This document shows, in pieces, positions 1 through 53,768 of a stretch of DNA of 53,768 nucleotides (position 1 is the first letter of the stretch; each line of letters begins with the position of its first letter). The notes beneath the pieces are model-generated. The model saw only the letters and a program-made list of their open reading frames with translations. It had not been told where the DNA came from and did no database searches. The DNA lies in the NCBI GenBank assembly GCA_002369055.1, contig DFEL01000028.1, positions 1-53,768 on the forward strand, given 5' to 3'. The position numbers and the translations under genes were made by a program. This DNA is from Cyanobacteria bacterium UBA3803. GTDB taxonomy: Bacteria; Cyanobacteriota; Vampirovibrionia; Gastranaerophilales; Gastranaerophilaceae.

Positions 1-825
1 AGATTAGACCAACAACGTAAATGGATTGCAAGACCTGAAGGCAAAATTCCTTGCTACGATGTAGACAGAAAGAAAGCTGAAGAAATTATATACCAAGCAT
101 TAAAAGAAGACCGTGCTCAATTAACAACTCGTGAATCTATTGATGTATTAGATGCTTATGGTATCAGAGTATGTAAATCAGGCTTTGCTACTAACGAAGA
201 AGAAGTTGTTGCATTAGGTAACTCAATCGGCTACCCTGTTGTAATGAAAATGACTTCTAAAACAACATCTCACAAAACAGATGTTGGCGGTGTTAGAGTA
301 AACATTCAATCAGAAGAACAATTAAGAGCAGAATACAAAGACTTGTTATCTAAATTAGAAGAAAAAGGTCTTTTAGACGGTCTTGAAGGTGTAATCATTC
401 AAGAAATGGTTAAAGGTAACAGAGAAATGGTTTGCGGTATTGCAACAGATCCTCAATACGGTCCAATGATGATGTTCGGTTTAGGCGGCGTATTTATTGA
501 AGTTATGAAAGACGTAACATTCAGAATCGCTCCATTAACTGACGTTGATGCAGAAGAAATGATTAAATCAGTAAAAGCATACAAATTATTGGAAGGTGCA
601 AGAGGTACAAAACCTGCTGATATGAACCAAATTCAAGAAACATTATTAAGATTATCTCAATTAGTTTCTGACTACAAATTCATCGACGAATTAGATATTA
701 ACCCATTATTAATATCTGAAAAAACAGGTGAAGGTATTGCAGTTGACGGTCGTATCAAAGTAAGACTTGAAGAAGCAAAAGAATCTTTAGGTCTAACTTG
801 CACAGCTTGCGGTTGCTGCAAATAG
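1..825 (+). CDS. ADP-forming acetyl-CoA synthetase / acetate--CoA ligase family protein, C-terminal ATP-grasp part (5' end outside window)
   Basis: Frame 1 is open from base 1 to TAG 823-825; track ORF 244..825 is only the part after an internal Met. The translation (..GYPVVMKMTS..HKTDVGGVRVNI..INPLL..) looks like the ATP-grasp domain of NDP-forming acyl-CoA synthetases. Cys-rich tail CTACGCCK. Confidence 0.7.
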   Translation, partial: RLDQQRKWIARPEGKIPCYDVDRKKAEEIIYQALKEDRAQLTTRESIDVLDAYGIRVCKSGFATNEEEVVALGNSIGYPVVMKMTSKTTSHKTDVGGVRVNIQSEEQLRAEYKDLLSKLEEKGLLDGLEGVIIQEMVKGNREMVCGIATDPQYGPMMMFGLGGVFIEVMKDVTFRIAPLTDVDAEEMIKSVKAYKLLEGARGTKPADMNQIQETLLRLSQLVSDYKFIDELDINPLLISEKTGEGIAVDGRIKVRLEEAKESLGLTCTACGCCK

Positions 826-848
826 TTTGTAAATCTAAATAATTTAAA

Positions 849-889
849 AAATCCCGATGTTGAAAATATTTCAGCATTGGGATTTTTTT
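849..889 (+). terminator. Rho-independent terminator after the acyl-CoA synthetase gene
   Basis: 17-bp stem AAATCCCGATGTTGAAA / TTTCAGCATTGGGATTT with two G-U pairs, followed by a T7 run. Confidence 0.7.
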
Positions 890-903
890 ACAAAATACCT
901 ATG

Positions 904-932
904 TTGACAAGTGTAACCAAGTAGGTTATAAT
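904..932 (+). promoter_or_regulatory. Sigma70-type promoter of higBA cassette 1
   Basis: TTGACA (904-909), 17-nt spacer, TATAAT (927-932); the higB ATG is at 939. Confidence 0.6.
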
Positions 933-938
933 AGTAAT

Positions 939-1223
939 ATGATTAAATCTTTTAAGCATAAAGGTCTTGAAAATTTTTATATCACAGGTTCACTTAAGGG
1001 TATTCAAGCAATACATAAAGATAAAATAAGTGTTATACTAAATCGTTTAAACTTGATGCAAAATATTCAAGATATCAATTTTCCCGGTTCCAATTTACAC
1101 AGGTTAAAAGGAGATTTAAAAGGTCAATGGTCAGTAACAGTTCAAGCAAATTGGCGAATAACATTTGAATATGATGAAAAAACATCAGATGTTTATATAG
1201 TAGATTATCAAGATTACCATTAA
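939..1223 (+). CDS. higB: HigB-like type II toxin (RelE/ParE superfamily, 'plasmid maintenance system killer')
   Basis: 94 aa. MIKSFKHKGLE..F..G..KGI.., ..LHRLKGDLKGQWSV.V..NWRI.F and ..V..VDYQDYH are the characteristic HigB pattern. It sits immediately upstream of an XRE-HTH antidote gene. Confidence 0.85.
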   Translation: MIKSFKHKGLENFYITGSLKGIQAIHKDKISVILNRLNLMQNIQDINFPGSNLHRLKGDLKGQWSVTVQANWRITFEYDEKTSDVYIVDYQDYH

Positions 1224-1235
1224 GGAGTAGAAAAT

Positions 1236-1520
1236 ATGGAAATGCATAACCCTCCGCATCCGGGCAAAACACTTAAAATATTATATTTAGAAGAACTTAA
1301 TTTATCAATAGCGGCACTGGCACTAAAAACAGGAATCAGCCGTAAGCATTTGTCTAATATTATAAATTGTAAAGTTCCTATAACGGTAGAAACAGCATTA
1401 AAACTTGCAAAATGTTTTAACACATCTGCGGAAGTATGGCTAAGAGAACAAATTGCATACGACCTATGGCATGCAAAACAGACAATAAACCTTGATAATG
1501 TGGAAGTTATTGCAAAATAG
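1236..1520 (+). CDS. higA: HigA-family antitoxin (XRE-type HTH)
   Basis: 94 aa. N-terminal HPG..LKE..LE.L.LS...LA..LG.SR..LS.I.N motif typical of HigA/VapI antidotes. Starts 13 nt after higB. Confidence 0.85.
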   Translation: MEMHNPPHPGKTLKILYLEELNLSIAALALKTGISRKHLSNIINCKVPITVETALKLAKCFNTSAEVWLREQIAYDLWHAKQTINLDNVEVIAK

Positions 1521-1623
1521 CACAGCTTGCGGTTGCTGCAAATAGTTTGAAAACTAAATAATTTAAAAAATCTCGATGTTGAACATATTTCAGCATTGGG
1601 ATTTTTTTTACAAAATACTTATA

Positions 1624-1652
1624 TTGACAAGTGTAACCTTACAGTGTATAAT
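1624..1652 (+). promoter_or_regulatory. Sigma70-type promoter of higBA cassette 2
   Basis: TTGACA (1624-1629), 17-nt spacer, TATAAT (1647-1652); paralogous to the promoter at 904-932. Confidence 0.55.
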
Positions 1653-1658
1653 GATAAT

Positions 1659-1951
1659 GTGATAAAATCATTTAAACATAAAGGTCTTGAATCATTTTTT
1701 CTGACAGGTTCTTTAAAAGGTATTCAAGCAATACATAAGAAGAAAATACGAAGTATTCTTACTATTTAAACACATTAACTAAAGAATATGGATTAAAACC
1801 ATTAGAACAGCCATTTTACAGGTTACATCTTTTACACGGTGATTTAAAAGGTCAATGGGCTGTAACGGTTCAAGCAAATTGGCGAATAACATTTGAATAT
1901 GATGAAAAAACATCAGATGTTTATATAGTAGATTATCAAGATTATCACTAA
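1659..1951 (+). pseudogene. higB: Frameshifted higB paralog
   Basis: GTG replaces the ATG of copy 1. Reading VIKSFKHKGLESFFLTGSLKGIQAIHKKKIRSILTI hits TAA at 1767-1769. Shifting one base restores ..LNTLTKEYGLKPLEQPFYRLHLLHGDLKGQWAVTVQANWRITFEYDEKTSDVYIVDYQDYH*. Length is 293 nt, one short of a multiple of 3, consistent with a missing T in the run at 1765-1767. Confidence 0.75.
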
Positions 1952-1969
1952 CAAAAAGGAACAAAATTT

Positions 1970-2254
1970 ATGGAAATGTATAACCCTGCACATCCTGGAG
2001 AAATATTAAAAAATGATTATTTACCCGGATATAATTTATCCGTAACAGCTTTTGCATTGCGTATTGGTGTATCAAGAAATACCGCATCCGAGTTGGTAAA
2101 TTGTCACACAGGAGTAAGTACGGAAATGGCTTTAAGGTTAGAAAAAGCATTTAAAGTTCCGGCAAAGTTTTGGCTCGATGTTCAACAACAGTATGACCTA
2201 TGGCATGCAAAACAGACAATAAACCTTGATAATGTGGAAGTTATTGCAAAATAA
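1970..2254 (+). CDS. higA: HigA-family antitoxin, second divergent copy
   Basis: 94 aa with the same HPG..L...YL motif and HTH. The last 20 aa (YDLWHAKQTINLDNVEVIAK) are identical to copy 1; the rest differs clearly. Confidence 0.85.
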   Translation: MEMYNPAHPGEILKNDYLPGYNLSVTAFALRIGVSRNTASELVNCHTGVSTEMALRLEKAFKVPAKFWLDVQQQYDLWHAKQTINLDNVEVIAK

Positions 2255-2298
2255 AATTCTGCTTGCGGTTGCTGCAAATGCTCAAAACAATATAAAAC

Positions 2299-2335
2299 AA
2301 AAATCGAGAATTTTTCAATTCTCGATTTTTGTTTT
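2299..2335. terminator. Bidirectional terminator between higA-2 and the convergent coiled-coil gene
   Basis: AAAAATCGAGAATT tttc AATTCTCGATTTTT hairpin with an A-run on one side and a T-run on the other. Confidence 0.7.
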
Positions 2336-2337
2336 AT

Positions 2338-4245
2338 CTAATTATCTTTATTGTTTTTTATCCAGTTTTCTATGTCTGCATCTGTTGGTTCTTTACCCTC
2401 ATGGTTATTTTTCCAATTGGCTAAAAATTCAGAATAATCAGGATGAGCCTTAAACGCTGCAACGGTAGGTGTTTTTTTATCATCGGTTGCCGCAAGTTTA
2501 TCACCGGCAGGACTACCACCGTCTGCCGCAGGAGTACTTTCGCCAGCAGGAGTATTATGTTTTTCAAATTCAGAGAATACAGGCTTTCCTGATGATAAAT
2601 CTACATTATGAGTTTTTCCATTTGAATCTTTTACAATAAGACCATTTTCATCACAACTTAGTACAGTGCATTTTTCACCATTAATCATTACTTCTTTGCC
2701 TTGTTCGTAGTTGTTAGCATCTGTCTTATCAGGGTGTGCGGCAAGAGAACTATTCGCTTTATTGATAGATGATTCAAGCTTGTCTTTTTTAGCTGTCAAG
2801 TCCTTTATTTTACCATTGTTAGTTTCAATTTGTTTTGCAGCAGTTGCCTTTGCTTCATTTTCATTAACTAATGAGCTTAAATCCTCTTGAGCAACGATAA
2901 CTTCAGCTAATTTAGATTTTGTTTCATCACTAAAAGATTGAACATTTGTTTCATTGTTTTTAAGATCTACTTTATGGCTTTTCAATGTTGCAGCTTCATC
3001 AATATATCCTGCAAATTGAGTAACTAACTCATTCTTTTGAGCAACAGCTGCATCTCTATCTGTTTCTGCTTGTGCTTTTGTTTCTTCCAGTTGAGCTAAT
3101 GTTTGATCTCCGATTTTAATTTTGCCTTTTAAATCAGCTATCGCTTTATCATTGGCTTCTTTTTCTTTTATTTTGTCTTTTTCTAATTTTTCATTTTCTT
3201 TCTTTTGTTTTTCGTATGTTTTAATGTCTTCTTTTAATTTATTTATAGTACTTTCGCTTCTATCAGGATTATTTTCTTTTACTTTCTTCTTGCCACCTTT
3301 TCCGTCATCAACTTCTTTTTCTATTGTTTTAGGTTTTGCTTCTTCAGTTTTTAAATTACTTTCAGCCTGAGCAAGATTTGTTGCGGCAGTAGTTGCTTTT
3401 TGGTTATAGTCTAAAATATCAGCTTCTATTTGAGGAGCATCAGCTTCACGTTTCTGTAAGTCTGCATATTGACCCGCTTTTTCTTGAGATACTGTCAAAA
3501 TCTTACCATTTGCGGTTTCAATCTTTACCTCTGTTTCAGTTTCTAATTTTTTAACTTCTGCCTGATTTTTTTGATTCAAATCTTGAGCTTTTGTATTTTT
3601 ATCCGTTTGTGCATTATTATCAACAATTTTGCCACTTAATGCATTAAGTTGAGAATTACAATCTTCAATAGTTGTATTTGCTGCTTTTTCTGCATTAACT
3701 GCTTCTTTAATACCATCTCTAAGGTCACCCATTACTTTTGAATAATCACCACTTGCCAACTGTGCATTTTGATTTTCAAGGTCAGTAATTTCACCGTCAA
3801 CAGTAGTCAAGGCTTGTCTGGCATCAGACATCGCACTAACAACAGCTTCACGTTGTGATGATTTTGGTTTTGCTTCAAATGCTGCAACTGCACTATCTAA
3901 TTTGCTTGCAGGATCATTTGCGGCAGAAGCACCACCTGCACTACCGCCACCGGCATTGTCACTTGAACCACCATTACCTTGGAACAACGGTGCTGCTGAC
4001 GATAAAACACCTGCAATACCTGTTAGGGAAGCAGTAATATAATCTAATGCAGACGGTTTTTCAGTTTCACCACCAACATCATCTGTAATTGTTCTTTCAA
4101 CTTCATCTTGTTTTGCTTCTAACTCAGCTTTTCTTGCACGATACTGTTCCAATTCTGTTTTATAACTATACCCGGTATCTACTTTTACTTGTGATATTAC
4201 ACTACGTGCTTTATTACCTACTGATTGAAATTCGTTTATACCCAT
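2338..4245 (-). CDS. Hypothetical long coiled-coil protein (Lys/Glu/Ala/Asn-rich)
   Basis: 635-aa ORF with no signal peptide. Contains a Gly/Ser/Ala low-complexity linker and long heptad-like K/E/Q/A stretches. No catalytic motif recognised. Confidence 0.6.
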   Translation of the reverse strand: MGINEFQSVGNKARSVISQVKVDTGYSYKTELEQYRARKAELEAKQDEVERTITDDVGGETEKPSALDYITASLTGIAGVLSSAAPLFQGNGGSSDNAGGGSAGGASAANDPASKLDSAVAAFEAKPKSSQREAVVSAMSDARQALTTVDGEITDLENQNAQLASGDYSKVMGDLRDGIKEAVNAEKAANTTIEDCNSQLNALSGKIVDNNAQTDKNTKAQDLNQKNQAEVKKLETETEVKIETANGKILTVSQEKAGQYADLQKREADAPQIEADILDYNQKATTAATNLAQAESNLKTEEAKPKTIEKEVDDGKGGKKKVKENNPDRSESTINKLKEDIKTYEKQKKENEKLEKDKIKEKEANDKAIADLKGKIKIGDQTLAQLEETKAQAETDRDAAVAQKNELVTQFAGYIDEAATLKSHKVDLKNNETNVQSFSDETKSKLAEVIVAQEDLSSLVNENEAKATAAKQIETNNGKIKDLTAKKDKLESSINKANSSLAAHPDKTDANNYEQGKEVMINGEKCTVLSCDENGLIVKDSNGKTHNVDLSSGKPVFSEFEKHNTPAGESTPAADGGSPAGDKLAATDDKKTPTVAAFKAHPDYSEFLANWKNNHEGKEPTDADIENWIKNNKDN

Positions 4246-4395
4246 ACCTTACCTACTTTCTTTTATATATTCTACACTACACACATGGCATGTCGGTACT
4301 TAAATGCATGAACTTTAGAATTATCGGCAATATGTTACAAAAAATTTACAATCATTTTTGTTAGTATTTTGTATTATTCATTAGATGACTAAATA

Positions 4396-4629
4396 TTAAT
4401 TATTATCCATAAATTCGCCATTATCTGACAATAAATTCAGCAAAAAAACACCTTTGACCGCTGCTTCTACTCTATTTTTGACTTTTAATTTCTGAAATAC
4501 TGAACTTATGTGTGCTTTTACTGTTGAAAGACTAATATACAATTTTTTTGCAATTCCTCTATTAGATTTACCTCTCATTAATTCAATAAGCACAGCTTTT
4601 TCTCTTTCAGTCAACAGTTCAACCATCAT
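4396..4629 (-). CDS. LuxR/GerE-family HTH transcription regulator (stand-alone DNA-binding domain)
   Basis: 77 aa. LTEREKAVL.L...G.SN..IAKKLYIS..TVK.H.S..F.KL.V.NR..A is the LuxR C-terminal HTH signature. Confidence 0.8.
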   Translation of the reverse strand: MMVELLTEREKAVLIELMRGKSNRGIAKKLYISLSTVKAHISSVFQKLKVKNRVEAAVKGVFLLNLLSDNGEFMDNN

Positions 4630-4826
4630 TACTAACCCTTTCTTTTATAATCTTCCCAAAATTTTTATTTAATATTTTTAATTTTAATTAAGAGTTTAAA
4701 TTTTTTTTACATATATTTGCCTTTGCAAAAAAATACTTTAAAGATATTAAATTTTTGTAAAAAAAATTAAATTTTTAATTATTTATTATATAGTTAATAT
4801 GTAGCTATTTTATTTGGGAGAAAAGA

Positions 4827-5633
4827 ATGATACATTCATCAGCGATAATTCATGAAACTGCAAAAATTGCCGAAGATGCTTACATCGGTCCAAATGTTGT
4901 AATCGGTGAAAATGTTGTTATTGGCAGTGGAACAAGGGTAATTGCAAGTGCATTTATTGAATTTGCAGAAATTGGTAAAAACTGTACAATAAGTCCCTTT
5001 GCAACCATTGGTTCTGAACCGCAAGATTTAGGTTACAAAAGTGAGCCAACAAAAGTTGTTATTGGTGATGATGTTATTATTAAAGAAAATGTTACTGTCC
5101 ACAGAGGAGCAGCCTGCGGAGATTTTACAACAAGAATTGGTAATAAATGTTTGCTTATGGCAGGCGTACATGTTGCACACAACTGCGTTTTAGCCGATCA
5201 AGTTATTATGGCAAACCTTGCAACTTTGGGTGGTCATTGCCACGTAGGTTTTGGAGCTTGGCTTGGCGGAATGACTGTTTTTCACCAAAACGTTAGAGTA
5301 GGTGATATGGCAATAATCAGTGGCTTCTCAGCAACAAGACAAGATATTCTTCCTTATTCTAAAGGTGAAGGCAGACCTCCTGTGCCAAAAGGATTGAATG
5401 TTGTCGCTATGAGAAGACGTGGCGTGTCTAAAGAGGACAGAATTAACACAAATGCTGCCTTCAAACTGCTTGTTTCTCCTGAATATAACACAACTCAAGC
5501 AATAGAAAAAATCAAAGCCGAAATCCCTATGAATGAATATATTGAAAAAATGATTGAATTCATACAATCATCCAAAAGAGGTGTTCTTTTAAAATCACAC
5601 AAACAAGGATTTGAAAGTCTTGACGAAGAATAA
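4827..5633 (+). CDS. lpxA: Acyl-ACP--UDP-N-acetylglucosamine O-acyltransferase
   Basis: 268 aa. N-terminal IH.SAII...A.I......IGP..VIG..V.IG hexapeptide repeats followed by a C-terminal helical domain, as in LpxA. Confidence 0.88.
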   Translation: MIHSSAIIHETAKIAEDAYIGPNVVIGENVVIGSGTRVIASAFIEFAEIGKNCTISPFATIGSEPQDLGYKSEPTKVVIGDDVIIKENVTVHRGAACGDFTTRIGNKCLLMAGVHVAHNCVLADQVIMANLATLGGHCHVGFGAWLGGMTVFHQNVRVGDMAIISGFSATRQDILPYSKGEGRPPVPKGLNVVAMRRRGVSKEDRINTNAAFKLLVSPEYNTTQAIEKIKAEIPMNEYIEKMIEFIQSSKRGVLLKSHKQGFESLDEE

Positions 5634-5651
5634 ATTAATCATTATAAAACC

Positions 5652-5684
5652 AAAAGGTCGATTGCTTTGCAATCGACCTTTTTT
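5652..5684. terminator. Bidirectional terminator between lpxA and dnaE
   Basis: AAAAGGTCGATTGC ttt GCAATCGACCTTTTTT. Confidence 0.75.
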
Positions 5685-5686
5685 AT

Positions 5687-8600
5687 TTAAATTTTTTCTT
5701 CAATAGATTTTATTTCAACATCAATTTTGCTTGGTATAAACTTCTTAACTGCATGCTCTAAATCATTTGTTGCACTTACCCAAAATGCAGGTGCAGACGC
5801 TATTTTTACCTCGCTGTCATCTTCTTTTACTTTTATTACAACAGGATCTGAACCCGGATATTTTGCTAAAATATCTTTCATTGCTACCAGTTCTTCGTAA
5901 GGAACTTCATCATTTATGGATATCATAAATATATTTGCATTATCAACCGGTTTTACATCATCTATTATAATATTCGGTTCATCTTCGTTTCTGTAACTTA
6001 CTTTTCCTGTTATTATAATTTTATTATCAGGCTGCATAAAATCATTAAATTCGCCTAATTTCTGATGAAAACAAAGAGCTTCAATCTTGCCCGATAAATC
6101 TTCCAGTGTAATTGTCTTTAAAAATTTTGAAGGATCTTTTTTGTACGGAATTTGTCTTGCAGAAGTAACAAGTCCGCACAATGTAACAACTTTTTCATCA
6201 GGAAGCTCTTTTACTTCTGAAATTTTATGTGTTTCAAGAAAATCCATTTTATCCATAATTGATGATAGCGGATGAGATGACACATAAAATCCCAAAAATT
6301 CTTTTTCAAAAGATTGTAATTCTTTATTTGAAAATTCTTCATCAGAACCTGCCAATTGAAATTGCGTCCCTGCAAAATCTTCATTATCCTCTAAACCTGC
6401 AAAAAGGCTTGTTTGCCCTAATTCTTTTGCTTTAGCCTCTTTATTGGCTGTATTTATAATATATTCAAGATTTTCTAAAAGTTGTTTTCTACTTTTTTCC
6501 AAATTTGAAAATGCACCTGATTTAATTAACCCTTCCATTACCCTTTTATTTGTTGCTTTTGGATCAATTCTTTTGCAAAAATCGTAGATAGATTTAAACT
6601 CGCCATTTTTTTCTCGTTCTTCAATAATCATTTTAACAACAACTTCGCCCACTTGTTTTACAGACGCAAGTCCAAAACGAATATTATCGCCGTCAGGAGC
6701 AAATTCTGCGTACGACTTATTTATGTCAGGCGGAAGAACTTTTATACCTTTTTTATTACATTCTTCAATGTATAATTGTGTTTTTTCCTGATCATTTGAA
6801 ACACTGGAAAGCAAGCAAGCCATATATTCAACAGGATAATGACACTTCAGGTATGCTGTTTGATAAGCAACAAACGCATAAGCCGCAGAGTGACTTCGGT
6901 TAAAACAGTATGATGCAAATTTTTCAATTTGTTCAAATAATGTTGTTGCATCTTGAGCAGACATACCGTGACGGGCAGAACCTTCAATAAATTTGCCCTT
7001 TTGCTTTTGCATTTCTTCAACTTTTTTCTTACCCATCATACGTCTTACCATATCGGCTTGACCAAGAGAATAATCCGCAAGGGTTTGGAAAACTTGCATA
7101 ATTTGTTCTTGATATACAATAGTTCCGTAAGTATCTTTCAATACCGGTTCTAATGACGGATGTGCGTATGTAATTGCTTTTCTTCCGTGTTTTCTGTCAA
7201 CAAATTCGTCAACCATACCGGAATCTAACGGACCCGGACGGAATAATGCAACCAACGCACCCAAATCTTCAAACACGTCAGGTTTTAATCTTTTTACAAG
7301 ATTTTTCATACCTGATGATTCCAACTGAAATACACCGTCTGTATCACCACGCATAAGCATTTCATAAGTTGGCTTATCATCAAGCGGTATGTGGTTAATA
7401 TCAACATCAATACCCTGACGTTTTTTTATTGCATCAAGAGTTTTATAAATTGTTGTAAGGTTTCTCAAACCCAAAAAGTCCATTTTTAAAAGGCTTAAAA
7501 CTTCTGTAACATCATGAGGCGGATAACCTGTTTGAACAATACCATCTTTTGATGGTTGAACAGGTATAATTTGATCTAAAGGTTTTGGTGCAATAATTAC
7601 ACCCGCTGCGTGAGTACCGGTATTATTCTTAATACCCTCAATACCCATTGCCAAATCTATCCATTTTTTCACACCAACTTTTTTACCCTCAATCGGGTCA
7701 ATTACAATTTGAGTATCTTCATCATACATTTGACGAAGTTCCATACCGTCTTGTAAAGCATCCTTTATATGCGTTTTTGGTTCTGACGGAATTAAACTTG
7801 CTATTCTGTTACTTTCTGAAAACGGTATTTTCAAAATTCTTGCAACACCTTTTACTGCCGCTTTTGCAGCATAAGTACCAAATGTAATAATTTGGCAAAC
7901 TTTATCTTCACCGTATTTTTGAGTTACATAATCTATAACCTCTCCACGACGCTCGATACAAAAGTCAATATCAATATCGGGCATTGTGAAACGCTCAGGA
8001 TTTAAAAATCTTTCAAACAAAAGTTTGTGTTCAATTGGGTCTAAGTCAGTAATTTCTAGTGCATACGCAACAAGCGAACCTGCAGCAGAACCACGACCCG
8101 GACCTACAGGAATACCATGAGTTTTTGCATAGTGAATAAAGTCCCAAGTAATTAAGAAATAAGCGGCAAATCCCATTTGCTCAATTACACCTAATTCATA
8201 CTCCGCACGTTCTCTTAATTCCTTTGTAATTTCACCATAGCGTTTCTTTACACCTTCCATTACAAGATAATTTAAATAACTTTCTGTTGTATGATTTTTA
8301 GGTACTTCATAATGCGGAAGCGGGGATTTTCCGAGTTCGAGTGTCAAATGGCACTTGTCAGCAATTTTTACTGTATTTGCAATACATCTGTTAAATAAAT
8401 CTTCTTCCATCCAAGAAAAAGACTGTCTTAATTGTTCTGCATTTTTTACATAAAATTCATTACCCTCAAAATGAAAACGGTTAGGATCATCTTTTTCGGA
8501 ATTAGTATTCATACACAACAACGTGTCATGCATATCTGCATCTTCTTTACGTAAATAGTGAGAATCGTTTGTTATAACCATTTCAATATCAAGTTCTTTT

Positions 8601-9178
8601 GCCAAAGCAATAAGTTCAGGATTAGTACGTTTTTGATCTTCTAAACCATGGTCTTGAAGTTCAATATAATAATCTTCACCGAACAATTCCTTATATTGTT
8701 TTGCAACTTCTCTTGCTTTTTCAGGCTCACGATGAAGAAGATTTTGTAAAATTTCTCCTCCAAGGCATGCCGATAAACAGATTAAACCTTTGTGGTGTTC
8801 TTTAATCAATTCCCAGTTAATACGAGGGTGTACATAACGACCTTTACACCAAGCCTCTGATGTCAATTTAATTAAATTTTTATAACCGTCCTTATCCTTT
8901 GCAAGCAAAATCAAGTGATAACAAGGATTATTCATTTTATCACGCTCTGTAATATCGCCATTATGAACGTAAAACTCACAGCCCAGAATTGGTTTCAAGC
9001 CTGCTTCTTTTGCCGTTGTATAAAGTTCCATATCACCGTACATTACACCATGGTCGGTAATTGCAACTGCAGGAAATTCTTCTTCTTTCGCAAAATTACA
9101 TAAATCATCTATTCTTATCGCACCATCAAGTAACGAATATTCTGTGTGCAAGTGTAATGGAACATACGGTCTTCTCAT
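5687..9178 (-). CDS. dnaE: DNA polymerase III alpha subunit
   Basis: 1163 aa. PHP domain start (FVPLHLHTEYSLLDGA), the MPDIDIDF catalytic motif and an OB-fold tail. Confidence 0.95.
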   Translation of the reverse strand: MRRPYVPLHLHTEYSLLDGAIRIDDLCNFAKEEEFPAVAITDHGVMYGDMELYTTAKEAGLKPILGCEFYVHNGDITERDKMNNPCYHLILLAKDKDGYKNLIKLTSEAWCKGRYVHPRINWELIKEHHKGLICLSACLGGEILQNLLHREPEKAREVAKQYKELFGEDYYIELQDHGLEDQKRTNPELIALAKELDIEMVITNDSHYLRKEDADMHDTLLCMNTNSEKDDPNRFHFEGNEFYVKNAEQLRQSFSWMEEDLFNRCIANTVKIADKCHLTLELGKSPLPHYEVPKNHTTESYLNYLVMEGVKKRYGEITKELRERAEYELGVIEQMGFAAYFLITWDFIHYAKTHGIPVGPGRGSAAGSLVAYALEITDLDPIEHKLLFERFLNPERFTMPDIDIDFCIERRGEVIDYVTQKYGEDKVCQIITFGTYAAKAAVKGVARILKIPFSESNRIASLIPSEPKTHIKDALQDGMELRQMYDEDTQIVIDPIEGKKVGVKKWIDLAMGIEGIKNNTGTHAAGVIIAPKPLDQIIPVQPSKDGIVQTGYPPHDVTEVLSLLKMDFLGLRNLTTIYKTLDAIKKRQGIDVDINHIPLDDKPTYEMLMRGDTDGVFQLESSGMKNLVKRLKPDVFEDLGALVALFRPGPLDSGMVDEFVDRKHGRKAITYAHPSLEPVLKDTYGTIVYQEQIMQVFQTLADYSLGQADMVRRMMGKKKVEEMQKQKGKFIEGSARHGMSAQDATTLFEQIEKFASYCFNRSHSAAYAFVAYQTAYLKCHYPVEYMACLLSSVSNDQEKTQLYIEECNKKGIKVLPPDINKSYAEFAPDGDNIRFGLASVKQVGEVVVKMIIEEREKNGEFKSIYDFCKRIDPKATNKRVMEGLIKSGAFSNLEKSRKQLLENLEYIINTANKEAKAKELGQTSLFAGLEDNEDFAGTQFQLAGSDEEFSNKELQSFEKEFLGFYVSSHPLSSIMDKMDFLETHKISEVKELPDEKVVTLCGLVTSARQIPYKKDPSKFLKTITLEDLSGKIEALCFHQKLGEFNDFMQPDNKIIITGKVSYRNEDEPNIIIDDVKPVDNANIFMISINDEVPYEELVAMKDILAKYPGSDPVVIKVKEDDSEVKIASAPAFWVSATNDLEHAVKKFIPSKIDVEIKSIEEKI

Positions 9179-9258
9179 TCAACTACCCCTTAATTTCTTT
9201 ATAATACAAGTTTATCATGCAAGGGTGACATTTTCTGTCATTATTAAGAATTGTGAGT

Positions 9259-9301
9259 AAAAAAAACTAAAACGACTATCTTTTCAGATAAGCCGTTTTA
9301 G
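9259..9301 (-). terminator. Rho-independent terminator of the oad operon
   Basis: Minus strand: CTAAAACGgcTTATCTgaaaAGATAgtCGTTTTAG followed by T8. Confidence 0.7.
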
Positions 9302-9324
9302 TTTTGATTCTGTATATATGTCAA

Positions 9325-10512
9325 CTAATGGCAAAGTGCAAGCAAGATACCTGCTGCAACAGCAGAACCTATTACACCTGCTACGTTTGGCCCCATTGCG
9401 TGCATTAATAAGAAGTTTTGAGGATTTGCCTCCAAACCTACTTTATTAACAACACGTGCTGCCATTGGCACAGCTGAAACACCTGCAGCACCAATAAGCG
9501 GATTAATTTTTTTCTTAGAAAATACATTCATTAATTTTGCAAATATTACACCTGAAGCAGTAGCAATTGAAAATGCACACAAACCAAGGAACAAAATACC
9601 CAAAGTTTCAAGTGTCAAGAATTTATCTGCTGATAATTTTGAACCAACTGACAAACCTAATAAAATAGTTACAATGTTAATAAATTCATTTTGCAAAGTT
9701 TTAGCAAGTCTATCCGTTACTCCGCACTGCATTACCAAATTACCAAAGGTTAATGCACCCAATAATGGTGTTGCATCCGGTAAGAAAATAATACATAATC
9801 CTAAAACGACAAGAGGGAATATGATTTTTTCACGTTTAGAAACTTCACGTAATTGAACCATTTGAATTTTTCTTTCAGCCTCAGTTGTTAAAGCCTTCAT
9901 AATAGGAGGTTGAATAATAGGCACCAATGCCATATATGAATATGCAGCAACTGCAATTGCACCCAATAAATCAGGAGCCAGTCTTGAAGTTACAAATATT
10001 GAAGTCGGGCCGTCAGCACCGCCAATAATACCAATAGAGGCTGCTTCAGGCAAACCGAAATCAAATCCTGCATATTTTGCCAGCAACAATGCACCCAACA
10101 ACGCACCAAAAATACCAAATTGAGCAGCACCACCTAGAAGAGCCGTTTTTGGGTTAGCAATTAACGGTCCAAAGTCTGTCATTGCACCTACACCCATAAA
10201 TATGAATAATGGAAATAATCCACCGTCAATACCAACATGGTATACAGTGTATAAAAAACCACCTGGTTCTGCTATTCCTGCAACAGGAATATTTGCTAAA
10301 ATACCACCAAAACCGATTGGTAATAACAATAATGGTTCATAGTTCTTTTTAATTGCCAAATATAACAATACAAGACAAACAAAGAACATTATAATTGCAC
10401 CGTACATGTGTAAGAAATTTTCTACACAATTTACACCTGTTAAGGGTTCTTTTACCATATTGGCAATACCTGTGATACTGCCTAAACTTTTAAAAGATTC
10501 TAATAATTGCAT
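9325..10512 (-). CDS. oadB: Na+-translocating oxaloacetate (or related carboxylic-acid) decarboxylase beta subunit
   Basis: 395-aa polytopic membrane protein. OadB/GcdB/MmdB-like sequences (..GGADGPT.IF...[15 protein letters not shown]..) beside the alpha and gamma subunit genes. Confidence 0.88.
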
Positions 10513-10525
10513 ACCTCACACCTCT

Positions 10526-12331
10526 CTAGTCCAAAGTTACCAATACTTGTCCGGGTGTTACAGTAGCACCCACATCAACTCTTATAGAACCGATTTTACC
10601 TGCACGAGGTGCTTTAATTTCTGTTTCCATTTTCATAGCTTCCATTAAAATTAAAACATCACCTTCATTTACAGAATCTCCGCTTCTTGCGATTACTTTT
10701 AAAATAGCACCCGGTAGTGGAGCCTTTATTTCAGTTGAACCTTCACTGCTTGATGAAGCAACTGCTGCTGATTCTTTAATACCTTCAGCAATTGACACAT
10801 CATAAGATTTACCGTTAACAATGGCTTTATCTCCGTCAATTTTAACAGCATATTCTTTTCCGTTGACTGTAACAGTTGCACCATTTTTATAATTATTGTT
10901 TGAAGTTGTTTTTTGACCTTTATTAACTAAAACTTTGCCTTTGCCTAACAAGAAGTCAATACCCTTATCAGCATTAGCATCTTTGCAAGCCGCTGCAATA
11001 AATAAGTTTTCATCTGTAACAGGTAAACCTGCTGCTTTTAATCTTTCTTCTGCTGCTTTTAAGCCTTTTTCAGGGTCTTTTTCATTCAAATCCACAACTT
11101 TTTCTGTTGTTGGTTTTAAACCTGTTTTTTCTTCTGCCCATTTAACTAATTCAGGATCCGGTTCACAAGGAGTTTTTCCGAAATATCCTAAAATCATTTT
11201 CGCATAACCGGGATTTGCTTGGTCCCAAGGCTTTTCTGTTACTGCATTTAAGAATGATTGTTGAGCATAGAATTGAGATACAGGAGTAACCGATGTACCA
11301 AAACCGGCTCTTTCAACAACTTCTTTCATATTTGCAATAACTTTAGGGAACTTATCTACCATACCCATATCTTTTAATTGATCAACCGTTGTTGCAGTTG
11401 CACCACCAGGCAATGGTGCTTGAATTAAAATAGGATTTACGGCTAAAGAGATAGGTGAAATAGTGTAATCCTTCATGCATTCTTTAAAGATTTCTTCTGT
11501 TTCCATAATTTTCTTTATATCTAAGCCTAAATCATATTCTGTACCTTTTAAAGCATGCCACATAGAAATTATATCAGGTTGAGCAGTACCGCCTGAAACA
11601 GGTTTCATAGATAAATCAATTCCGTCAGCACCACCGTCTAAAGCAGCTAAATATGCTGCTAAGCCTGTACCTGCCGTTTCGTGAGAGTGGAAACGAATAT
11701 GTGCATCTGAACCTAAAATTTCACGTGCCATTTTTACTGTTGCATATACTTTTCTAGGATTTGATGTACCTGAAGCATCTTTAAAAGCCAAAGAATCAAA
11801 TGGTAAACCTGAATCTAAAATATTTCTTAAAACTCTTTCGTAAAAAGCAACATCATGAGCACCTTCACAACCAAATGGTAATTCCATCATTGTAATTGTA
11901 ACTTCGTGTTGTAAACCTTGTTTTTTAATACTGTTTGCAGAGTCAATTAAATTATTAACATCATTTAAAGCATCAAAGTTTCTAACAACATCAACACCGT
12001 GTTTTTTAAACATTTTTGCGTGTAAATCAATTACATCACGTGGTTGAGAATTTAAACCTACAACATTAACACCTCTTGCCAATGATTGTAATTTAACATC
12101 CGAACCTACTGTTTCTCTAATTTTATCCATTGTTTCAAAAGCATTTTCGTTACAGAAAAATATAGGTGCTTGAAATCTTGCACCACCTGCAACTTCAAAA
12201 TGCTTAATACCTGCATCAACTGCCGATTTTAAAGCAGGTAAAAAATCGTTTAACAGAACTCTTGCTCCGAATACGGATTGGAAACCATCTCTAAAAGATG
12301 TATCCATAACTTTAATTAATTTTTTTGACAT
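10526..12331 (-). CDS. oadA: Oxaloacetate decarboxylase alpha subunit (carboxyltransferase plus biotinyl domain)
   Basis: 601 aa. N-terminal TIM-barrel carboxyltransferase (DTSFRDGFQS) and a C-terminal biotin attachment motif (EAMKME). Confidence 0.9.
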   Translation of the reverse strand: MSKKLIKVMDTSFRDGFQSVFGARVLLNDFLPALKSAVDAGIKHFEVAGGARFQAPIFFCNENAFETMDKIRETVGSDVKLQSLARGVNVVGLNSQPRDVIDLHAKMFKKHGVDVVRNFDALNDVNNLIDSANSIKKQGLQHEVTITMMELPFGCEGAHDVAFYERVLRNILDSGLPFDSLAFKDASGTSNPRKVYATVKMAREILGSDAHIRFHSHETAGTGLAAYLAALDGGADGIDLSMKPVSGGTAQPDIISMWHALKGTEYDLGLDIKKIMETEEIFKECMKDYTISPISLAVNPILIQAPLPGGATATTVDQLKDMGMVDKFPKVIANMKEVVERAGFGTSVTPVSQFYAQQSFLNAVTEKPWDQANPGYAKMILGYFGKTPCEPDPELVKWAEEKTGLKPTTEKVVDLNEKDPEKGLKAAEERLKAAGLPVTDENLFIAAACKDANADKGIDFLLGKGKVLVNKGQKTTSNNNYKNGATVTVNGKEYAVKIDGDKAIVNGKSYDVSIAEGIKESAAVASSSSEGSTEIKAPLPGAILKVIARSGDSVNEGDVLILMEAMKMETEIKAPRAGKIGSIRVDVGATVTPGQVLVTLD

Positions 12332-12355
12332 ACCTCTATTCCTTTTCTTAAATTG

Positions 12356-12577
12356 TTAATTCATATTCATTTTTGCAACAGCAATTGCCACAGCAACAGC
12401 CTCATCAGTATTTGCTTCTTTACGAACGGCAACAGGTGCTTCAACTTCTTCCGGCATAATTTTGCTTATTAAAGCAACAACTTTTGACATTATGCTCATT
12501 GCAAATACAAGTATTGTTAAGAATACCAGCACTGTTCCCATTCCAACAACTGTTATAACTAAACCTTCTTGTAACAT
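12356..12577 (-). CDS. oadG: Oxaloacetate decarboxylase gamma subunit
   Basis: 73 aa with a single N-terminal TM helix (VVGMGTVLVFLTILV), located directly upstream of oadA. Confidence 0.75.
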   Translation of the reverse strand: MLQEGLVITVVGMGTVLVFLTILVFAMSIMSKVVALISKIMPEEVEAPVAVRKEANTDEAVAVAIAVAKMNMN

Positions 12578-12686
12578 ATTTCTTGTCCTCCATACACTTA
12601 ATCATATAACAAACAAAAATTTTAAACAATTTGAAATTAAAAAAAATGTGATTATAATATTAAATATAAACAAATTAGGGGATTTT

Positions 12687-13385
12687 ATGAATTTGAAAAA
12701 GATTTTAGCACTATCACTATTTATTTTATTTGCGATACCGCAAACAAGTTTTGCATTTTCGTTTAAAAAGGATAAGGAAGCTGTAACGGTTCAACAACCG
12801 CACGCTAAATACCCGCCTAAATATGATAAAATATATCTTGAGCAATTAAAAAAAGAATATAAAAAAATAAGCAATGATGAAGTTATTTTGGTTGCACTGG
12901 ATATGATGAAAAATACAAATGCAGATTTTTCAAGACGTGCTATTATGGGATATAATTTAACAGAAAAACCCGTAAAAATTCAATTTAAAGATTTAGGCTC
13001 AATAAAACCTGAATACGCAAACTTTGATGCACTTGGCTGGAAAAAGAAAAATGATTTATATATTTTTATAAATCAAAAACACGCAGACGCCCCACCTGCT
13101 GCATTAGCAGCACTGTTAGCACATGAAGCCTTACATCAGGACGAATTTAATTCACTGGCAGAAGAAACGTATGCCTGGACAATGGAAGCAGCGGTATGGT
13201 CGGAAATGCTTGAAATTTACCCTGAATCAAATAACACCCAACATCCGCTTTTACATAGAGAAAATACTTTAAAAAAACTGTTTGAAAAAGGTAGTTTTAC
13301 TAATAAATATATAAAAAAAACAGTGTTTTCAAACAAAGGTTATCAAAATTTACCACAAACTTCACCTGGTTTTGAACGACTTTAA
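12687..13385 (+). CDS. Secreted hypothetical protein with an HExxH motif
   Basis: Track ORF 12462..13385 overlaps oadG antisense. The internal ATG at 12687 gives MNLKKILALSLFILFAIPQTSFA, a signal peptide. HEALH occurs at ..LLAHEALHQDE... Function is unknown. Confidence 0.6.
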   Translation: MNLKKILALSLFILFAIPQTSFAFSFKKDKEAVTVQQPHAKYPPKYDKIYLEQLKKEYKKISNDEVILVALDMMKNTNADFSRRAIMGYNLTEKPVKIQFKDLGSIKPEYANFDALGWKKKNDLYIFINQKHADAPPAALAALLAHEALHQDEFNSLAEETYAWTMEAAVWSEMLEIYPESNNTQHPLLHRENTLKKLFEKGSFTNKYIKKTVFSNKGYQNLPQTSPGFERL

Positions 13386-13465
13386 TCATGAATAGTGAGT
13401 TGTGAGTTGAATTTATAAATTAAAATTTAAAAATTAATCTGTTATCTATTGATAAAAATTAACAG

Positions 13466-14725
13466 TTGATGTTAAATATTTTTATGAATAAAAAACATAT
13501 AATTATAGCATTAATATTAATAGCAGCACTGCTTATTTTTAATAATATTTTACACGATATTTATATAAAAATGGTATCAACACCGACAAATATTCAAACG
13601 TCAACTAATACCGAAGAAATATCATCTCAAAAATTGTTTGACAAAACTTGGAAAATAATAAAAAAATCTTACTATGATACAGATATGAATCACCAGGACT
13701 GGTACCGTTGGAAAACACATTATCAAGGCAAAATAAAAACGGAAGAAGACTTATATGTTGCTGTAAATACGATGCTTGCAAGTTTAAATGACCCATATTC
13801 AAAATTCATGTCAAAAAAAGAATTTGAAGATTTAAATTCATCTATTGCATCAAAAATAACAGGCATAGGTGTTAATATATATTCAAATGCGGGTAAAATA
13901 ACCGTTTTAAACGTAATTGAAGGTACTCCTGCCAATACTGCGAATATTAAAAATGGTGATATCATTTATGCTGTCAATAAAAAAGAAGTAAGCGGAATGA
14001 CTATTGCTGATGTTGCAGGATTGGTCAGAGGGCCTGAAAATAGTATGGTTGAACTTACAATTTTGCGTGATGACAAAAAAATAATTAAAAATATTAAACG
14101 TAAAGAGATTAAAATAAAAACAGTTAAAAGTTCTGTTGAAAAAAATATTGGTTACATTCAAATCATGAGTTTTATCGGTTCAACCACATCAAATGAGTTT
14201 TTGGAAGCCTTAGAAAAGACAAAAAAAACAGATGGTTTAATCATAGATTTAAGAGGAAATCCGGGTGGATTACTACCAAATGCCGTTTTTATTGCAAATT
14301 TATTTATACCTGAAGGCAAAATTGTAAGCGTTGTTGGCAGAAACGGGTATAAACAAGATTTATCCGCACAAAAAACCAATTTTACCGTAAATAAACCTCT
14401 GGTAGTTTTAATTGACAATTCAAGTGCGAGTGCAAGCGAAATTTTATCAGGAGCATTAAAAGATTATAAAAAAGCAAAACTTGTAGGCACAACAACTTAT
14501 GGCAAAGGCATGGTACAAGAGGTTATTGCACTACCTAACGAAACAGGACTAAATCTTACAATTGCAAAATATCTAACCCCAAACGGAACTGACATTAACA
14601 AAAAAGGTATAGCACCTGATGTTAAAGTAGAATTAACTCTTGATGATTTAAAGAAAAATCGTGATGCACAGCTTCTTATGGCAAAAAAAATGATGAATGA
14701 TATTTTAAAAACCAACGCAAAATAA
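13466..14725 (+). CDS. Carboxyl-terminal processing peptidase (S41 family) with PDZ domain
   Basis: TM/signal anchor, PDZ-like segment (GIGV...G.I.V..VIEGTPA...I..GD.I), then LIIDLRGNPGG and SASASEI motifs. The start may be ATG 13469 or 13484. Confidence 0.85.
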   Translation: MMLNIFMNKKHIIIALILIAALLIFNNILHDIYIKMVSTPTNIQTSTNTEEISSQKLFDKTWKIIKKSYYDTDMNHQDWYRWKTHYQGKIKTEEDLYVAVNTMLASLNDPYSKFMSKKEFEDLNSSIASKITGIGVNIYSNAGKITVLNVIEGTPANTANIKNGDIIYAVNKKEVSGMTIADVAGLVRGPENSMVELTILRDDKKIIKNIKRKEIKIKTVKSSVEKNIGYIQIMSFIGSTTSNEFLEALEKTKKTDGLIIDLRGNPGGLLPNAVFIANLFIPEGKIVSVVGRNGYKQDLSAQKTNFTVNKPLVVLIDNSSASASEILSGALKDYKKAKLVGTTTYGKGMVQEVIALPNETGLNLTIAKYLTPNGTDINKKGIAPDVKVELTLDDLKKNRDAQLLMAKKMMNDILKTNAK

Positions 14726-14729
14726 TATA

Positions 14730-16037
14730 TTATTTTGCAAGTTTAATTAAATCTTCAATTGTTTGGGTATAAGCAAAAGAGTCACTTGTACTTTGACAAA
14801 GAAAAGCGTTAATTGTATCCATTCGCCTTATTGCTTCATCACAAAGAGGATCTGAACCTTTTGCATAAGCACCGATATTGATTAAGTCTTCATTTTTCTT
14901 ATATACAGCCAGTAAATTTCTTATTTTTGCAGCGGCAGCTCTATGTTCACTTGTTGTAACATCACCCATAACCCTACTTATAGATTGTAAAACATCAACC
15001 GCAGGATAATGGTTTTTGTGAGCCAATTCTCTTGAAAGCATAATATGACCGTCTAAAATGCTTCTCGCAGTATCAGAAATAGGTTCATTAAAATCATCCC
15101 CTTCTACAAGTACAGTATAAAGTGCGGTAATAGAACCTTTATCATTACATCCGGCACGTTCCATTAATTGAGGCATAATTGCGAATACACTAGGCGTATA
15201 CCCCCTCATTGCAGGAGGTTCTCCTGCACTTAAACCAACAACACGTTGAGCCATCGCAATACGAGTTACAGAATCAAGCATAAAGAGTACGTCTTTACCT
15301 TTATCTCTAAAATATTCCGCAATTGATGTTGCAACAAACGCTGCTTTAATTTTAACTAAATCCGGCTGTTCAGAAGTCGCAGCAACAACAACTGTTCGCT
15401 TCATACCTTCCGGCCCCATATTTTTTTCGATAAATTCCCGAACTTCACGGCCACGTTCACCAATCAAAGCAATAACATTTATATCAGCACTTGTATTTTT
15501 TGCCATCATAGCAAGTGTTGTACTTTTACCTACACCTGAACCTGCAAAAATACCTAATCTTTGCCCTTTTCCAACAGTAATAAAACCATCTATTGATTTA
15601 ATACCCAAAGACAAAGGCTCATCTATTCTTGCACGCTTTAAAGGATTTATTGGTGTTGCCGAAGTTGAAACATAGGCCTCTGCACTTATTTCACCTAAAT
15701 TATCAATAGGATTTCCTAAACCGTCAAGAACTCTGCCCAAAATATTATTTCCGACTTTTAATTTCATAGGCTCGCCTGTGTTCAGTACGATAGCACCAGG
15801 TTGAATACCATCCATTGCTCCCAAAGGCATTAAAAGAATTTTACCTTCTTTAAAACCTACTACTTCTGACCATATTGGCACATCTTCATTCTTTTTATAT
15901 ATATAGCACAAATCACCAATGCTTGCTTCAGGCCCGTCTGATTCAATAATCAGCCCTTTAATTTCGGTAACTCTGCCTATCTCTTTTATTGTTTCAATAT
16001 CTTCAACAATACTCAAATATTTTTCTTTTGTAAACAC
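14730..16037 (-). CDS. fliI: Flagellum-specific ATP synthase
   Basis: 435 aa. Walker A GSGVGKST and the F1/FliI-type fold, located downstream of fliH. Confidence 0.9.
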   Translation of the reverse strand: MFTKEKYLSIVEDIETIKEIGRVTEIKGLIIESDGPEASIGDLCYIYKKNEDVPIWSEVVGFKEGKILLMPLGAMDGIQPGAIVLNTGEPMKLKVGNNILGRVLDGLGNPIDNLGEISAEAYVSTSATPINPLKRARIDEPLSLGIKSIDGFITVGKGQRLGIFAGSGVGKSTTLAMMAKNTSADINVIALIGERGREVREFIEKNMGPEGMKRTVVVAATSEQPDLVKIKAAFVATSIAEYFRDKGKDVLFMLDSVTRIAMAQRVVGLSAGEPPAMRGYTPSVFAIMPQLMERAGCNDKGSITALYTVLVEGDDFNEPISDTARSILDGHIMLSRELAHKNHYPAVDVLQSISRVMGDVTTSEHRAAAAKIRNLLAVYKKNEDLINIGAYAKGSDPLCDEAIRRMDTINAFLCQSTSDSFAYTQTIEDLIKLAK

Positions 16038-16040
16038 AGG

Positions 16041-16943
16041 CTAGTCCTCATTTTTGTCATTTGAATTAAAAATTTCGGATATATTTTCAAGAGTTTCTTC
16101 GGATTGGTTATCCTGCAAAAAATTTGAATTTATATAATCACATTCGGTTTCAGTTATAGGCTCATCTTGAGCATCTTCTTCCGATGAATAGTGTGCATTC
16201 ATAAATTTTTCAACAATTTGGTCTAACTGTATTTTTAATCTGTTATCGACTCTTGAAAGCAAAGATTCTATTACGGTTCCGTCATCTGAAATATTGTTGT
16301 CCTCAATAATTTTAATAGTTTGAAGTTTTGGTATTTCTTCTTTTAATTCATCTGAAATAGAATAAATTTTTTCAGCCAGTTTTGGATTAACTGTTATTGT
16401 AATATTTTCTCTGTCTTTTAATTGCTTTATTGCTTCAACTGTAATACTTTTCAAAATATTAATATCGTTATCAAAACTTTTTTTGCAAACCTTTCTTGCA
16501 ATAGCACAAACTAATTCAACAATGTCTAATTCAGCAGATTTAACAATATTATGTTTCAATTCAAATTGACTTTTTGCAAAATCATCAACAGCTTTAACTT
16601 TCAGTTCAAGAGCATTTGTGCCATCATCATAACCTTGCTTATAACCTTCTTCATAGCCCTCTTTTTTTGCGGTTTCACGAATTTCATTTGATTCTGAGTC
16701 AGCTTGTGCATTGGCTTGTGCTACAATTTGCTTTCCGTCTTCTTGTGCTTGGGCAAGAATTTGTTTTGCTTCTTCAACTAATTGCTTTGCTTGGTCTGTT
16801 CCTTCTTTTATAATCCTTTCTTTTTCGGCTTTTGCATCTCGCAGCATTTTTTCAATGGCAGTAAGCTCTTCTTTATGCTGATTTTCCAAAGGAAGAACAA
16901 AACCTGAGCCTATTTGAACGTTACTACCTTTTATCCTAGTCAA
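16041..16943 (-). CDS. fliH: Flagellar assembly protein FliH
   Basis: 300 aa with an E/K/A/Q-rich coiled N-half, positioned between fliG and fliI. Confidence 0.72.
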   Translation of the reverse strand: MTRIKGSNVQIGSGFVLPLENQHKEELTAIEKMLRDAKAEKERIIKEGTDQAKQLVEEAKQILAQAQEDGKQIVAQANAQADSESNEIRETAKKEGYEEGYKQGYDDGTNALELKVKAVDDFAKSQFELKHNIVKSAELDIVELVCAIARKVCKKSFDNDINILKSITVEAIKQLKDRENITITVNPKLAEKIYSISDELKEEIPKLQTIKIIEDNNISDDGTVIESLLSRVDNRLKIQLDQIVEKFMNAHYSSEEDAQDEPITETECDYINSNFLQDNQSEETLENISEIFNSNDKNED

Positions 16944-17970
16944 TTAATTCTTCCTCGCCTTCATCCCTTTCAAGTACAATTTCACCTGACGCTTCAAGTG
17001 CCTTAATTGTCAAACAAATTTGAGATTGAACTTCCTGAACATCTTTTGCACGAACAGGTCCAAGAAATTCCATATCGTCCTTGAGCATTTGTTGAGCACG
17101 TTCTGACATATTTGAGAATATCTTATCTCGAACCTCAGGTTTAGTTCCCTTAAGTGCGAGAGCAAGGTCTTTTGTATTAACTTCACGCAAAATACGTTGA
17201 ACAGTTTTGTTATCAAGAGATTGTATGTCTTCAAATACGAACATCAATTCTCTTACTTGCTCTGCCATTGTAGGATTTTCTAATTCCAATAAATCCATAA
17301 CATTTCTTTCCGTTGACCTATCCGCTCTGTTTAATATATTTGCTAAAGTATCTATACCGCCTGCTTGAGAGAAATCTTGAACCATAATTGATGAGAATTT
17401 TGATTCTACAATTTTTTCAATATCAGATAATATTTCCGGATTTGTAGTATCCATATCTGCAATTTTCATTGCAACTTGAGCCTGCACATCAGGAGATAAA
17501 CAATTTAAAACTTTTGCTGATTGTGTAGGCTGCAAATATGCCAAAATTAAAGCTATAAGCTGTGGATTTTCGTTTTGGAAAGATGTAGCAAGTTGAACAG
17601 GATCAGCTTCATTAAAAAATTGGAACGGATTGGCATTCATTAATGTTTCTAATCGGCTCATCATTCTTTTTGCTTGCTCCGGTCCATAAGTCATTTCTAA
17701 TAATTGTTTTGCGTAATCTTTACCACCTTTTGCAAGATAACTGTTTGCTTTAAAAATATTACTAAATTCTTCTAAAATACCTGCTAATGCAGTAAGAGGA
17801 ACTTTATTTAAACTTGCGATTTCTAATGCAATTTTTTCCAATAAATCATTATCAGTCACATTTTTCAACACTTCAGATGCAGTTGCAGGCCCCAGTAAAA
17901 TAAGCAAAGCCGCAACTTTTTGCGTTGAGTTCATAGTCATTATTTGTTGAGTTAGTAATGCATTATTCAT
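16936..17970 (-). CDS. fliG: Flagellar motor switch protein FliG
   Basis: 344 aa. FliG N, middle and C domains (..FVFEDI..LD....Q..LREV....LALALKG....). Confidence 0.9.
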   Translation of the reverse strand: MNNALLTQQIMTMNSTQKVAALLILLGPATASEVLKNVTDNDLLEKIALEIASLNKVPLTALAGILEEFSNIFKANSYLAKGGKDYAKQLLEMTYGPEQAKRMMSRLETLMNANPFQFFNEADPVQLATSFQNENPQLIALILAYLQPTQSAKVLNCLSPDVQAQVAMKIADMDTTNPEILSDIEKIVESKFSSIMVQDFSQAGGIDTLANILNRADRSTERNVMDLLELENPTMAEQVRELMFVFEDIQSLDNKTVQRILREVNTKDLALALKGTKPEVRDKIFSNMSERAQQMLKDDMEFLGPVRAKDVQEVQSQICLTIKALEASGEIVLERDEGEEELID

Positions 17971-17976
17971 CTATAA

Positions 17977-19539
17977 TCAGTCCTTAATATAAGATACCAA
18001 AATTCTTGCTGCTTCAGCCGGATCTGCCATAATTGTATCGTTTAATTCCATTCTTGCTCTTTCTAATTCAGGATCAATATCTGCTGTAATAGTCGGCAAG
18101 GCTTCTTGTAATGTAACTTCAGGAATTTCCTCTACAACAGGAGGCAACTGTGGTTCAAATGTTTTTGCGGGTTCTGCCACTTCAACTGTTCTGCTGATAC
18201 CCATTTTACCCATTAAACCTTTTATTATAAACAATGCTGCAAGACCAAGTATCAAAACAACAATTAAAGGTCCTAAATCTTTTGTTACATAATCAACTGT
18301 TGATTTAGTTCTAATTTCTTTTTCTATTGCTTCTTGTTTCTTTTGGTCTTCTGCAATTGATTCAAATTGCAAACTTGAAACCGTAATTACATCTCCACGT
18401 TCATAATTTGCACCGGCAGCCGAAAGCACTAAATTTTGCAATTCTTCTTTCTCACTGTCTGTTAGAATTTTATTTACGGCAACTGCTATTGTCATTCTTT
18501 TTATCGTTCCGGGTGCGTAGACAACTTGTTTAATTTCTTTTGAAACACTGTAATTAACCGAATTTTTTTCTTTTGCATAGTTCAAATTTCTTGCTTGAAC
18601 ATTTGCGTTTACAGGTGCTTGATTAGGATTTTCATAAGTTTCAACTTCTGATTGAGATGTTGTTAAGACACCTTTATAACCATTTTGTCCATCACCGACA
18701 GGAACATAAGTTTCAATAGTTGCTTTTGTTGAATTGAAATCAATATCTGCATTTACTTGGACAGAAACATTGCCCTTACCAACAATTTTTTCCAAAACTT
18801 GAGAAACTTTTTCAGCAGTTTGTTTTTCCGCATTAGCTTTGAAAGTTTCCATATCGTTTGAATTTTTGCCTGTTTCTTCAGATAAACTTGCCCCGTTTTG
18901 GTCGGTAATAAATACTCTTTCTGGTGTTAATCGCGGAACTGAATACGCTACAAGATTTTTTATCGCTTTAACTTGAGAAGCTTTTAAGCGATAACCTTCT
19001 TGTAATATAAGCATAACCGAAGCACTTGGAATTTCATCTTTATCTTCAAATATAGAACGTTCAGGATCTGCCAATTGAACTCTACAACTTTTTATGCCAT
19101 TCATTTTTTCAATTGAACGTACAAGTTCGCCTTGAAAAATTCTTTGCTTGGTCATCTTATTTTTAAAATCGGTAGAGCCTAATTGCATATCATCAAGCAA
19201 CTCAAAACCCGGTGATTGCGAATCTATCAGACTATTTTCCGCAACAAAAATTCTCAAATCATCTTTGTCCTTAGCCGGTACAAGAATTGCTTTTTTATCT
19301 TCAGATACTTTATAAGCCTGTCCGCTTTTTTTGAAAGATTCAACGATATTTGCAATATCTGATTGAGGCAAATCACTATATAAAATTGACCACTCAGGTT
19401 CAAGCGACCTTGCAAGCATAAAGGTTGCAACGGCAACAGTTATGACAGTAAGTGCCAAAAGACCTATCTTTTGTGGCAGTTCCAAGCCGTCCCAAAGTTT
19501 TTTAATATCATCTAAAAATGGTTTTAAATTATTTTCCAT
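17977..19539 (-). CDS. fliF: Flagellar M-ring protein FliF
   Basis: 520 aa with N-terminal and near-C-terminal TM segments and YscJ/FliF-like repeats. Confidence 0.88.
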   Translation of the reverse strand: MENNLKPFLDDIKKLWDGLELPQKIGLLALTVITVAVATFMLARSLEPEWSILYSDLPQSDIANIVESFKKSGQAYKVSEDKKAILVPAKDKDDLRIFVAENSLIDSQSPGFELLDDMQLGSTDFKNKMTKQRIFQGELVRSIEKMNGIKSCRVQLADPERSIFEDKDEIPSASVMLILQEGYRLKASQVKAIKNLVAYSVPRLTPERVFITDQNGASLSEETGKNSNDMETFKANAEKQTAEKVSQVLEKIVGKGNVSVQVNADIDFNSTKATIETYVPVGDGQNGYKGVLTTSQSEVETYENPNQAPVNANVQARNLNYAKEKNSVNYSVSKEIKQVVYAPGTIKRMTIAVAVNKILTDSEKEELQNLVLSAAGANYERGDVITVSSLQFESIAEDQKKQEAIEKEIRTKSTVDYVTKDLGPLIVVLILGLAALFIIKGLMGKMGISRTVEVAEPAKTFEPQLPPVVEEIPEVTLQEALPTITADIDPELERARMELNDTIMADPAEAARILVSYIKD

Positions 19540-19757
19540 TGTGTATTATCGTCCCAAGTTTACACCTTATCAACAATATAATAACCATTTTTTGCAATAA
19601 TATCAAAATTGTTAAGTACTGTTACTTTTGTATAACAGAATTTTCCAAAATAAAAAGTCTTACACAAGTGCAAGACTTAAAAAAATATACATTTACCCCA
19701 CAGCATTTATATCATAAACAACAAGTTTAGTCAAACTGTATTAGCCAATCAGATATA

Positions 19758-19781
19758 TTTTGTAACAAATTTGTTACAAAA
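19758..19781. promoter_or_regulatory. 24-bp perfect palindrome in the divergent fliF/glgC control region (putative operator)
   Basis: TTTTGTAACAAA|TTTGTTACAAAA is exactly self-complementary. On the minus strand it fills the spacer and -10 of a possible leftward promoter, TTGACC (19787-19782), 17 nt, TACAAA. Confidence 0.45.
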
Positions 19782-19873
19782 GGTCAACAAAAATTTTTCA
19801 TCGTTTTGTATGATTATATAATCTGCATTCGTATTTATAATAATATTTGTATAAGTTAATAGTGAGGTAAAAA

Positions 19874-21109
19874 ATGTCTATTGATGACGCTTTAGTTATG
19901 ATTTTAGCAGGCGGAGAAGGTAAAAGATTACATCCGCTTACAAAAGACCGTGCAAAACCGGCCGTTCCATTTGGTGGAAGGTACAGAATTATTGATTTCG
20001 TTTTGAACAATTTTATTAATTCAGGTTTTTACAAAATAAAGGTTTTAACACAATATAAATCTGACTCATTAAATCAACACATATCAAGAGGTTACGCTTT
20101 GTCACCATTCTTAGACCAATATGTTGATTTGGTTCCTGCTCAAATGAGAACAGGTGGCGATTGGTATAGAGGAACAGCAGACGCAGTTTTCCAAAACGTT
20201 TTACATATTGTTGATGCCGATCCTACTTATGTATGCGTATTTGGCGGTGACCACGTTTACAAAATGGATGTGTCACAAATGCTTGATTATCATAAACAAA
20301 AGAAAGCTGATTTAACTATTGCGGCTATACCTATTCCAATAGAAGAAGCTTCTGAATTTGGTATTATGGAAGTCGATGAAAACTGGAAATTGACAAACTT
20401 TGTTGAAAAACCAAAAACAAAACCAAAATCATTACCGGGAAATCCGAATATGTGTCTTGCATCTATGGGTAATTACATTTTTGGAAAAGATGTTTTGATG
20501 GATGCTTTATATCGTGATAGTAAGATTGAAGATTCAAGCCACGACTTCGGTAAAAATGTTATTCCTATGCTATTAAATGAAGGTAAGCCTGTTTATGTAT
20601 ATAACTTCAAAGAAAATACATTCCCGGGAGTTACTGATGCAGAAAGAGGTTACTGGAAGGATGTAGGAAATGTTGATGCTTATTGGCAAGCAAATATGGA
20701 CTTGTTGGATTCTTGTCCTGAATTAAACTTATATGCAAAAGAATGGCCTTTAAGAACATTTAATTACAACTATCCGCCTGCTAAATTTATTTGGCAAGAA
20801 GGTGATCGTGTTGGTATGGCAACAAATTCAATGGTATCAGAAGGCTGTATCATTTCAGGTGGCGGATTATCAAGATGTGTTCTTTCACCAAAAGTAAGAA
20901 TTAACTCTTATTCTTCTGTTACAGAAAGTATCTTGATGGAAAATGTTAATATTGGTCGTCACTGTGAAATAAGACGTGCTATTATTGATAAAAATGTTCA
21001 AGTACCGCCATACACAAAAATCGGATTTGATAGAGAAATTGATTTACAAAAAGGTTTCTACATTTCACCTAACGGTATCACCGTTGTACCAAAAGGTGCT
21101 ATCCTTTAA
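19874..21109 (+). CDS. glgC: Glucose-1-phosphate adenylyltransferase
   Basis: 411 aa. ILAGGEGKRL.PLT..RAKPAVPFGG.YR.IDF.L.N motif and a C-terminal left-handed beta-helix. SD GTGAGGT lies upstream. Confidence 0.92.
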   Translation: MSIDDALVMILAGGEGKRLHPLTKDRAKPAVPFGGRYRIIDFVLNNFINSGFYKIKVLTQYKSDSLNQHISRGYALSPFLDQYVDLVPAQMRTGGDWYRGTADAVFQNVLHIVDADPTYVCVFGGDHVYKMDVSQMLDYHKQKKADLTIAAIPIPIEEASEFGIMEVDENWKLTNFVEKPKTKPKSLPGNPNMCLASMGNYIFGKDVLMDALYRDSKIEDSSHDFGKNVIPMLLNEGKPVYVYNFKENTFPGVTDAERGYWKDVGNVDAYWQANMDLLDSCPELNLYAKEWPLRTFNYNYPPAKFIWQEGDRVGMATNSMVSEGCIISGGGLSRCVLSPKVRINSYSSVTESILMENVNIGRHCEIRRAIIDKNVQVPPYTKIGFDREIDLQKGFYISPNGITVVPKGAIL

Positions 21110-21136
21110 CATTTTAAAATATATTGTATAAAAAAA

Positions 21137-21170
21137 AGCTCCTTTGTGATAGAATTCGCACAAAGGAGCT
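21137..21170 (+). promoter_or_regulatory. 12-bp-stem hairpin after glgC that contains the SD of the next gene
   Basis: AGCTCCTTTGTG (21137-48) pairs with CACAAAGGAGCT (21159-70). The right arm carries AAGGAG about 8 nt before ATG 21177. Only three Ts follow on the plus strand. Confidence 0.5.
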
Positions 21171-21176
21171 TTTAGT

Positions 21177-21722
21177 ATGAAAACGAAAACAAAAATAATT
21201 ATAGCAACTGTTGTAGTATTTGTCATTGTTTTACTTGTTGCACTTTCATTATATTTATTAAAAAGAAGTGATGAGCTGGCAATGAAGGAAACTTATTTTA
21301 ATCAAAACAAAATTTTGACAACAATAGCAGAGTTGGAAGCACTTGACACAAATAAGCCTGTTGTAGTTCTGTTCCATGCACCTGATTGTCCTGGATGTTT
21401 AGCGTTTAAACCCGCGTTTGAACAATTGGCTAAAGATTGTGCAAAAGATTTTAATTTTGTAAAATTAAATATTAGAGAACCTCAAAATATGCCTCTTATG
21501 GCAGGCAATGTCGGAAGTATTCCAACAATTACCATTTTCGATACTGACATTGGTAACAAAGTTCATATTTCCTTAGGTGCAATAAGAACATACAATGAAT
21601 TAAAAATGGAATTAGACAGATATAAAAATATTCGTTCTTTTATAGATATAAAAAGGGCAAAAGAAGCACATCAACAAAAAATTGAAGCATATCAAAAAGC
21701 TCTAAAACAAGCACAACGATAA
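21177..21722 (+). CDS. Membrane-anchored thioredoxin-like protein (CPGC active site)
   Basis: 181 aa with an N-terminal TM helix and ..VVVLFHAPDCPGCLAFKP.FE.LA.. in a thioredoxin fold. Confidence 0.7.
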   Translation: MKTKTKIIIATVVVFVIVLLVALSLYLLKRSDELAMKETYFNQNKILTTIAELEALDTNKPVVVLFHAPDCPGCLAFKPAFEQLAKDCAKDFNFVKLNIREPQNMPLMAGNVGSIPTITIFDTDIGNKVHISLGAIRTYNELKMELDRYKNIRSFIDIKRAKEAHQQKIEAYQKALKQAQR

Positions 21723-21760
21723 ATTAATTTTATTTTGCTTTACAGCAGACTACATATAAT

Positions 21761-21799
21761 AAAAAAACAAGGTTTGTTATAATAACAAACCTTGTTTCT
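21761..21799. terminator. Bidirectional terminator between the thioredoxin-like gene and groEL
   Basis: AAAAAAACAAGGTTTGTTAT a ATAACAAACCTTGTTT. Confidence 0.75.
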
Positions 21800-21832
21800 C
21801 ATTGTAATATAAACTTTATTATTTTTATTATA

Positions 21833-23494
<1,662 letters not shown>

Positions 23495-23561
23495 TTATAA
23501 ATAATAATAATGTAATAACTTTTGTTTAAATTGTAAACAGTAAACTGTTAAATTTATTTTC

Positions 23562-23852
23562 TTATGCTTCAAGCACACCTAAAACATCTGATGTTGATAA
23601 GATTTTTAATAATTCACCGTCAATTTTAATATCTCTGCCTGCATATTTTTCATATATAACAGTTTCACCAACTTTAACACTTACAGGTGCTTTTTCACCG
23701 CTATCTAAAGTTTTACCTTCACCTACGGCTACAACTTCACCCTTTTGAGGTTTTTCTTTTGCACTATCAGGAATAAAAATTCCGCCTTCTGTTTGTGCTG
23801 TGTCTTCAATAACTTTAATAACAATTCTGTCACCTATTGGTCTGATTTTCAT
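23562..23852 (-). CDS. groS: Co-chaperonin GroES
   Basis: 96 aa. MKIRPIGDR..IK.......T.GGI..P..AKEKP..G.VVAVG. Confidence 0.95.
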   Translation of the reverse strand: MKIRPIGDRIVIKVIEDTAQTEGGIFIPDSAKEKPQKGEVVAVGEGKTLDSGEKAPVSVKVGETVIYEKYAGRDIKIDGELLKILSTSDVLGVLEA

Positions 23853-24048
23853 TTTTACCTCCTATTTCCTTCATTTTTATATTTGTCTTTGTATCATATT
23901 TATACTCCAAAATCAATTAAAAATGCGAATTATTAATGAAAAATTAATATTTTAAACGAATAATTAAGAAAAAATAAATATACCTTGTTAATATAAATTG
24001 ATAACGTATAATTAAAATGATGTTATAATATAAATAGGCAGGTAAATT

Positions 24049-24636
24049 ATGTCAAAGAAAAAAGACAAGGAAGAATTACAAGAAAGTTCAAATCCGTTTA
24101 ACAAAGAAATGGATTTAGATGAGGTTGAAAACCATCAAGAAGAACAAGAACAAGAAGATGCTAAAGAAACAAACGACTCCGCAAATGATAATGACGGTTA
24201 CAAAGAAAAATACGATCAATTAAATAACCAGTACGTAAGACTTGCGGCAGATTTTGACAATTTCAGAAAGCGTCAGGCACAAGAACGGGAAAACTTATTA
24301 AAATATGGTGCTGAAGAAACCTTAAAAAAACTTATTGAAGTTATAGATAATTTTGACAGAGCACAAAAAGCAATTGAAAATATCGAGGATTGCGGACAAG
24401 TAAAAGACAGTTTTAATTTGGTATGCAATCAAATGAAAGAAACATTGAAAAAAATAGGATTGGAACCAATAGAAACAGAAGGCAAAGAATTTGACCCTAA
24501 TGTTCATGAAGCGGTAATGCAAACTCCAACAAGTGAATATGAAGAAGGTATGATTATTGCAGAACTTCAAAAAGGTTACAAAATAGGTGATAAAGTTTTA
24601 AGAGCTTCACTTGTAAATGTAGCAACTGCTGAATAA
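24049..24636 (+). CDS. grpE: Nucleotide exchange factor GrpE
   Basis: 195 aa with an acidic N-terminus, then ..Y.RL.ADF.NFRKR.. and ..FDPN.HEA.... Confidence 0.9.
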   Translation: MSKKKDKEELQESSNPFNKEMDLDEVENHQEEQEQEDAKETNDSANDNDGYKEKYDQLNNQYVRLAADFDNFRKRQAQERENLLKYGAEETLKKLIEVIDNFDRAQKAIENIEDCGQVKDSFNLVCNQMKETLKKIGLEPIETEGKEFDPNVHEAVMQTPTSEYEEGMIIAELQKGYKIGDKVLRASLVNVATAE

Positions 24637-24658
24637 AATTATAAAGGAATAGCTGAAA

Positions 24659-25783
24659 ATGGCAGATTATTATGAAACCTTAGGGGTAGAAAAAAACGCA
24701 ACAAAAGATGAAATAAAGAGTGCATTTAGAAAAATGGCACGTAAATATCATCCTGACGTAAATAAAGAACCTGATGCTGAGGAAAAATTCAAAGAAATTG
24801 GTAAAGCATACGAAACTCTAATGGATGATGACAAACGTGCAACTTATGACCGTTTTGGTGAAGACGGACTTAAGAATGCCGGCTTTGATACTCAAGGTCC
24901 TTTTGCAGGTGGTTTTGGCGATTTAAGCGAAATTTTTTCATCATTTTTTGGTGGAGATTTCGGATTTGGCTCTCCAAGACAAAGTGATCCTAATGCCCCA
25001 AGACAAGGTGATGATTTACGTTTAGATGTTGAAATAGAATTTGAGGAAGCTGTTTTTGGATGTAAAAAAGACGTAAAAATAGACCATTTGGAAGAATGTG
25101 AAGAATGTCACGGTACTGGTGCCGAACCGGGAACACAACCTATAACTTGTCCTACTTGCGGTGGAAGTGGTAAAGTTCAGCACGTTACTCAAACTGTTTT
25201 AGGACAATTTGCTCAAATTTCATCTTGTCCTGATTGCAGGGGAACAGGAAGAAAAATTGGTTCTCCATGTCATCATTGTAACGGACAAGGACGAGTTGAA
25301 AAAGAAAAGAAACTTGAAATAAAAATTCCTGCCGGAGTTGATAATATGTCAAGAATGCGTCTTTCAAATGAAGGAGATTGTGGCATAAACGGAGGACCTG
25401 CCGGTGATTTATATGTGGTATTACATGTTAAACCTTCGGAATACTATAACAGAGATGGTTTGAACATTATTACTACTCTTGATATTACACCTGCTCAAGC
25501 AGTTTTGGGTGATACAGTCGAAATACAAACTCTTGACGGCATGAAAAAATTACAAATACATGCAGGTATTCAAAGCGGTAATATGCTTAAAATAAAAGGG
25601 GTAGGTGTTCCGCACATTCAAAAACCTTCGCACAGAGGCGACCATATAATAGTTGTAACGGTAAAGACTCCTGAAAAAATTTCAGCAGAAGAACGTGAAT
25701 TATATAAACGATTATTTGAAATAAATACAGGCAAAAAACCTCAAGAAACATTGACCGAAAAAGTAAAAGGGGCTTTTAAATAA
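24659..25783 (+). CDS. dnaJ: Molecular chaperone DnaJ
   Basis: 374 aa. J domain (DYYE.LGV...A...EIK.A.RK.A.KYHPD), a G/F region and four CxxCxGxG zinc-finger repeats. Confidence 0.95.
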   Translation: MADYYETLGVEKNATKDEIKSAFRKMARKYHPDVNKEPDAEEKFKEIGKAYETLMDDDKRATYDRFGEDGLKNAGFDTQGPFAGGFGDLSEIFSSFFGGDFGFGSPRQSDPNAPRQGDDLRLDVEIEFEEAVFGCKKDVKIDHLEECEECHGTGAEPGTQPITCPTCGGSGKVQHVTQTVLGQFAQISSCPDCRGTGRKIGSPCHHCNGQGRVEKEKKLEIKIPAGVDNMSRMRLSNEGDCGINGGPAGDLYVVLHVKPSEYYNRDGLNIITTLDITPAQAVLGDTVEIQTLDGMKKLQIHAGIQSGNMLKIKGVGVPHIQKPSHRGDHIIVVTVKTPEKISAEERELYKRLFEINTGKKPQETLTEKVKGAFK

Positions 25784-27222
25784 TGAAAAAAGTACTAATA
25801 ATTGTCTGTATCTTTGTTTTAAACATATTATCGGTGTCAGCAGCGACATTGCCTGAAAATGTTGTTAATTATATAAAACAAGAGTTTCCAAGTGCAGAAA
25901 TCAGATTTGACGGATTGATTACGGTCAATAATACTCTATACCTGCCCTTATTTCCGGCAAAATGCAACAATATTGAAATATTAGAGATAAAAAAAACAGC
26001 ACCCGATAATAAAAAATTAAAAGATTTACCGGATATTGTTGTGTTTAATAATGATTTTGTGTTATTAAGAGTTATTGAGCAGGATAACGGTAAAAGAACC
26101 GTATTATATCAAAATACTCCATTTTTAGAAGTCAAAACCGGATTATTACCTCAAGATATGCTTGTACCAAAAGGCTTAATTATTCCTGCAAACATTAAAA
26201 CAATTATCGGAGGTTTAAGAATTGCAACAGAAGAAGAAAAAGGTTTAAAAATTCACTCGGATTTAGTGGAAGAAAAACCTATAAATGTTACCGTAAAAAA
26301 TGATATAGTTTCTACGGTTAATCAACTAAAAAATAAAGTTTTTTATATTATTACTTGCAAGTCTAAAAATATTCACGTTATGCCTTCGGACAAATCAAAA
26401 CCTGAATATGCATTATCAATGCCTTCCGTGCCGATAGATTTAAAAAGTTATAAAAATTTCTTACTGATAACAGCGTTTGGTTTAAATGAATTAAATGTAA
26501 TTTCTATTGCTGACGAGGCTGTTATTAAAACATTTGAATTTAATACTCAGCCGGAAGAAATTGTAATTGATAAAATTCATGATTTAGCGTATGTTACAAC
26601 TCCTGACGCTTCGGCAATTTATGTGATTGATTTAAAAACAATGACGTTAAAACAAAAGCTAAATGTAAATGGCAGATGTTCAAAATTATATTTAACAAAT
26701 GATGCGGAAATGTTGATTTATGTTGATAAAAACACAAATGATGTTTGGGTTGTAGAACTTTTTGATGAATATCTTATCAAAGAAGTCGGCATTTTCCCTA
26801 ACGTTTCATCAATAGCCTACTCAGAAAATAAAATTTATCTTGCAAGCAGAACTAAGAATAAAATAGCAATTGTTGATTACGTTACATTAACGGAAATAGG
26901 TGAAATAGAAGTATCGGAAAAACCTGCGGATATGCTTTTATATTATGCAAACCTATATATTTTAGGTGCAAATAACAGTGTTTTACAAGTTCTAAACACC
27001 CAAACAGATAAAATAACAACAACGATAAACTTGAATACAGGAGTATTTGCAACAAGTATATATAAATTGGATAATACAAATATAGCAGTAATAACGGGAG
27101 CAAGAGCAGGCAAATATTCCGTATTAAATTTGGATAAAAAACAAGTAATAAAAACACTTCCTATTGATATTCCCGTTAGCAAGATTGTAATTTTAAATAA
27201 GGTTAAAAAGATAAGTAAATGA
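25783..27222 (+). CDS. Secreted beta-propeller-repeat protein (YVTN/YncE-like), function unknown
   Basis: 479 aa. Signal peptide MKKVLIIVCIFVLNILSVSAA. Repeated ..AYVT....S.IYVIDL.T......I.. strands. The start overlaps the dnaJ stop (TAATG). Confidence 0.6.
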   Translation: MKKVLIIVCIFVLNILSVSAATLPENVVNYIKQEFPSAEIRFDGLITVNNTLYLPLFPAKCNNIEILEIKKTAPDNKKLKDLPDIVVFNNDFVLLRVIEQDNGKRTVLYQNTPFLEVKTGLLPQDMLVPKGLIIPANIKTIIGGLRIATEEEKGLKIHSDLVEEKPINVTVKNDIVSTVNQLKNKVFYIITCKSKNIHVMPSDKSKPEYALSMPSVPIDLKSYKNFLLITAFGLNELNVISIADEAVIKTFEFNTQPEEIVIDKIHDLAYVTTPDASAIYVIDLKTMTLKQKLNVNGRCSKLYLTNDAEMLIYVDKNTNDVWVVELFDEYLIKEVGIFPNVSSIAYSENKIYLASRTKNKIAIVDYVTLTEIGEIEVSEKPADMLLYYANLYILGANNSVLQVLNTQTDKITTTINLNTGVFATSIYKLDNTNIAVITGARAGKYSVLNLDKKQVIKTLPIDIPVSKIVILNKVKKISK

Positions 27223-27776
27223 TGGATTCAACAACAGAATTAGTATTAAAAAGATTAGAAGAAACACAACACGATTTTTGGAACATATCAAGAGCAACAG
27301 GCAATTTTTTAAATATGCTCGTAAAAATTGCTAAAGCAAAAAATGTAGTAGAAGTTGGAACATCAAACGGTTATTCCGGAATTTGGCTTGCAAAAGCACT
27401 CAAAGAAACAGGTGGACACCTTACAACCATTGAATATTATGAAAAGAGAATTGTACTTGCTCAAGAAAATTTTAAAACTTGTGGAGTTGCAGATATTATT
27501 GATATTAAACAAGGTTCTGCTATTGAAACATTAGAAGAAATACCTGAAGATGAAGTTATTGATTTTGCGTTTATTGATGCAAATAAGGCTCAATATATAG
27601 ACTATTTTCATATTATTGATAAACACATGAAATCCGGAGCCATAATTACTGCCGATAATATTACTTCTCACGCAGAAAAAGTCAAAACATTTGTTGATGC
27701 AATTCAAGGCAACAAAAATTATCAGGTTGAAATTCTTGACCTTCCTGCCGGACTTCTTGTCGCAAGGAAAATTTAA
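27219..27776 (+). CDS. Class I SAM-dependent O-methyltransferase (family 3, caffeoyl-CoA OMT-like)
   Basis: 185 aa. ..VVEVGTS.GYS..WLA.AL...G.L.TIE... and ..FIDA.K..Y..Y. An ATGA overlap links it to the preceding gene. Confidence 0.8.
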   Translation: MMDSTTELVLKRLEETQHDFWNISRATGNFLNMLVKIAKAKNVVEVGTSNGYSGIWLAKALKETGGHLTTIEYYEKRIVLAQENFKTCGVADIIDIKQGSAIETLEEIPEDEVIDFAFIDANKAQYIDYFHIIDKHMKSGAIITADNITSHAEKVKTFVDAIQGNKNYQVEILDLPAGLLVARKI

Positions 27777-27804
27777 AAACACAATATTTAATCGAAACAA
27801 TGGG

Positions 27805-27832
27805 TTGAAATATATTTAAAACGAGTTATAAT
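27805..27832 (+). promoter_or_regulatory. Promoter of the candidate antisense small RNA
   Basis: TTGAAA (27805-10), 16-nt spacer, TATAAT (27827-32). Confidence 0.5.
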
Positions 27833-27838
27833 ATAAAC

Positions 27839-27937
27839 AGAACAAGTGGCAATCAGCATAAGCTGAAATTTTACATCACTTTTCGTTTTAGTTTATAAAA
27901 CTAGCACTAGGACGGCAATCGCAAGTGCTAGTTTTTG
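27839..27937 (+). ncRNA. Candidate ~100-nt small RNA (putative type I antitoxin)
   Basis: Runs from the promoter above to the hairpin CTAGCACT-N15-AGTGCTAG plus T5 (27901-27936). It has no ATG. Its 3' ~45 nt are antisense to the 3' end of the peptide ORF on the other strand. It carries ACAUCAC (27873-79), complementary to that ORF's SD region. Confidence 0.4.
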
Positions 27938-27994
27938 CATTTTAAATAATATTGAAATTATAAAAAATAAAATTAGCAATATTGATTTCGCCAT
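27893..27994 (-). CDS. Candidate type I toxin: 33-aa hydrophobic peptide MAKSILLILFFIISILFKMQKLALAIAVLVLVL
   Basis: Absent from the ORF track because it is under 60 aa. SD GAGGTG lies 6 nt before ATG 27994. A possible promoter is TTGACA (28084-79), 15 nt, TATAGA. There are two hydrophobic segments, and the ORF runs through the shared terminator hairpin. Confidence 0.4.
   Translation of the reverse strand: MAKSILLILFFIISILFKMQKLALAIAVLVLVL
27901..27931. terminator. Bidirectional hairpin shared by the convergent peptide mRNA and small RNA
   Basis: 8-bp stem CTAGCACT/AGTGCTAG. T5 follows on the plus strand and TTTTAT on the minus strand. Confidence 0.55.
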
Positions 27995-28151
27995 AAGCAT
28001 CACCTCTTTCCTGACGTAAGAACCGTCAATCAATAAGGTTTAGTGATGTCCACTTGCTCTATATATAATTTTCATTTTTGTCAAATAATTATAAATCTAT
28101 CTTTTACTTATATCAATACATTGAACAGTTGAATGACAAAAAACACAATAT

Positions 28152-28436
28152 TTAATTTTTATCCCCAAAAAGTTTATCTGCGAAATATACAACTAATGCA
28201 GTGTATGGTACTAAAAGTGTTATACCTATTACAATGTTTTTTTCGCAAACCATTAAAACACCTGCGAAAGCTCCTATTATAAAAGCTATAAATAAAATCG
28301 GATAAATTATTCCTTTTTTACCGTATCTGTCTTTGCTTACCATACACCATACAAAAAGTGCCACCGCAAGAAACGCTATACCCAGTGCCAATTCTGTTTT
28401 ATCCATTATTTCAATAATAAAATCAGATTTATTCAT
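28152..28436 (-). CDS. Small membrane protein (3 predicted TM helices), paralog of the upstream gene
   Basis: 94 aa, hydrophobic, with a 1-nt gap to the preceding ORF. Confidence 0.6.
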   Translation of the reverse strand: MNKSDFIIEIMDKTELALGIAFLAVALFVWCMVSKDRYGKKGIIYPILFIAFIIGAFAGVLMVCEKNIVIGITLLVPYTALVVYFADKLFGDKN

Positions 28437-28437
28437 A

Positions 28438-28725
28438 CTACAAAATACCTTTTAAAAATGTTTTTATAACATAATAGAAAGTTATACAGACTAAAAATTC
28501 TGCTAATGCCTGCACTAAAAAACTTTGTCCCTGAGTTAAATCATAAACTAAAAATCCAAACGCTATAAGCCCTGCAAGCATTACAAGTGTTATGAAAAAA
28601 CCCTTTGCTCCAAATTTTTCAATACCGGATGCAAACAAAAACCATATAAAAATAACAAGAATTAATCCGTCCAAGATAAGTTCAATATTATCAAGAATGA
28701 CTCCAATTTGGTCAAACGTACCCAT
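28438..28725 (-). CDS. Small membrane protein (3 predicted TM helices)
   Basis: 95 aa with the same layout as 28152..28436 (..EL.L......W...... K/R-F/Y-G-x-K-G ...). Starts 2 nt after the der stop. Confidence 0.6.
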   Translation of the reverse strand: MGTFDQIGVILDNIELILDGLILVIFIWFLFASGIEKFGAKGFFITLVMLAGLIAFGFLVYDLTQGQSFLVQALAEFLVCITFYYVIKTFLKGIL

Positions 28726-28727
28726 TT

Positions 28728-30059
28728 CTACCTCTTTTTATCAGAGCGTTCACGAACTGAAATTCTAATCGGTGTTCCGAAGAAGCCGAAGGCTTCACGA
28801 AGTTTATTTTCAATATATCTTTTATAATGGTCTTTCATTAAATCGGCATTGTTTGCAAAAAGCACAAACGTTGGTGGTTTTACATTAACTTGTGTTGAAT
28901 ATAAAAGTTTTAAGCGTTTATTTTTAACACTTTGAGGCGGATTCATTAAATAAGCGTCATTTACAACTTTATTTAACAAACCTGTTGAAATACGCTTTGT
29001 GCATTGCTCATAAACTTCCATTGATTTTTCATAAATCTGATTTAATCTTTGTTTGGTAACTGCACTTATGTAAATCTTTGGGGCATAACTCAAAAACGGA
29101 ATTTCATTTACAAGTTTTTTTTCAAATTGACTGGTTGTGTTTGCTTGTTTATTTTCAATTAAATCCCATTTATTAATAGCAATAATCAAACCTTTTCCTG
29201 CTTCAGTAATAATTGAAGATATCTTCTTATCTTGGTCTGAAATCCCTTCTGTTGCATCAATAACAAGTATTGCAATATCACATTCTTTTATTGAATTTAT
29301 GGCTCTATCTACGGCAAATTTTTCAACACCATAGTCAACTTTAGCTTTTTTTCTTATACCTGCGGTGTCAATAATTGTAAAATCTTGTTCTTTGTAAGTT
29401 AATTTACTGTCAATACTATCTCTTGTAGTTCCTGAAACATCAGAAACAATTACTCTTTCTTTACCTAAAAGAGCATTAACAATTGAAGACTTGCCCGCAT
29501 TTGGTCTGCCAACAATTGCAAGCTTTATATCAGTTTCTTCTTCAATTTCATCATCTGCTTCAAAATCTTCTGTTAAAATTTCCAATAAATCGCCTACACC
29601 ACCTGAACCGTGAAGTGCTGAAATACCAATAGGTTCGCCTAAGGCAAGCGAATAAAATTCACTTGTGTATAATGCTTGAGCAGGACTATCAACTTTGTTT
29701 ACCGCAAGAAAAACAGGCTTTTTACTTTGGCGTAAAATATTTGCAATATCTTCATCAACAGGTGTAACACCGTCTTTTCCGTCAACAATAAAAATTATTT
29801 TTTCTGCTTCTTCACAAGCAATTTTTGCTTGGTCATATATAGAAACCATAATTTCATCTTCATCACCCGGAACAATTCCGCCTGTATCAATTACCGTAAA
29901 CCATTTATTTTGCCATTCAACATCAAAATAAATTCTGTCACGTGTAACACCGGGCATATCATCAACAATTGATTGACGTTTACCTACAAGACGATTTACA
30001 AATGTAGATTTACCAACATTTGGACGTCCAACTATTGCAACTATCGGTTTTCTTTTCAT
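28728..30059 (-). CDS. der: Ribosome-associated GTPase Der (EngA)
   Basis: 443 aa. Two tandem GTPase domains (GRPNVGKST and GRPNAGKSS P-loops) plus a KH-like C-terminus. Confidence 0.93.
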   Translation of the reverse strand: MKRKPIVAIVGRPNVGKSTFVNRLVGKRQSIVDDMPGVTRDRIYFDVEWQNKWFTVIDTGGIVPGDEDEIMVSIYDQAKIACEEAEKIIFIVDGKDGVTPVDEDIANILRQSKKPVFLAVNKVDSPAQALYTSEFYSLALGEPIGISALHGSGGVGDLLEILTEDFEADDEIEEETDIKLAIVGRPNAGKSSIVNALLGKERVIVSDVSGTTRDSIDSKLTYKEQDFTIIDTAGIRKKAKVDYGVEKFAVDRAINSIKECDIAILVIDATEGISDQDKKISSIITEAGKGLIIAINKWDLIENKQANTTSQFEKKLVNEIPFLSYAPKIYISAVTKQRLNQIYEKSMEVYEQCTKRISTGLLNKVVNDAYLMNPPQSVKNKRLKLLYSTQVNVKPPTFVLFANNADLMKDHYKRYIENKLREAFGFFGTPIRISVRERSDKKR

Positions 30060-30104
30060 AAGTTAATTTTAACATGAATAAAATTAATTATAAAATAAAC
30101 ATTA

Positions 30105-31019
30105 CTACGCTCTAGGATGAGAGTGTTCAAATACATCTTGCAAATGTTTTGTTGATACATGGGTATAAATTTGTGTGTTTGAGATACTTGCATGACCTAA
30201 CAATTCTTGAACAACTCTTAAATCAGCACCATTTTCAATTAATCTTGTTGCAAAACTGTGCCTAAACATGTGAGGAGTAACATGCTTTGGTAACTCTATA
30301 TGTTCCACCGTTTCATTAATTACATTTCTAATAGTTTTATTTTGTAATCTATAACCTGTATTGTTTATAAATACAGGTGTTTTATCAGTTATAGGTTCAA
30401 GCGTAAATCCTTTTGCAACAAGCGGTCTTGCAGTTTCAATATATCTTTGAAGATAATTTTTTGCTCTGTCAGAAACTAATACTATTCTTTCTTTTGCACC
30501 TTTACCAAAAACGGTTATCTCATTATTCTCAAGGTTTAAATCACCAAAATTTAATCCACTAAGCTCTGATACACGCATACCTGTTGCCCATAGAAGCTCC
30601 AGTATCGCACGATTTCTAAAACCGGCAGGAGTTTCAATTTTTATACCTGATAAAATTTGTTCAATTTCACTTGTAGTTAAAAATTTTGGTAATGATTTTG
30701 GTCGTTTTGGTGCGGATAAGTTTACTGTTGGATTTGTATCAATAAGTCTTTCTCGATATAAGTACTTATAAAAGGTTCTGATTGAAGCAATTTTTCTTGC
30801 AAGTGAAGTTTTCTTATATTCAAATTTTTGAATGTAATACAAATAATCTCTTACTTTTTGAAAATTAACGTCAAGACACGATGCCTCATCAAGCCATAAT
30901 AAATAGCTCATCACATCCGAATAATAAGCTTTAGCTGTATGTTGAGAAAAGTTTTTTTCAATCAAAAGGTATGTTTTAAAATCTTCCAAATAATTTTTTG
31001 ACTCTTTTTTTAGCCCCAT
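30105..31019 (-). CDS. XerC/XerD-family tyrosine recombinase
   Basis: 304 aa. N-terminal SAM-like domain (..S..T..AY..D...) and catalytic ..G.R.SEL..L... HM.RHSFAT.L...GADLR.VQ.LLGH..I..TQIYTHV. Confidence 0.85.
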   Translation of the reverse strand: MGLKKESKNYLEDFKTYLLIEKNFSQHTAKAYYSDVMSYLLWLDEASCLDVNFQKVRDYLYYIQKFEYKKTSLARKIASIRTFYKYLYRERLIDTNPTVNLSAPKRPKSLPKFLTTSEIEQILSGIKIETPAGFRNRAILELLWATGMRVSELSGLNFGDLNLENNEITVFGKGAKERIVLVSDRAKNYLQRYIETARPLVAKGFTLEPITDKTPVFINNTGYRLQNKTIRNVINETVEHIELPKHVTPHMFRHSFATRLIENGADLRVVQELLGHASISNTQIYTHVSTKHLQDVFEHSHPRA

Positions 31020-31115
31020 AATTATTCCTACTTACGCACGATTTTTTTTTATAAATGCTATTATACAATATTTTCGTATAATTGGACAATTTATTACGAA
31101 AATTGAGGATACAAA

Positions 31116-33074
31116 ATGAGATTAGAAAAAAAGATTATTATTGCCGCAGCAGTTGCCGGTTTATTGTCAACATCAGTTTATGAGTCTTATGCAAAGCCTG
31201 TAAACAGGAAAGTTGCACCAACAAAAGCAGCCGTTAAAAACACACCGGTAAAAGCAGTCCATAAAAAAACTGTTATTACGGCACAGGTTACAAAAAATTA
31301 TCAACAAATTGATAAATTATTGGAAGATGAAAATTATAAACAAGCGGATAAATTACTTGACACTATGTTAAAAAACAATCCAAATGACATAACGGCACGT
31401 GCATTATATGCTGTTTCTTTGGCAAAGCAAAATAAGCTTGATGTTGCTCAAGAGCAATTAAACAAATACTTACCAAAATACCCTAAAAATGCAAATCTTC
31501 ACTATGCACAAGGTATTGTAAACATAAAAAGACAAGCATCTTCAGATATGGATTATAGAAATAACTCCGAAGAACTTATAAAAGAAGCAACAAACGAATT
31601 TAATGAAGCAATAAAATTAGACCCAAAACATTATCCTTCATATAACGCACTTGGAATTATTGCATTAAATACGGGAAATTTACCAAAAGCCAGAGAATTT
31701 TTTAATAGAGCACTAGAAATTGATAAAAATTATTCAACTGCAATTGATAACTCAGGAACAATAGACTACTTAAAAGGTGATTATGAAGAAGCACAAAATA
31801 AATTTTTGAAAGCACTAAGCATAAATCCAAATAGTTCAACAGCATATTTTCACTTGGCACAAGTTTTTGATAAAAAATCAATGTACTCAAGAGGATTGGA
31901 TTCAATTGACCATTCATTAAGATTAAAACCACAATCTTCAGTAGCATACAATCTTCGTGGTGAAATATTGAAAAAACAAGGTAACGAAGCCGCAGCAATA
32001 GAATCATTTAAAAAATCCATTGCAATAAAACCCGAAAATACAAAACCTTATATGAATTTAGCAAGAATTTATGAAAAACGTTTTGACAATGAGCTTGCAA
32101 TTGCAAATTTAAAATCTGCATTGGCTGTAAATCCATCATTAAACCAAGCAAAATTATATATTGCAGATTTATCATTACTAAAAGGTGATAACAAAGAAGC
32201 ATTAAAATACTATTCAAGTTTGGTTGGAGTTGACGGTTATAATGCTGATGCTTTAAAAGGTATTGCCAATGCTTATTTTGCAGATGCAAAAGTTAGTGCA
32301 AGTCAAAATATTATCGGAAGGGATAAAAATTTAGAAAATGCATACAATAGCATCGAAAGAGCATTAAATGCAAATCCTAACGACTTAGAATTATATCTTG
32401 CAAAATTAAAATTAGCAAAAATAACAAACAGAGAACAAGCAACGGAAGAAGCTTTAAAAAAGATAATAGATACACCTGCAAGGGGCTTAAATGATATGCT
32501 TGCAAAAGGTGATGCTTATTTTGCAATGAATAAATATCAAGAAGCAAAGGAAATGTTTGAAAATTCTGTTGTATTTGCACAGTCACCGGAAGATTACTTG
32601 TTTGTTGCAGAAATTTTAACTTATGACAGATTTTATCCGAGTGCTAAAAATATTTTAAGAAAAGTTCTTATTAATGATTCTTCAAATGAAGAAGCAATAC
32701 ATAATTTAAACTACATTTCAGCAATGGAAAAGCAATCGGACTCGTTATATAAAGATGCAAAATTCTTAACTAAAAAGGACAAAAACAAGGTTTTTGCAAG
32801 AGAATATGCACTTCGTTCATTGGAATATAATCCAACAAATTATGATGCGGCATTACTAAGTGCAAAATTGTGCGAAAAACAAAAAAAATACCAACAAGCA
32901 ATAGATTCTTACAAAGTTGTTGCAGGATTAGACCAAAGACCACGTAAAGTTAAGAGTTTTAATAAAAAAATAACAAAACTTGAAAAGAAATTACAAAAAG
33001 TAAATAATAAATACAAACAAAAAGAGGAAAAAGAATTCAAAAAATGGCAAAACAACTCAACGCCAAATTTATAA
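31116..33074 (+). CDS. Secreted tetratricopeptide (TPR) repeat protein
   Basis: 652 aa with a signal-like N-terminus and many A..Y..G.......A...F..AL..DP.. TPR units. Confidence 0.75.
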   Translation: MRLEKKIIIAAAVAGLLSTSVYESYAKPVNRKVAPTKAAVKNTPVKAVHKKTVITAQVTKNYQQIDKLLEDENYKQADKLLDTMLKNNPNDITARALYAVSLAKQNKLDVAQEQLNKYLPKYPKNANLHYAQGIVNIKRQASSDMDYRNNSEELIKEATNEFNEAIKLDPKHYPSYNALGIIALNTGNLPKAREFFNRALEIDKNYSTAIDNSGTIDYLKGDYEEAQNKFLKALSINPNSSTAYFHLAQVFDKKSMYSRGLDSIDHSLRLKPQSSVAYNLRGEILKKQGNEAAAIESFKKSIAIKPENTKPYMNLARIYEKRFDNELAIANLKSALAVNPSLNQAKLYIADLSLLKGDNKEALKYYSSLVGVDGYNADALKGIANAYFADAKVSASQNIIGRDKNLENAYNSIERALNANPNDLELYLAKLKLAKITNREQATEEALKKIIDTPARGLNDMLAKGDAYFAMNKYQEAKEMFENSVVFAQSPEDYLFVAEILTYDRFYPSAKNILRKVLINDSSNEEAIHNLNYISAMEKQSDSLYKDAKFLTKKDKNKVFAREYALRSLEYNPTNYDAALLSAKLCEKQKKYQQAIDSYKVVAGLDQRPRKVKSFNKKITKLEKKLQKVNNKYKQKEEKEFKKWQNNSTPNL

Positions 33075-33634
33075 TAAGTGCAGAAAAACTCAGTCAGTGT
33101 CCAAATTTCACACTGGCTGAGTTTCCGTTGTTGGGACGTTCAAATGTCGGTAAATCTTCATTTATTAACTGCCTTTGCAATAACAAAAAACTGGCAAAAA
33201 CATCAAATACTCCTGGAAAAACAAGATTAATAAACTTCTTCAATTTTTCGGAAAAATTTATGATAGCGGATTTGCCGGGTTATGGTTATGCAAAAGTTTC
33301 AAAAGAAGCACAAGAACGCTGGCAAAAATATCTGGAAGAATACTTGTTAAAGCGAGAACAAATAACATCACTAATACAACTTGTTGACGGGCGGCATGAT
33401 TTACAAAAAAATGACCTGCAAATGCGAGAATGGGTAAACGCTTATGAATTACCAATTTTTACGGTGGTTACAAAAATGGATTATGTACCTAAAAACAAAA
33501 TTTTAACAGTTTTAAATACCGTAAAAAAACAATTTGGCGGAGTTGTTTTACCATTCAGTGCTATTGATAGAAAATATTGCGATGATATATTAAATCACTT
33601 AATAGGATTATCTGAAAATAACCTAACAGACTAA
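33044..33634 (+). CDS. engB: Ribosome biogenesis GTP-binding protein YsxC/EngB
   Basis: 196 aa. GRSNVGKSSFIN P-loop and DLPGYGYA switch motif. Overlaps the TPR gene by 31 nt. Confidence 0.88.
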   Translation: MAKQLNAKFIISAEKLSQCPNFTLAEFPLLGRSNVGKSSFINCLCNNKKLAKTSNTPGKTRLINFFNFSEKFMIADLPGYGYAKVSKEAQERWQKYLEEYLLKREQITSLIQLVDGRHDLQKNDLQMREWVNAYELPIFTVVTKMDYVPKNKILTVLNTVKKQFGGVVLPFSAIDRKYCDDILNHLIGLSENNLTD

Positions 33635-33667
33635 TGTATTTAATTAGTTATTGTACATAATTTTTGT

Positions 33668-34060
33668 ATGTACGATTCACTGTGGTATAAATCTTTAAAT
33701 ACACCGTTATTATTACCTCCTGATTGGGTATTTGCACCTGTTTGGATAATTTTATACTTAATGATTTTTGCTTCTTTTTGGATTTTTATTAGAACAGAAA
33801 GTCCTATAAAAAAGACTTTAGCAATTTCATTTTTTGTTATACAACTTTTATTAAACTTTATTTGGTCAACGGTATTTTTTACTATGACTGATATTCAAGG
33901 TGCTTTAATTGTTGTAATTTTCATGTGGCTTTTTATTGCCTTTACAATAATAGAATTTTTCAGAATAAGCAGACTTTCCGCATATTTGCTTATACCATAT
34001 TTATTATGGGTTAGCTTTGCATTATATTTAAATTTAAGTTTTTATCTTTTAAATAAATAA
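33668..34060 (+). CDS. tspO: TspO/MBR family tryptophan-rich sensory protein (short)
   Basis: 130 aa. WY..L..P...PP.WVF.PVW..LY..... pattern and multiple TM helices. Confidence 0.75.
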   Translation: MYDSLWYKSLNTPLLLPPDWVFAPVWIILYLMIFASFWIFIRTESPIKKTLAISFFVIQLLLNFIWSTVFFTMTDIQGALIVVIFMWLFIAFTIIEFFRISRLSAYLLIPYLLWVSFALYLNLSFYLLNK

Positions 34061-34129
34061 CTACATTAAATTATTGAAATATTTAAATTGCTATTCTTAA
34101 AATATTGTTCTATATGATAGTATTAAATC

Positions 34130-34657
34130 ATGAGAAATTTAATATTAATACTGTTGATAATACTTGCCGGTTCTATATCATTTGCTGAAAATGTACAAAA
34201 CGGTTTAAACAGCATGCCTGTTGAAAACACAATAAAAGAAACCGATGAAAATAAAACTTTAGAAAAAGAAGAAGTAAAAAGTTCGGAAGAAAAAACAAAA
34301 GAAGATGATACTATGCCCAAACCTGATTATACGACAGTTATAAAGGGCGAACAAATATTTTATTATGACAAAGAAGGTAAATTTTTTGCAAGAGATAAAA
34401 AAATAAAAGAACAAACATTTTTTTATAATAAAACCGGTCAATTAACGGGAAAGAGTACTATTCGTGGAGAAAAAACTTATTATTACAACGCACTAAATAA
34501 ATTTTTAGGTGTATGTGATGAAAACGAATGCTTTGATAGCGAAATGACATCAACCGGAAAAATTCCTCCGTTACCAAAGATTAAAACCTTTACACCGTAT
34601 GTAAATCCTGATATATTAAACCCAAAGCAACAAGAAAATAAATTGGAAGAAGAATAA
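34130..34657 (+). CDS. Secreted hypothetical protein with short F/Y-Y-Y-N/D repeats
   Basis: 175 aa. Signal peptide MRNLILILLIILAGSISFA. Repeats FYYDKEGKF, FFYNKTGQL and YYYNALNKF. Confidence 0.55.
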   Translation: MRNLILILLIILAGSISFAENVQNGLNSMPVENTIKETDENKTLEKEEVKSSEEKTKEDDTMPKPDYTTVIKGEQIFYYDKEGKFFARDKKIKEQTFFYNKTGQLTGKSTIRGEKTYYYNALNKFLGVCDENECFDSEMTSTGKIPPLPKIKTFTPYVNPDILNPKQQENKLEEE

Positions 34658-34692
34658 TAATTTAAAAAACTAAATAAAATTTAAAAATAGTG

Positions 34693-34721
34693 TTGACAGA
34701 AAAAATTTTTTCTTGTATATT
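34693..34721 (+). promoter_or_regulatory. Promoter of the tRNA-Val transcription unit
   Basis: TTGACA (34693-98), 17-nt spacer, TATATT (34716-21). Confidence 0.6.
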
Positions 34722-34737
34722 GGTTGTACACCATTGA

Positions 34738-34805
34738 GGGCGTTTACCTCAGTTGCCCGGTGAGGTGGAACCGAACGAAAGTTAAATTAAGGCTCTACCA
34801 ACTGA
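34738..34805 (+). other. tRNA-Val-derived fragments in the ~100-nt leader preceding tRNA-Val (not a functional tRNA)
   Basis: GGGCGTTTAcCTCAGTTG copies tRNA-Val nt 1-18 with one change. GGCTCTACCAACTGA is the reverse complement of the tRNA D-arm. No anticodon or T arm can be drawn. Confidence 0.35.
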
Positions 34806-34831
34806 AAAAGAAAATTTAATAATTATGGTGT

Positions 34832-34907
34832 GGGCGTTTAGCTCAGTTGGTAGAGCGCTTCCCTTACAAGGAAGATGTCGGGAGTTCGAGCCTCTCAACG
34901 CCCACCA
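34832..34907 (+). tRNA. tRNA-Val (anticodon UAC), CCA encoded
   Basis: Full hand-folded cloverleaf. Acceptor GGGCGTT/AACGCCC, D arm GCTC-AGTTGGTA-GAGC, anticodon arm CTTCC-CTTACAA-GGAAG, T arm GGGAG-TTCGAGC-CTCTC, discriminator A and CCA. Confidence 0.93.
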
Positions 34908-34915
34908 TTAAAAAT

Positions 34916-34952
34916 AAAAGAGTTTCAGAAATCCTGAAACTCTTTTATTTTA
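34916..34952 (+). terminator. Rho-independent terminator after tRNA-Val
   Basis: AAAAGAGTTTCAG aaatc CTGAAACTCTTTT followed by ATTTTATTTT. Confidence 0.75.
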
Positions 34953-35138
34953 TTTTGTGGTGTAATTTTGGTGTAATTTCGCAAAAGTACTTCCATGTCT
35001 GTTTTGTATCAGGGATTTTGACATAAAGTATTGCAAGTTTGACATATTAAGTCGGAAGTTAAGACGAAAAACTAATTATATTTACCCCTCGGAAGTTTGG
35101 CGAATGTATTTTCTAATTCGGTATTTTAAAATCTTTAA

Positions 35139-36410
35139 ATGCCAAGAATTATTAAAAATACCCTTTTAAATTATATTCCGACTGACTTTGAGATAGAGCA
35201 AATCATTAATCCTGCAAGGATTTTTGAGCTTAATAATAAACCGATTAAATATGGTGAAATTATTTACCTCTGTGAAAGAGAAATCAGAGCCAAAGATAAT
35301 TTTGCTCTCCTATTTGCTATTCAAAAAACTAAAGAACAATCTCTACCCTTAAAAATAATTTATCCGAAAGTTAATTATGAGTACCAACCAAAACAAGTTT
35401 TTATTGACAATCAAATTATTCAAGCAAAAAAGCAATTTAGGCAAATTGGTTTGGATTTTGAAATTATTGAAAAATCTCCGGCTGAAATTATTAAAAATTT
35501 GAGACCGGCTTTGATAATTTTTGATTTTAATCCGATTTTAAAAAGAAAGTATTTAAAAAATGCAGATTTTAAAATATATGAAATTGACGGACATAATATA
35601 ATTCCTGCAAGATTTGTTTCAGATAAACAGGAATACTCTGCCGCAACTTTACGTAGAAAAATCTACTATAACATTTACCCCTTTTTGACTGAATTTGATA
35701 ATTTAACAACAGAAAAAGTTGAAGCGGATTATGTTTTAGAAAATTTTATTAAAAATAAGTTGCAATATTACGCAGAATACAAAAATGATATTTCAAAAGA
35801 TGTTTTATCGGGTTTATCTAAATACATAAATTTAGGTTTTATATCAAGTCAAAGAGTAGCTCTTGAGGTTATAAAATCAGGGGTAAGTGACATAAATAAA
35901 GAGGTATTTTTAGAGGAACTTGTTGTAAGAAAAGAATTAGCAGATAATTTTTGTTTGTATTCTAAAAATTATAAAGACTTCACAAGTATTCCAAATTGGG
36001 CAAAAGTGTCATTAGAAAATCATATGTATGATATCAGACCATATATTTATTCTACGGAAGAATTAGAAAAAGCAAAAACGCACGATACATTATGGAATGC
36101 GACACAAATACAGTTGATAAGAGAAGGAACGATACATGGGTATTTGAGAATGTATTGGGCAAAAAAGATTTTAGAATGGACTCCTTCCCCAAAAGAAGGA
36201 TTAAAGACGGCAATATATCTAAATGATAAATATGCTTATGATTCACCTTCCGCAAACGGTTACACGGGGATTTTATGGGCAATAGCAGGACTTCATGACA
36301 GAGCATTTATTTATTATCCGATAACAGGCAAAATCCGCAGAATGACTTATGATTCTATAAAAAGGAAATATGATTTAGGCGATTATTTGCAAAAATATGT
36401 GCCTAAATGA
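35139..36410 (+). CDS. Class II deoxyribodipyrimidine (CPD) photolyase-like protein
   Basis: 423 aa. The C-terminal block ..WNA.Q.Q....G..HGYLRMYWAKKILEWT.SP.E.L..AIYLND.Y..D...ANGY.GI.W.I.G.HDRAF is the class II photolyase signature. Confidence 0.78.
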   Translation: MPRIIKNTLLNYIPTDFEIEQIINPARIFELNNKPIKYGEIIYLCEREIRAKDNFALLFAIQKTKEQSLPLKIIYPKVNYEYQPKQVFIDNQIIQAKKQFRQIGLDFEIIEKSPAEIIKNLRPALIIFDFNPILKRKYLKNADFKIYEIDGHNIIPARFVSDKQEYSAATLRRKIYYNIYPFLTEFDNLTTEKVEADYVLENFIKNKLQYYAEYKNDISKDVLSGLSKYINLGFISSQRVALEVIKSGVSDINKEVFLEELVVRKELADNFCLYSKNYKDFTSIPNWAKVSLENHMYDIRPYIYSTEELEKAKTHDTLWNATQIQLIREGTIHGYLRMYWAKKILEWTPSPKEGLKTAIYLNDKYAYDSPSANGYTGILWAIAGLHDRAFIYYPITGKIRRMTYDSIKRKYDLGDYLQKYVPK

Positions 36411-36490
36411 TACAAAAGGGGCAAATGTATAATCAAAAGGCTTGATATTACTTCAATACAGAGTTAAATTGTGTATGACAATTAAATATC

Positions 36491-36520
36491 AGGTCAGGAG
36501 TTCAAGTCTCCTATCCTATA
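36491..36520 (+). mobile_element. Orphan 3' fragment of a tRNA gene (old att-site remnant)
   Basis: AGGTC AGGAG-TTCAAGT-CTCCT ATCCTAT A gives a variable loop, T arm and 3' acceptor strand. No matching 5' half lies upstream. It differs from the tRNA-Val 3' end and directly abuts the integrase remnant. Confidence 0.55.
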
Positions 36521-36521
36521 A

Positions 36522-36956
36522 CATAAAATACATGTCCACTTTTTCGGGTACAGTTCAGAACGCAGAATTAAGAATATTCTGACTCTTTTAAATCAGATAA
36601 TAAAATATTTTCAAAATGAAGGATATATTGATAAAACCTGTGTTTTTGAAGTAAAACGCGTAGCTGATATTCCGAAAAGACAAATACAAATTCTGACTCT
36701 GGAACAACTGGCGCAGCTTTTTAAAATTCTGAAAAAGAAATATCCATACTTACTTCCGATTGTTCAAAAATTAATCACATTAAAACAGCCTTTGAACACA
36801 ATTTTAACAGGTAATGAACAACAAAAGAAATCCCTAAAACGCAAAATCCGAAAAGATTTTTATAAAGTAAAGCAGGAACTGGGATTAACTAATTATATGT
36901 TTGATGATTTGAGGCTTTGTAATATTGACAATTCGATAAAAATAATATATTATTAG
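36522..36956 (+). pseudogene. Decayed tyrosine-integrase gene (no start codon, internally deleted, cut after ..FDDLR)
   Basis: Open frame ..ERRIKNILTLLNQIIKYFQNEGYIDKTCVFEVKRVADIPKRQIQILTLEQLAQLFKILKKKYPYLLP..KIRKDFYKVKQELGLTNYMFDDLR.. resembles an integrase core-binding domain and linker joined to the segment just before the H-x-L-R-H box. Most of the catalytic domain is missing. Confidence 0.55.
36667..36914 (+). repeat. Direct repeat copy 1 (integrase-remnant core)
   Basis: Aligns without gaps to 42631..42878, with about 40 mismatches in 248 positions by hand alignment. Weaker, gapped homology extends about 90 nt further left. Confidence 0.8.
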
Positions 36957-36984
36957 GTCATATTAGGTCTAATTGGGTATAAAT

Positions 36985-38040
36985 ATGTTAGAAAATATCG
37001 ATATAAAAATAAATAATCAAATGCTTTCAATTATCTCTGAGATTGATGAATTCAAAGGTTCCTGGAAGTTATTAGGCAAGATGGCTCCGGAAAAATTAAG
37101 AGCATTAAAGAAAGTTGCAACAATAGAAAGTGTAGGTTCTTCAAATCGTATTGAGGGGAATAAACTTTCTGATAGGCAGGTCGAAGAATTATTATCTCGC
37201 ATAAAAAAGCAGTCTTTTGCGAATCGTGATGAAGAAGAAGTTGCCGGGTATGCAAAACTTGCTGATACTATTTTTGAAGATTGGGAAGTGATTCCATTAT
37301 CCGAAAATTATATAAAACAACTTCATAAAATCTTGCTTGAATATTCTTCAAAAGATGAAAAGCATAAAGGTGAATACAAAAAAATATCCAATGCAGTTGC
37401 CGCATATGATAGTGAAGGCAAAGAACTTGGTGTTGTTTTTGATACAGCTACTCCGTTTGAAACACCATTAAAAATGCAGGAACTTGTAGATTGGACAAAT
37501 AAAAATTTATCTGATAAATTTTATCATCCGTTAATTGTCATTGGAATTTTTGTGGTTAATTTTCTTGCAATTCACCCGTTTCAGGATGGAAACGGCAGAT
37601 TATCAAGAGCATTAACAAACCTTTTACTGCTAAAATCCGGTTACGTTTATGTTCCTTACAGTTCAACCGAATCAATAATTGAGGATAATAAAGAAGGATA
37701 CTATAGGGCACTAAGGCAAACTCAGACGACTTTGAATAAAGAACCTGATTATGAACCGTGGCTGATGTTTTTCCTAAAGACATTGCAAAAGCAAAAAATC
37801 AGACTTGAGTATAAAATAGAACACGCAAACACTTCCGTTAAATCCAATTTAGACCTACCGGAAATTTCAGCAAAAATCATGGAAGTTTTTGAAACAAAAG
37901 ACAGAGCAACAATTTCCGAATTGTCTGAATTAACAGGAACAAATATTAATACAATTAAAAAGCATTTATCAAGTCTGGTTGAGAATAATTACCTTACTAA
38001 ACATGGCAAAACTCGTGGTGCTTGGTATACTAAAAATTAA
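36985..38040 (+). CDS. Fic-family protein (AMPylase-type) with a C-terminal winged-helix domain
   Basis: Fic motif HPFQDGNGRLSR, with a C-terminal ..ISEL.ELTG.N.NTIKKHL..L.. wHTH. The track start 36973 is TTG; ATG 36985 is preferred. Confidence 0.85.
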   Translation: MLENIDIKINNQMLSIISEIDEFKGSWKLLGKMAPEKLRALKKVATIESVGSSNRIEGNKLSDRQVEELLSRIKKQSFANRDEEEVAGYAKLADTIFEDWEVIPLSENYIKQLHKILLEYSSKDEKHKGEYKKISNAVAAYDSEGKELGVVFDTATPFETPLKMQELVDWTNKNLSDKFYHPLIVIGIFVVNFLAIHPFQDGNGRLSRALTNLLLLKSGYVYVPYSSTESIIEDNKEGYYRALRQTQTTLNKEPDYEPWLMFFLKTLQKQKIRLEYKIEHANTSVKSNLDLPEISAKIMEVFETKDRATISELSELTGTNINTIKKHLSSLVENNYLTKHGKTRGAWYTKN

Positions 38041-38057
38041 AAATAGATGTTTTGTTC

Positions 38058-40007
38058 TTAAAAATAAATAAATTCATAAAATTTATCAGAAGTTGTATTA
38101 TCTTCATAATAAATATCCAAGGTTTCTTGAATTTTTTGGGCAGTTGACTCATCTCCATAAACATGTATATATAATTTATTAATAGCACGGCTGCAAGCTA
38201 CATATGCTATTCGGAGATACTCTTCATATGCTGGGTTATTTTCAATAATTGCTTTTTGACTAAAAAATATTTCTTCAGGTTTAAAATCTTTTTCAGGGCT
38301 TGAACGACTAGAAAATGGTTCTAAATTAACTAAAACACTATCAAATTCACTACCCTTAGATTTGTGAACAGTCATATATTTTGATTCTTCTGAAAACAAT
38401 TCTAACACTATTTTTTTTGCACAAGCATAGGTCAATTCATCAACCTGCTTGTATATGGGTTCAAAATAATTTTCACTACCAACATCAGGATATTTAAATC
38501 GCTCAATTATATTTATACCATTAACTTGCAACAGATTGTCATTAGCGTTTGTTATAATATCTTTTATATTCTTATTATCTAAACTTTTCGCAAAAAACTG
38601 TTCCAAATTTTTTATGAGCAACTGGACTTTTATTAGTTTACTTTGCTCAAAATCTTTAAAAAGATCTTTAATATCAAGATATTTTTCTATAATTTTTAAA
38701 ATTTTTGGGATGTTTTTTGACTTAAAGGCTTTTTCTAAATTCGCTATATCTAAAGTTGAAACAATCCAATCTTCATGCGGAAATTCTATCTCTTTAGATA
38801 AATCCCTATGTGCATTATATGTATAAGCATTATATACATTGTTTATTATTTTTTTTTGTTCATCCGTTACATCATCAATATAATTAAATGCCTCTGACCA
38901 TTTTCTGCAAATTATTCTTGTATTTTGTTGTATTATTTCTTTTAATGGTTTTTCAAAACAGGATTTATTTTTTTGAATTAAAAAAGTAACTTTTGCGTTG
39001 TTGTCAGTATTTTTAATACATTCCTGTTTAAATTCAGAATCAACTTTTTGTCTGATAAAGTTAATTAAATGAATAATATTTTGAGTACTCCTACGATTCC
39101 CCTCTATATCTTTTGTAATAATTGGTTTTTTTGACTTTAGACGAAAATTTTTAAATTCTTGGTAAGTCGCTCCTTGAAATGAAAAAATAGATTGTGCAAT
39201 GTCGCCTACAACCATAACTGATGCTTCTTTTTCTGATATTAAATCTAAAATCCTGTTTTGTATAGGGTTTGTATCTTGATACTCATCCATTAAGATGTAT
39301 GGAAACTCTGCTCTTAACATATAAACAACAATAGGATATTTTTCAATCAACATCAAACCAAAATATAAAATTTCATCAAAATCAATTTTGCCAGCGACTC
39401 CCCATATATATTTTTTAATAATAGTTGCAAGCATATCCGAAATATTATAATGAGCTATATGAACATCACCTTCAAGATTAAATGGGTACGTATTTATTTC
39501 ACTTATATCTATTTTTATCTCACACATTTTTGAACGTGATAAAGTATTATATTCATTTTCTTTTATATCTTGGTTTTCGTTTTGTATAAAATTATATACA
39601 TCTTCTTTTGTGTGTCCACTTAAAACACTATAACCTTCTTGTCTAGATGATATTTTTATATTTTGTGGAATATCAATATTAAATTTTTCTTTTATAAATA
39701 ATTTTAATTGTTTTTGGTATGGATTAATAATGTATTCATTAATAAATGCGTGAATAGTAGATACAACAACATATTTAGAATAAGAACCCAGTCTTTTATT
39801 TATTTCTTCTACAGCAGCATTCGTATATGTAATACAAAGAATTTTGCGTTCATTATTTTCTTTTATACGCTTACTATTTTTTATAATATTTTTAATATTT
39901 TCAATCAATAAATGAGTTTTTCCTGCGCCAGGACCAGCAAATATACGTATATTTTTATCATCTTCATATATCTTCAAATCATCGGCAGATGTTATTTTTT
40001 CAGCCAT
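38058..40007 (-). CDS. gajB: UvrD/PcrA/Rep-like superfamily 1 helicase, Gabija GajB-like
   Basis: 649 aa. Motif I AGPGAGKT, Ia ITYTNAA, II MDEYQDTN, III VGDIAQSIFSFQGA and V/VI TVHKSKGSEFD / YVACSRA. Overlaps the upstream OLD-nuclease gene by 16 nt. Confidence 0.78.
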   Translation of the reverse strand: MAEKITSADDLKIYEDDKNIRIFAGPGAGKTHLLIENIKNIIKNSKRIKENNERKILCITYTNAAVEEINKRLGSYSKYVVVSTIHAFINEYIINPYQKQLKLFIKEKFNIDIPQNIKISSRQEGYSVLSGHTKEDVYNFIQNENQDIKENEYNTLSRSKMCEIKIDISEINTYPFNLEGDVHIAHYNISDMLATIIKKYIWGVAGKIDFDEILYFGLMLIEKYPIVVYMLRAEFPYILMDEYQDTNPIQNRILDLISEKEASVMVVGDIAQSIFSFQGATYQEFKNFRLKSKKPIITKDIEGNRRSTQNIIHLINFIRQKVDSEFKQECIKNTDNNAKVTFLIQKNKSCFEKPLKEIIQQNTRIICRKWSEAFNYIDDVTDEQKKIINNVYNAYTYNAHRDLSKEIEFPHEDWIVSTLDIANLEKAFKSKNIPKILKIIEKYLDIKDLFKDFEQSKLIKVQLLIKNLEQFFAKSLDNKNIKDIITNANDNLLQVNGINIIERFKYPDVGSENYFEPIYKQVDELTYACAKKIVLELFSEESKYMTVHKSKGSEFDSVLVNLEPFSSRSSPEKDFKPEEIFFSQKAIIENNPAYEEYLRIAYVACSRAINKLYIHVYGDESTAQKIQETLDIYYEDNTTSDKFYEFIYF

Positions 40008-42004
40008 TCAAGACCTTTCTTAATATATTCTGGAATTCTAAGTTCTTCTACAAAATCACTCATCAATATGTCTAATGCCACAGCACCTTTTTGATTTTTT
40101 GCATATGATAAAAACAAATTTGCAAAAAATAGTTTATTTATTTTTAGTTTTCTATCACTATTTGTCTCAGTATCGTATTTATTTTTATATATTTCCATTA
40201 TTTTTTTAACTTTATCCAAAGTATTGGTTCTAACTATTTTATCAAGATTGTTATGCCAAAAGTCAATCGAAAGATTTTTTCTTAAATCCGTATTATAAAC
40301 AGCTTTAGGCAAAACTGAACACAAAAGTTTTTTACATATAGTATCTTTATTAATGCCCATGTCTTCATTCATAAAATTATCAATAAATAATTCACTTTCA
40401 AAAGTACAACCACCATTTTTTTGAGTGATAATATTAATATTAGCTGATGCCCTATAATATCGCCTTAAAATAGAAGGCATATCTTGATACTTTTTATAGT
40501 TATATAAATAATCAGTATCACAATCTCGTATACAAAGAATTTTGTTTTTAGTTTCTTTAAATAGATTCAAAAAAGGTCTAAAATTTATTCCGCCAACTTC
40601 GACAACTGAAATATGTTCATTAACAAGGTTAAATCCCTCTTTTTGAGCAAAAAATGGTAATAAAAGTTTTTCTGTTAAACCTTCAACTAAAATAATTTTT
40701 TCTGTAAATAACATGTCACTTCGTGTAACATCTAAAAATTTTGCAAGGTGCTTTTTATCATCGTTCAAGCATTTCTGTTGCTCATTATCACCAGATATAA
40801 ATTTCATTTTTAAATTTTCCGCATTAACATTGCAGTTAGCTCTTTCTCTATAATAATGAAGCGAAATAATATCATCAATATTTGAAGATGCAGAAATATT
40901 AGGAGAGTGTGTAGTTATAATAATTTGATTTTTGATTTTTTCATCTTGTAAATCTTCCAGATTTTGCAAATATTTAAAAAGTTGATATTGCATAGCAGGA
41001 TGCAAATGGGCTTCTGGTTCTTCTATAAGTAAAATATTATAGTCATCAGCCATTTTAAATTGCAAAATGTTATATATTTGTATTAAATTATTGTAACCAA
41101 GCCCATTGTTTTCTAATGGTAGATTGTAATTCATGTCTTTATCTATTAAATGAAACTGAAAGTGTTCTTCTAAAGGTGCATCATATTTAAAACTCGGTTC
41201 AAGTATATTATTTCCCTTACTAATACCAATACAATCTTGTCCTTTTTTAAATTTAGTTTTTATATCATTAATAATTGGTTCAAATTTATTATTAATAGTA
41301 TCAGTTAAATCTCTTTTTATCTCTAAAGCAGAATCTTCATCTTTTATTTTCTTTTTTATGAAAGTTTTTGTCTCTGGCAATAATTTATCTGTTGTTCTGT
41401 CTGCTGGAATAAAATCAATATTAAAAATAGTTTCTATATCGCTATGATTTAATATCGGTTCATTTGCATTATTATAAAAAGTCCATTCATATTTATCCAA
41501 AAATTCTTCAAGTATATTTTCATAATTTTTAAAATATTCTTTTGGCGGTAAGCTTGTTTCGAGCTTTGCGACTTGATTTTTATAGTCATCACAGTATTTG
41601 TTATTCAATTCAAAAGCAATTTTAAATTTTCCTGTAATTTTATATGAATTTTCATTTTCTCCCTTAAGCAAATTACCATCCTCTTCATACACAATAAAAT
41701 TCTTAAGCTTTATTAGAGAACTATCTATTGTCTCTGGGTTGAATGAATGTTCAATAACATAATAGAATTCTATTTTGGGTGGGTTTTCTTTGAATTCTGC
41801 CTGATGTTTATCAAACAAATTATTATAATTAAAGTCAGATATTTTTAATTTGGTAGGGCGACTGTTTAAAAATGCAATTACTTTTAAAAGATTTGTTTTA
41901 CCTGCGTTATTAGGACCAACAATAACATTTACTCCTTCTTTTAGGTAAATTGTTGTGTCATTATAATTTCTATAATTAATTATTCTGATTTGTGAAATTT
42001 TCAT
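39992..42004 (-). CDS. gajA: OLD-family ATP-dependent endonuclease (ABC-type ATPase plus TOPRIM), Gabija GajA-like
   Basis: 670 aa. Walker A GPNNAGKT, Walker B LLIEEPEAHLHP, and C-terminal TOPRIM ILVEGLTEK..VVEVGG..F..IRDCD. Confidence 0.78.
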   Translation of the reverse strand: MKISQIRIINYRNYNDTTIYLKEGVNVIVGPNNAGKTNLLKVIAFLNSRPTKLKISDFNYNNLFDKHQAEFKENPPKIEFYYVIEHSFNPETIDSSLIKLKNFIVYEEDGNLLKGENENSYKITGKFKIAFELNNKYCDDYKNQVAKLETSLPPKEYFKNYENILEEFLDKYEWTFYNNANEPILNHSDIETIFNIDFIPADRTTDKLLPETKTFIKKKIKDEDSALEIKRDLTDTINNKFEPIINDIKTKFKKGQDCIGISKGNNILEPSFKYDAPLEEHFQFHLIDKDMNYNLPLENNGLGYNNLIQIYNILQFKMADDYNILLIEEPEAHLHPAMQYQLFKYLQNLEDLQDEKIKNQIIITTHSPNISASSNIDDIISLHYYRERANCNVNAENLKMKFISGDNEQQKCLNDDKKHLAKFLDVTRSDMLFTEKIILVEGLTEKLLLPFFAQKEGFNLVNEHISVVEVGGINFRPFLNLFKETKNKILCIRDCDTDYLYNYKKYQDMPSILRRYYRASANINIITQKNGGCTFESELFIDNFMNEDMGINKDTICKKLLCSVLPKAVYNTDLRKNLSIDFWHNNLDKIVRTNTLDKVKKIMEIYKNKYDTETNSDRKLKINKLFFANLFLSYAKNQKGAVALDILMSDFVEELRIPEYIKKGLEWLKK

Positions 42005-42630
42005 TAGTATATTTATCCATATTCCTAAGTCGCTATTTTAATTATAACAATTATAAATTTAAGATGTTAATTTTTAATATTATATTTACAAATAATTAAA
42101 GCATAATCTTAGATTGCTTAAAATATAGCTCATATGAATATAAATGATTTCAGTTATCAGATTTAAAATCTTGACTGAAAACGGCAGATTTTAGAGTGTT
42201 TTTTAGTTATTTTTAATATATTTTAATTGAAAAATTTACTGCTATTCAAACGTTATAAACGCTTCCGGCCTACTTCCGAGTTGAAAAATTGCAATTTCAA
42301 ATGGGACTTATTTGTCCTAAATGTGTCATCGCTTTAATATAGAGTATATTTGAGTCTTAGCGATTTGTTCGGATTTATACCGGATTTTTCATTGACAGAA
42401 AGTGGACAAAAAGAGCAGTTTCGTTACATTTGAGTCAATTCGTAAAAAATCGCTAATACCCCAACGTGTCCGCTAACACAGGCTAAATAATTACAATTCA
42501 AATGTCCCAAATAAACCCCAGTTGAGTAAGTGCGCTTGTTCTGGATTTGGAAATTTGACATAAAAGAATGGACTTTTGTAACGTTTACTTGTTAGTTAAT
42601 TCTCAAAATATTCAATAAAAAGGATTGCAA

Positions 42631-42878
42631 ATATTCCGCAAAGACAAATACAAATTCTGACTCATGTGCAATTGGCACAGCTTTTTAAAATAACAAACAA
42701 AAAATATCCGTACCTTATTCCGATTATTCAAGAATTAATTATATTAAAACAACCTTTGAACGACTTTTTAAGAGGCAATGAACAAGAAAAGAAAGCCATA
42801 AAACGCAAAATCAGAAAAGACTTTTATAAAATCAAACAGGAACTAGGTTTAATAAATTATATGTTTGATGATTTGAGG
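42631..42878 (+). repeat. Direct repeat copy 2 (integrase-remnant core)
   Basis: See 36667..36914. Both copies end at ..TATGTTTGATGATTTGAGG and then diverge. Confidence 0.8.
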
Positions 42879-42986
42879 TTCTGTCAAAAATGTGCAAAAC
42901 ATGATGAAAAGTCGTGTCAAAAATGTGCAAAACATGATGAAAAGTCGTGTAAAAAATGTGCAACTTGTGATATAATAAACTTATAA
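42666..42986 (+). pseudogene. Second integrase-remnant ORF fused to a 33-bp tandem repeat
   Basis: GTG-initiated 106-aa ORF. Residues 1-73 are paralogous to the 36.7-kb remnant, and the tail is the repeat-encoded CQKCAKHDEKS x2. Unlikely to be a functional gene. Confidence 0.5.
42883..42964 (+). repeat. 33-bp tandem repeat, about 2.5 units
   Basis: GTCAAAAATGTGCAAAACATGATGAAAAGTCGT at 42883-42915 and 42916-42948 is identical. A third partial unit has one mismatch. Confidence 0.9.
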
Positions 42987-43001
42987 AAAGAGGATCAACA
43001 C

Positions 43002-44291
43002 ATGGAAAGATACGCTATAAAACAACTTATTGACTGGAAGAATAAAAAAAATCATAAGCCATTAATAATACAAGGAGCAAGACAAGTCGGTAAAACTTGG
43101 TTGATGCAAGAGTTTGGAAAAAAATATTATGAACAAGTTGCATATATCAACTTTGATGTCGATAAAAAAAGTAAAGAAATTTTTGACACAGACTATGATA
43201 CTAACCGTATTATAATGGATTTGGGATTAGCAACAAAGATTAAAATTAATCCTGAAAATACACTAATAATACTTGATGAAATTCAAGAATGTCCAAGAGC
43301 GTTAACGTCTTTAAAGTATTTTAGAGAAAATGCTCCGCAATATGATATTATTGTTGCCGGTAGCTTGTTAGGTGTTGCTTGTCATGAAGGAACGGGATTC
43401 CCTGTCGGTAAAGTTTCTTTTATGAACCTTTATCCGTTAAGTTTTGAAGAATTTTTATTAGCAATGGACGAATCAAGATTTGTTGAACTTTTAAATAAAA
43501 AAGATTATAAAACTATAAAACTGTTTAATAATAAATATGAAAAGCTTTTAAAACAATATTGTTATGTTGGCGGTATGCCGGAAGTTGTTAGTGATTTTGT
43601 AGAGAACAAAGATTTTATGAGTGTAAGAGAACTACAAAATGAGATTCTAGCTGCTTATGAAGAAGATTTTACAAAACATATTCCTGAAAATACAGTTGCA
43701 AAAATTCGTTTATTATGGAAATCTATTCCTGCACAATTAAGCAAAGAAAATAAGAAATTTATATATGGGGCTGTAAAAGAAGGTGCAAGAGCAAGAGATT
43801 TTGAAGTCGCCCTGTCTTGGTTAATAGATAGCGGTTTAATTTATAGAGTAAATAAAATAACAAAGCCTGACTTACCAATTATAGCTTATGAAGATTTTAG
43901 TGCTTTTAAATTGTTTGTATTAGATGTTGGTTTATTAGGAGCAATGACCGATTTAGAAGCAGAAACTATTATTGATGGAAATCGTATATTTGAAGAATTT
44001 AAAGGTGCTATAGCTGAACAATATGTCCTGCAGCAATTTAAGACTATAAAAGATTTACCGGTATTTTACTGGTCGAACGAAACAAGTCGAGCAGAAGTTG
44101 ATTTTGTTATTCAATTAAAATCAAATGTTGTACCTGTTGAAGTTAAAGCAGAAACAAATTTGCAAGCAAAAAGTTTAAAAGTTTATATGGAAAAATTTAA
44201 GCCGGAATTAGCCATAAGAACATCTTTGGCAGATTATAAAAAGGCCGATAATCTTGTGGATATACCATTGTATACTATAGAAAATGTTTAG
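43002..44291 (+). CDS. AAA-family ATPase of the AAA_14/DUF4143 type
   Basis: 429 aa. Walker A GARQVGKT, Walker B ILDEIQ and a C-terminal ..AEVDFV......VPVEVKA.. nuclease-fold-like DUF4143 pattern. Confidence 0.78.
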   Translation: MERYAIKQLIDWKNKKNHKPLIIQGARQVGKTWLMQEFGKKYYEQVAYINFDVDKKSKEIFDTDYDTNRIIMDLGLATKIKINPENTLIILDEIQECPRALTSLKYFRENAPQYDIIVAGSLLGVACHEGTGFPVGKVSFMNLYPLSFEEFLLAMDESRFVELLNKKDYKTIKLFNNKYEKLLKQYCYVGGMPEVVSDFVENKDFMSVRELQNEILAAYEEDFTKHIPENTVAKIRLLWKSIPAQLSKENKKFIYGAVKEGARARDFEVALSWLIDSGLIYRVNKITKPDLPIIAYEDFSAFKLFVLDVGLLGAMTDLEAETIIDGNRIFEEFKGAIAEQYVLQQFKTIKDLPVFYWSNETSRAEVDFVIQLKSNVVPVEVKAETNLQAKSLKVYMEKFKPELAIRTSLADYKKADNLVDIPLYTIENV

Positions 44292-44453
44292 TTTATATAA
44301 AATATGATTATTGGAGTACCATATGACAGTTCCCTTTTTAACAAAAGAAGATGTAATATGAATCTTAAAAGACGATAGCATAATAGAAGTAGGACCACAA
44401 TTTCAAGGCGGTCAAAAAGCTGTTATTCCAATAATTACAAACAATCATAAATT

Positions 44454-45467
44454 CTATGTCGTTATTGTGTATTGAGATAGCTTCTGCACTGCATCAAGTA
44501 TATTTTTTTTAGGCTTGTGGATATATCTTCTGGTTGTTCTTGGATCTTTATGATCCAAATATTCCTGTATAGTTGCTAAATCTATACCCATTTCGTTCAT
44601 TCGTGAGGCTGTTGTATGTCTTAATTCATGAAATGATATATGCTTAATTCCGCTTTTCTTTACTAATCTTATGAACGATGAATCTACATCTTTATATTTG
44701 TCGTGTGTTAATGGATTTGTAAATACATACTCATTTATACTATTATAAAATAATTCTAATTGTTCTTTTATATCAGGAGTTATAAGTAATTTTCTTGGTT
44801 TACCATTTTTAGTATTCAATGCAATCATATATCCTTGTTTCATATAAACATCTGACCACTTTAAATTTAAAATTTCACCCATTCTCATTCCTGACTGTAT
44901 GCTGATAATGATAAAGGCTTTCATCAACGGATTTGCAATATCTAATAACTTTTTTTCTTCTTCTTTTTCTAAAAATCTTTTTGTAGGATTTACTATCCTT
45001 AATGGTCTTAACCCGCTACAAGGACTTTCTTTTATCTTATGATTGCTTTTTGCAAGTGAAAACATCTTTTTTATATTATTCATCTCTCGGTTTATGCTTG
45101 AATTTTTAACACCGGCTTTCTTTCTTTGAGTTCGATATTTTTCTATGTCTGATACAATTATCTGTTTTAAAGGTTTATTCCCAACAATTTTATAAAAATT
45201 ATCAACTACAACTTTTGCCTCTTTTGGTGAAGCATATACATCATCAGCATATTGTTTATAATCTTCCATTATTTCAGATAGTGTATATACATGATAATTT
45301 TCAGCAGCTATATCATATCCGGATTTTCTTAATTCCGCTTTTGCTATTGTTTCGTAACCAATAACTTCATCTCGAGTAGCATCTTTAAATCTTCTATGGT
45401 AACGTACTCCTCTATACATAAATTCATACTGGTAATATCCGTTTTTTTTGTCTCTTGTTACTGTCAT
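44454..45467 (-). CDS. Tyrosine-type site-specific integrase (phage integrase family)
   Basis: Catalytic ..G.RMGEIL.LKW.D.. and HELRHTTASRM...G.DL..IQ.YLDH.D..TT.RYIH. Start ATG 45467 (MTVTRDKKNGYY, AGGAG 11 nt upstream) is preferred over the track start 45536, which overlaps the xis-like gene. Confidence 0.85.
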   Translation of the reverse strand: MTVTRDKKNGYYQYEFMYRGVRYHRRFKDATRDEVIGYETIAKAELRKSGYDIAAENYHVYTLSEIMEDYKQYADDVYASPKEAKVVVDNFYKIVGNKPLKQIIVSDIEKYRTQRKKAGVKNSSINREMNNIKKMFSLAKSNHKIKESPCSGLRPLRIVNPTKRFLEKEEEKKLLDIANPLMKAFIIISIQSGMRMGEILNLKWSDVYMKQGYMIALNTKNGKPRKLLITPDIKEQLELFYNSINEYVFTNPLTHDKYKDVDSSFIRLVKKSGIKHISFHELRHTTASRMNEMGIDLATIQEYLDHKDPRTTRRYIHKPKKNILDAVQKLSQYTITT

Positions 45468-45523
45468 AATAATATTTACTCCTAAAAACATATTAGCGTT
45501 CATCATGCTGAAACGCAAACTCA

Positions 45524-45703
45524 TTAATTCCCACAAAATACAAATTTTAACAATTCTTGTTTGTTGAAAAGCCAGTATCTACCATGTTTTCCACAGACAT
45601 TTGATGGATAATATCCTTGCTTTGCTTTTCTTTCAATAGTTCTCTTATCCGACTTTAAAAGTTCTGCTACTTCTCTTACATTTAAAATTTCAAAATCACT
45701 CAT
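45524..45703 (-). CDS. Excisionase-family / MerR-like HTH DNA-binding protein
   Basis: 59 aa, below the ORF-track cutoff: MSDFEILNVREVAELLKSDKRTIERKAKQGYYPSNVCGKHGRYWLFNKQELLKFVFCGN. This is the typical ..L...E.A..L.....T......G..P....G....F....L..W/F pattern, directly upstream of the integrase. Confidence 0.65.
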   Translation of the reverse strand: MSDFEILNVREVAELLKSDKRTIERKAKQGYYPSNVCGKHGRYWLFNKQELLKFVFCGN

Positions 45704-45822
45704 TTCCTTATCCTTTCTGTATTAAAACTAATTGTCTTTTACTTTTAGTAAATGTTTGCCTATTTCTATTACTTACAATATACCTGTTTTGAAAATAAAT
45801 TCTGTAACTTTATAATCGCTCG

Positions 45823-45852
45823 ACAAAAAAGTCCTTGTATAACAAGGACTTT
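45823..45852 (-). terminator. Rho-independent terminator after the 369-aa orphan gene
   Basis: Minus strand: AAAGTCCTTG ttata CAAGGACTTT followed by TTTTG. Confidence 0.65.
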
Positions 45853-45910
45853 AGACCTATAAATTAAAATTTTACGAGCGATTTATGAGCGATTAAAACT
45901 GTCAATAATT

Positions 45911-47020
45911 TTAGTTAGAAATTTCATCAAATATAAAAGAAAATTTATCTTCATTATAGACAATATTTCCAATACTTCGAGGTAATAACAAAAGTCTTAT
46001 TTCGGCTATATCACTTTTAGTTAGACTTTTATCAACACTTGCAAGTGTTTTTCTAATTCGGGTGTTAATTTTATTAATTTTGTCTGACATGTATGTTTTA
46101 AAGTATTTAATATCAACAATAGGGTTTGGAACAGATCCATACATTACATTGTAATGATTTGATAAATTATATTTATTTTTTCCTACTTTATATATCAACT
46201 CAATCCACTCTTTACACATATCCATTTGTTTATTGTTTAAATATATTGATAAATCACCATTAAAATCTTTTTTTATTTTAATTGTATAGTAGGTTTCAGC
46301 TTTTGTTTTTTCACCATTAAGTTCATTTGCATATTTATCACGTGCATAATATGTTCTGGCATATTTATTTAACTCCGACAATACTTCGCACATTGCAGAT
46401 GCAAAAAAGTAAGCTGAAAATCTTGTATCTAATTCAAAATAATTTTTTATATAAAAACTTACTACATAAAAAGCTAAACCCTCTGGTATAAATAGGATAT
46501 CATCAAAGAGACCCCCAAAAATATTTACATAAAAATCAATAAGCCTTGGGGAAATCTCAATAGATGCTGGGTAGTCTTTATCACCTAGTGAACTATACAT
46601 AAATAATAAAGGAATATCTAAATATTTTTCACATATGTCTTTTTCTTTGTTCTTAATATGTATACAAATTTCTTTTGCATCAAGGTCAAAAAACTTTTTA
46701 TCAACACACTTTATTACATATTTATTTTCTTTATTTTCTTTTAATTTATTTTCTAAATATTTTATTACATTCGAAGAAACTTCTTTCAGTTCCATTTTAG
46801 CTTCATCATCAGACGCATCCTTTAAAAAAAGTGAAACCTCTTTTTTAAATTTGTTTTTCAATATGGGATCATCCATTATCAAGGTAGAAGAAGAATTCAT
46901 TAATTCTTCTATCTTTTCTATCTTTTTATTTTCTTCCTCATCTTCAAATTCATCGTCCAAAAAGTCATTTATTGATTTGTCAATATTTTCTAATAATTCA
47001 TTGTATTCCATTATAAACAC
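45911..47020 (-). CDS. Hypothetical protein, no recognisable domain
   Basis: 369-aa ORF, very K/N/E/D/I/Y-rich with an acidic N-terminus. It has its own AT-rich upstream region and its own terminator. Confidence 0.55.
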   Translation of the reverse strand: MFIMEYNELLENIDKSINDFLDDEFEDEEENKKIEKIEELMNSSSTLIMDDPILKNKFKKEVSLFLKDASDDEAKMELKEVSSNVIKYLENKLKENKENKYVIKCVDKKFFDLDAKEICIHIKNKEKDICEKYLDIPLLFMYSSLGDKDYPASIEISPRLIDFYVNIFGGLFDDILFIPEGLAFYVVSFYIKNYFELDTRFSAYFFASAMCEVLSELNKYARTYYARDKYANELNGEKTKAETYYTIKIKKDFNGDLSIYLNNKQMDMCKEWIELIYKVGKNKYNLSNHYNVMYGSVPNPIVDIKYFKTYMSDKINKINTRIRKTLASVDKSLTKSDIAEIRLLLLPRSIGNIVYNEDKFSFIFDEISN

Positions 47021-47332
47021 CTTTTTTAATTATGTTACTATTTTTTATACAAATTTATTATTCATTATATTTTATTAAACATAATATTTATTCTGTATAT
47101 TACTATAAGTGAAGTATCTTATCAAGTTTATATAGTCTTTATATAGTGAATTTTGATTTTTTATTATTTTTGTTATAAGTTCATAATATTATAATTAGTA
47201 AATTCTTATGATAATTATCAAATAGACTGTTTTTTTAGGTACGATTTTTGTAAATTGAGGCTGGATACTAAAATGCCTCAAACACATATAAATATGGGTA
47301 ATCTGACACATATTAGATCGCCACGAATTAGT

Positions 47333-47363
47333 AAAAAATCCCTTAAAAATTAAGGGATTTTTA
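47333..47363. terminator. Terminator after the WG-repeat/184-aa operon
   Basis: AAAAAATCCCTTA aaaat TAAGGGATTTTT. Confidence 0.7.
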
Positions 47364-47379
47364 AAAAGCAATTGATTTT

Positions 47380-47934
47380 TTAATTTGAATTATTTAAGTA
47401 TTTTTCAATTATTTCTAATTGGAATTCTGCTCTGTCAAGATTTATTTCTTCAACTTTTTCTTCATCTGTTTCATCTATTCCATCTATATATGATTTTAGA
47501 ATATTATAGAATTCTTGCAATAAAGTTTTTTTATCAAGGATAATATCAAATTCTATTGTATAATCCGCTATTTTATAATCGTCAATATTATCATCGGAAT
47601 ACAAATTATAATCGTGTGCAAAAAGAAATCGTATTTCTTTTTCATTGATTGGATTTGCATAAAGTAGTGGATCGCTGCCTTCATTATCAAGAAACATTGC
47701 TATATCTTCTTTTGAAGTAGTTAATTCGGAGAAAAAACGAATAACATGCGTTATAGCCGTCATTACAGAACTATATTTAATTTTTACTTCTCTGTTGTTT
47801 ACCATTAATGTTATATAAACCCAGCCGTGAGTTTCTTCAAAATTTAAACATTTTAATTGCTGTTTTTGGGGTTCAGATTTGTTAATTAATTCATAAATTT
47901 CTTTTTCAGAACACCATTTATCTACTAAAATCAT
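47380..47934 (-). CDS. Hypothetical acidic protein, no recognisable domain
   Basis: 184-aa ORF, 13 nt downstream of the WG-repeat gene on the same strand. Confidence 0.55.
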   Translation of the reverse strand: MILVDKWCSEKEIYELINKSEPQKQQLKCLNFEETHGWVYITLMVNNREVKIKYSSVMTAITHVIRFFSELTTSKEDIAMFLDNEGSDPLLYANPINEKEIRFLFAHDYNLYSDDNIDDYKIADYTIEFDIILDKKTLLQEFYNILKSYIDGIDETDEEKVEEINLDRAEFQLEIIEKYLNNSN

Positions 47935-47947
47935 TTTTCACCTCTTT

Positions 47948-49525
47948 TTATTTTAATTCATACTCATAAACATCTACACCGTGATTACTATTGCAGATTA
48001 TTTTTTTGTTTTCTAATATATTTATATTATCATAATCAGGTTTTATAATTACTGTTCCGTTAGACATCATAAGACCTTGTTGGTTACTGTCTTTTTTTAC
48101 CTCAAAATAATAAAAGTTATCATTGCATCTGCTTTGTTCAAAATATTCATATTTTGCGGGAATTAAAATTTTACCGTCAAAGTTTTTTAATCCTCTTTTG
48201 TCATTATCTGAATAAATATATGTTTTTGTTTCAAAATTAACAGCACTATTGAAAACGGAAACTTTTTCGTCAAATTCTTTACTTTCAAGAATATTACCTT
48301 TTTCATCAATAATATTGTATATTGTAGAGTTTTCGCCTTCTTTGACAGCAACAACGGGATTCCACCAAGGATAAATACTTGTATAATCAGATTTGAAAAC
48401 ATCTTTACCCTTGTGGTCTATTATTTTTTCAACCTTATGTCCCAAATCTTTATCGAAAAATTCTACCAGAATATTACCGTCATCAAGGAATGTTACATCA
48501 TCAAATTGTGGCTCAAAAAGAATTTTATTTTCTTTTAAATCATAAATACCTATCGGAACATCATCCCAAGTTGCTTTTTCTCTGTAAGTCATCAAACCGT
48601 CAAAGTAATCATAACTATAATCTTCAAAAATCGGCTCGGTTATAAAATTTCCATTTCTGTCTAAAATAGCCCATTTACCATTTTCCCAACCACCTGTATG
48701 CACTTGATAATAGTCCTCAATGATATTATTATAATCATCAATAAACCATCTTATTTCATCATATTTGCAAGGGATTATTTCATTGCCGTTTTTGTCAATA
48801 ACTCCCCATAATTCTTCTTCTGTCCAGTAATGCTCTTGATTGGATTCATTATCCGATTTTTTATGTTTTTCCCACTTACCTTTTGCAACAACGGCTCTGT
48901 CGTTGATAAAATTAAATGCATAAATATATTGAGGTTTGATAACTTCTCGTCCGGACTTATCAATATAGCCCCAATTTCCTGCAATATCATTATAATCAGA
49001 GTGATATGACAATTTATCCTGATATAATATGTCAATGGTTGAAACTCTTGCAAGTCCGTCATAAAAAGGTTTAACCTCTTTATAAATATTTTCGAGATGT
49101 ATTTCATTACCTTTTTTATCGACATATAGCCAGTTATTTCCGTCATGTACGCCAGCATAACCGTTTTTGAAATATTTTGTTTTTTTGTATTTTAACGGTA
49201 TGGCAATTTCATAATCTTTATTTAAAAATCCGTATCCTTGTTCATTTATACCGACTTTCCACATTTCATCGCTGTACATATATTCACTGACATAATCAAA
49301 TTCCAAATCGGTTAATCGTTTTCCGTCATAAGAAACGAATGTAGATTTTCCACCGCAGTTGTGATACTTGCCTGATAAAAGAACCATTAAAACTCCGGCA
49401 TCTTTTTCTTCGTGCAGACTTCTTACATTCCAAGTCCATAATTTAGTAAGTTTAAGTTCAGAATCTTCATAAACTACTTCATTGCATAATGTTGGTTCTT
49501 TTGCGGGAGTGTTTTCTGTAGTCAT
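47948..49525 (-). CDS. WG-containing-repeat (KWG-type) protein, cytoplasmic
   Basis: Repeats such as GNWGYIDKSGREVIKPQY, ELWGVIDKNGNEIIPCKYDEI and GKWAILDRNGNFITEPIFEDY. No signal peptide. ATG 49525 (GAGGT 8 nt upstream) is preferred to the track start 49585. Confidence 0.7.
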   Translation of the reverse strand: MTTENTPAKEPTLCNEVVYEDSELKLTKLWTWNVRSLHEEKDAGVLMVLLSGKYHNCGGKSTFVSYDGKRLTDLEFDYVSEYMYSDEMWKVGINEQGYGFLNKDYEIAIPLKYKKTKYFKNGYAGVHDGNNWLYVDKKGNEIHLENIYKEVKPFYDGLARVSTIDILYQDKLSYHSDYNDIAGNWGYIDKSGREVIKPQYIYAFNFINDRAVVAKGKWEKHKKSDNESNQEHYWTEEELWGVIDKNGNEIIPCKYDEIRWFIDDYNNIIEDYYQVHTGGWENGKWAILDRNGNFITEPIFEDYSYDYFDGLMTYREKATWDDVPIGIYDLKENKILFEPQFDDVTFLDDGNILVEFFDKDLGHKVEKIIDHKGKDVFKSDYTSIYPWWNPVVAVKEGENSTIYNIIDEKGNILESKEFDEKVSVFNSAVNFETKTYIYSDNDKRGLKNFDGKILIPAKYEYFEQSRCNDNFYYFEVKKDSNQQGLMMSNGTVIIKPDYDNINILENKKIICNSNHGVDVYEYELK

Positions 49526-49630
49526 AAATTTTACCTCATTTATTATAACTTTATTATAAAACCTATGTATGACAGATAAGGACATGGAAAATTTTTGAAT
49601 TTTTTAATTAAAATATAGGGAGTATAAAAT

Positions 49631-50194
49631 ATGAAAAATTTGGTAGAACCAATCAAAAACAGAGAACAGGTAGAGGCAGTAGAAAGATATTTAGCAGAAC
49701 AAAGTTTAAGAAATCAGCTTATTTGGGTGTTTGGATGCAATACAGGGTTACGAATAAGTGATATATTAGGTCTGAATGTGGAAGATGTTGAGGGTAAAGA
49801 TTTTGTAGAAATAAGAGAGAAGAAAACGAGTAAGTACAAGCGATTTCCACTAAACAGTAAACTGAAAAAGTTGATAAAAAGATACCTTATAGAACGTAAA
49901 AAAACTTATTCAGTTACAGATGATAATCCGTTGTTTGTAGGTAAAAAGCATCATAGACTTGACAGGAGTCAGGTTTACAGAATTATTAATAAAGCGTGTA
50001 AAGAGTGTGGCATTACTGTAAATGTTGGTTGCCACAGTATGAGAAAGAATTTTGGGTTGTTTTTCTTTAGAAAATATAATAACATTGCCTTGTTACAAAA
50101 GATATTTCAGCATTCGGCTCCTGCTATTACATTGCGTTATATTGGTATCTCCCAAGAAGAAATAGATGAATCATACCTAAACTTTGAATTGTAG
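49631..50194 (+). CDS. Catalytic-domain-only tyrosine recombinase (187 aa)
   Basis: NTGLRISDILGL (Arg I), HSMRKNF (His-x-x-Arg), a second His in ..QHS.. and LRYIG (Tyr). There is no N-terminal core-binding domain. Confidence 0.8.
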   Translation: MKNLVEPIKNREQVEAVERYLAEQSLRNQLIWVFGCNTGLRISDILGLNVEDVEGKDFVEIREKKTSKYKRFPLNSKLKKLIKRYLIERKKTYSVTDDNPLFVGKKHHRLDRSQVYRIINKACKECGITVNVGCHSMRKNFGLFFFRKYNNIALLQKIFQHSAPAITLRYIGISQEEIDESYLNFEL

Positions 50195-50223
50195 CCGTTA
50201 TACAACAAATTAAATACATCAGG

Positions 50224-50374
50224 ATATTTATTTTGGTGCATAAACTCTTATAGTTCCATATTATCATAAAATTATTTTGAAATTTTGTTTAATAAATTGA
50301 TTGTGAAGAAAATTTTTACAAATACAATTATTCAACTCTGATACCATTCATTGTTTATGCACCAAAATAAATAT
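50224..50374. mobile_element. Putative invertible DNA segment (107 bp flanked by perfect 22-bp inverted repeats)
   Basis: ATATTTATTTTGGTGCATAAAC (50224-45) is the exact reverse complement of GTTTATGCACCAAAATAAATAT (50353-74). It lies 30 nt after the recombinase stop and 39 nt before the hsdM ATG. The segment contains TTGTGA-16-TACAAT pointing at hsdM and TGATAATAT pointing the other way. Confidence 0.55.
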
Positions 50375-50413
50375 TTGGTTGTGTAAATTCTCCAAAATTT
50401 AGGAGAATCAAGA

Positions 50414-51976
50414 ATGGCGAAAACAAAAAAAACAAAGGAAAAAAGTTTAGAGAGTATATTATTTGATTGTAGAAATACATTAAGGGGTAAGGTTTCTTCT
50501 CTTACAAACAGAGATGCCGTAATGGGTTTAGTGTTTTTAAAATTTGCAGGGGATAAATTTGAAAAAAGAAGATCTGAAATAAAGGAACAATATGGTGATA
50601 TACCTACATTTTTAGAAAAGCCTTCTTTCTATTTATCCGAAAATGTTTTCTATTTAAGGGAAAATTGTCGTTGGTCGGAAATAGTAAAAAATGCAGGAGC
50701 AAAAGATATTGCGAACAAAATAGATCAGGCAATGGCAGATATAGAAACAGATAATTCCCCTTTAAAAGGTGCTTTGTTACAAAAATTTTATGCAAATTTA
50801 GGTCTTGATCCAAAAGTTATTAAATCATTAATTGATGACATTAATCAAATCTCGGAAGAAAAGTTTAAGGAAAAAGATTTAATTGGAACTGTATATGAGT
50901 ATTTTATGCGAAACTTTGCATATGATTCAAAACAGGAAAAAGGTGAATTCTATACTCCTAAATGTATTGTTGATTTAATTGCCGAACTTATTGAGCCATT
51001 TCAAGGAAGAATTTATGATCCTTGTTGTGGTACGGGTGGTATGTTTGTGCAATCTGTAAAATTTGTTGAAGCACATAACGGTAATAAAATGGACATAGCT
51101 GTTTATGGGCAAGAAGAAAATCCGGATACCTACAGATTAGCAAAGCAAAACTTGGCAATTAGAGGGATTTCTTGTGATCTGGGGGATAGAAATGCTTCGT
51201 CATTTTTAGATGACCGACATGAGGACTTAAAAGTTGATTATATCATGGCAAATCCACCATTTAATCTTAAAAAATGGAGAGATCCAAATGATTTATTAAA
51301 TGACCCCCGTTGGTCAGGTTATGGTATTCCTCCTGTAAGTAATGCAAATTATGCATGGATTTTGCACATGTTATCAAAATTAGATGTTACAGACGGTATT
51401 GCTGGATTTTTACTTGCAAATGGTGCATTATCCAGTCCGGAAGAATTGGCTATAAGAACCCAACTTATTGAAAATGATAAAGTTGAAGCAATAATAGTTT
51501 TACCACGAGAAATGTTTTATTTGACTGATATTAGTGTTACGTTATGGATTATAAACAACAATAAAAAAGCAAGTTCATTAAACGGAAGACAAGTAAGAAA
51601 TCGTGAAAATGAAATTTTATTTGTTGATTTAAGAACGTGGAACAAATTGCATGATGATAATAAAGCAGTTGTGTTTAATGATGAAATAATTCAAAAAGTT
51701 AAAAAAATTTATAACGACTGGCAAAGTCTAAATTGCCCAGAAAAATATGAACAACCTGAATTATACAGAAGTGTAAAAAAATCTGAAATAATAGAAAGGG
51801 GTTATACTCTTGTTCCTTCAAAATATATTGAATTTGTTGATAAAGATTTAGACATCAATTATGAAGAAGAAATGTCAAGAATACAAAAAGAAATGCAAGA
51901 AATTTTGAATAAAGAACAAAAATCACAAGATCTGCTAAAATCTGCTTTTGAGGGTATTGGTTATGCAATTAAATAA
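50414..51976 (+). CDS. hsdM: Type I restriction-modification system methyltransferase subunit
   Basis: 520 aa. HsdM N-terminal domain, FYTP, the AdoMet site DPCCGTGGM and the catalytic NPPF. Confidence 0.92.
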   Translation: MAKTKKTKEKSLESILFDCRNTLRGKVSSLTNRDAVMGLVFLKFAGDKFEKRRSEIKEQYGDIPTFLEKPSFYLSENVFYLRENCRWSEIVKNAGAKDIANKIDQAMADIETDNSPLKGALLQKFYANLGLDPKVIKSLIDDINQISEEKFKEKDLIGTVYEYFMRNFAYDSKQEKGEFYTPKCIVDLIAELIEPFQGRIYDPCCGTGGMFVQSVKFVEAHNGNKMDIAVYGQEENPDTYRLAKQNLAIRGISCDLGDRNASSFLDDRHEDLKVDYIMANPPFNLKKWRDPNDLLNDPRWSGYGIPPVSNANYAWILHMLSKLDVTDGIAGFLLANGALSSPEELAIRTQLIENDKVEAIIVLPREMFYLTDISVTLWIINNNKKASSLNGRQVRNRENEILFVDLRTWNKLHDDNKAVVFNDEIIQKVKKIYNDWQSLNCPEKYEQPELYRSVKKSEIIERGYTLVPSKYIEFVDKDLDINYEEEMSRIQKEMQEILNKEQKSQDLLKSAFEGIGYAIK

Positions 51977-53090
51977 GGTAAAACTGGGGACTCTTATAAG
52001 TTTAGTTACTGATAGTAATATTAATTCAGAATATGATGAAAATTCAGTTCGAGGAATCTCAATAGATAAGAAATTTATACCAACAAAAGCAGATTTATCA
52101 GGTGTCGATTTAAAAAAATACACATTGGTAAAACCAAAACAGTTTGCTTATGTATCTGTAACATCTCGAAATGGCGAAAAAATATCATTAGCATACAATT
52201 TTTCAGATGAAGCTTACTTGGTATCATCAACTTATGTGGTATTTAATGGTATAAGTAATAAATTGTTGCCTGAATATTTATATATATTCTTTAACAGAAC
52301 TTCATTTGATAGATATTCTCGATTTAATTCTTGGGGTTCTGCGAGAGAGACTTTTTCTTGGGAAGATATGTGTGATGTGGAAATTGAACTTCCCGATATA
52401 GAAATTCAACAAAAATATGTTGATATTTATATGGGATTAAAACAAAACATTAATATGTTAGAAACTTCGAAAAATCGCATTAAATTCGTATGTGACGCAT
52501 ATATAGAAAATTTAAGAAAAACCACTGATATAAAAGAAATTGGACAATATATTTTCAAAGGTAAAAAAAATACAAATGAAAACATTTCGGATGTTCTGGG
52601 AATTGGTCAAGTAGGATTTATAAAACCACAAAAAATACCAAATGAATCTTTGAAAAATTATAAGGTAATGACTAAAGGTGCTATTTGTTACGCCCCACCA
52701 TTATACAATATCAAGGCTGATGCACTACATTATTATCCTTTTGATTCGGATACTGTATGCTCACCAATATATGAAGTTTTTTATTGCAATACAAATTACT
52801 TGTTGCCTGAATATTTGATTTTATGGCTAAAAAGAGAAGATTTTAAAAGATATGCGGAATTTTACGCTCTAGGAGTTAGAAATACCTTCGATTATTCACT
52901 AATGGAAGAATTCAAAATTCCAATACCATCTATTGAAATTCAAAAAGATATAGTAAAAGTTTACAATGCTTATACTATTAGAAACAATATATTAAATATT
53001 GCAATAAACTTACAAAAAAACATATGTCCTATTTTAATAAAAGGTTCTGTGGAAGAAGCAAAAAGCATGGGAAACAAGTATAGTGACTAA
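51963..53090 (+). CDS. hsdS: Type I restriction-modification system specificity subunit
   Basis: Two target-recognition domains separated by conserved helices (..LP.IEIQ.. appears twice). ATG 51963 (MQLNKVKLG..) overlaps the hsdM stop; the track start 51948 is also possible. Confidence 0.85.
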   Translation: MQLNKVKLGTLISLVTDSNINSEYDENSVRGISIDKKFIPTKADLSGVDLKKYTLVKPKQFAYVSVTSRNGEKISLAYNFSDEAYLVSSTYVVFNGISNKLLPEYLYIFFNRTSFDRYSRFNSWGSARETFSWEDMCDVEIELPDIEIQQKYVDIYMGLKQNINMLETSKNRIKFVCDAYIENLRKTTDIKEIGQYIFKGKKNTNENISDVLGIGQVGFIKPQKIPNESLKNYKVMTKGAICYAPPLYNIKADALHYYPFDSDTVCSPIYEVFYCNTNYLLPEYLILWLKREDFKRYAEFYALGVRNTFDYSLMEEFKIPIPSIEIQKDIVKVYNAYTIRNNILNIAINLQKNICPILIKGSVEEAKSMGNKYSD

Positions 53091-53768
53091 AAAATTTACA
53101 GAAGAATCATTGGAAAAATCAATAATTGAACAACTTGAAAAAAAAGAGGGCTATACCTATGTGAATGGTTATAGTATTCATAGAAAAGAAACAGATGTTC
53201 TTATGGAGCAAGATTTAATTTCATATTTGCAACAAAGATATGCAAGTGAAAATCTTACTCAAAATGAAATTACAACTATTATAAATAATATTAAACTTAT
53301 TTCCGCAACTCCATTATATACAGGTAATAAAGAAGTCTTTAAATATTTGAATTCAGGATTTAATTTATCAAGAGATGATGCCTCTCTACAAAATCTGCAT
53401 ATTGAATATATTGATTTTAATAATATTGAAAATAATACATATAAAATAGTTAATCAATATCAAGTAAAGGATGTAGGTGTAATTCCGAGACGTCCTGATT
53501 TACTTATATTTATAAATGGCATTCCTGTTTGTATTTGTGAGTTTAAAACAGCAATTGAAGAAGACACAACGATATTTGATGCTTGGAAACAGATTCATAA
53601 TCGATATAAAAGAGAAATCCCAAATCTTCTAAAATATTGTATGCTATCAATGATTACCGATGGTGTAACATCAAAATTAGGAACGATTTTTACAAAATAT
53701 GAGTATTACTATGCTTGGAAAAAGATTAGTGATTACGAGTCAGAAAAAAATGGTATACCAGCTCTTAT
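53083..53768 (+). CDS. hsdR: Type I restriction enzyme endonuclease subunit, N-terminal part (3' end outside window)
   Basis: Absent from the ORF track. GTG 53083 overlaps the hsdS stop, and the frame is open to the window end. ..ESLEKSIIEQL...GY.Y..G....R......L..DL..YL...Y and RPDLLIFINGIPV.I.EFK match the HsdR N-terminal nuclease domain. Confidence 0.8.
   Translation, partial: MTKKFTEESLEKSIIEQLEKKEGYTYVNGYSIHRKETDVLMEQDLISYLQQRYASENLTQNEITTIINNIKLISATPLYTGNKEVFKYLNSGFNLSRDDASLQNLHIEYIDFNNIENNTYKIVNQYQVKDVGVIPRRPDLLIFINGIPVCICEFKTAIEEDTTIFDAWKQIHNRYKREIPNLLKYCMLSMITDGVTSKLGTIFTKYEYYYAWKKISDYESEKNGIPAL

Follow-up and report, generated by a model that had tools for sequence, protein, structure and literature searches.

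The question raised by this locus is what occupies an unannotated cassette of ~315 bp, measured from promoter to promoter, between an O-methyltransferase gene and a convergent membrane-protein gene in a rumen Gastranaerophilales (Melainabacteria) genome. In the 53,768-nt stretch of DNA analysed (the window), the cassette contains a conserved ORF for a 33-residue hydrophobic peptide and a predicted convergent gene for an antisense RNA of ~100 nt. The first-pass annotation had read this pair as a type I toxin-antitoxin (TA)-like locus. On direct reading, the ORF, its Shine-Dalgarno (SD) sequence, both promoters, the shared hairpin and the ACAUCAC/GUGAUG motifs all lie where they had been placed, or at most one base off. 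The core of the reading survives the comparative tests, but the assigned toxin promoter, the leader length, the pairing with the start codon and the pairing in trans do not. A self-contained ~315-bp cassette acting as a type I TA module, with the toxicity being predicted, is favoured here at a probability of roughly two in three. This core reading is supported because the frame is conserved, the terminator carries compensatory changes and the SD/anti-SD helix is invariant, and because the unit is conserved far beyond its flanking genes, is represented by RNA contigs restricted to the element and has a patchy, mobile distribution that includes prophages.

Anatomy of the cassette

The features of the cassette and its borders, in window coordinates, are:

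27775-27792, plus strand: left 18-nt perfect direct repeat AAAAACACAATATTTAAT, overlapping the stop codon of the O-methyltransferase gene
27805-27832, plus strand: predicted sRNA promoter TTGAAA-16-TATAAT, 11/12 in the consensus scan, both hexamers kept in all copies
27839-27943, plus strand: candidate antitoxin sRNA of ~100 nt, transcription start site (TSS) and 3' end predicted
27853-27866, plus strand: sRNA stem-loop SL1 (UCAGC-AUAA-GCUGA), stem invariant in all copies
27873-27880, plus strand: sRNA motif ACAUCACU, predicted single-stranded and unpaired in the consensus fold
27893-27994, minus strand: 33-codon ORF of the candidate toxin MAKSILLILFFIISILFKMQKLALAIAVLVLVL, ATG at 27994 to TAA at 27893, present in the ORF list
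27897-27935, both strands: shared bidirectional intrinsic-terminator hairpin with a perfect 12-bp stem (27897-27908/27924-27935)
27995-28062, minus strand: predicted toxin mRNA leader core, 1 difference in 68 nt from the ortholog, from single-sequence and consensus folds
28063-28087, minus strand: poorly conserved 5' extension of the leader, 68% identical to the ortholog and the least conserved part of the unit
28116-28088, minus strand: predicted toxin mRNA promoter TTGATA-17-TATAAT, 11/12 in the consensus scan, 29/29 nt identical in the ortholog
28139-28156, plus strand: right 18-nt direct repeat, overlapping the stop codon of the convergent 94-aa membrane-protein gene

The minus-strand frame proposed to encode MAKSILLILFFIISILFKMQKLALAIAVLVLVL is present from its ATG to its TAA, and the SD GAGGTG assigned to it occurs on the same strand at 28006-28001, the extended SD GAGGUGAU lying 6 nt 5' of the ATG. 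The ORF is of the small hydrophobic kind found in the type I TA class (<60 aa, with its own translation signals). AlphaFold2 models the peptide as a single helix (pLDDT 93.5), which carries a central K-M-Q/E-K sequence with two lysines in mid-helix and has two hydrophobic runs of 13 and 12 residues. It is atypical among type I toxins in these mid-helix lysines, in its short hydrophobic runs and in having no charged tail. Searches of the Pfam, NCBIfam, PHROGs and PADLOC profiles gave no family match at E <= 10 aside from noise (EVI2A, E = 4; TatA, E = 0.21), phmmer found no matches among 1.84e9 protein representatives, and a 46-aa TTG-extended form of the ORF had none in a word-indexed protein database. 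The ORF is never predicted by gene callers, and among 15 billion predicted proteins the peptide does not occur, so that the family has been missed entirely by standard annotation.

A hairpin within the 3' end of the ORF had also been described, and its perfect 12-bp stem and T5 tract are confirmed. The hairpin lies inside ORF codons 20-32 and sets the ~45-nt 3' overlap of the two predicted RNAs. Among the family copies three pairs of the stem are altered on both sides yet remain paired (for example, CAC/GTG to CGT/ACG), and in L111 and L023, where a single base has changed, pairing persists as U-G in the sRNA but not on the opposite strand. This stretch is under dual constraint, as coding sequence and as hairpin. 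The toxin-strand terminator has a short U-tract with the stop codon at its edge, and therefore some toxin transcripts could lack a stop codon.

On the plus strand, the promoter TTGAAA-16-TATAAT is confirmed at 27805-27832 and is followed, as the first-pass annotation had it, by ~100 nt devoid of ATG that close in the hairpin and T5. The predicted sRNA opens with a 5' domain that hardly varies (27839-27880; 1 difference in 42 nt from the ortholog), continues with a variable spacer (27881-27892; 5 in 12) and ends in the terminator hairpin with U5. Folding had been suggested as a check on the RNAs, and the predicted sRNA indeed folds better than its dinucleotide shuffles (z -3.1); a covariance model built from the nine-copy sRNA consensus fold scores every copy at 118-128 bits. 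The loop of SL1 varies among AUAA, AUAC, GUAC and AAAU. The motif ACAUCACU is similar to the anti-SD of 16S rRNA and complements AGGUGAUG, the SD region of the toxin. The ACAUCAC reported in the sRNA is present at 27873-27879 of the plus strand; no copy departs from its CAUCAC, and the preceding base is A in most and G in L052 and L065. At the gathering threshold Rfam identifies a tRNA alone in the window, and a permissive scan of 27600-28300 yielded sub-threshold noise of 10-20 bits and nothing else.

The toxin promoter had been placed at TTGACA-15-TATAGA. Both hexamers are present (28084-28079 and 28063-28058, one base off), but they do not form the conserved promoter, TTGACA being missing from L024 and every other copy. 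Instead, a TAnAAT box occurs at a constant distance from AGAGCAAGUGG in every full copy, including the diverged L131. Use of the conserved TTGATA-17-TATAAT, 30 nt farther upstream, would give a leader of ~87 nt in place of the ~60 nt first proposed, with a TSS predicted near 28081. The poorly conserved extension at 28063-28087 holds most of the TTGACA/TATAGA promoter, with TATAGA running a few bases into the leader core. Within the core, the SD GAGGUG (28006-28001) is preceded by a hairpin in the middle (28029-28011) and, on the 5' side of that, by the strand GGACAUCACU (28051-28042); in the predicted fold GGACAUCACU plus CCUU pairs with AAGAGGUGAUGCU, occluding the SD. The motifs on which this pairing had been proposed, ACAUCAC at 28049-28043 and GUGAUG at 28003-27998 of the minus strand, are both present. 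The predicted toxin mRNA folds better than dinucleotide shuffles (z -4.1). In consensus folds of the leader 23 pairs form; three changes, each on one side of a pair, preserve pairing (A-U to G-U; U-G to U-A), and double covariation is absent because the SD-occluding helix is nearly invariant.

Distribution, selection and transcription of the cassette family

The search of other genomes that had been recommended identified ~10 distinct copies with 81-95% identity, in at least six genomic contexts with unrelated flanks. These include a copy in a Gastranaerophilales reindeer MAG and three on separate contigs of a single rumen MAG, RUG12125. At two loci the context is a temperate prophage, with baseplate/tail genes on one side of the cassette and a CI-like S24 repressor on the other. 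Homology between copies stops exactly at the two -35 boxes. Presence is patchy, and close relatives have an empty site at which the flanking genes abut. BLAST of the cassette against 72,556 plasmids and 50,697 phage genomes gave no match, while a scan of viral contigs with exact 16-18-mers recovered one true copy (L005); the other k-mer matches on viral contigs were rejected as chance, for example that of L006 inside a coding gene. A second copy in the window was not found by blastn, tblastn or the covariance model, whose runner-up there (9201-9313) is an ordinary intergenic terminator, and the model run over 97 loci found no copies beyond those already known.

The 18-nt direct repeat that brackets the cassette has two matches in the window, against a chance expectation of 0.17. 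Its origin as a target-site duplication was not adopted, as the empty sites (L121/L122 and L129/L130) are without the CACAATATT core. A diverged copy (L131) sits at the same position as the window cassette, and gain and loss are therefore both possible. At another locus (L085) the module is bracketed by a 152-nt direct repeat of another repeat family.

The first-pass annotation had pointed to the peptide frame in close relatives as a check, and a frame of 33-34 codons is intact in nine of the ten distinct copies. The ATG is invariant, as is the SD save for one A/G position, and the spacing between them is fixed. All replacements among the copies are conservative (hydrophobic for hydrophobic, Q/E or S/A), and synonymous changes also occur, three of them at codon 7. 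Variable sites number 12, 5 and 10 at the first, second and third codon positions, respectively, so that the second position varies least. Frame and length hold at a synonymous divergence of 13-27%, in-frame stops are absent despite the AT-rich sequence, and second-position T is preserved. In place of the dN/dS that had been suggested, pN/pS was computed and ranges from 0.12 to 0.92 across copy pairs, a ratio based on very few sites, ~0.9 in some pairs, and affected in codons 20-32 by the additional RNA-structure constraint. One copy (L077) carries a frameshift, and the L023/L111 copy has lost the leader and SD with the sRNA intact.

Relative to the orthologous locus, the functional core differs at 2 of 212 nt as opposed to 203 of 1868 nt in the flanking genes (p = 6.6e-8), which shows selection on the unit. 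The ORF is identical over all 102 nt. Neither the 5' domain of the sRNA nor the leader core varies as much as the ORF does at its third codon positions.

Transcription, for which the first-pass annotation had also called, is evident from two bovine rumen metatranscriptomes, in which the cassette is present as RNA contigs 100% identical to 27848-28031 and 27851-28042. Nothing else from the surrounding 4.3 kb (25800-30100) occurs among the RNA contigs of these two datasets. The contigs span parts belonging to the sRNA alone and to the mRNA alone; as the assemblies are unstranded, they are compatible with one RNA or two. Their ends were rejected as transcript ends, as the breaks coincide with those of DNA contigs, and they are uninformative because the breaks fall at assembly-graph branch points, such as 27852.

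Proposed mechanism and alternative readings

If the cassette acts as a type I TA module, the strong promoter at 28116-28088 would drive a minus-strand toxin mRNA, the leader of which would fold its 5' strand, resembling the 3' end of 16S rRNA (GGACAUCACU plus CCUU), round the small hairpin onto the extended SD AAGAGGUGAUGCU. With the SD so covered, it is proposed that the nascent mRNA would be poorly translated. Translation of the 33-codon ORF would yield a wholly hydrophobic alpha-helical peptide, predicted to enter the cytoplasmic membrane and to cause cell arrest or death. The convergent promoter at 27805-27832 would supply an sRNA whose terminator is the exact complement of the ORF-embedded hairpin, so that the two RNAs could, as proposed, kiss loop to loop and extend into a ~45-bp duplex. 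This duplex, covering the end of the ORF and the stop codon, would lead to cleavage or decay, or else to a translationally inert complex. The 5' domain of the sRNA repeats the mRNA 5' motif (CAAGUGG...ACAUCACU) and may supply the same anti-SD strand in trans. Where the cassette or its carrier prophage is lost, or sRNA synthesis falls, toxin translation would penalise the cell.

Contact between the RNAs outside their 3' overlap had been proposed at several points. The sRNA does contain CAUAAGC (27857-27863), but its pairing with the start codon is specific to the window, most copies carrying CAUACGC where GCUUAUG never changes. Within the toxin mRNA, UAUUGAUU and AAUCAAUA, proposed to pair between leader and codons 3-6, are both present, but their pairing is weakened in three copies with no compensation. 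RNAduplex energies for sRNA-mRNA pairing beyond the overlap are no better than those of dinucleotide-shuffled sRNA controls, which also applies to the 6-8 nt of complementarity between the sRNA motif and the SD region. Anti-SD pairing in trans is therefore put forward as a proposal only. CATCAC forms a plus-strand direct repeat (27874-27879 and 27998-28003) that is invariant in all copies.

A more far-reaching version of the TA reading is doubtful, if conceivable. It would make the cassette family a new type I TA family, an autonomous unit moving among Gastranaerophilales-type rumen bacteria and the temperate phages of these bacteria, and would give the Cyanobacteriota/Melainabacteria lineage its first described type I system. 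Its antitoxin would be an inverted partial duplicate of the leader, an origin suggested because both RNAs start with AGA(G/A)CA(A/G)GUGG...ACAUCACU, and control would operate by a strand swap in trans of the 16S-like anti-SD, anchored by a terminator kiss lying wholly within coding sequence.

The peptide may instead be a non-toxic small membrane protein under cis-antisense control, that is, a prophage or accessory 'moron' product involved in neither addiction nor killing (for example, a membrane modulator, superinfection-exclusion factor or holin-related factor), with the antisense RNA merely tuning its expression. The coding and RNA evidence fits such a product equally, but SD occlusion, a strong antisense promoter and a shared terminator together represent heavy repression, which is characteristic of toxic products. 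Morons typically occupy prophage sites of this sort, flanked by late genes and the repressor, and a distribution that is multi-copy, patchy and horizontally dispersed is typical of TA modules. The peptide lacks both a profile match and the charged tail and motifs of Fst/Ldr toxins (PMC7472228), whereas the L077 frameshift and the loss of leader and SD in L023/L111, with the sRNA kept, follow the pattern expected on toxin inactivation. A non-toxic product is on this evidence considered unlikely.

It is highly unlikely that the cassette is purely non-coding, comprising two convergent regulatory RNAs, or one RNA and a bidirectional terminator, with a 33-codon frame that is incidental and open only through AT-rich, U-rich sequence and the constraints of the hairpin. 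The extended SD GAGGUGAU stands 6 nt before an invariant ATG, frame and length persist in nine of ten copies despite the synonymous divergence of 13-27% with no in-frame stops, and second-position T is preserved with conservative replacements throughout. This outweighs the stronger conservation of the non-coding parts relative to the ORF, one third of which is terminator hairpin, as well as pN/pS values near 1 in some pairs and the fact that the ORF is never called and occurs in no protein database. An SD-occluding helix would, moreover, be purposeless if nothing were translated.

It is very improbable that the unit is foremost a mobile element, small and non-autonomous, of MITE-like or att-flanked type, its promoters and ORF being secondary and the 18-nt repeat and the inverted similarity of its ends serving as signals for transposition or recombination. 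The perfect 18-nt direct repeat around it, the empty sites, a 24-nt imperfect inverted repeat near both ends (27832-27855 versus 28044-28067) and the 152-nt repeat bracketing the L085 module fit this view, but other copies have neither the 18-nt repeat nor any common terminal repeat, and their homology breaks off right at the -35 boxes of both promoters. The inverted similarity, moreover, is internal, falling within the 5' ends of the transcripts and not at the termini. The diverged L131 copy also fits vertical descent followed by loss, and mobility is compatible with TA function.

Comparison with known type I systems

[quoted passage not shown] The present candidate derives from an uncultured, non-photosynthetic sister lineage of the cyanobacteria and was defined from sequence alone. 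Its support by family conservation, compensatory change in the terminator, selection relative to flanking genes, sites left empty in relatives, carriage on prophages and expression in metatranscriptomes indicates that metagenomic data suffice to validate loci of this kind where a cultured host is lacking. If the predicted toxicity is true, the cassette would represent a new family of membrane-active peptides, a compact and portable regulatory cassette, and a tractable example of coding sequence serving at once as a terminator in both directions.

Read as a type I TA module, the cassette family looks like a new family that combines a par/Fst-like architecture with a novel candidate toxin. As in par (Fst/RNA II) of Enterococcus faecalis pAD1, its promoters converge on one bidirectional intrinsic terminator shared by both transcription units, the architecture that defines par-like loci (PMC7472228). 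In par-like loci, as predicted for the cassette, complementary terminator stem-loops can start RNA-RNA contact and an intramolecular 5' structure sequesters the toxin SD, here in a predicted fold. The Fst/Ldr toxins and the cassette peptide are both hydrophobic and ~33 aa long. The par/Fst-Ldr loci further contain two direct repeats, DRa and DRb, whose transcription in opposing directions provides a second complementarity over the translation initiation region (PMC7472228). The corresponding short complementarity between the antitoxin 5' part and the translation initiation region amounts in the cassette to 6-8 nt and is statistically unsupported. Members of the Fst/Ldr superfamily are found on mobile elements, phages and core genomes and include sprA1/SprA1AS of S. 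aureus (PMC7472228), in which SprA1AS acts via its 5' domain (PMC8167048).

The cassette also differs from these loci in several respects. Fst/Ldr toxins are recognised by a transmembrane helix, a conserved Trp, a highly charged C-terminus and a PXXXG motif (PMC7472228). All eight variants of the cassette peptide, by contrast, lack the Trp, the charged C-terminus and PXXXG, ending in LVL, LVY or LVLF. Unlike in par, the ORF runs through the terminator, and the whole 3' overlap is therefore coding. The hosts differ at the phylum level, par-like loci occurring in Firmicutes or Enterobacteria and the cassette in Cyanobacteriota/Melainabacteria.

Toxin-antitoxin pairs that overlap at their 3' ends are known on prophages and other mobile elements (PMC8167048). 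The Bacillus subtilis systems txpA/RatA, bsrG/SR4, bsrE/SR5 and yonT/SR6 resemble the cassette in their convergent genes, perfect 3'-end complementarity and location on prophages or prophage-like elements. Their overlaps are longer than that of the cassette, whose ~45 nt do not extend beyond the terminator hairpin. No sequence similarity links the two, and the cassette peptide differs in lacking a charged C-terminal tail. In B. subtilis the RNA duplexes are cleaved by RNase III, and SR4 also alters the structure around the SD (PMC8167048). No concept is overturned by the cassette, its architecture being a variant of those of par/Fst and the prophage systems of B. subtilis.

The type I modules of Clostridioides difficile likewise combine a small hydrophobic peptide with a convergent antisense RNA and occur in several copies per genome. 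They are located in this gut anaerobe on prophages and in repeat-rich regions or next to CRISPR arrays (PMC8167048). The cassette has no sequence relationship to them and no CRISPR association was seen, the repeats neighbouring L028 and L085 belonging to a different, uncharacterised intergenic repeat family.

Architecture of the cassette and its copies

With a probability of roughly two in three, the locus functions as a peptide/antisense-RNA module of the type I toxin-antitoxin kind. The peptide ORF and its SD, the plus-strand promoter of the small RNA (sRNA) and the ATG-free stretch of ~100 nt 3' of it, terminating in a hairpin and T5, were described in the first-pass annotation and are all present, as are the motifs ACAUCAC, GUGAUG, CAUAAGC and UAUUGAUU, each where it had been placed. 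That account contained neither the stronger of the two minus-strand promoters nor the direct repeat bracketing the cassette. The features are as follows:

27775-27792 and 28139-28156: 18-nt perfect direct repeat, AAAAACACAATATTTAAT
27805-27832, plus: sRNA promoter, TTGAAA-16-TATAAT (11/12 in a consensus scan)
27897-27908 / 27924-27935: perfect 12-bp terminator stem, followed by T5
27994-27893, minus: 33-aa peptide ORF, ATG to TAA, product MAKSILLILFFIISILFKMQKLALAIAVLVLVL
28006-28001, minus: SD GAGGTG, 6 nt 5' of the ATG
28084-28079 and 28063-28058, minus: TTGACA-15-TATAGA
28116-28088, minus: second, stronger promoter from the consensus scan, TTGATA-17-TATAAT
28152-28436 and 28438-28725, minus: two tandem genes for predicted membrane proteins of 94 and 95 aa, with no Pfam family

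Among bovine rumen metagenome contigs, 27802-28062 is covered 5-15x deeper than its flanks, and many rumen variants (80-95% identity) diverge from the window at 27802 and 28062. Further copies were recovered by exact-pattern scans, and L131/L132 later, via a neighbouring gene:

L024: orthologous locus of a Candidatus Gastranaerophilales reindeer MAG (95% identity), with flanking genes identical in kind to those of the window
L023, L026, L028: one copy on each of three contigs of the rumen MAG RUG12125
L005: one copy, from a viral contig of IMG/VR
L052, L053, L065, L077, L085, L104, L111: additional metagenome copies
L131/L132: diverged copy (83.7%)

The cassette is the only sequence common to the window and the other loci, the orthologous L024 excepted, and homology between copies stops just beyond both -35 boxes.

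A possible toxin promoter had initially been seen in TTGACA-15-TATAGA, with a leader of ~60 nt. Every full copy instead keeps TTGATA-17/18-TAnAAT, ~26 nt 5' of AGAGCAAGUGG, which predicts a leader of ~87 nt. The promoter at 28088-28116 is identical to that of L024 at 29/29 positions, against 68% identity for the 25 nt separating it from the leader core, which include most of the promoter first proposed. In the consensus fold of the leader, GGACAUCACU and CCUU pair with AAG(A/G)GGUGAUGCU around a UUGACG/CGUCAR hairpin, burying the SD. Variation fits this fold (L131 has G-U in place of one A-U, and either U-G or U-A is found at two other pairs), and double covariation is absent because the helix is almost invariant. 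The window-specific leader extension (28085-28053, minus) contains a short upstream ORF, ATGAAAATTATATATAGAGCAAGTGGACATCACTAA (MKIIYRASGHH*), overlapping the anti-SD strand; it is shortened to MKII* in L024 and, as the other copies are without it, is probably non-functional.

The consensus fold of the sRNA comprises an invariant 5' stem-loop, UCAGC-NNNN-GCUGA, and a single-stranded stretch with a conserved (A/G)CAUCAC, next to a hypervariable spacer. Three pairs of the 12-bp terminator are altered on both sides with pairing preserved, and a single substitution in L111 and L023 retains U-G pairing in the sRNA but leaves a C-A mismatch in the toxin-strand hairpin. Each of the predicted RNAs is more stably folded than its dinucleotide shuffles (z -3.1 and -4.1). 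The U-tract of the toxin strand is short, and since the stop codon sits at the terminator edge a fraction of toxin transcripts might lack it. The top non-self match of the sRNA covariance model in the window (9201-9313, 23.5 bits) was rejected as a paralogue of the cassette, being an ordinary hairpin terminator between the genes for a DnaE-like polymerase (5687-9178, minus) and a 395-aa membrane protein (9325-10512, minus).

Coding capacity, selection and transcription

An open frame of 33-34 codons is kept in nine of the ten distinct copies. The eight peptide variants (seven from the variant set and that of L131) differ only by I/L/M/V/F swaps, S/A, Q/E, V/T, A/T at residue 2 and a C-terminal L/Y, apart from the leaderless L111/L023 copy with its additional K18N, M19K and L22P. 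Variable sites are distributed 12/5/10 over the codon positions, several of the changes are silent (as at codon 7, which reads CTA, CTT or CTG), and pN/pS between pairs is 0.12-0.92. The ATG is unchanged across all full copies, as is the SD region save for one A/G position. The AlphaFold2 model is a single continuous helix (residues 2-32, pLDDT 93.5); the peptide is without a charged tail and carries two lysines at mid-helix, a caveat for its reading as a toxin. It matches no Pfam, NCBIfam, PADLOC or PHROGs profile, is not found in protein collections of 5.8 billion clusters and 1.84 billion representatives, and its ORF is called by no gene caller on contigs with an identical locus. The one copy with a broken frame, L077 (2224-2474), is near-identical to L104 (860-1123; 97.5% over 1.4 kb) and has lost 13 nt, the frameshift leaving seven codons next to an intact sRNA gene; this is either a naturally inactivated toxin or an assembly variant.

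The sRNA 5' domain, ORF and leader core differ between the window and L024 at 2 of 212 nt, against 203 of 1868 nt in the flanking protein-coding genes (Fisher p = 6.6e-8). Two bovine rumen metatranscriptomes contain RNA contigs that match 27848-28031 and 27851-28042 at 100% identity, alongside diverged variants, and no other contig from the surrounding 4.3 kb at >=90% identity; these contigs are unstranded and end at assembly-graph branch points also found in DNA runs. A variant contig across the element occurs in a run of a different study (X25), and a sheep-gut run (X24) holds one contig, of depth 2, identical to 27982-28132. The confinement of the RNA contigs to the element shows that transcription of the unit is well above that of its neighbours.

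Proposed pairing of the two RNAs and proposed mechanism

Of the complementarity between sRNA and mRNA proposed in the first-pass annotation, the perfect 3' overlap of ~45 nt, imposed by the shared hairpin, is robust. Trans pairing elsewhere lies within the shuffled range: RNAduplex energies for the non-overlapping parts are equalled or bettered by a fraction of 0.23-0.75 of shuffles. Pairing of sRNA CAUAAGC with the start codon is not conserved, other copies carrying CAUACGC, CGUACGC or CAAAUGC opposite a constant GCUUAUG. The motifs UAUUGAUU and AAUCAAUA, proposed to pair within the mRNA, are present, but their pairing is weakened without compensation in L026, L052 and L131. Both RNAs start with AGA(G/A)CA(A/G)GUGG followed by ACAUCACU (ACAUCGCU in the L131 mRNA), the stem-loop being inserted between the two in the sRNA, and the toxin strand is a weak match to the sRNA covariance model (L028, 35.7 bits). 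The ACAUCAC motif shared by the two RNAs is still an attractive lead.

The type I model has the best support of the readings considered, directly so in its anatomy, conservation, selection, transcription and distribution only; we infer the mechanism beyond these from the par/Fst, SprA1 and Bacillus subtilis prophage systems (PMC7472228; PMC8167048). The toxin mRNA would block its own translation through a 16S-like anti-SD strand, and the convergent sRNA would pair with it via the complementary terminator hairpins over the last third of the ORF, the duplex then being degraded or held inert. The sRNA ACAUCACU may in addition clamp the SD in trans, and the toxin would be freed once cassette or prophage is lost. 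Par-like loci are closest in architecture: in both, the promoters converge, the terminator is bidirectional and the 5' end of the toxin mRNA, here by prediction, sequesters the SD. The toxin lacks the Fst/Ldr signature and fails every profile, which places the cassette outside that superfamily. A literature search returned no paper tying type I systems to Melainabacteria or reporting one in Gastranaerophilales or rumen bacteria, and the cassette is classified as a putative new family of this known kind.

Genomic context and distribution

Homologues of the O-methyltransferase at 72-86% identity come from sources named Gastranaerophilaceae or Gastranaerophilales, which, together with the origin of L024, places the host of the window in this group. 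The O-methyltransferase and 94/95-aa genes overlap by 4 nt in L121/L122 and L129/L130, with no trace of the cassette or of the CACAATATT core of the 18-nt repeat; the O-methyltransferase gene leads almost directly into der in L123, L133 and L134, and is followed by an SNF2-helicase gene in L125-L128, where the cassette was not found. In L131/L132 the diverged cassette stands immediately after the O-methyltransferase gene, followed by der. The L131 cassette has diverged about as far as its host genes (84% vs 85-89% identity), so that an ancient cassette lost several times is as possible as one gained several times. The 94- and 95-aa genes are fast-evolving (their DNA is 83% and 73% identical to the ortholog, vs 94-95% for the methyltransferase and der), and their presence in close relatives varies independently of that of the cassette, making the methyltransferase-der interval a small variable region. 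Each copy of the 18-nt repeat overlaps the stop codon of one convergent flanking gene. A simple target duplication of a known empty site was rejected, as the empty-site relatives lack the repeat core; candidate origins are an att-like core, a duplicated older 12-nt spacer or recombination.

L005 and L026 are prophage, with the cassette between baseplate/tail genes (phrog_52, 9992, 43, 6, 788) and a CI-like S24 repressor gene (phrog_4, PF00717). There the toxin gene points the same way as the late genes, and the sRNA gene lies just downstream of the repressor gene and shares its orientation, an arrangement in which late-operon read-through would raise toxin transcription and repressor-gene read-through antitoxin transcription. 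The repressor gene of L005 stops ~30 nt short of the sRNA -35, and both loci (L005 9658-10957, L026 243-1442) encode a conserved 65-aa ORF ending in KDERRYEYSPEYARQN directly upstream of the toxin promoter.

Chromosomal copies adjoin glycosyltransferase, XRE-family regulator or beta-lactamase-like genes. In L028 (1870-2700), L085 (1225-2135) and L053 (443-464) the intergenic DNA around the cassette is rich in repeats. The motif AAATCCGCTGTCTTGGATTATTGGCGGTTCA, absent from the window, occurs there in three, two and one copies, respectively, one per locus abutting the sRNA -35 side, and may belong to a REP- or MITE-like repeat family. L085 further carries a 152-nt direct repeat on both sides of the cassette, and L028 three copies of a ~55-nt unit with a hairpin, TCTCCCCC/GGGGGAGA, at its end.

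What the first reader, a model, noticed from the sequence alone, without database searches (positions are those of the whole stretch)
49631..50413. Putative invertible promoter switch between a minimal tyrosine recombinase and a type I R-M operon
Seen in sequence: a perfect 22-bp inverted repeat (50224-50245 and 50353-50374) brackets 107 bp. It sits 30 nt after the stop of a 187-aa catalytic-domain-only tyrosine recombinase and 39 nt before the hsdM start codon. The bracketed segment holds a reasonable sigma70 promoter facing hsdM (TTGTGA, 16 nt, TACAAT at 50301-50328). It also holds an extended -10-like TGATAATAT on the opposite strand. Established knowledge: recombinase plus short IR-flanked promoter segments (fimS-type switches, Bacteroidales invertons) cause ON/OFF phase variation. 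Phase-variable type I systems usually work instead by shuffling hsdS target-recognition domains, and only one hsdS with no silent copies is visible here. Inference: the whole hsdMSR operon may be switched by promoter inversion, which would be an unusual way to phase-vary a type I system.
Basis: partly seen in the sequence, partly recalled or inferred. Interest (0 to 1): 0.72.

Follow-up and report, generated by a model that had tools for sequence, protein, structure and literature searches.

The report
Invertible promoter switch gating restriction system
A small recombinase gene and a 107-base flippable DNA segment lie in front of a complete type I restriction-modification operon in a likely gut Melainabacteria (Gastranaerophilales) genome; relatives show that such segments do flip and carry one conserved promoter, which in this window appears to point away from the operon (OFF).

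Summary
Perfect 22-nt inverted repeats (50224-50245 and 50353-50374) bracket 107 nt between a 187-aa tyrosine recombinase gene and hsdM-hsdS-hsdR. None is expected by chance.

The inverton reading is supported by comparison. The recombinase belongs to a large family, mostly in Gastranaerophilales genomes. Family members are almost always followed by similar inverted sites and then a co-directional operon. These operons include type IIG and MmeI-like restriction systems, IetA-like ATPases, a PLD nuclease and glycosyltransferases.

The bracketed segment was found in both orientations in four sets of loci. One is the locus of a recombinase 86% identical to this one. There, one contig needs both states in a single sample, and two other assemblies break exactly at the repeat.

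The conserved element is the extended -10 TGATAATAT (50258-50266, minus strand). It faces the operon in ON relatives but faces the recombinase gene here.

The window locus has the same apparent OFF orientation in six assemblies, so its own flipping is not shown. There are no spare hsdS copies.

This is a new member of a known kind (fimS-like promoter inverton) with an unusual cargo and lineage.

The parts
49631..50194 (+). 187-aa tyrosine recombinase with catalytic domain only; the putative invertase, transcribed towards the switch
   Evidence: PF00589 E 4e-24. Aligns with XerA 4a8e at the R, K-loop, H-x-x-R, H and Y positions; I matched these to R41, K64-70, H135, R138, H161 and Y170 from motif positions. 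Hundreds of 187-aa homologues, mostly in Gastranaerophilales MAGs.
50214..50220 (+). Outer half-site-like motif ATACATC of the left recombination site. It is an imperfect inverted copy of GGTGCAT, 14 nt away.
   Evidence: Pattern AT[AG]CA[CT]C-N10-16-GGTG.. occurs once in the window, at 50214. The same two-half-site layout is seen in relatives.
50224..50245 (+). Left inverted repeat (IRL), ATATTTATTTTGGTGCATAAAC: central region plus inner half-site
50246..50352 (.). 107-nt invertible segment
   Evidence: Homologous to the segments of L060 and L064 only as reverse complement: global score 22-25 against 0-11 forward, shuffle maximum 8-10. No significant hairpin, unlike relatives.
50258..50266 (-). 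Conserved extended -10 promoter TGATAATAT. It currently fires towards the 3' end of the recombinase gene (OFF for hsdMSR). After inversion it would lie at about 50332-50340 on the + strand, roughly 75 nt upstream of the hsdM ATG.
   Evidence: TGnTAnnAT 8-20 nt from an arm half-site is present in 32 of 51 distinct family intergenic regions, against 5.2 +/- 2.2 in shuffles. Aligned in A1 and in the 25-locus alignment.
50301..50328 (+). It is not conserved and is possibly a weak or basal promoter.
   Evidence: 9 of 12, at chance level. The -35 is not conserved in A1. The TACAAT-like motif of relatives lies 6 nt away, inside a hairpin loop.
50353..50374 (+). Right inverted repeat (IRR), GTTTATGCACCAAAATAAATAT
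50377..50385 (+). Outer half-site-like motif GGTTGTGTA of the right recombination site
   Evidence: Read from the sequence. The equivalent GGTGTAT / GGTTGTA / GGGTGAA follows the right arm in L060, L002 and L064.
50401..50405 (+). AGGAG ribosome-binding site of hsdM. No promoter-like sequence lies between IRR and the ATG.
50414..51976 (+). hsdM (520 aa)
   Evidence: HsdM_N + N6_Mtase; PADLOC MTase_I 1.8e-117
51963..53090 (+). hsdS (375 aa from the ATG; the ORF opens at TTG 51948), the only copy
   Evidence: Methylase_S. tblastn finds no other hsdS in the window or in L079.
53083..53768 (+). hsdR, 5' part only. The full gene is 1053 aa in L079 and is followed by a convergent UvrD/PDDEXK gene.
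   Evidence: HSDR_N; gene calls of L079

Best explanation
This is a fimS-type promoter inverton that gates the whole type I restriction-modification operon. The 187-aa tyrosine recombinase encoded just upstream recombines two inverted core sites of about 32 bp. Each site consists of the perfect 22-bp repeat (central region plus inner half-site GGTGCAT) and a degenerate outer half-site. Recombination flips the 107-bp segment.

The segment carries one conserved outward-facing extended -10 promoter (TGATAATAT). In the orientation captured here it fires leftwards, through IRL and antisense into the 3' end of the recombinase gene, so hsdMSR has no dedicated promoter (OFF). After inversion the promoter lies about 75 nt upstream of the hsdM start codon and transcribes IRR, the AGGAG site and hsdM-hsdS-hsdR (ON).

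Shown: the repeat; the intact recombinase; the homology of the module to a large family; inversion of the homologous segment in relatives; and the conservation, position and polarity of the -10.

Inferred: that this particular copy still flips; that the -10 is active; that the present state is OFF; and that antisense transcription of the recombinase gene in the OFF state biases the switch, by analogy with orientational control of fimE (my own knowledge).
For: (1) The perfect 22-nt inverted repeat is not expected by chance.

(2) The recombinase is intact and aligns with XerA at all catalytic motifs.

(3) In 54 genome loci with homologues (48-86% identity), the recombinase is followed by a 140-400-nt gap with related inverted sites and then a co-directional operon of varied type.

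(4) The site-bounded segment is inverted between orthologous loci while the flanks stay collinear: L008 against L013, L016 and L023 (176 nt, 96-98% on the minus strand); L046 against L047 and L048 (189 nt, 96.8%); L032 against L005 and L040 (about 165 nt, 70%).

(5) Nearest relatives. For the 86%-identical recombinase P0003, L064 and L067 carry opposite orientations (nhmmer + and -, E about 1e-34). L067 reads left flank - arm - flipped segment - arm - reverse complement of the left flank, a path that needs both states in one sample. Contigs L001/L065 and L066 stop exactly where the two states diverge (...GGTTGTA). For the 88%-identical P0002, L063 stops at ...TATTTATTTTG, where the two arms of L060 diverge.

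(6) The extended -10 next to an arm and pointing outward occurs in 32 of 51 distinct family intergenic regions, against 5.2 +/- 2.2 in shuffles. It faces the operon in L060-62, L064, L002, L014, L031, L032 and L035, and by my reading of the sequences in L008 and L046. It faces the recombinase gene in about 27 loci.

(7) The window's segment is homologous to L060 and L064 only as reverse complement, which places its -10 in the OFF polarity.

(8) There are no spare hsdS copies, no Rfam RNA and no MITE-like spread.
Against: The window's own locus was found in six assemblies from several samples (the window, L055/L079, L056, L058, L059, L080), always in the same orientation and never broken at the repeat. 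The flipped junction had no hit in the JGI metagenome collection.

No reads could be examined, so minority orientations are invisible. Promoter activity is inferred from sequence only. A 9-of-12 sigma-70-like site (50301-50328) and a weak TGATACCAT (50339-50347) do face hsdM in the present orientation. The segment also lacks the terminator hairpin of relatives. 'OFF' may therefore be 'low' rather than silent.
Confidence: 0.72

Rival explanations
1. One reading: the switch is real, but the captured orientation is ON. hsdMSR would be driven by the TTGTGA-16-TACAAT promoter (50301-50328) or the weak TGATACCAT (50339-50347) inside the segment. The element might alternatively be a two-promoter high/low switch.
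For: Both motifs exist and face hsdM. The segment has no terminator, so transcription towards hsdM is not blocked. All six assemblies share this orientation, as might be expected if an active restriction system is the favoured state. A TACAAT-like motif recurs in L060 and L064.
Against: The 9-of-12 match is at chance level in this AT-rich DNA. Its -35 is not conserved, and the conserved TACAAT-like motif of relatives is offset by 6 nt and lies in a hairpin loop. The family-wide conserved promoter is the other one. In relatives whose promoter faces the cargo, the segment is the reverse complement of the window's. Most family loci (about 27 against 9-11) are assembled in the same recombinase-facing polarity, so a majority OFF state is the norm.
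Confidence: 0.15
2. A locked or fossil switch: the module descends from an inverton but no longer flips in this lineage, leaving hsdMSR permanently silent or expressed only by read-through from the recombinase promoter.
For: One orientation in six assemblies, and no contig breaks at the repeat, unlike the relatives. The segment is shorter (107 nt against 109-111 in the nearest relatives and about 130-150 in others) and has lost the hairpin.
Against: The arms are 22/22 identical, whereas relatives known to flip have imperfect arms. The recombinase ORF is intact with all catalytic motifs. hsdM, hsdS and hsdR are intact ORFs. Assemblies report only the majority state.
Confidence: 0.09
3. The recombinase and its sites mainly serve mobility or cassette exchange. 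They would be an integrase with att-like sites that moves or swaps defence cargo, and inversion would be a side reaction.
For: The same recombinase-plus-site 'head' precedes unrelated cargo. In L085 and L086 the homology (86% over 884 nt) ends shortly after the right-hand site and different genes follow. The loci lie in defence islands.
Against: The two sites are in inverted orientation at every locus, which gives inversion rather than excision. Inversion with unchanged flanks is what is actually observed. A promoter is conserved inside the segment with fixed polarity relative to the arm. No copies of the unit exist elsewhere.
Confidence: 0.03
4. A chance palindrome, transcription terminator or MITE-like repeat with no switching role.
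For: AT-rich DNA has many imperfect repeats.
Against: 0 of 100 shuffles give even one match to the arm. The 107-nt loop is far too long for a terminator, and no terminator was predicted. The arm 20-mer occurs as unpaired single hits in 11 JGI contigs, and the only two with any other similarity to this locus lie next to homologous recombinases.
Confidence: 0.01

Closest known systems
E. coli fimS switch with FimB/FimE (type 1 fimbriae)
   Same: A small tyrosine recombinase of about 190-200 aa is encoded immediately upstream and transcribed towards a short invertible segment bounded by inverted repeats. The segment holds the only promoter of the downstream operon. In the OFF state that promoter points back at the recombinase gene. 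(The fim gene order and orientational control are from my own knowledge.)
   Different: The recombinase is not a FimB/FimE family member: NCBIfam invertase models score 42-49 bits against cut-offs of about 221. There is one recombinase instead of two. The arms are 22 bp rather than 9 bp, and the segment is 107 bp rather than 314 bp. The cargo is a restriction-modification operon, and the lineage is Melainabacteria.
Promoter invertons of gut Bacteroidales and other bacteria (PhaseFinder / DeepInverton surveys; capsule, fimbriae, resistance genes)
   Same: Short intergenic promoter segments flanked by inverted repeats, several per genome, in host-associated bacteria, often next to tyrosine invertases (PMC11892184, PMC11602134; for the counts from the surveys).
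   Different: The searched papers do not mention Melainabacteria promoter invertons or promoter invertons in front of complete restriction-modification operons. Here each locus carries its own dedicated recombinase rather than depending on a global invertase.
Type I 'epigenetic invertons' / hsdS shufflons (S. pneumoniae ivr/cod locus with PsrA/CreX, B. fragilis, M. pulmonis hsd)
   Same: A tyrosine recombinase encoded next to a type I system, with phase variation of restriction-modification by site-specific inversion (PMC7672463, PMC9881135).
   Different: Those systems invert coding parts of multiple hsdS genes and change specificity. Here there is a single hsdS, the repeats are intergenic, and the predicted effect is ON/OFF switching of all three genes.
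ON/OFF phase-variable restriction-modification through simple-sequence repeats (phasevarions)
   Same: The predicted outcome is the same: the whole methyltransferase or restriction activity switches ON and OFF in a subpopulation (PMC11868660).
   Different: That mechanism is slipped-strand mispairing in coding repeats, not recombinase-mediated promoter inversion.
Clostridioides difficile RecV-dependent switches (cwpV, flgB, cmrRST, pdcB)
   Same: A tyrosine recombinase flips short regulatory segments upstream of operons, at several loci per genome (PMC11868660 for pdcB/pdcC; the rest is my own knowledge).
   Different: In C. difficile one unlinked recombinase serves many switches, and some act through terminators in the leader rather than through a promoter. 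Here the recombinase is linked to each switch and a promoter lies inside the segment.

Membership tests
Promoter inverton (fimS-type ON/OFF switch) | Pair of inverted repeats bracketing a short intergenic segment | tested here: met
   22-nt perfect arms with 107 nt between them, wholly intergenic
Promoter inverton (fimS-type ON/OFF switch) | Site-specific recombinase able to act on the repeats (usually adjacent) | tested here: met
   Intact tyrosine recombinase ending 29 nt upstream. The linkage of recombinase and repeats is conserved in the family. Catalysis itself was not tested.
Promoter inverton (fimS-type ON/OFF switch) | Promoter inside the segment that reads out through one arm | tested here: met
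   Sequence-level only: a conserved extended -10, 13-16 nt from the arm, in 32 of 51 family regions against 5.2 in shuffles. Activity was not measured.
Promoter inverton (fimS-type ON/OFF switch) | Both orientations exist in natural populations | tested here: inconclusive
   Met for relatives: L064/L067, L008/L013, L046/L047, L032/L005, plus contig breaks at the arm. Not seen for the window locus itself: six assemblies show one orientation and the flipped junction was absent from JGI contigs. Reads were not available.
Promoter inverton (fimS-type ON/OFF switch) | Orientation changes expression of the downstream operon | not testable with these tools
   Needs RNA-seq, 5' RACE or reporters
FimB/FimE-type DNA invertases (NCBIfam NF007370 / NF007371) | Score above the curated family cut-off | tested here: not met
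   41.7 and 48.6 bits against cut-offs of 221 and 222. The best NCBIfam hit is the C-terminal half of XerA, at 88 bits against a cut-off of 220.
Tyrosine recombinase superfamily | PF00589 catalytic domain with the R-K-H-R-H/W-Y residues | tested here: met
   PF00589 at 85.6 bits. Alignment to XerA 4a8e covers the R, K-loop, H-x-x-R, H and Y motifs; motif positions give R41, K64-70, H135, R138, H161 and Y170.
Type I hsdS shufflon / epigenetic inverton | Two or more hsdS genes or half-genes with inverted repeats inside hsdS coding sequence | tested here: not met
   A single hsdS. tblastn finds no other copy in 53.8 kb or in the 10 kb on either side in L079. hsdR is followed by a convergent helicase gene.
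Type I restriction-modification system | HsdM, HsdS and HsdR genes together | tested here: met
   HsdM_N + N6_Mtase, Methylase_S and HSDR_N. The full HsdR is 1053 aa with ResIII/helicase domains in L079.
MITE-like repeat | Many copies at unrelated loci without a recombinase, and target-site duplication | tested here: not met
   One copy in the window. The JGI scan gave 11 unpaired 20-mer hits, none sharing the inner segment, and two of them beside homologous recombinases.

The most novel reading that the evidence does not exclude
Gut Gastranaerophilales carry a lineage-wide, portable module: a mini tyrosine recombinase, a promoter inverton of about 110-150 bp and a conserved leader. The module gates entire defence systems (type I, type IIG and MmeI-like restriction-modification, IetA-like ATPase operons, a PLD nuclease) and glycan operons. 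There are several copies per genome, and most sit OFF in the population consensus. This would amount to a phase-variable, bet-hedged immune repertoire.

In the OFF state the flipped promoter transcribes antisense into the recombinase gene. This would give built-in orientational control that stabilises OFF. Whole-operon switching of a type I system would then mean periodic loss and re-establishment of genome methylation.
Probability: 0.45. Interest if true: 0.72.

Novelty: new member of a known kind. Interest (0 to 1): 0.55.

Why it matters
Known type I phase variation works either by shuffling hsdS or by repeat slippage. Here the predicted control is an ON/OFF flip of the only promoter for hsdM, hsdS and hsdR together. 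A cell lineage would then lose both methylation and restriction, and would later have to re-establish them without cutting its own DNA.

The comparative data widen the point. An uncultured gut lineage appears to place many different defence systems and surface-glycan operons behind the same kind of private switch, and mostly keeps them OFF. This bears on how defence costs are managed and on phage-host dynamics in the gut. It also bears on annotation: a genome-encoded defence system need not be an expressed one.

The prediction is directly testable with existing metagenomic reads.

Tried and rejected
- **hsdM, hsdS and hsdR near homologous recombinases.** tblastn against the 54 genome loci found none. 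The recombinase family is therefore not tied to type I systems.
- **Flipped junction of the window's switch.** An exact 40-mer search of the JGI metagenome contigs gave 0 hits. The collection seems not to hold this strain at all: the arm 20-mer gave only unpaired hits.
- **Other assemblies of the same locus.** Exact-protein look-ups for the recombinase and HsdM found five more assemblies, all in the same orientation. The 375-aa HsdS look-up failed because the window differs by one residue (G against V) from the deposited copies.
- **MITE, terminator and known-RNA readings.** Rejected.
- **hsdS shuffling.** Rejected.
It is at chance level and not conserved.
- **A terminator hairpin inside the window's segment.** Relatives have one, but the window does not (z -0.3).
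- **First nhmmer profile.** It included the window sequence, so its call for the window is circular. It was replaced by a pairwise forward-against-reverse alignment test, blastn and the motif test.
- **Literature.** Jiang et al. 2019 (PMC6543533) could not be read. Searches found no report of promoter invertons on whole restriction-modification operons or in Melainabacteria. This is absence in the searched library, not proof of absence.

Full report
**1. Observation**

The sequence shows a perfect 22-nt inverted repeat: ATATTTATTTTGGTGCATAAAC at 50224-50245 and its reverse complement at 50353-50374, with 107 nt between them. The arm occurs nowhere else in the window even with three mismatches allowed. 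None of 100 dinucleotide shuffles gave a match.

The upstream ORF 49631-50194 encodes 187 aa that match only the catalytic domain of tyrosine recombinases (PF00589, E 4e-24). Its alignment with the solved XerA structure 4a8e covers the Arg, Lys-loop, His-x-x-Arg, His and Tyr motifs. Motif positions place these at R41, K64-70, H135, R138, H161 and Y170.

Downstream lie hsdM (50414-51976), a single hsdS (51963-53090) and hsdR (from 53083, running off the window). In a longer assembly of the same locus, hsdR is 1053 aa and is followed by a convergent UvrD/PDDEXK gene. tblastn finds no second hsdS in the window or in the 10 kb on either side in L079.

**2. What the relatives show**

The recombinase has hundreds of close homologues of the same length. 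Fifty-four loci were recovered from species-representative genomes, most of them labelled Gastranaerophilales or Melainabacteria. None carries hsdMSR.

In nearly all of them the recombinase gene is followed by a gap of 140-400 nt and then a co-directional operon. The operons vary widely:
- MmeI-like and Eco57I/type IIG restriction-modification enzymes;
- a 701-aa type IIG enzyme followed by a gene with an HsdS-type specificity domain (Methylase_S);
- IetA-like AAA ATPases, with or without a radical-SAM protein;
- a PLD nuclease with a methyltransferase;
- a VWA protein;
- GT2 glycosyltransferases, UDP-galactopyranose mutase and an AlgX-like acetyltransferase.

Several MAGs hold two or three such modules.

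The gaps contain inverted sites built on the same motifs as the window's arms: half-sites ATRCAYC / GGTGYAT around an A/T-rich centre such as TATCTAT or TATTTAT. In the window, each perfect arm is extended on its outer side by a degenerate half-site, ATACATC at 50214-50220 and GGTTGTGTA at 50377-50385. This gives two sites of about 32 bp in inverted orientation.

**3. Direct evidence that these segments invert**

All-against-all blastn of the regions downstream of the recombinases found cases where the flanks align on the plus strand but the site-bounded segment aligns on the minus strand:
- L008 against L013, L016 and L023: 176 nt at 96-98% identity;
- L046 against L047 and L048: 189 nt at 96.8%;
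- L032 against L005 and L040: about 165 nt at 70%.

The window's two nearest relatives are the most telling.

For recombinase P0003 (86% identical, MmeI-like cargo), contig L064 and contig L067 come from different samples and carry opposite orientations. L067 reads left flank - arm - flipped segment - arm - reverse complement of the left flank. The first junction exists only in one state and the second only in the other. The contig is therefore most simply explained by both states being present in that sample. Contigs L001/L065 and L066 end at ...GGATATTTATTTGGTTGTA, the exact base where L064 and L067 diverge.

For recombinase P0002 (88% identical, type IIG cargo), contig L063 ends at ...TATTTATTTTG, where the two arms of L060 diverge. 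A 17-22-nt repeat is shorter than the assembly k-mers, so breaks at these points suggest mixed orientation.

**4. Which way the promoter points**

The units of L060, L064 and L002 align with the window's unit only when the window is reverse-complemented. In global alignment of the inner segments, the reverse complement scores 22 and 25 against L060 and L064. The forward orientation scores 11 and 0, and the shuffle maxima are 8 and 10. L002 is too diverged to call.

The conserved block is TTTTRTGRTAnAAT, an extended -10, followed about 14 nt later by the arm half-site. Across the family, TGnTAnnAT lying 8-20 nt from a half-site and pointing out through that arm is present in 32 of 51 distinct intergenic regions. 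Shuffles give 5.2 +/- 2.2, with a maximum of 14. It also aligns in a 25-locus alignment.

The promoter lies next to the right arm and faces the cargo in L060-62, L064, L002, L014, L031, L032 and L035. By my reading of the sequences the same holds for L008 and L046, which are the 'flipped' members of the pairs in section 3. It lies next to the left arm and faces the recombinase gene in about 27 loci, including the partners L013, L016, L023, L047 and L048, and L067.

In the window the element is TGATAATAT at 50258-50266 on the minus strand, next to the left arm. By homology the window shows the OFF state. After inversion the -10 would lie at about 50332-50340 on the plus strand, roughly 75 nt before the hsdM ATG, with the right arm and the AGGAG site (50401-50405) in the leader.

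Its -35 is not conserved, and the TACAAT-like motif of relatives is offset and lies in a hairpin loop. I cannot exclude that it, or a weak TGATACCAT at 50339-50347, gives basal expression.

**5. Differences from the relatives**

Relatives carry a stable hairpin inside the segment. In L009 it folds at -34.6 kcal/mol (z -6.0). In L064 and L067 the z-scores are -2.7 and -2.2, and in the OFF orientation the hairpin is followed by a U-run. It would insulate the cargo from read-through out of the recombinase gene. The window's segment has no such hairpin (z -0.3).

OFF may therefore be leaky here. That could matter for keeping the genome methylated, but this is inference.

**6. The window's own locus**

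The same locus (99.9-100% identical) occurs in five further assemblies from several samples: L055/L079, L056, L058, L059 and L080. All have the window's orientation and none breaks at the repeat. The flipped junction was not found in the JGI contigs, which seem not to contain this strain.

Flipping of this copy is thus not shown. Assemblies report only the majority state. The perfect arms and the intact recombinase and cargo genes argue against decay.

**7. Rivals**

- A locked switch is possible.
- A mobility or cassette-exchange role is suggested by identical heads on different cargo (L085 and L086). It does not fit the inverted sites or the inversions actually observed.
- Chance, terminator, MITE and known-RNA readings are excluded.

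**8. Comparison with known systems**

In how it works, the closest match is E. coli fimS with fimE. Both have a small recombinase gene transcribed towards a short invertible promoter segment in front of the regulated operon, and in both the OFF-state promoter points back at the recombinase gene (my own knowledge of fim).

In membership it differs. The recombinase fails the curated FimB/FimE models (42-49 bits against about 221) and is simply an unnamed branch of PF00589. The locus is also not an hsdS shufflon or 'epigenetic inverton' (PMC7672463, PMC9881135), because there is one hsdS and the repeats are intergenic.

The papers I could search describe promoter invertons mainly for surface structures and resistance genes. 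They describe restriction-modification phase variation through hsdS inversion or repeat slippage. I found no report of a promoter inverton in front of a complete type I operon, nor of promoter invertons in Melainabacteria. The key survey by Jiang et al. 2019 could not be read.

**9. Verdict**

The finding is real and the inverton idea is right in kind. The locus is one member of a sizeable and apparently undescribed family of private switches on defence and glycan operons in gut Gastranaerophilales.

The mechanism is of a known kind; the cargo, the lineage and the family-wide pattern are the new elements. Interest 0.55.

Noticed in passing
window 34832-49585: The switch and hsdMSR lie at the end of what looks like a defence island next to tRNA-Val (34832-34907). 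The island holds a Gabija-like pair: an OLD-type ATPase/TOPRIM at 39992-42004 and a UvrD helicase at 38058-40007, both on the minus strand. It also holds an AAA_14/DUF4143 ATPase (43002-44291), a full-length integrase (44454-45536) with an HTH_17 excisionase-like gene (45524-45703), and a WG-repeat protein (47948-49585). The rest of the window is chromosomal (DnaE, GroEL, FliF, Der).
   Followed up: partly
L085:3001-4020 and L086:3001-4020 (IMG/VR contigs from one sample): Two contigs share the recombinase and switch 'head' (86% over 884 nt), but the homology ends shortly after the right-hand site and different genes follow. This suggests cargo exchange at or near the switch.
   Followed up: partly
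window 50398-50422; L060, L002 and L064 at their cargo start codons: The ribosome-binding site and first codons are alike (AGGAGArTyAAkrATGGyrAA) in front of unrelated cargo genes: HsdM, a type IIG enzyme and MmeI-like enzymes. The conserved module may therefore extend to the start codon.
   Followed up: no
L041:6566-6920 and L042:6585-6918: These loci have three copies of a 15-nt repeat (two direct, one inverted) and a second small recombinase gene directly downstream. They may be a nested or two-segment switch in front of a galactofuranose/glycan operon.
   Followed up: no
L004, L009, L021, L075 and others (intergenic region after the recombinase gene): In the clade about 70% identical to the window's recombinase, a third internal half-site (TTTATGCACC) lies about 30 nt upstream of the extended -10, and another lies close to the recombinase stop codon. 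These are possible accessory recombinase-binding sites. They are degenerate in the window.
   Followed up: partly
L009:6665-6715; L064:3130-3175: Relatives carry a strong terminator-like hairpin inside the invertible segment (z down to -6). The window's 107-nt segment lacks it.
   Followed up: yes
family-wide: About three quarters of the assembled family loci have the promoter facing the recombinase gene (OFF). Several short contigs end at or within the switch.
   Followed up: partly
window 52972-52999 and 53399-53426: An imperfect 28-nt inverted repeat (86%) spans the end of hsdS and the start of hsdR. In this AT-rich DNA it is probably chance.
   Followed up: no
window 52381-52412 and 52915-52946: A direct repeat (72%) lies inside hsdS. 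It probably reflects the two conserved helical regions that follow each target-recognition domain, a normal HsdS feature, not a recombination substrate.
   Followed up: no
window 52245 region (hsdS codon 95): The window's HsdS differs from the deposited assemblies by one residue (G against V). The window therefore comes from a further, independent assembly or strain.
   Followed up: yes
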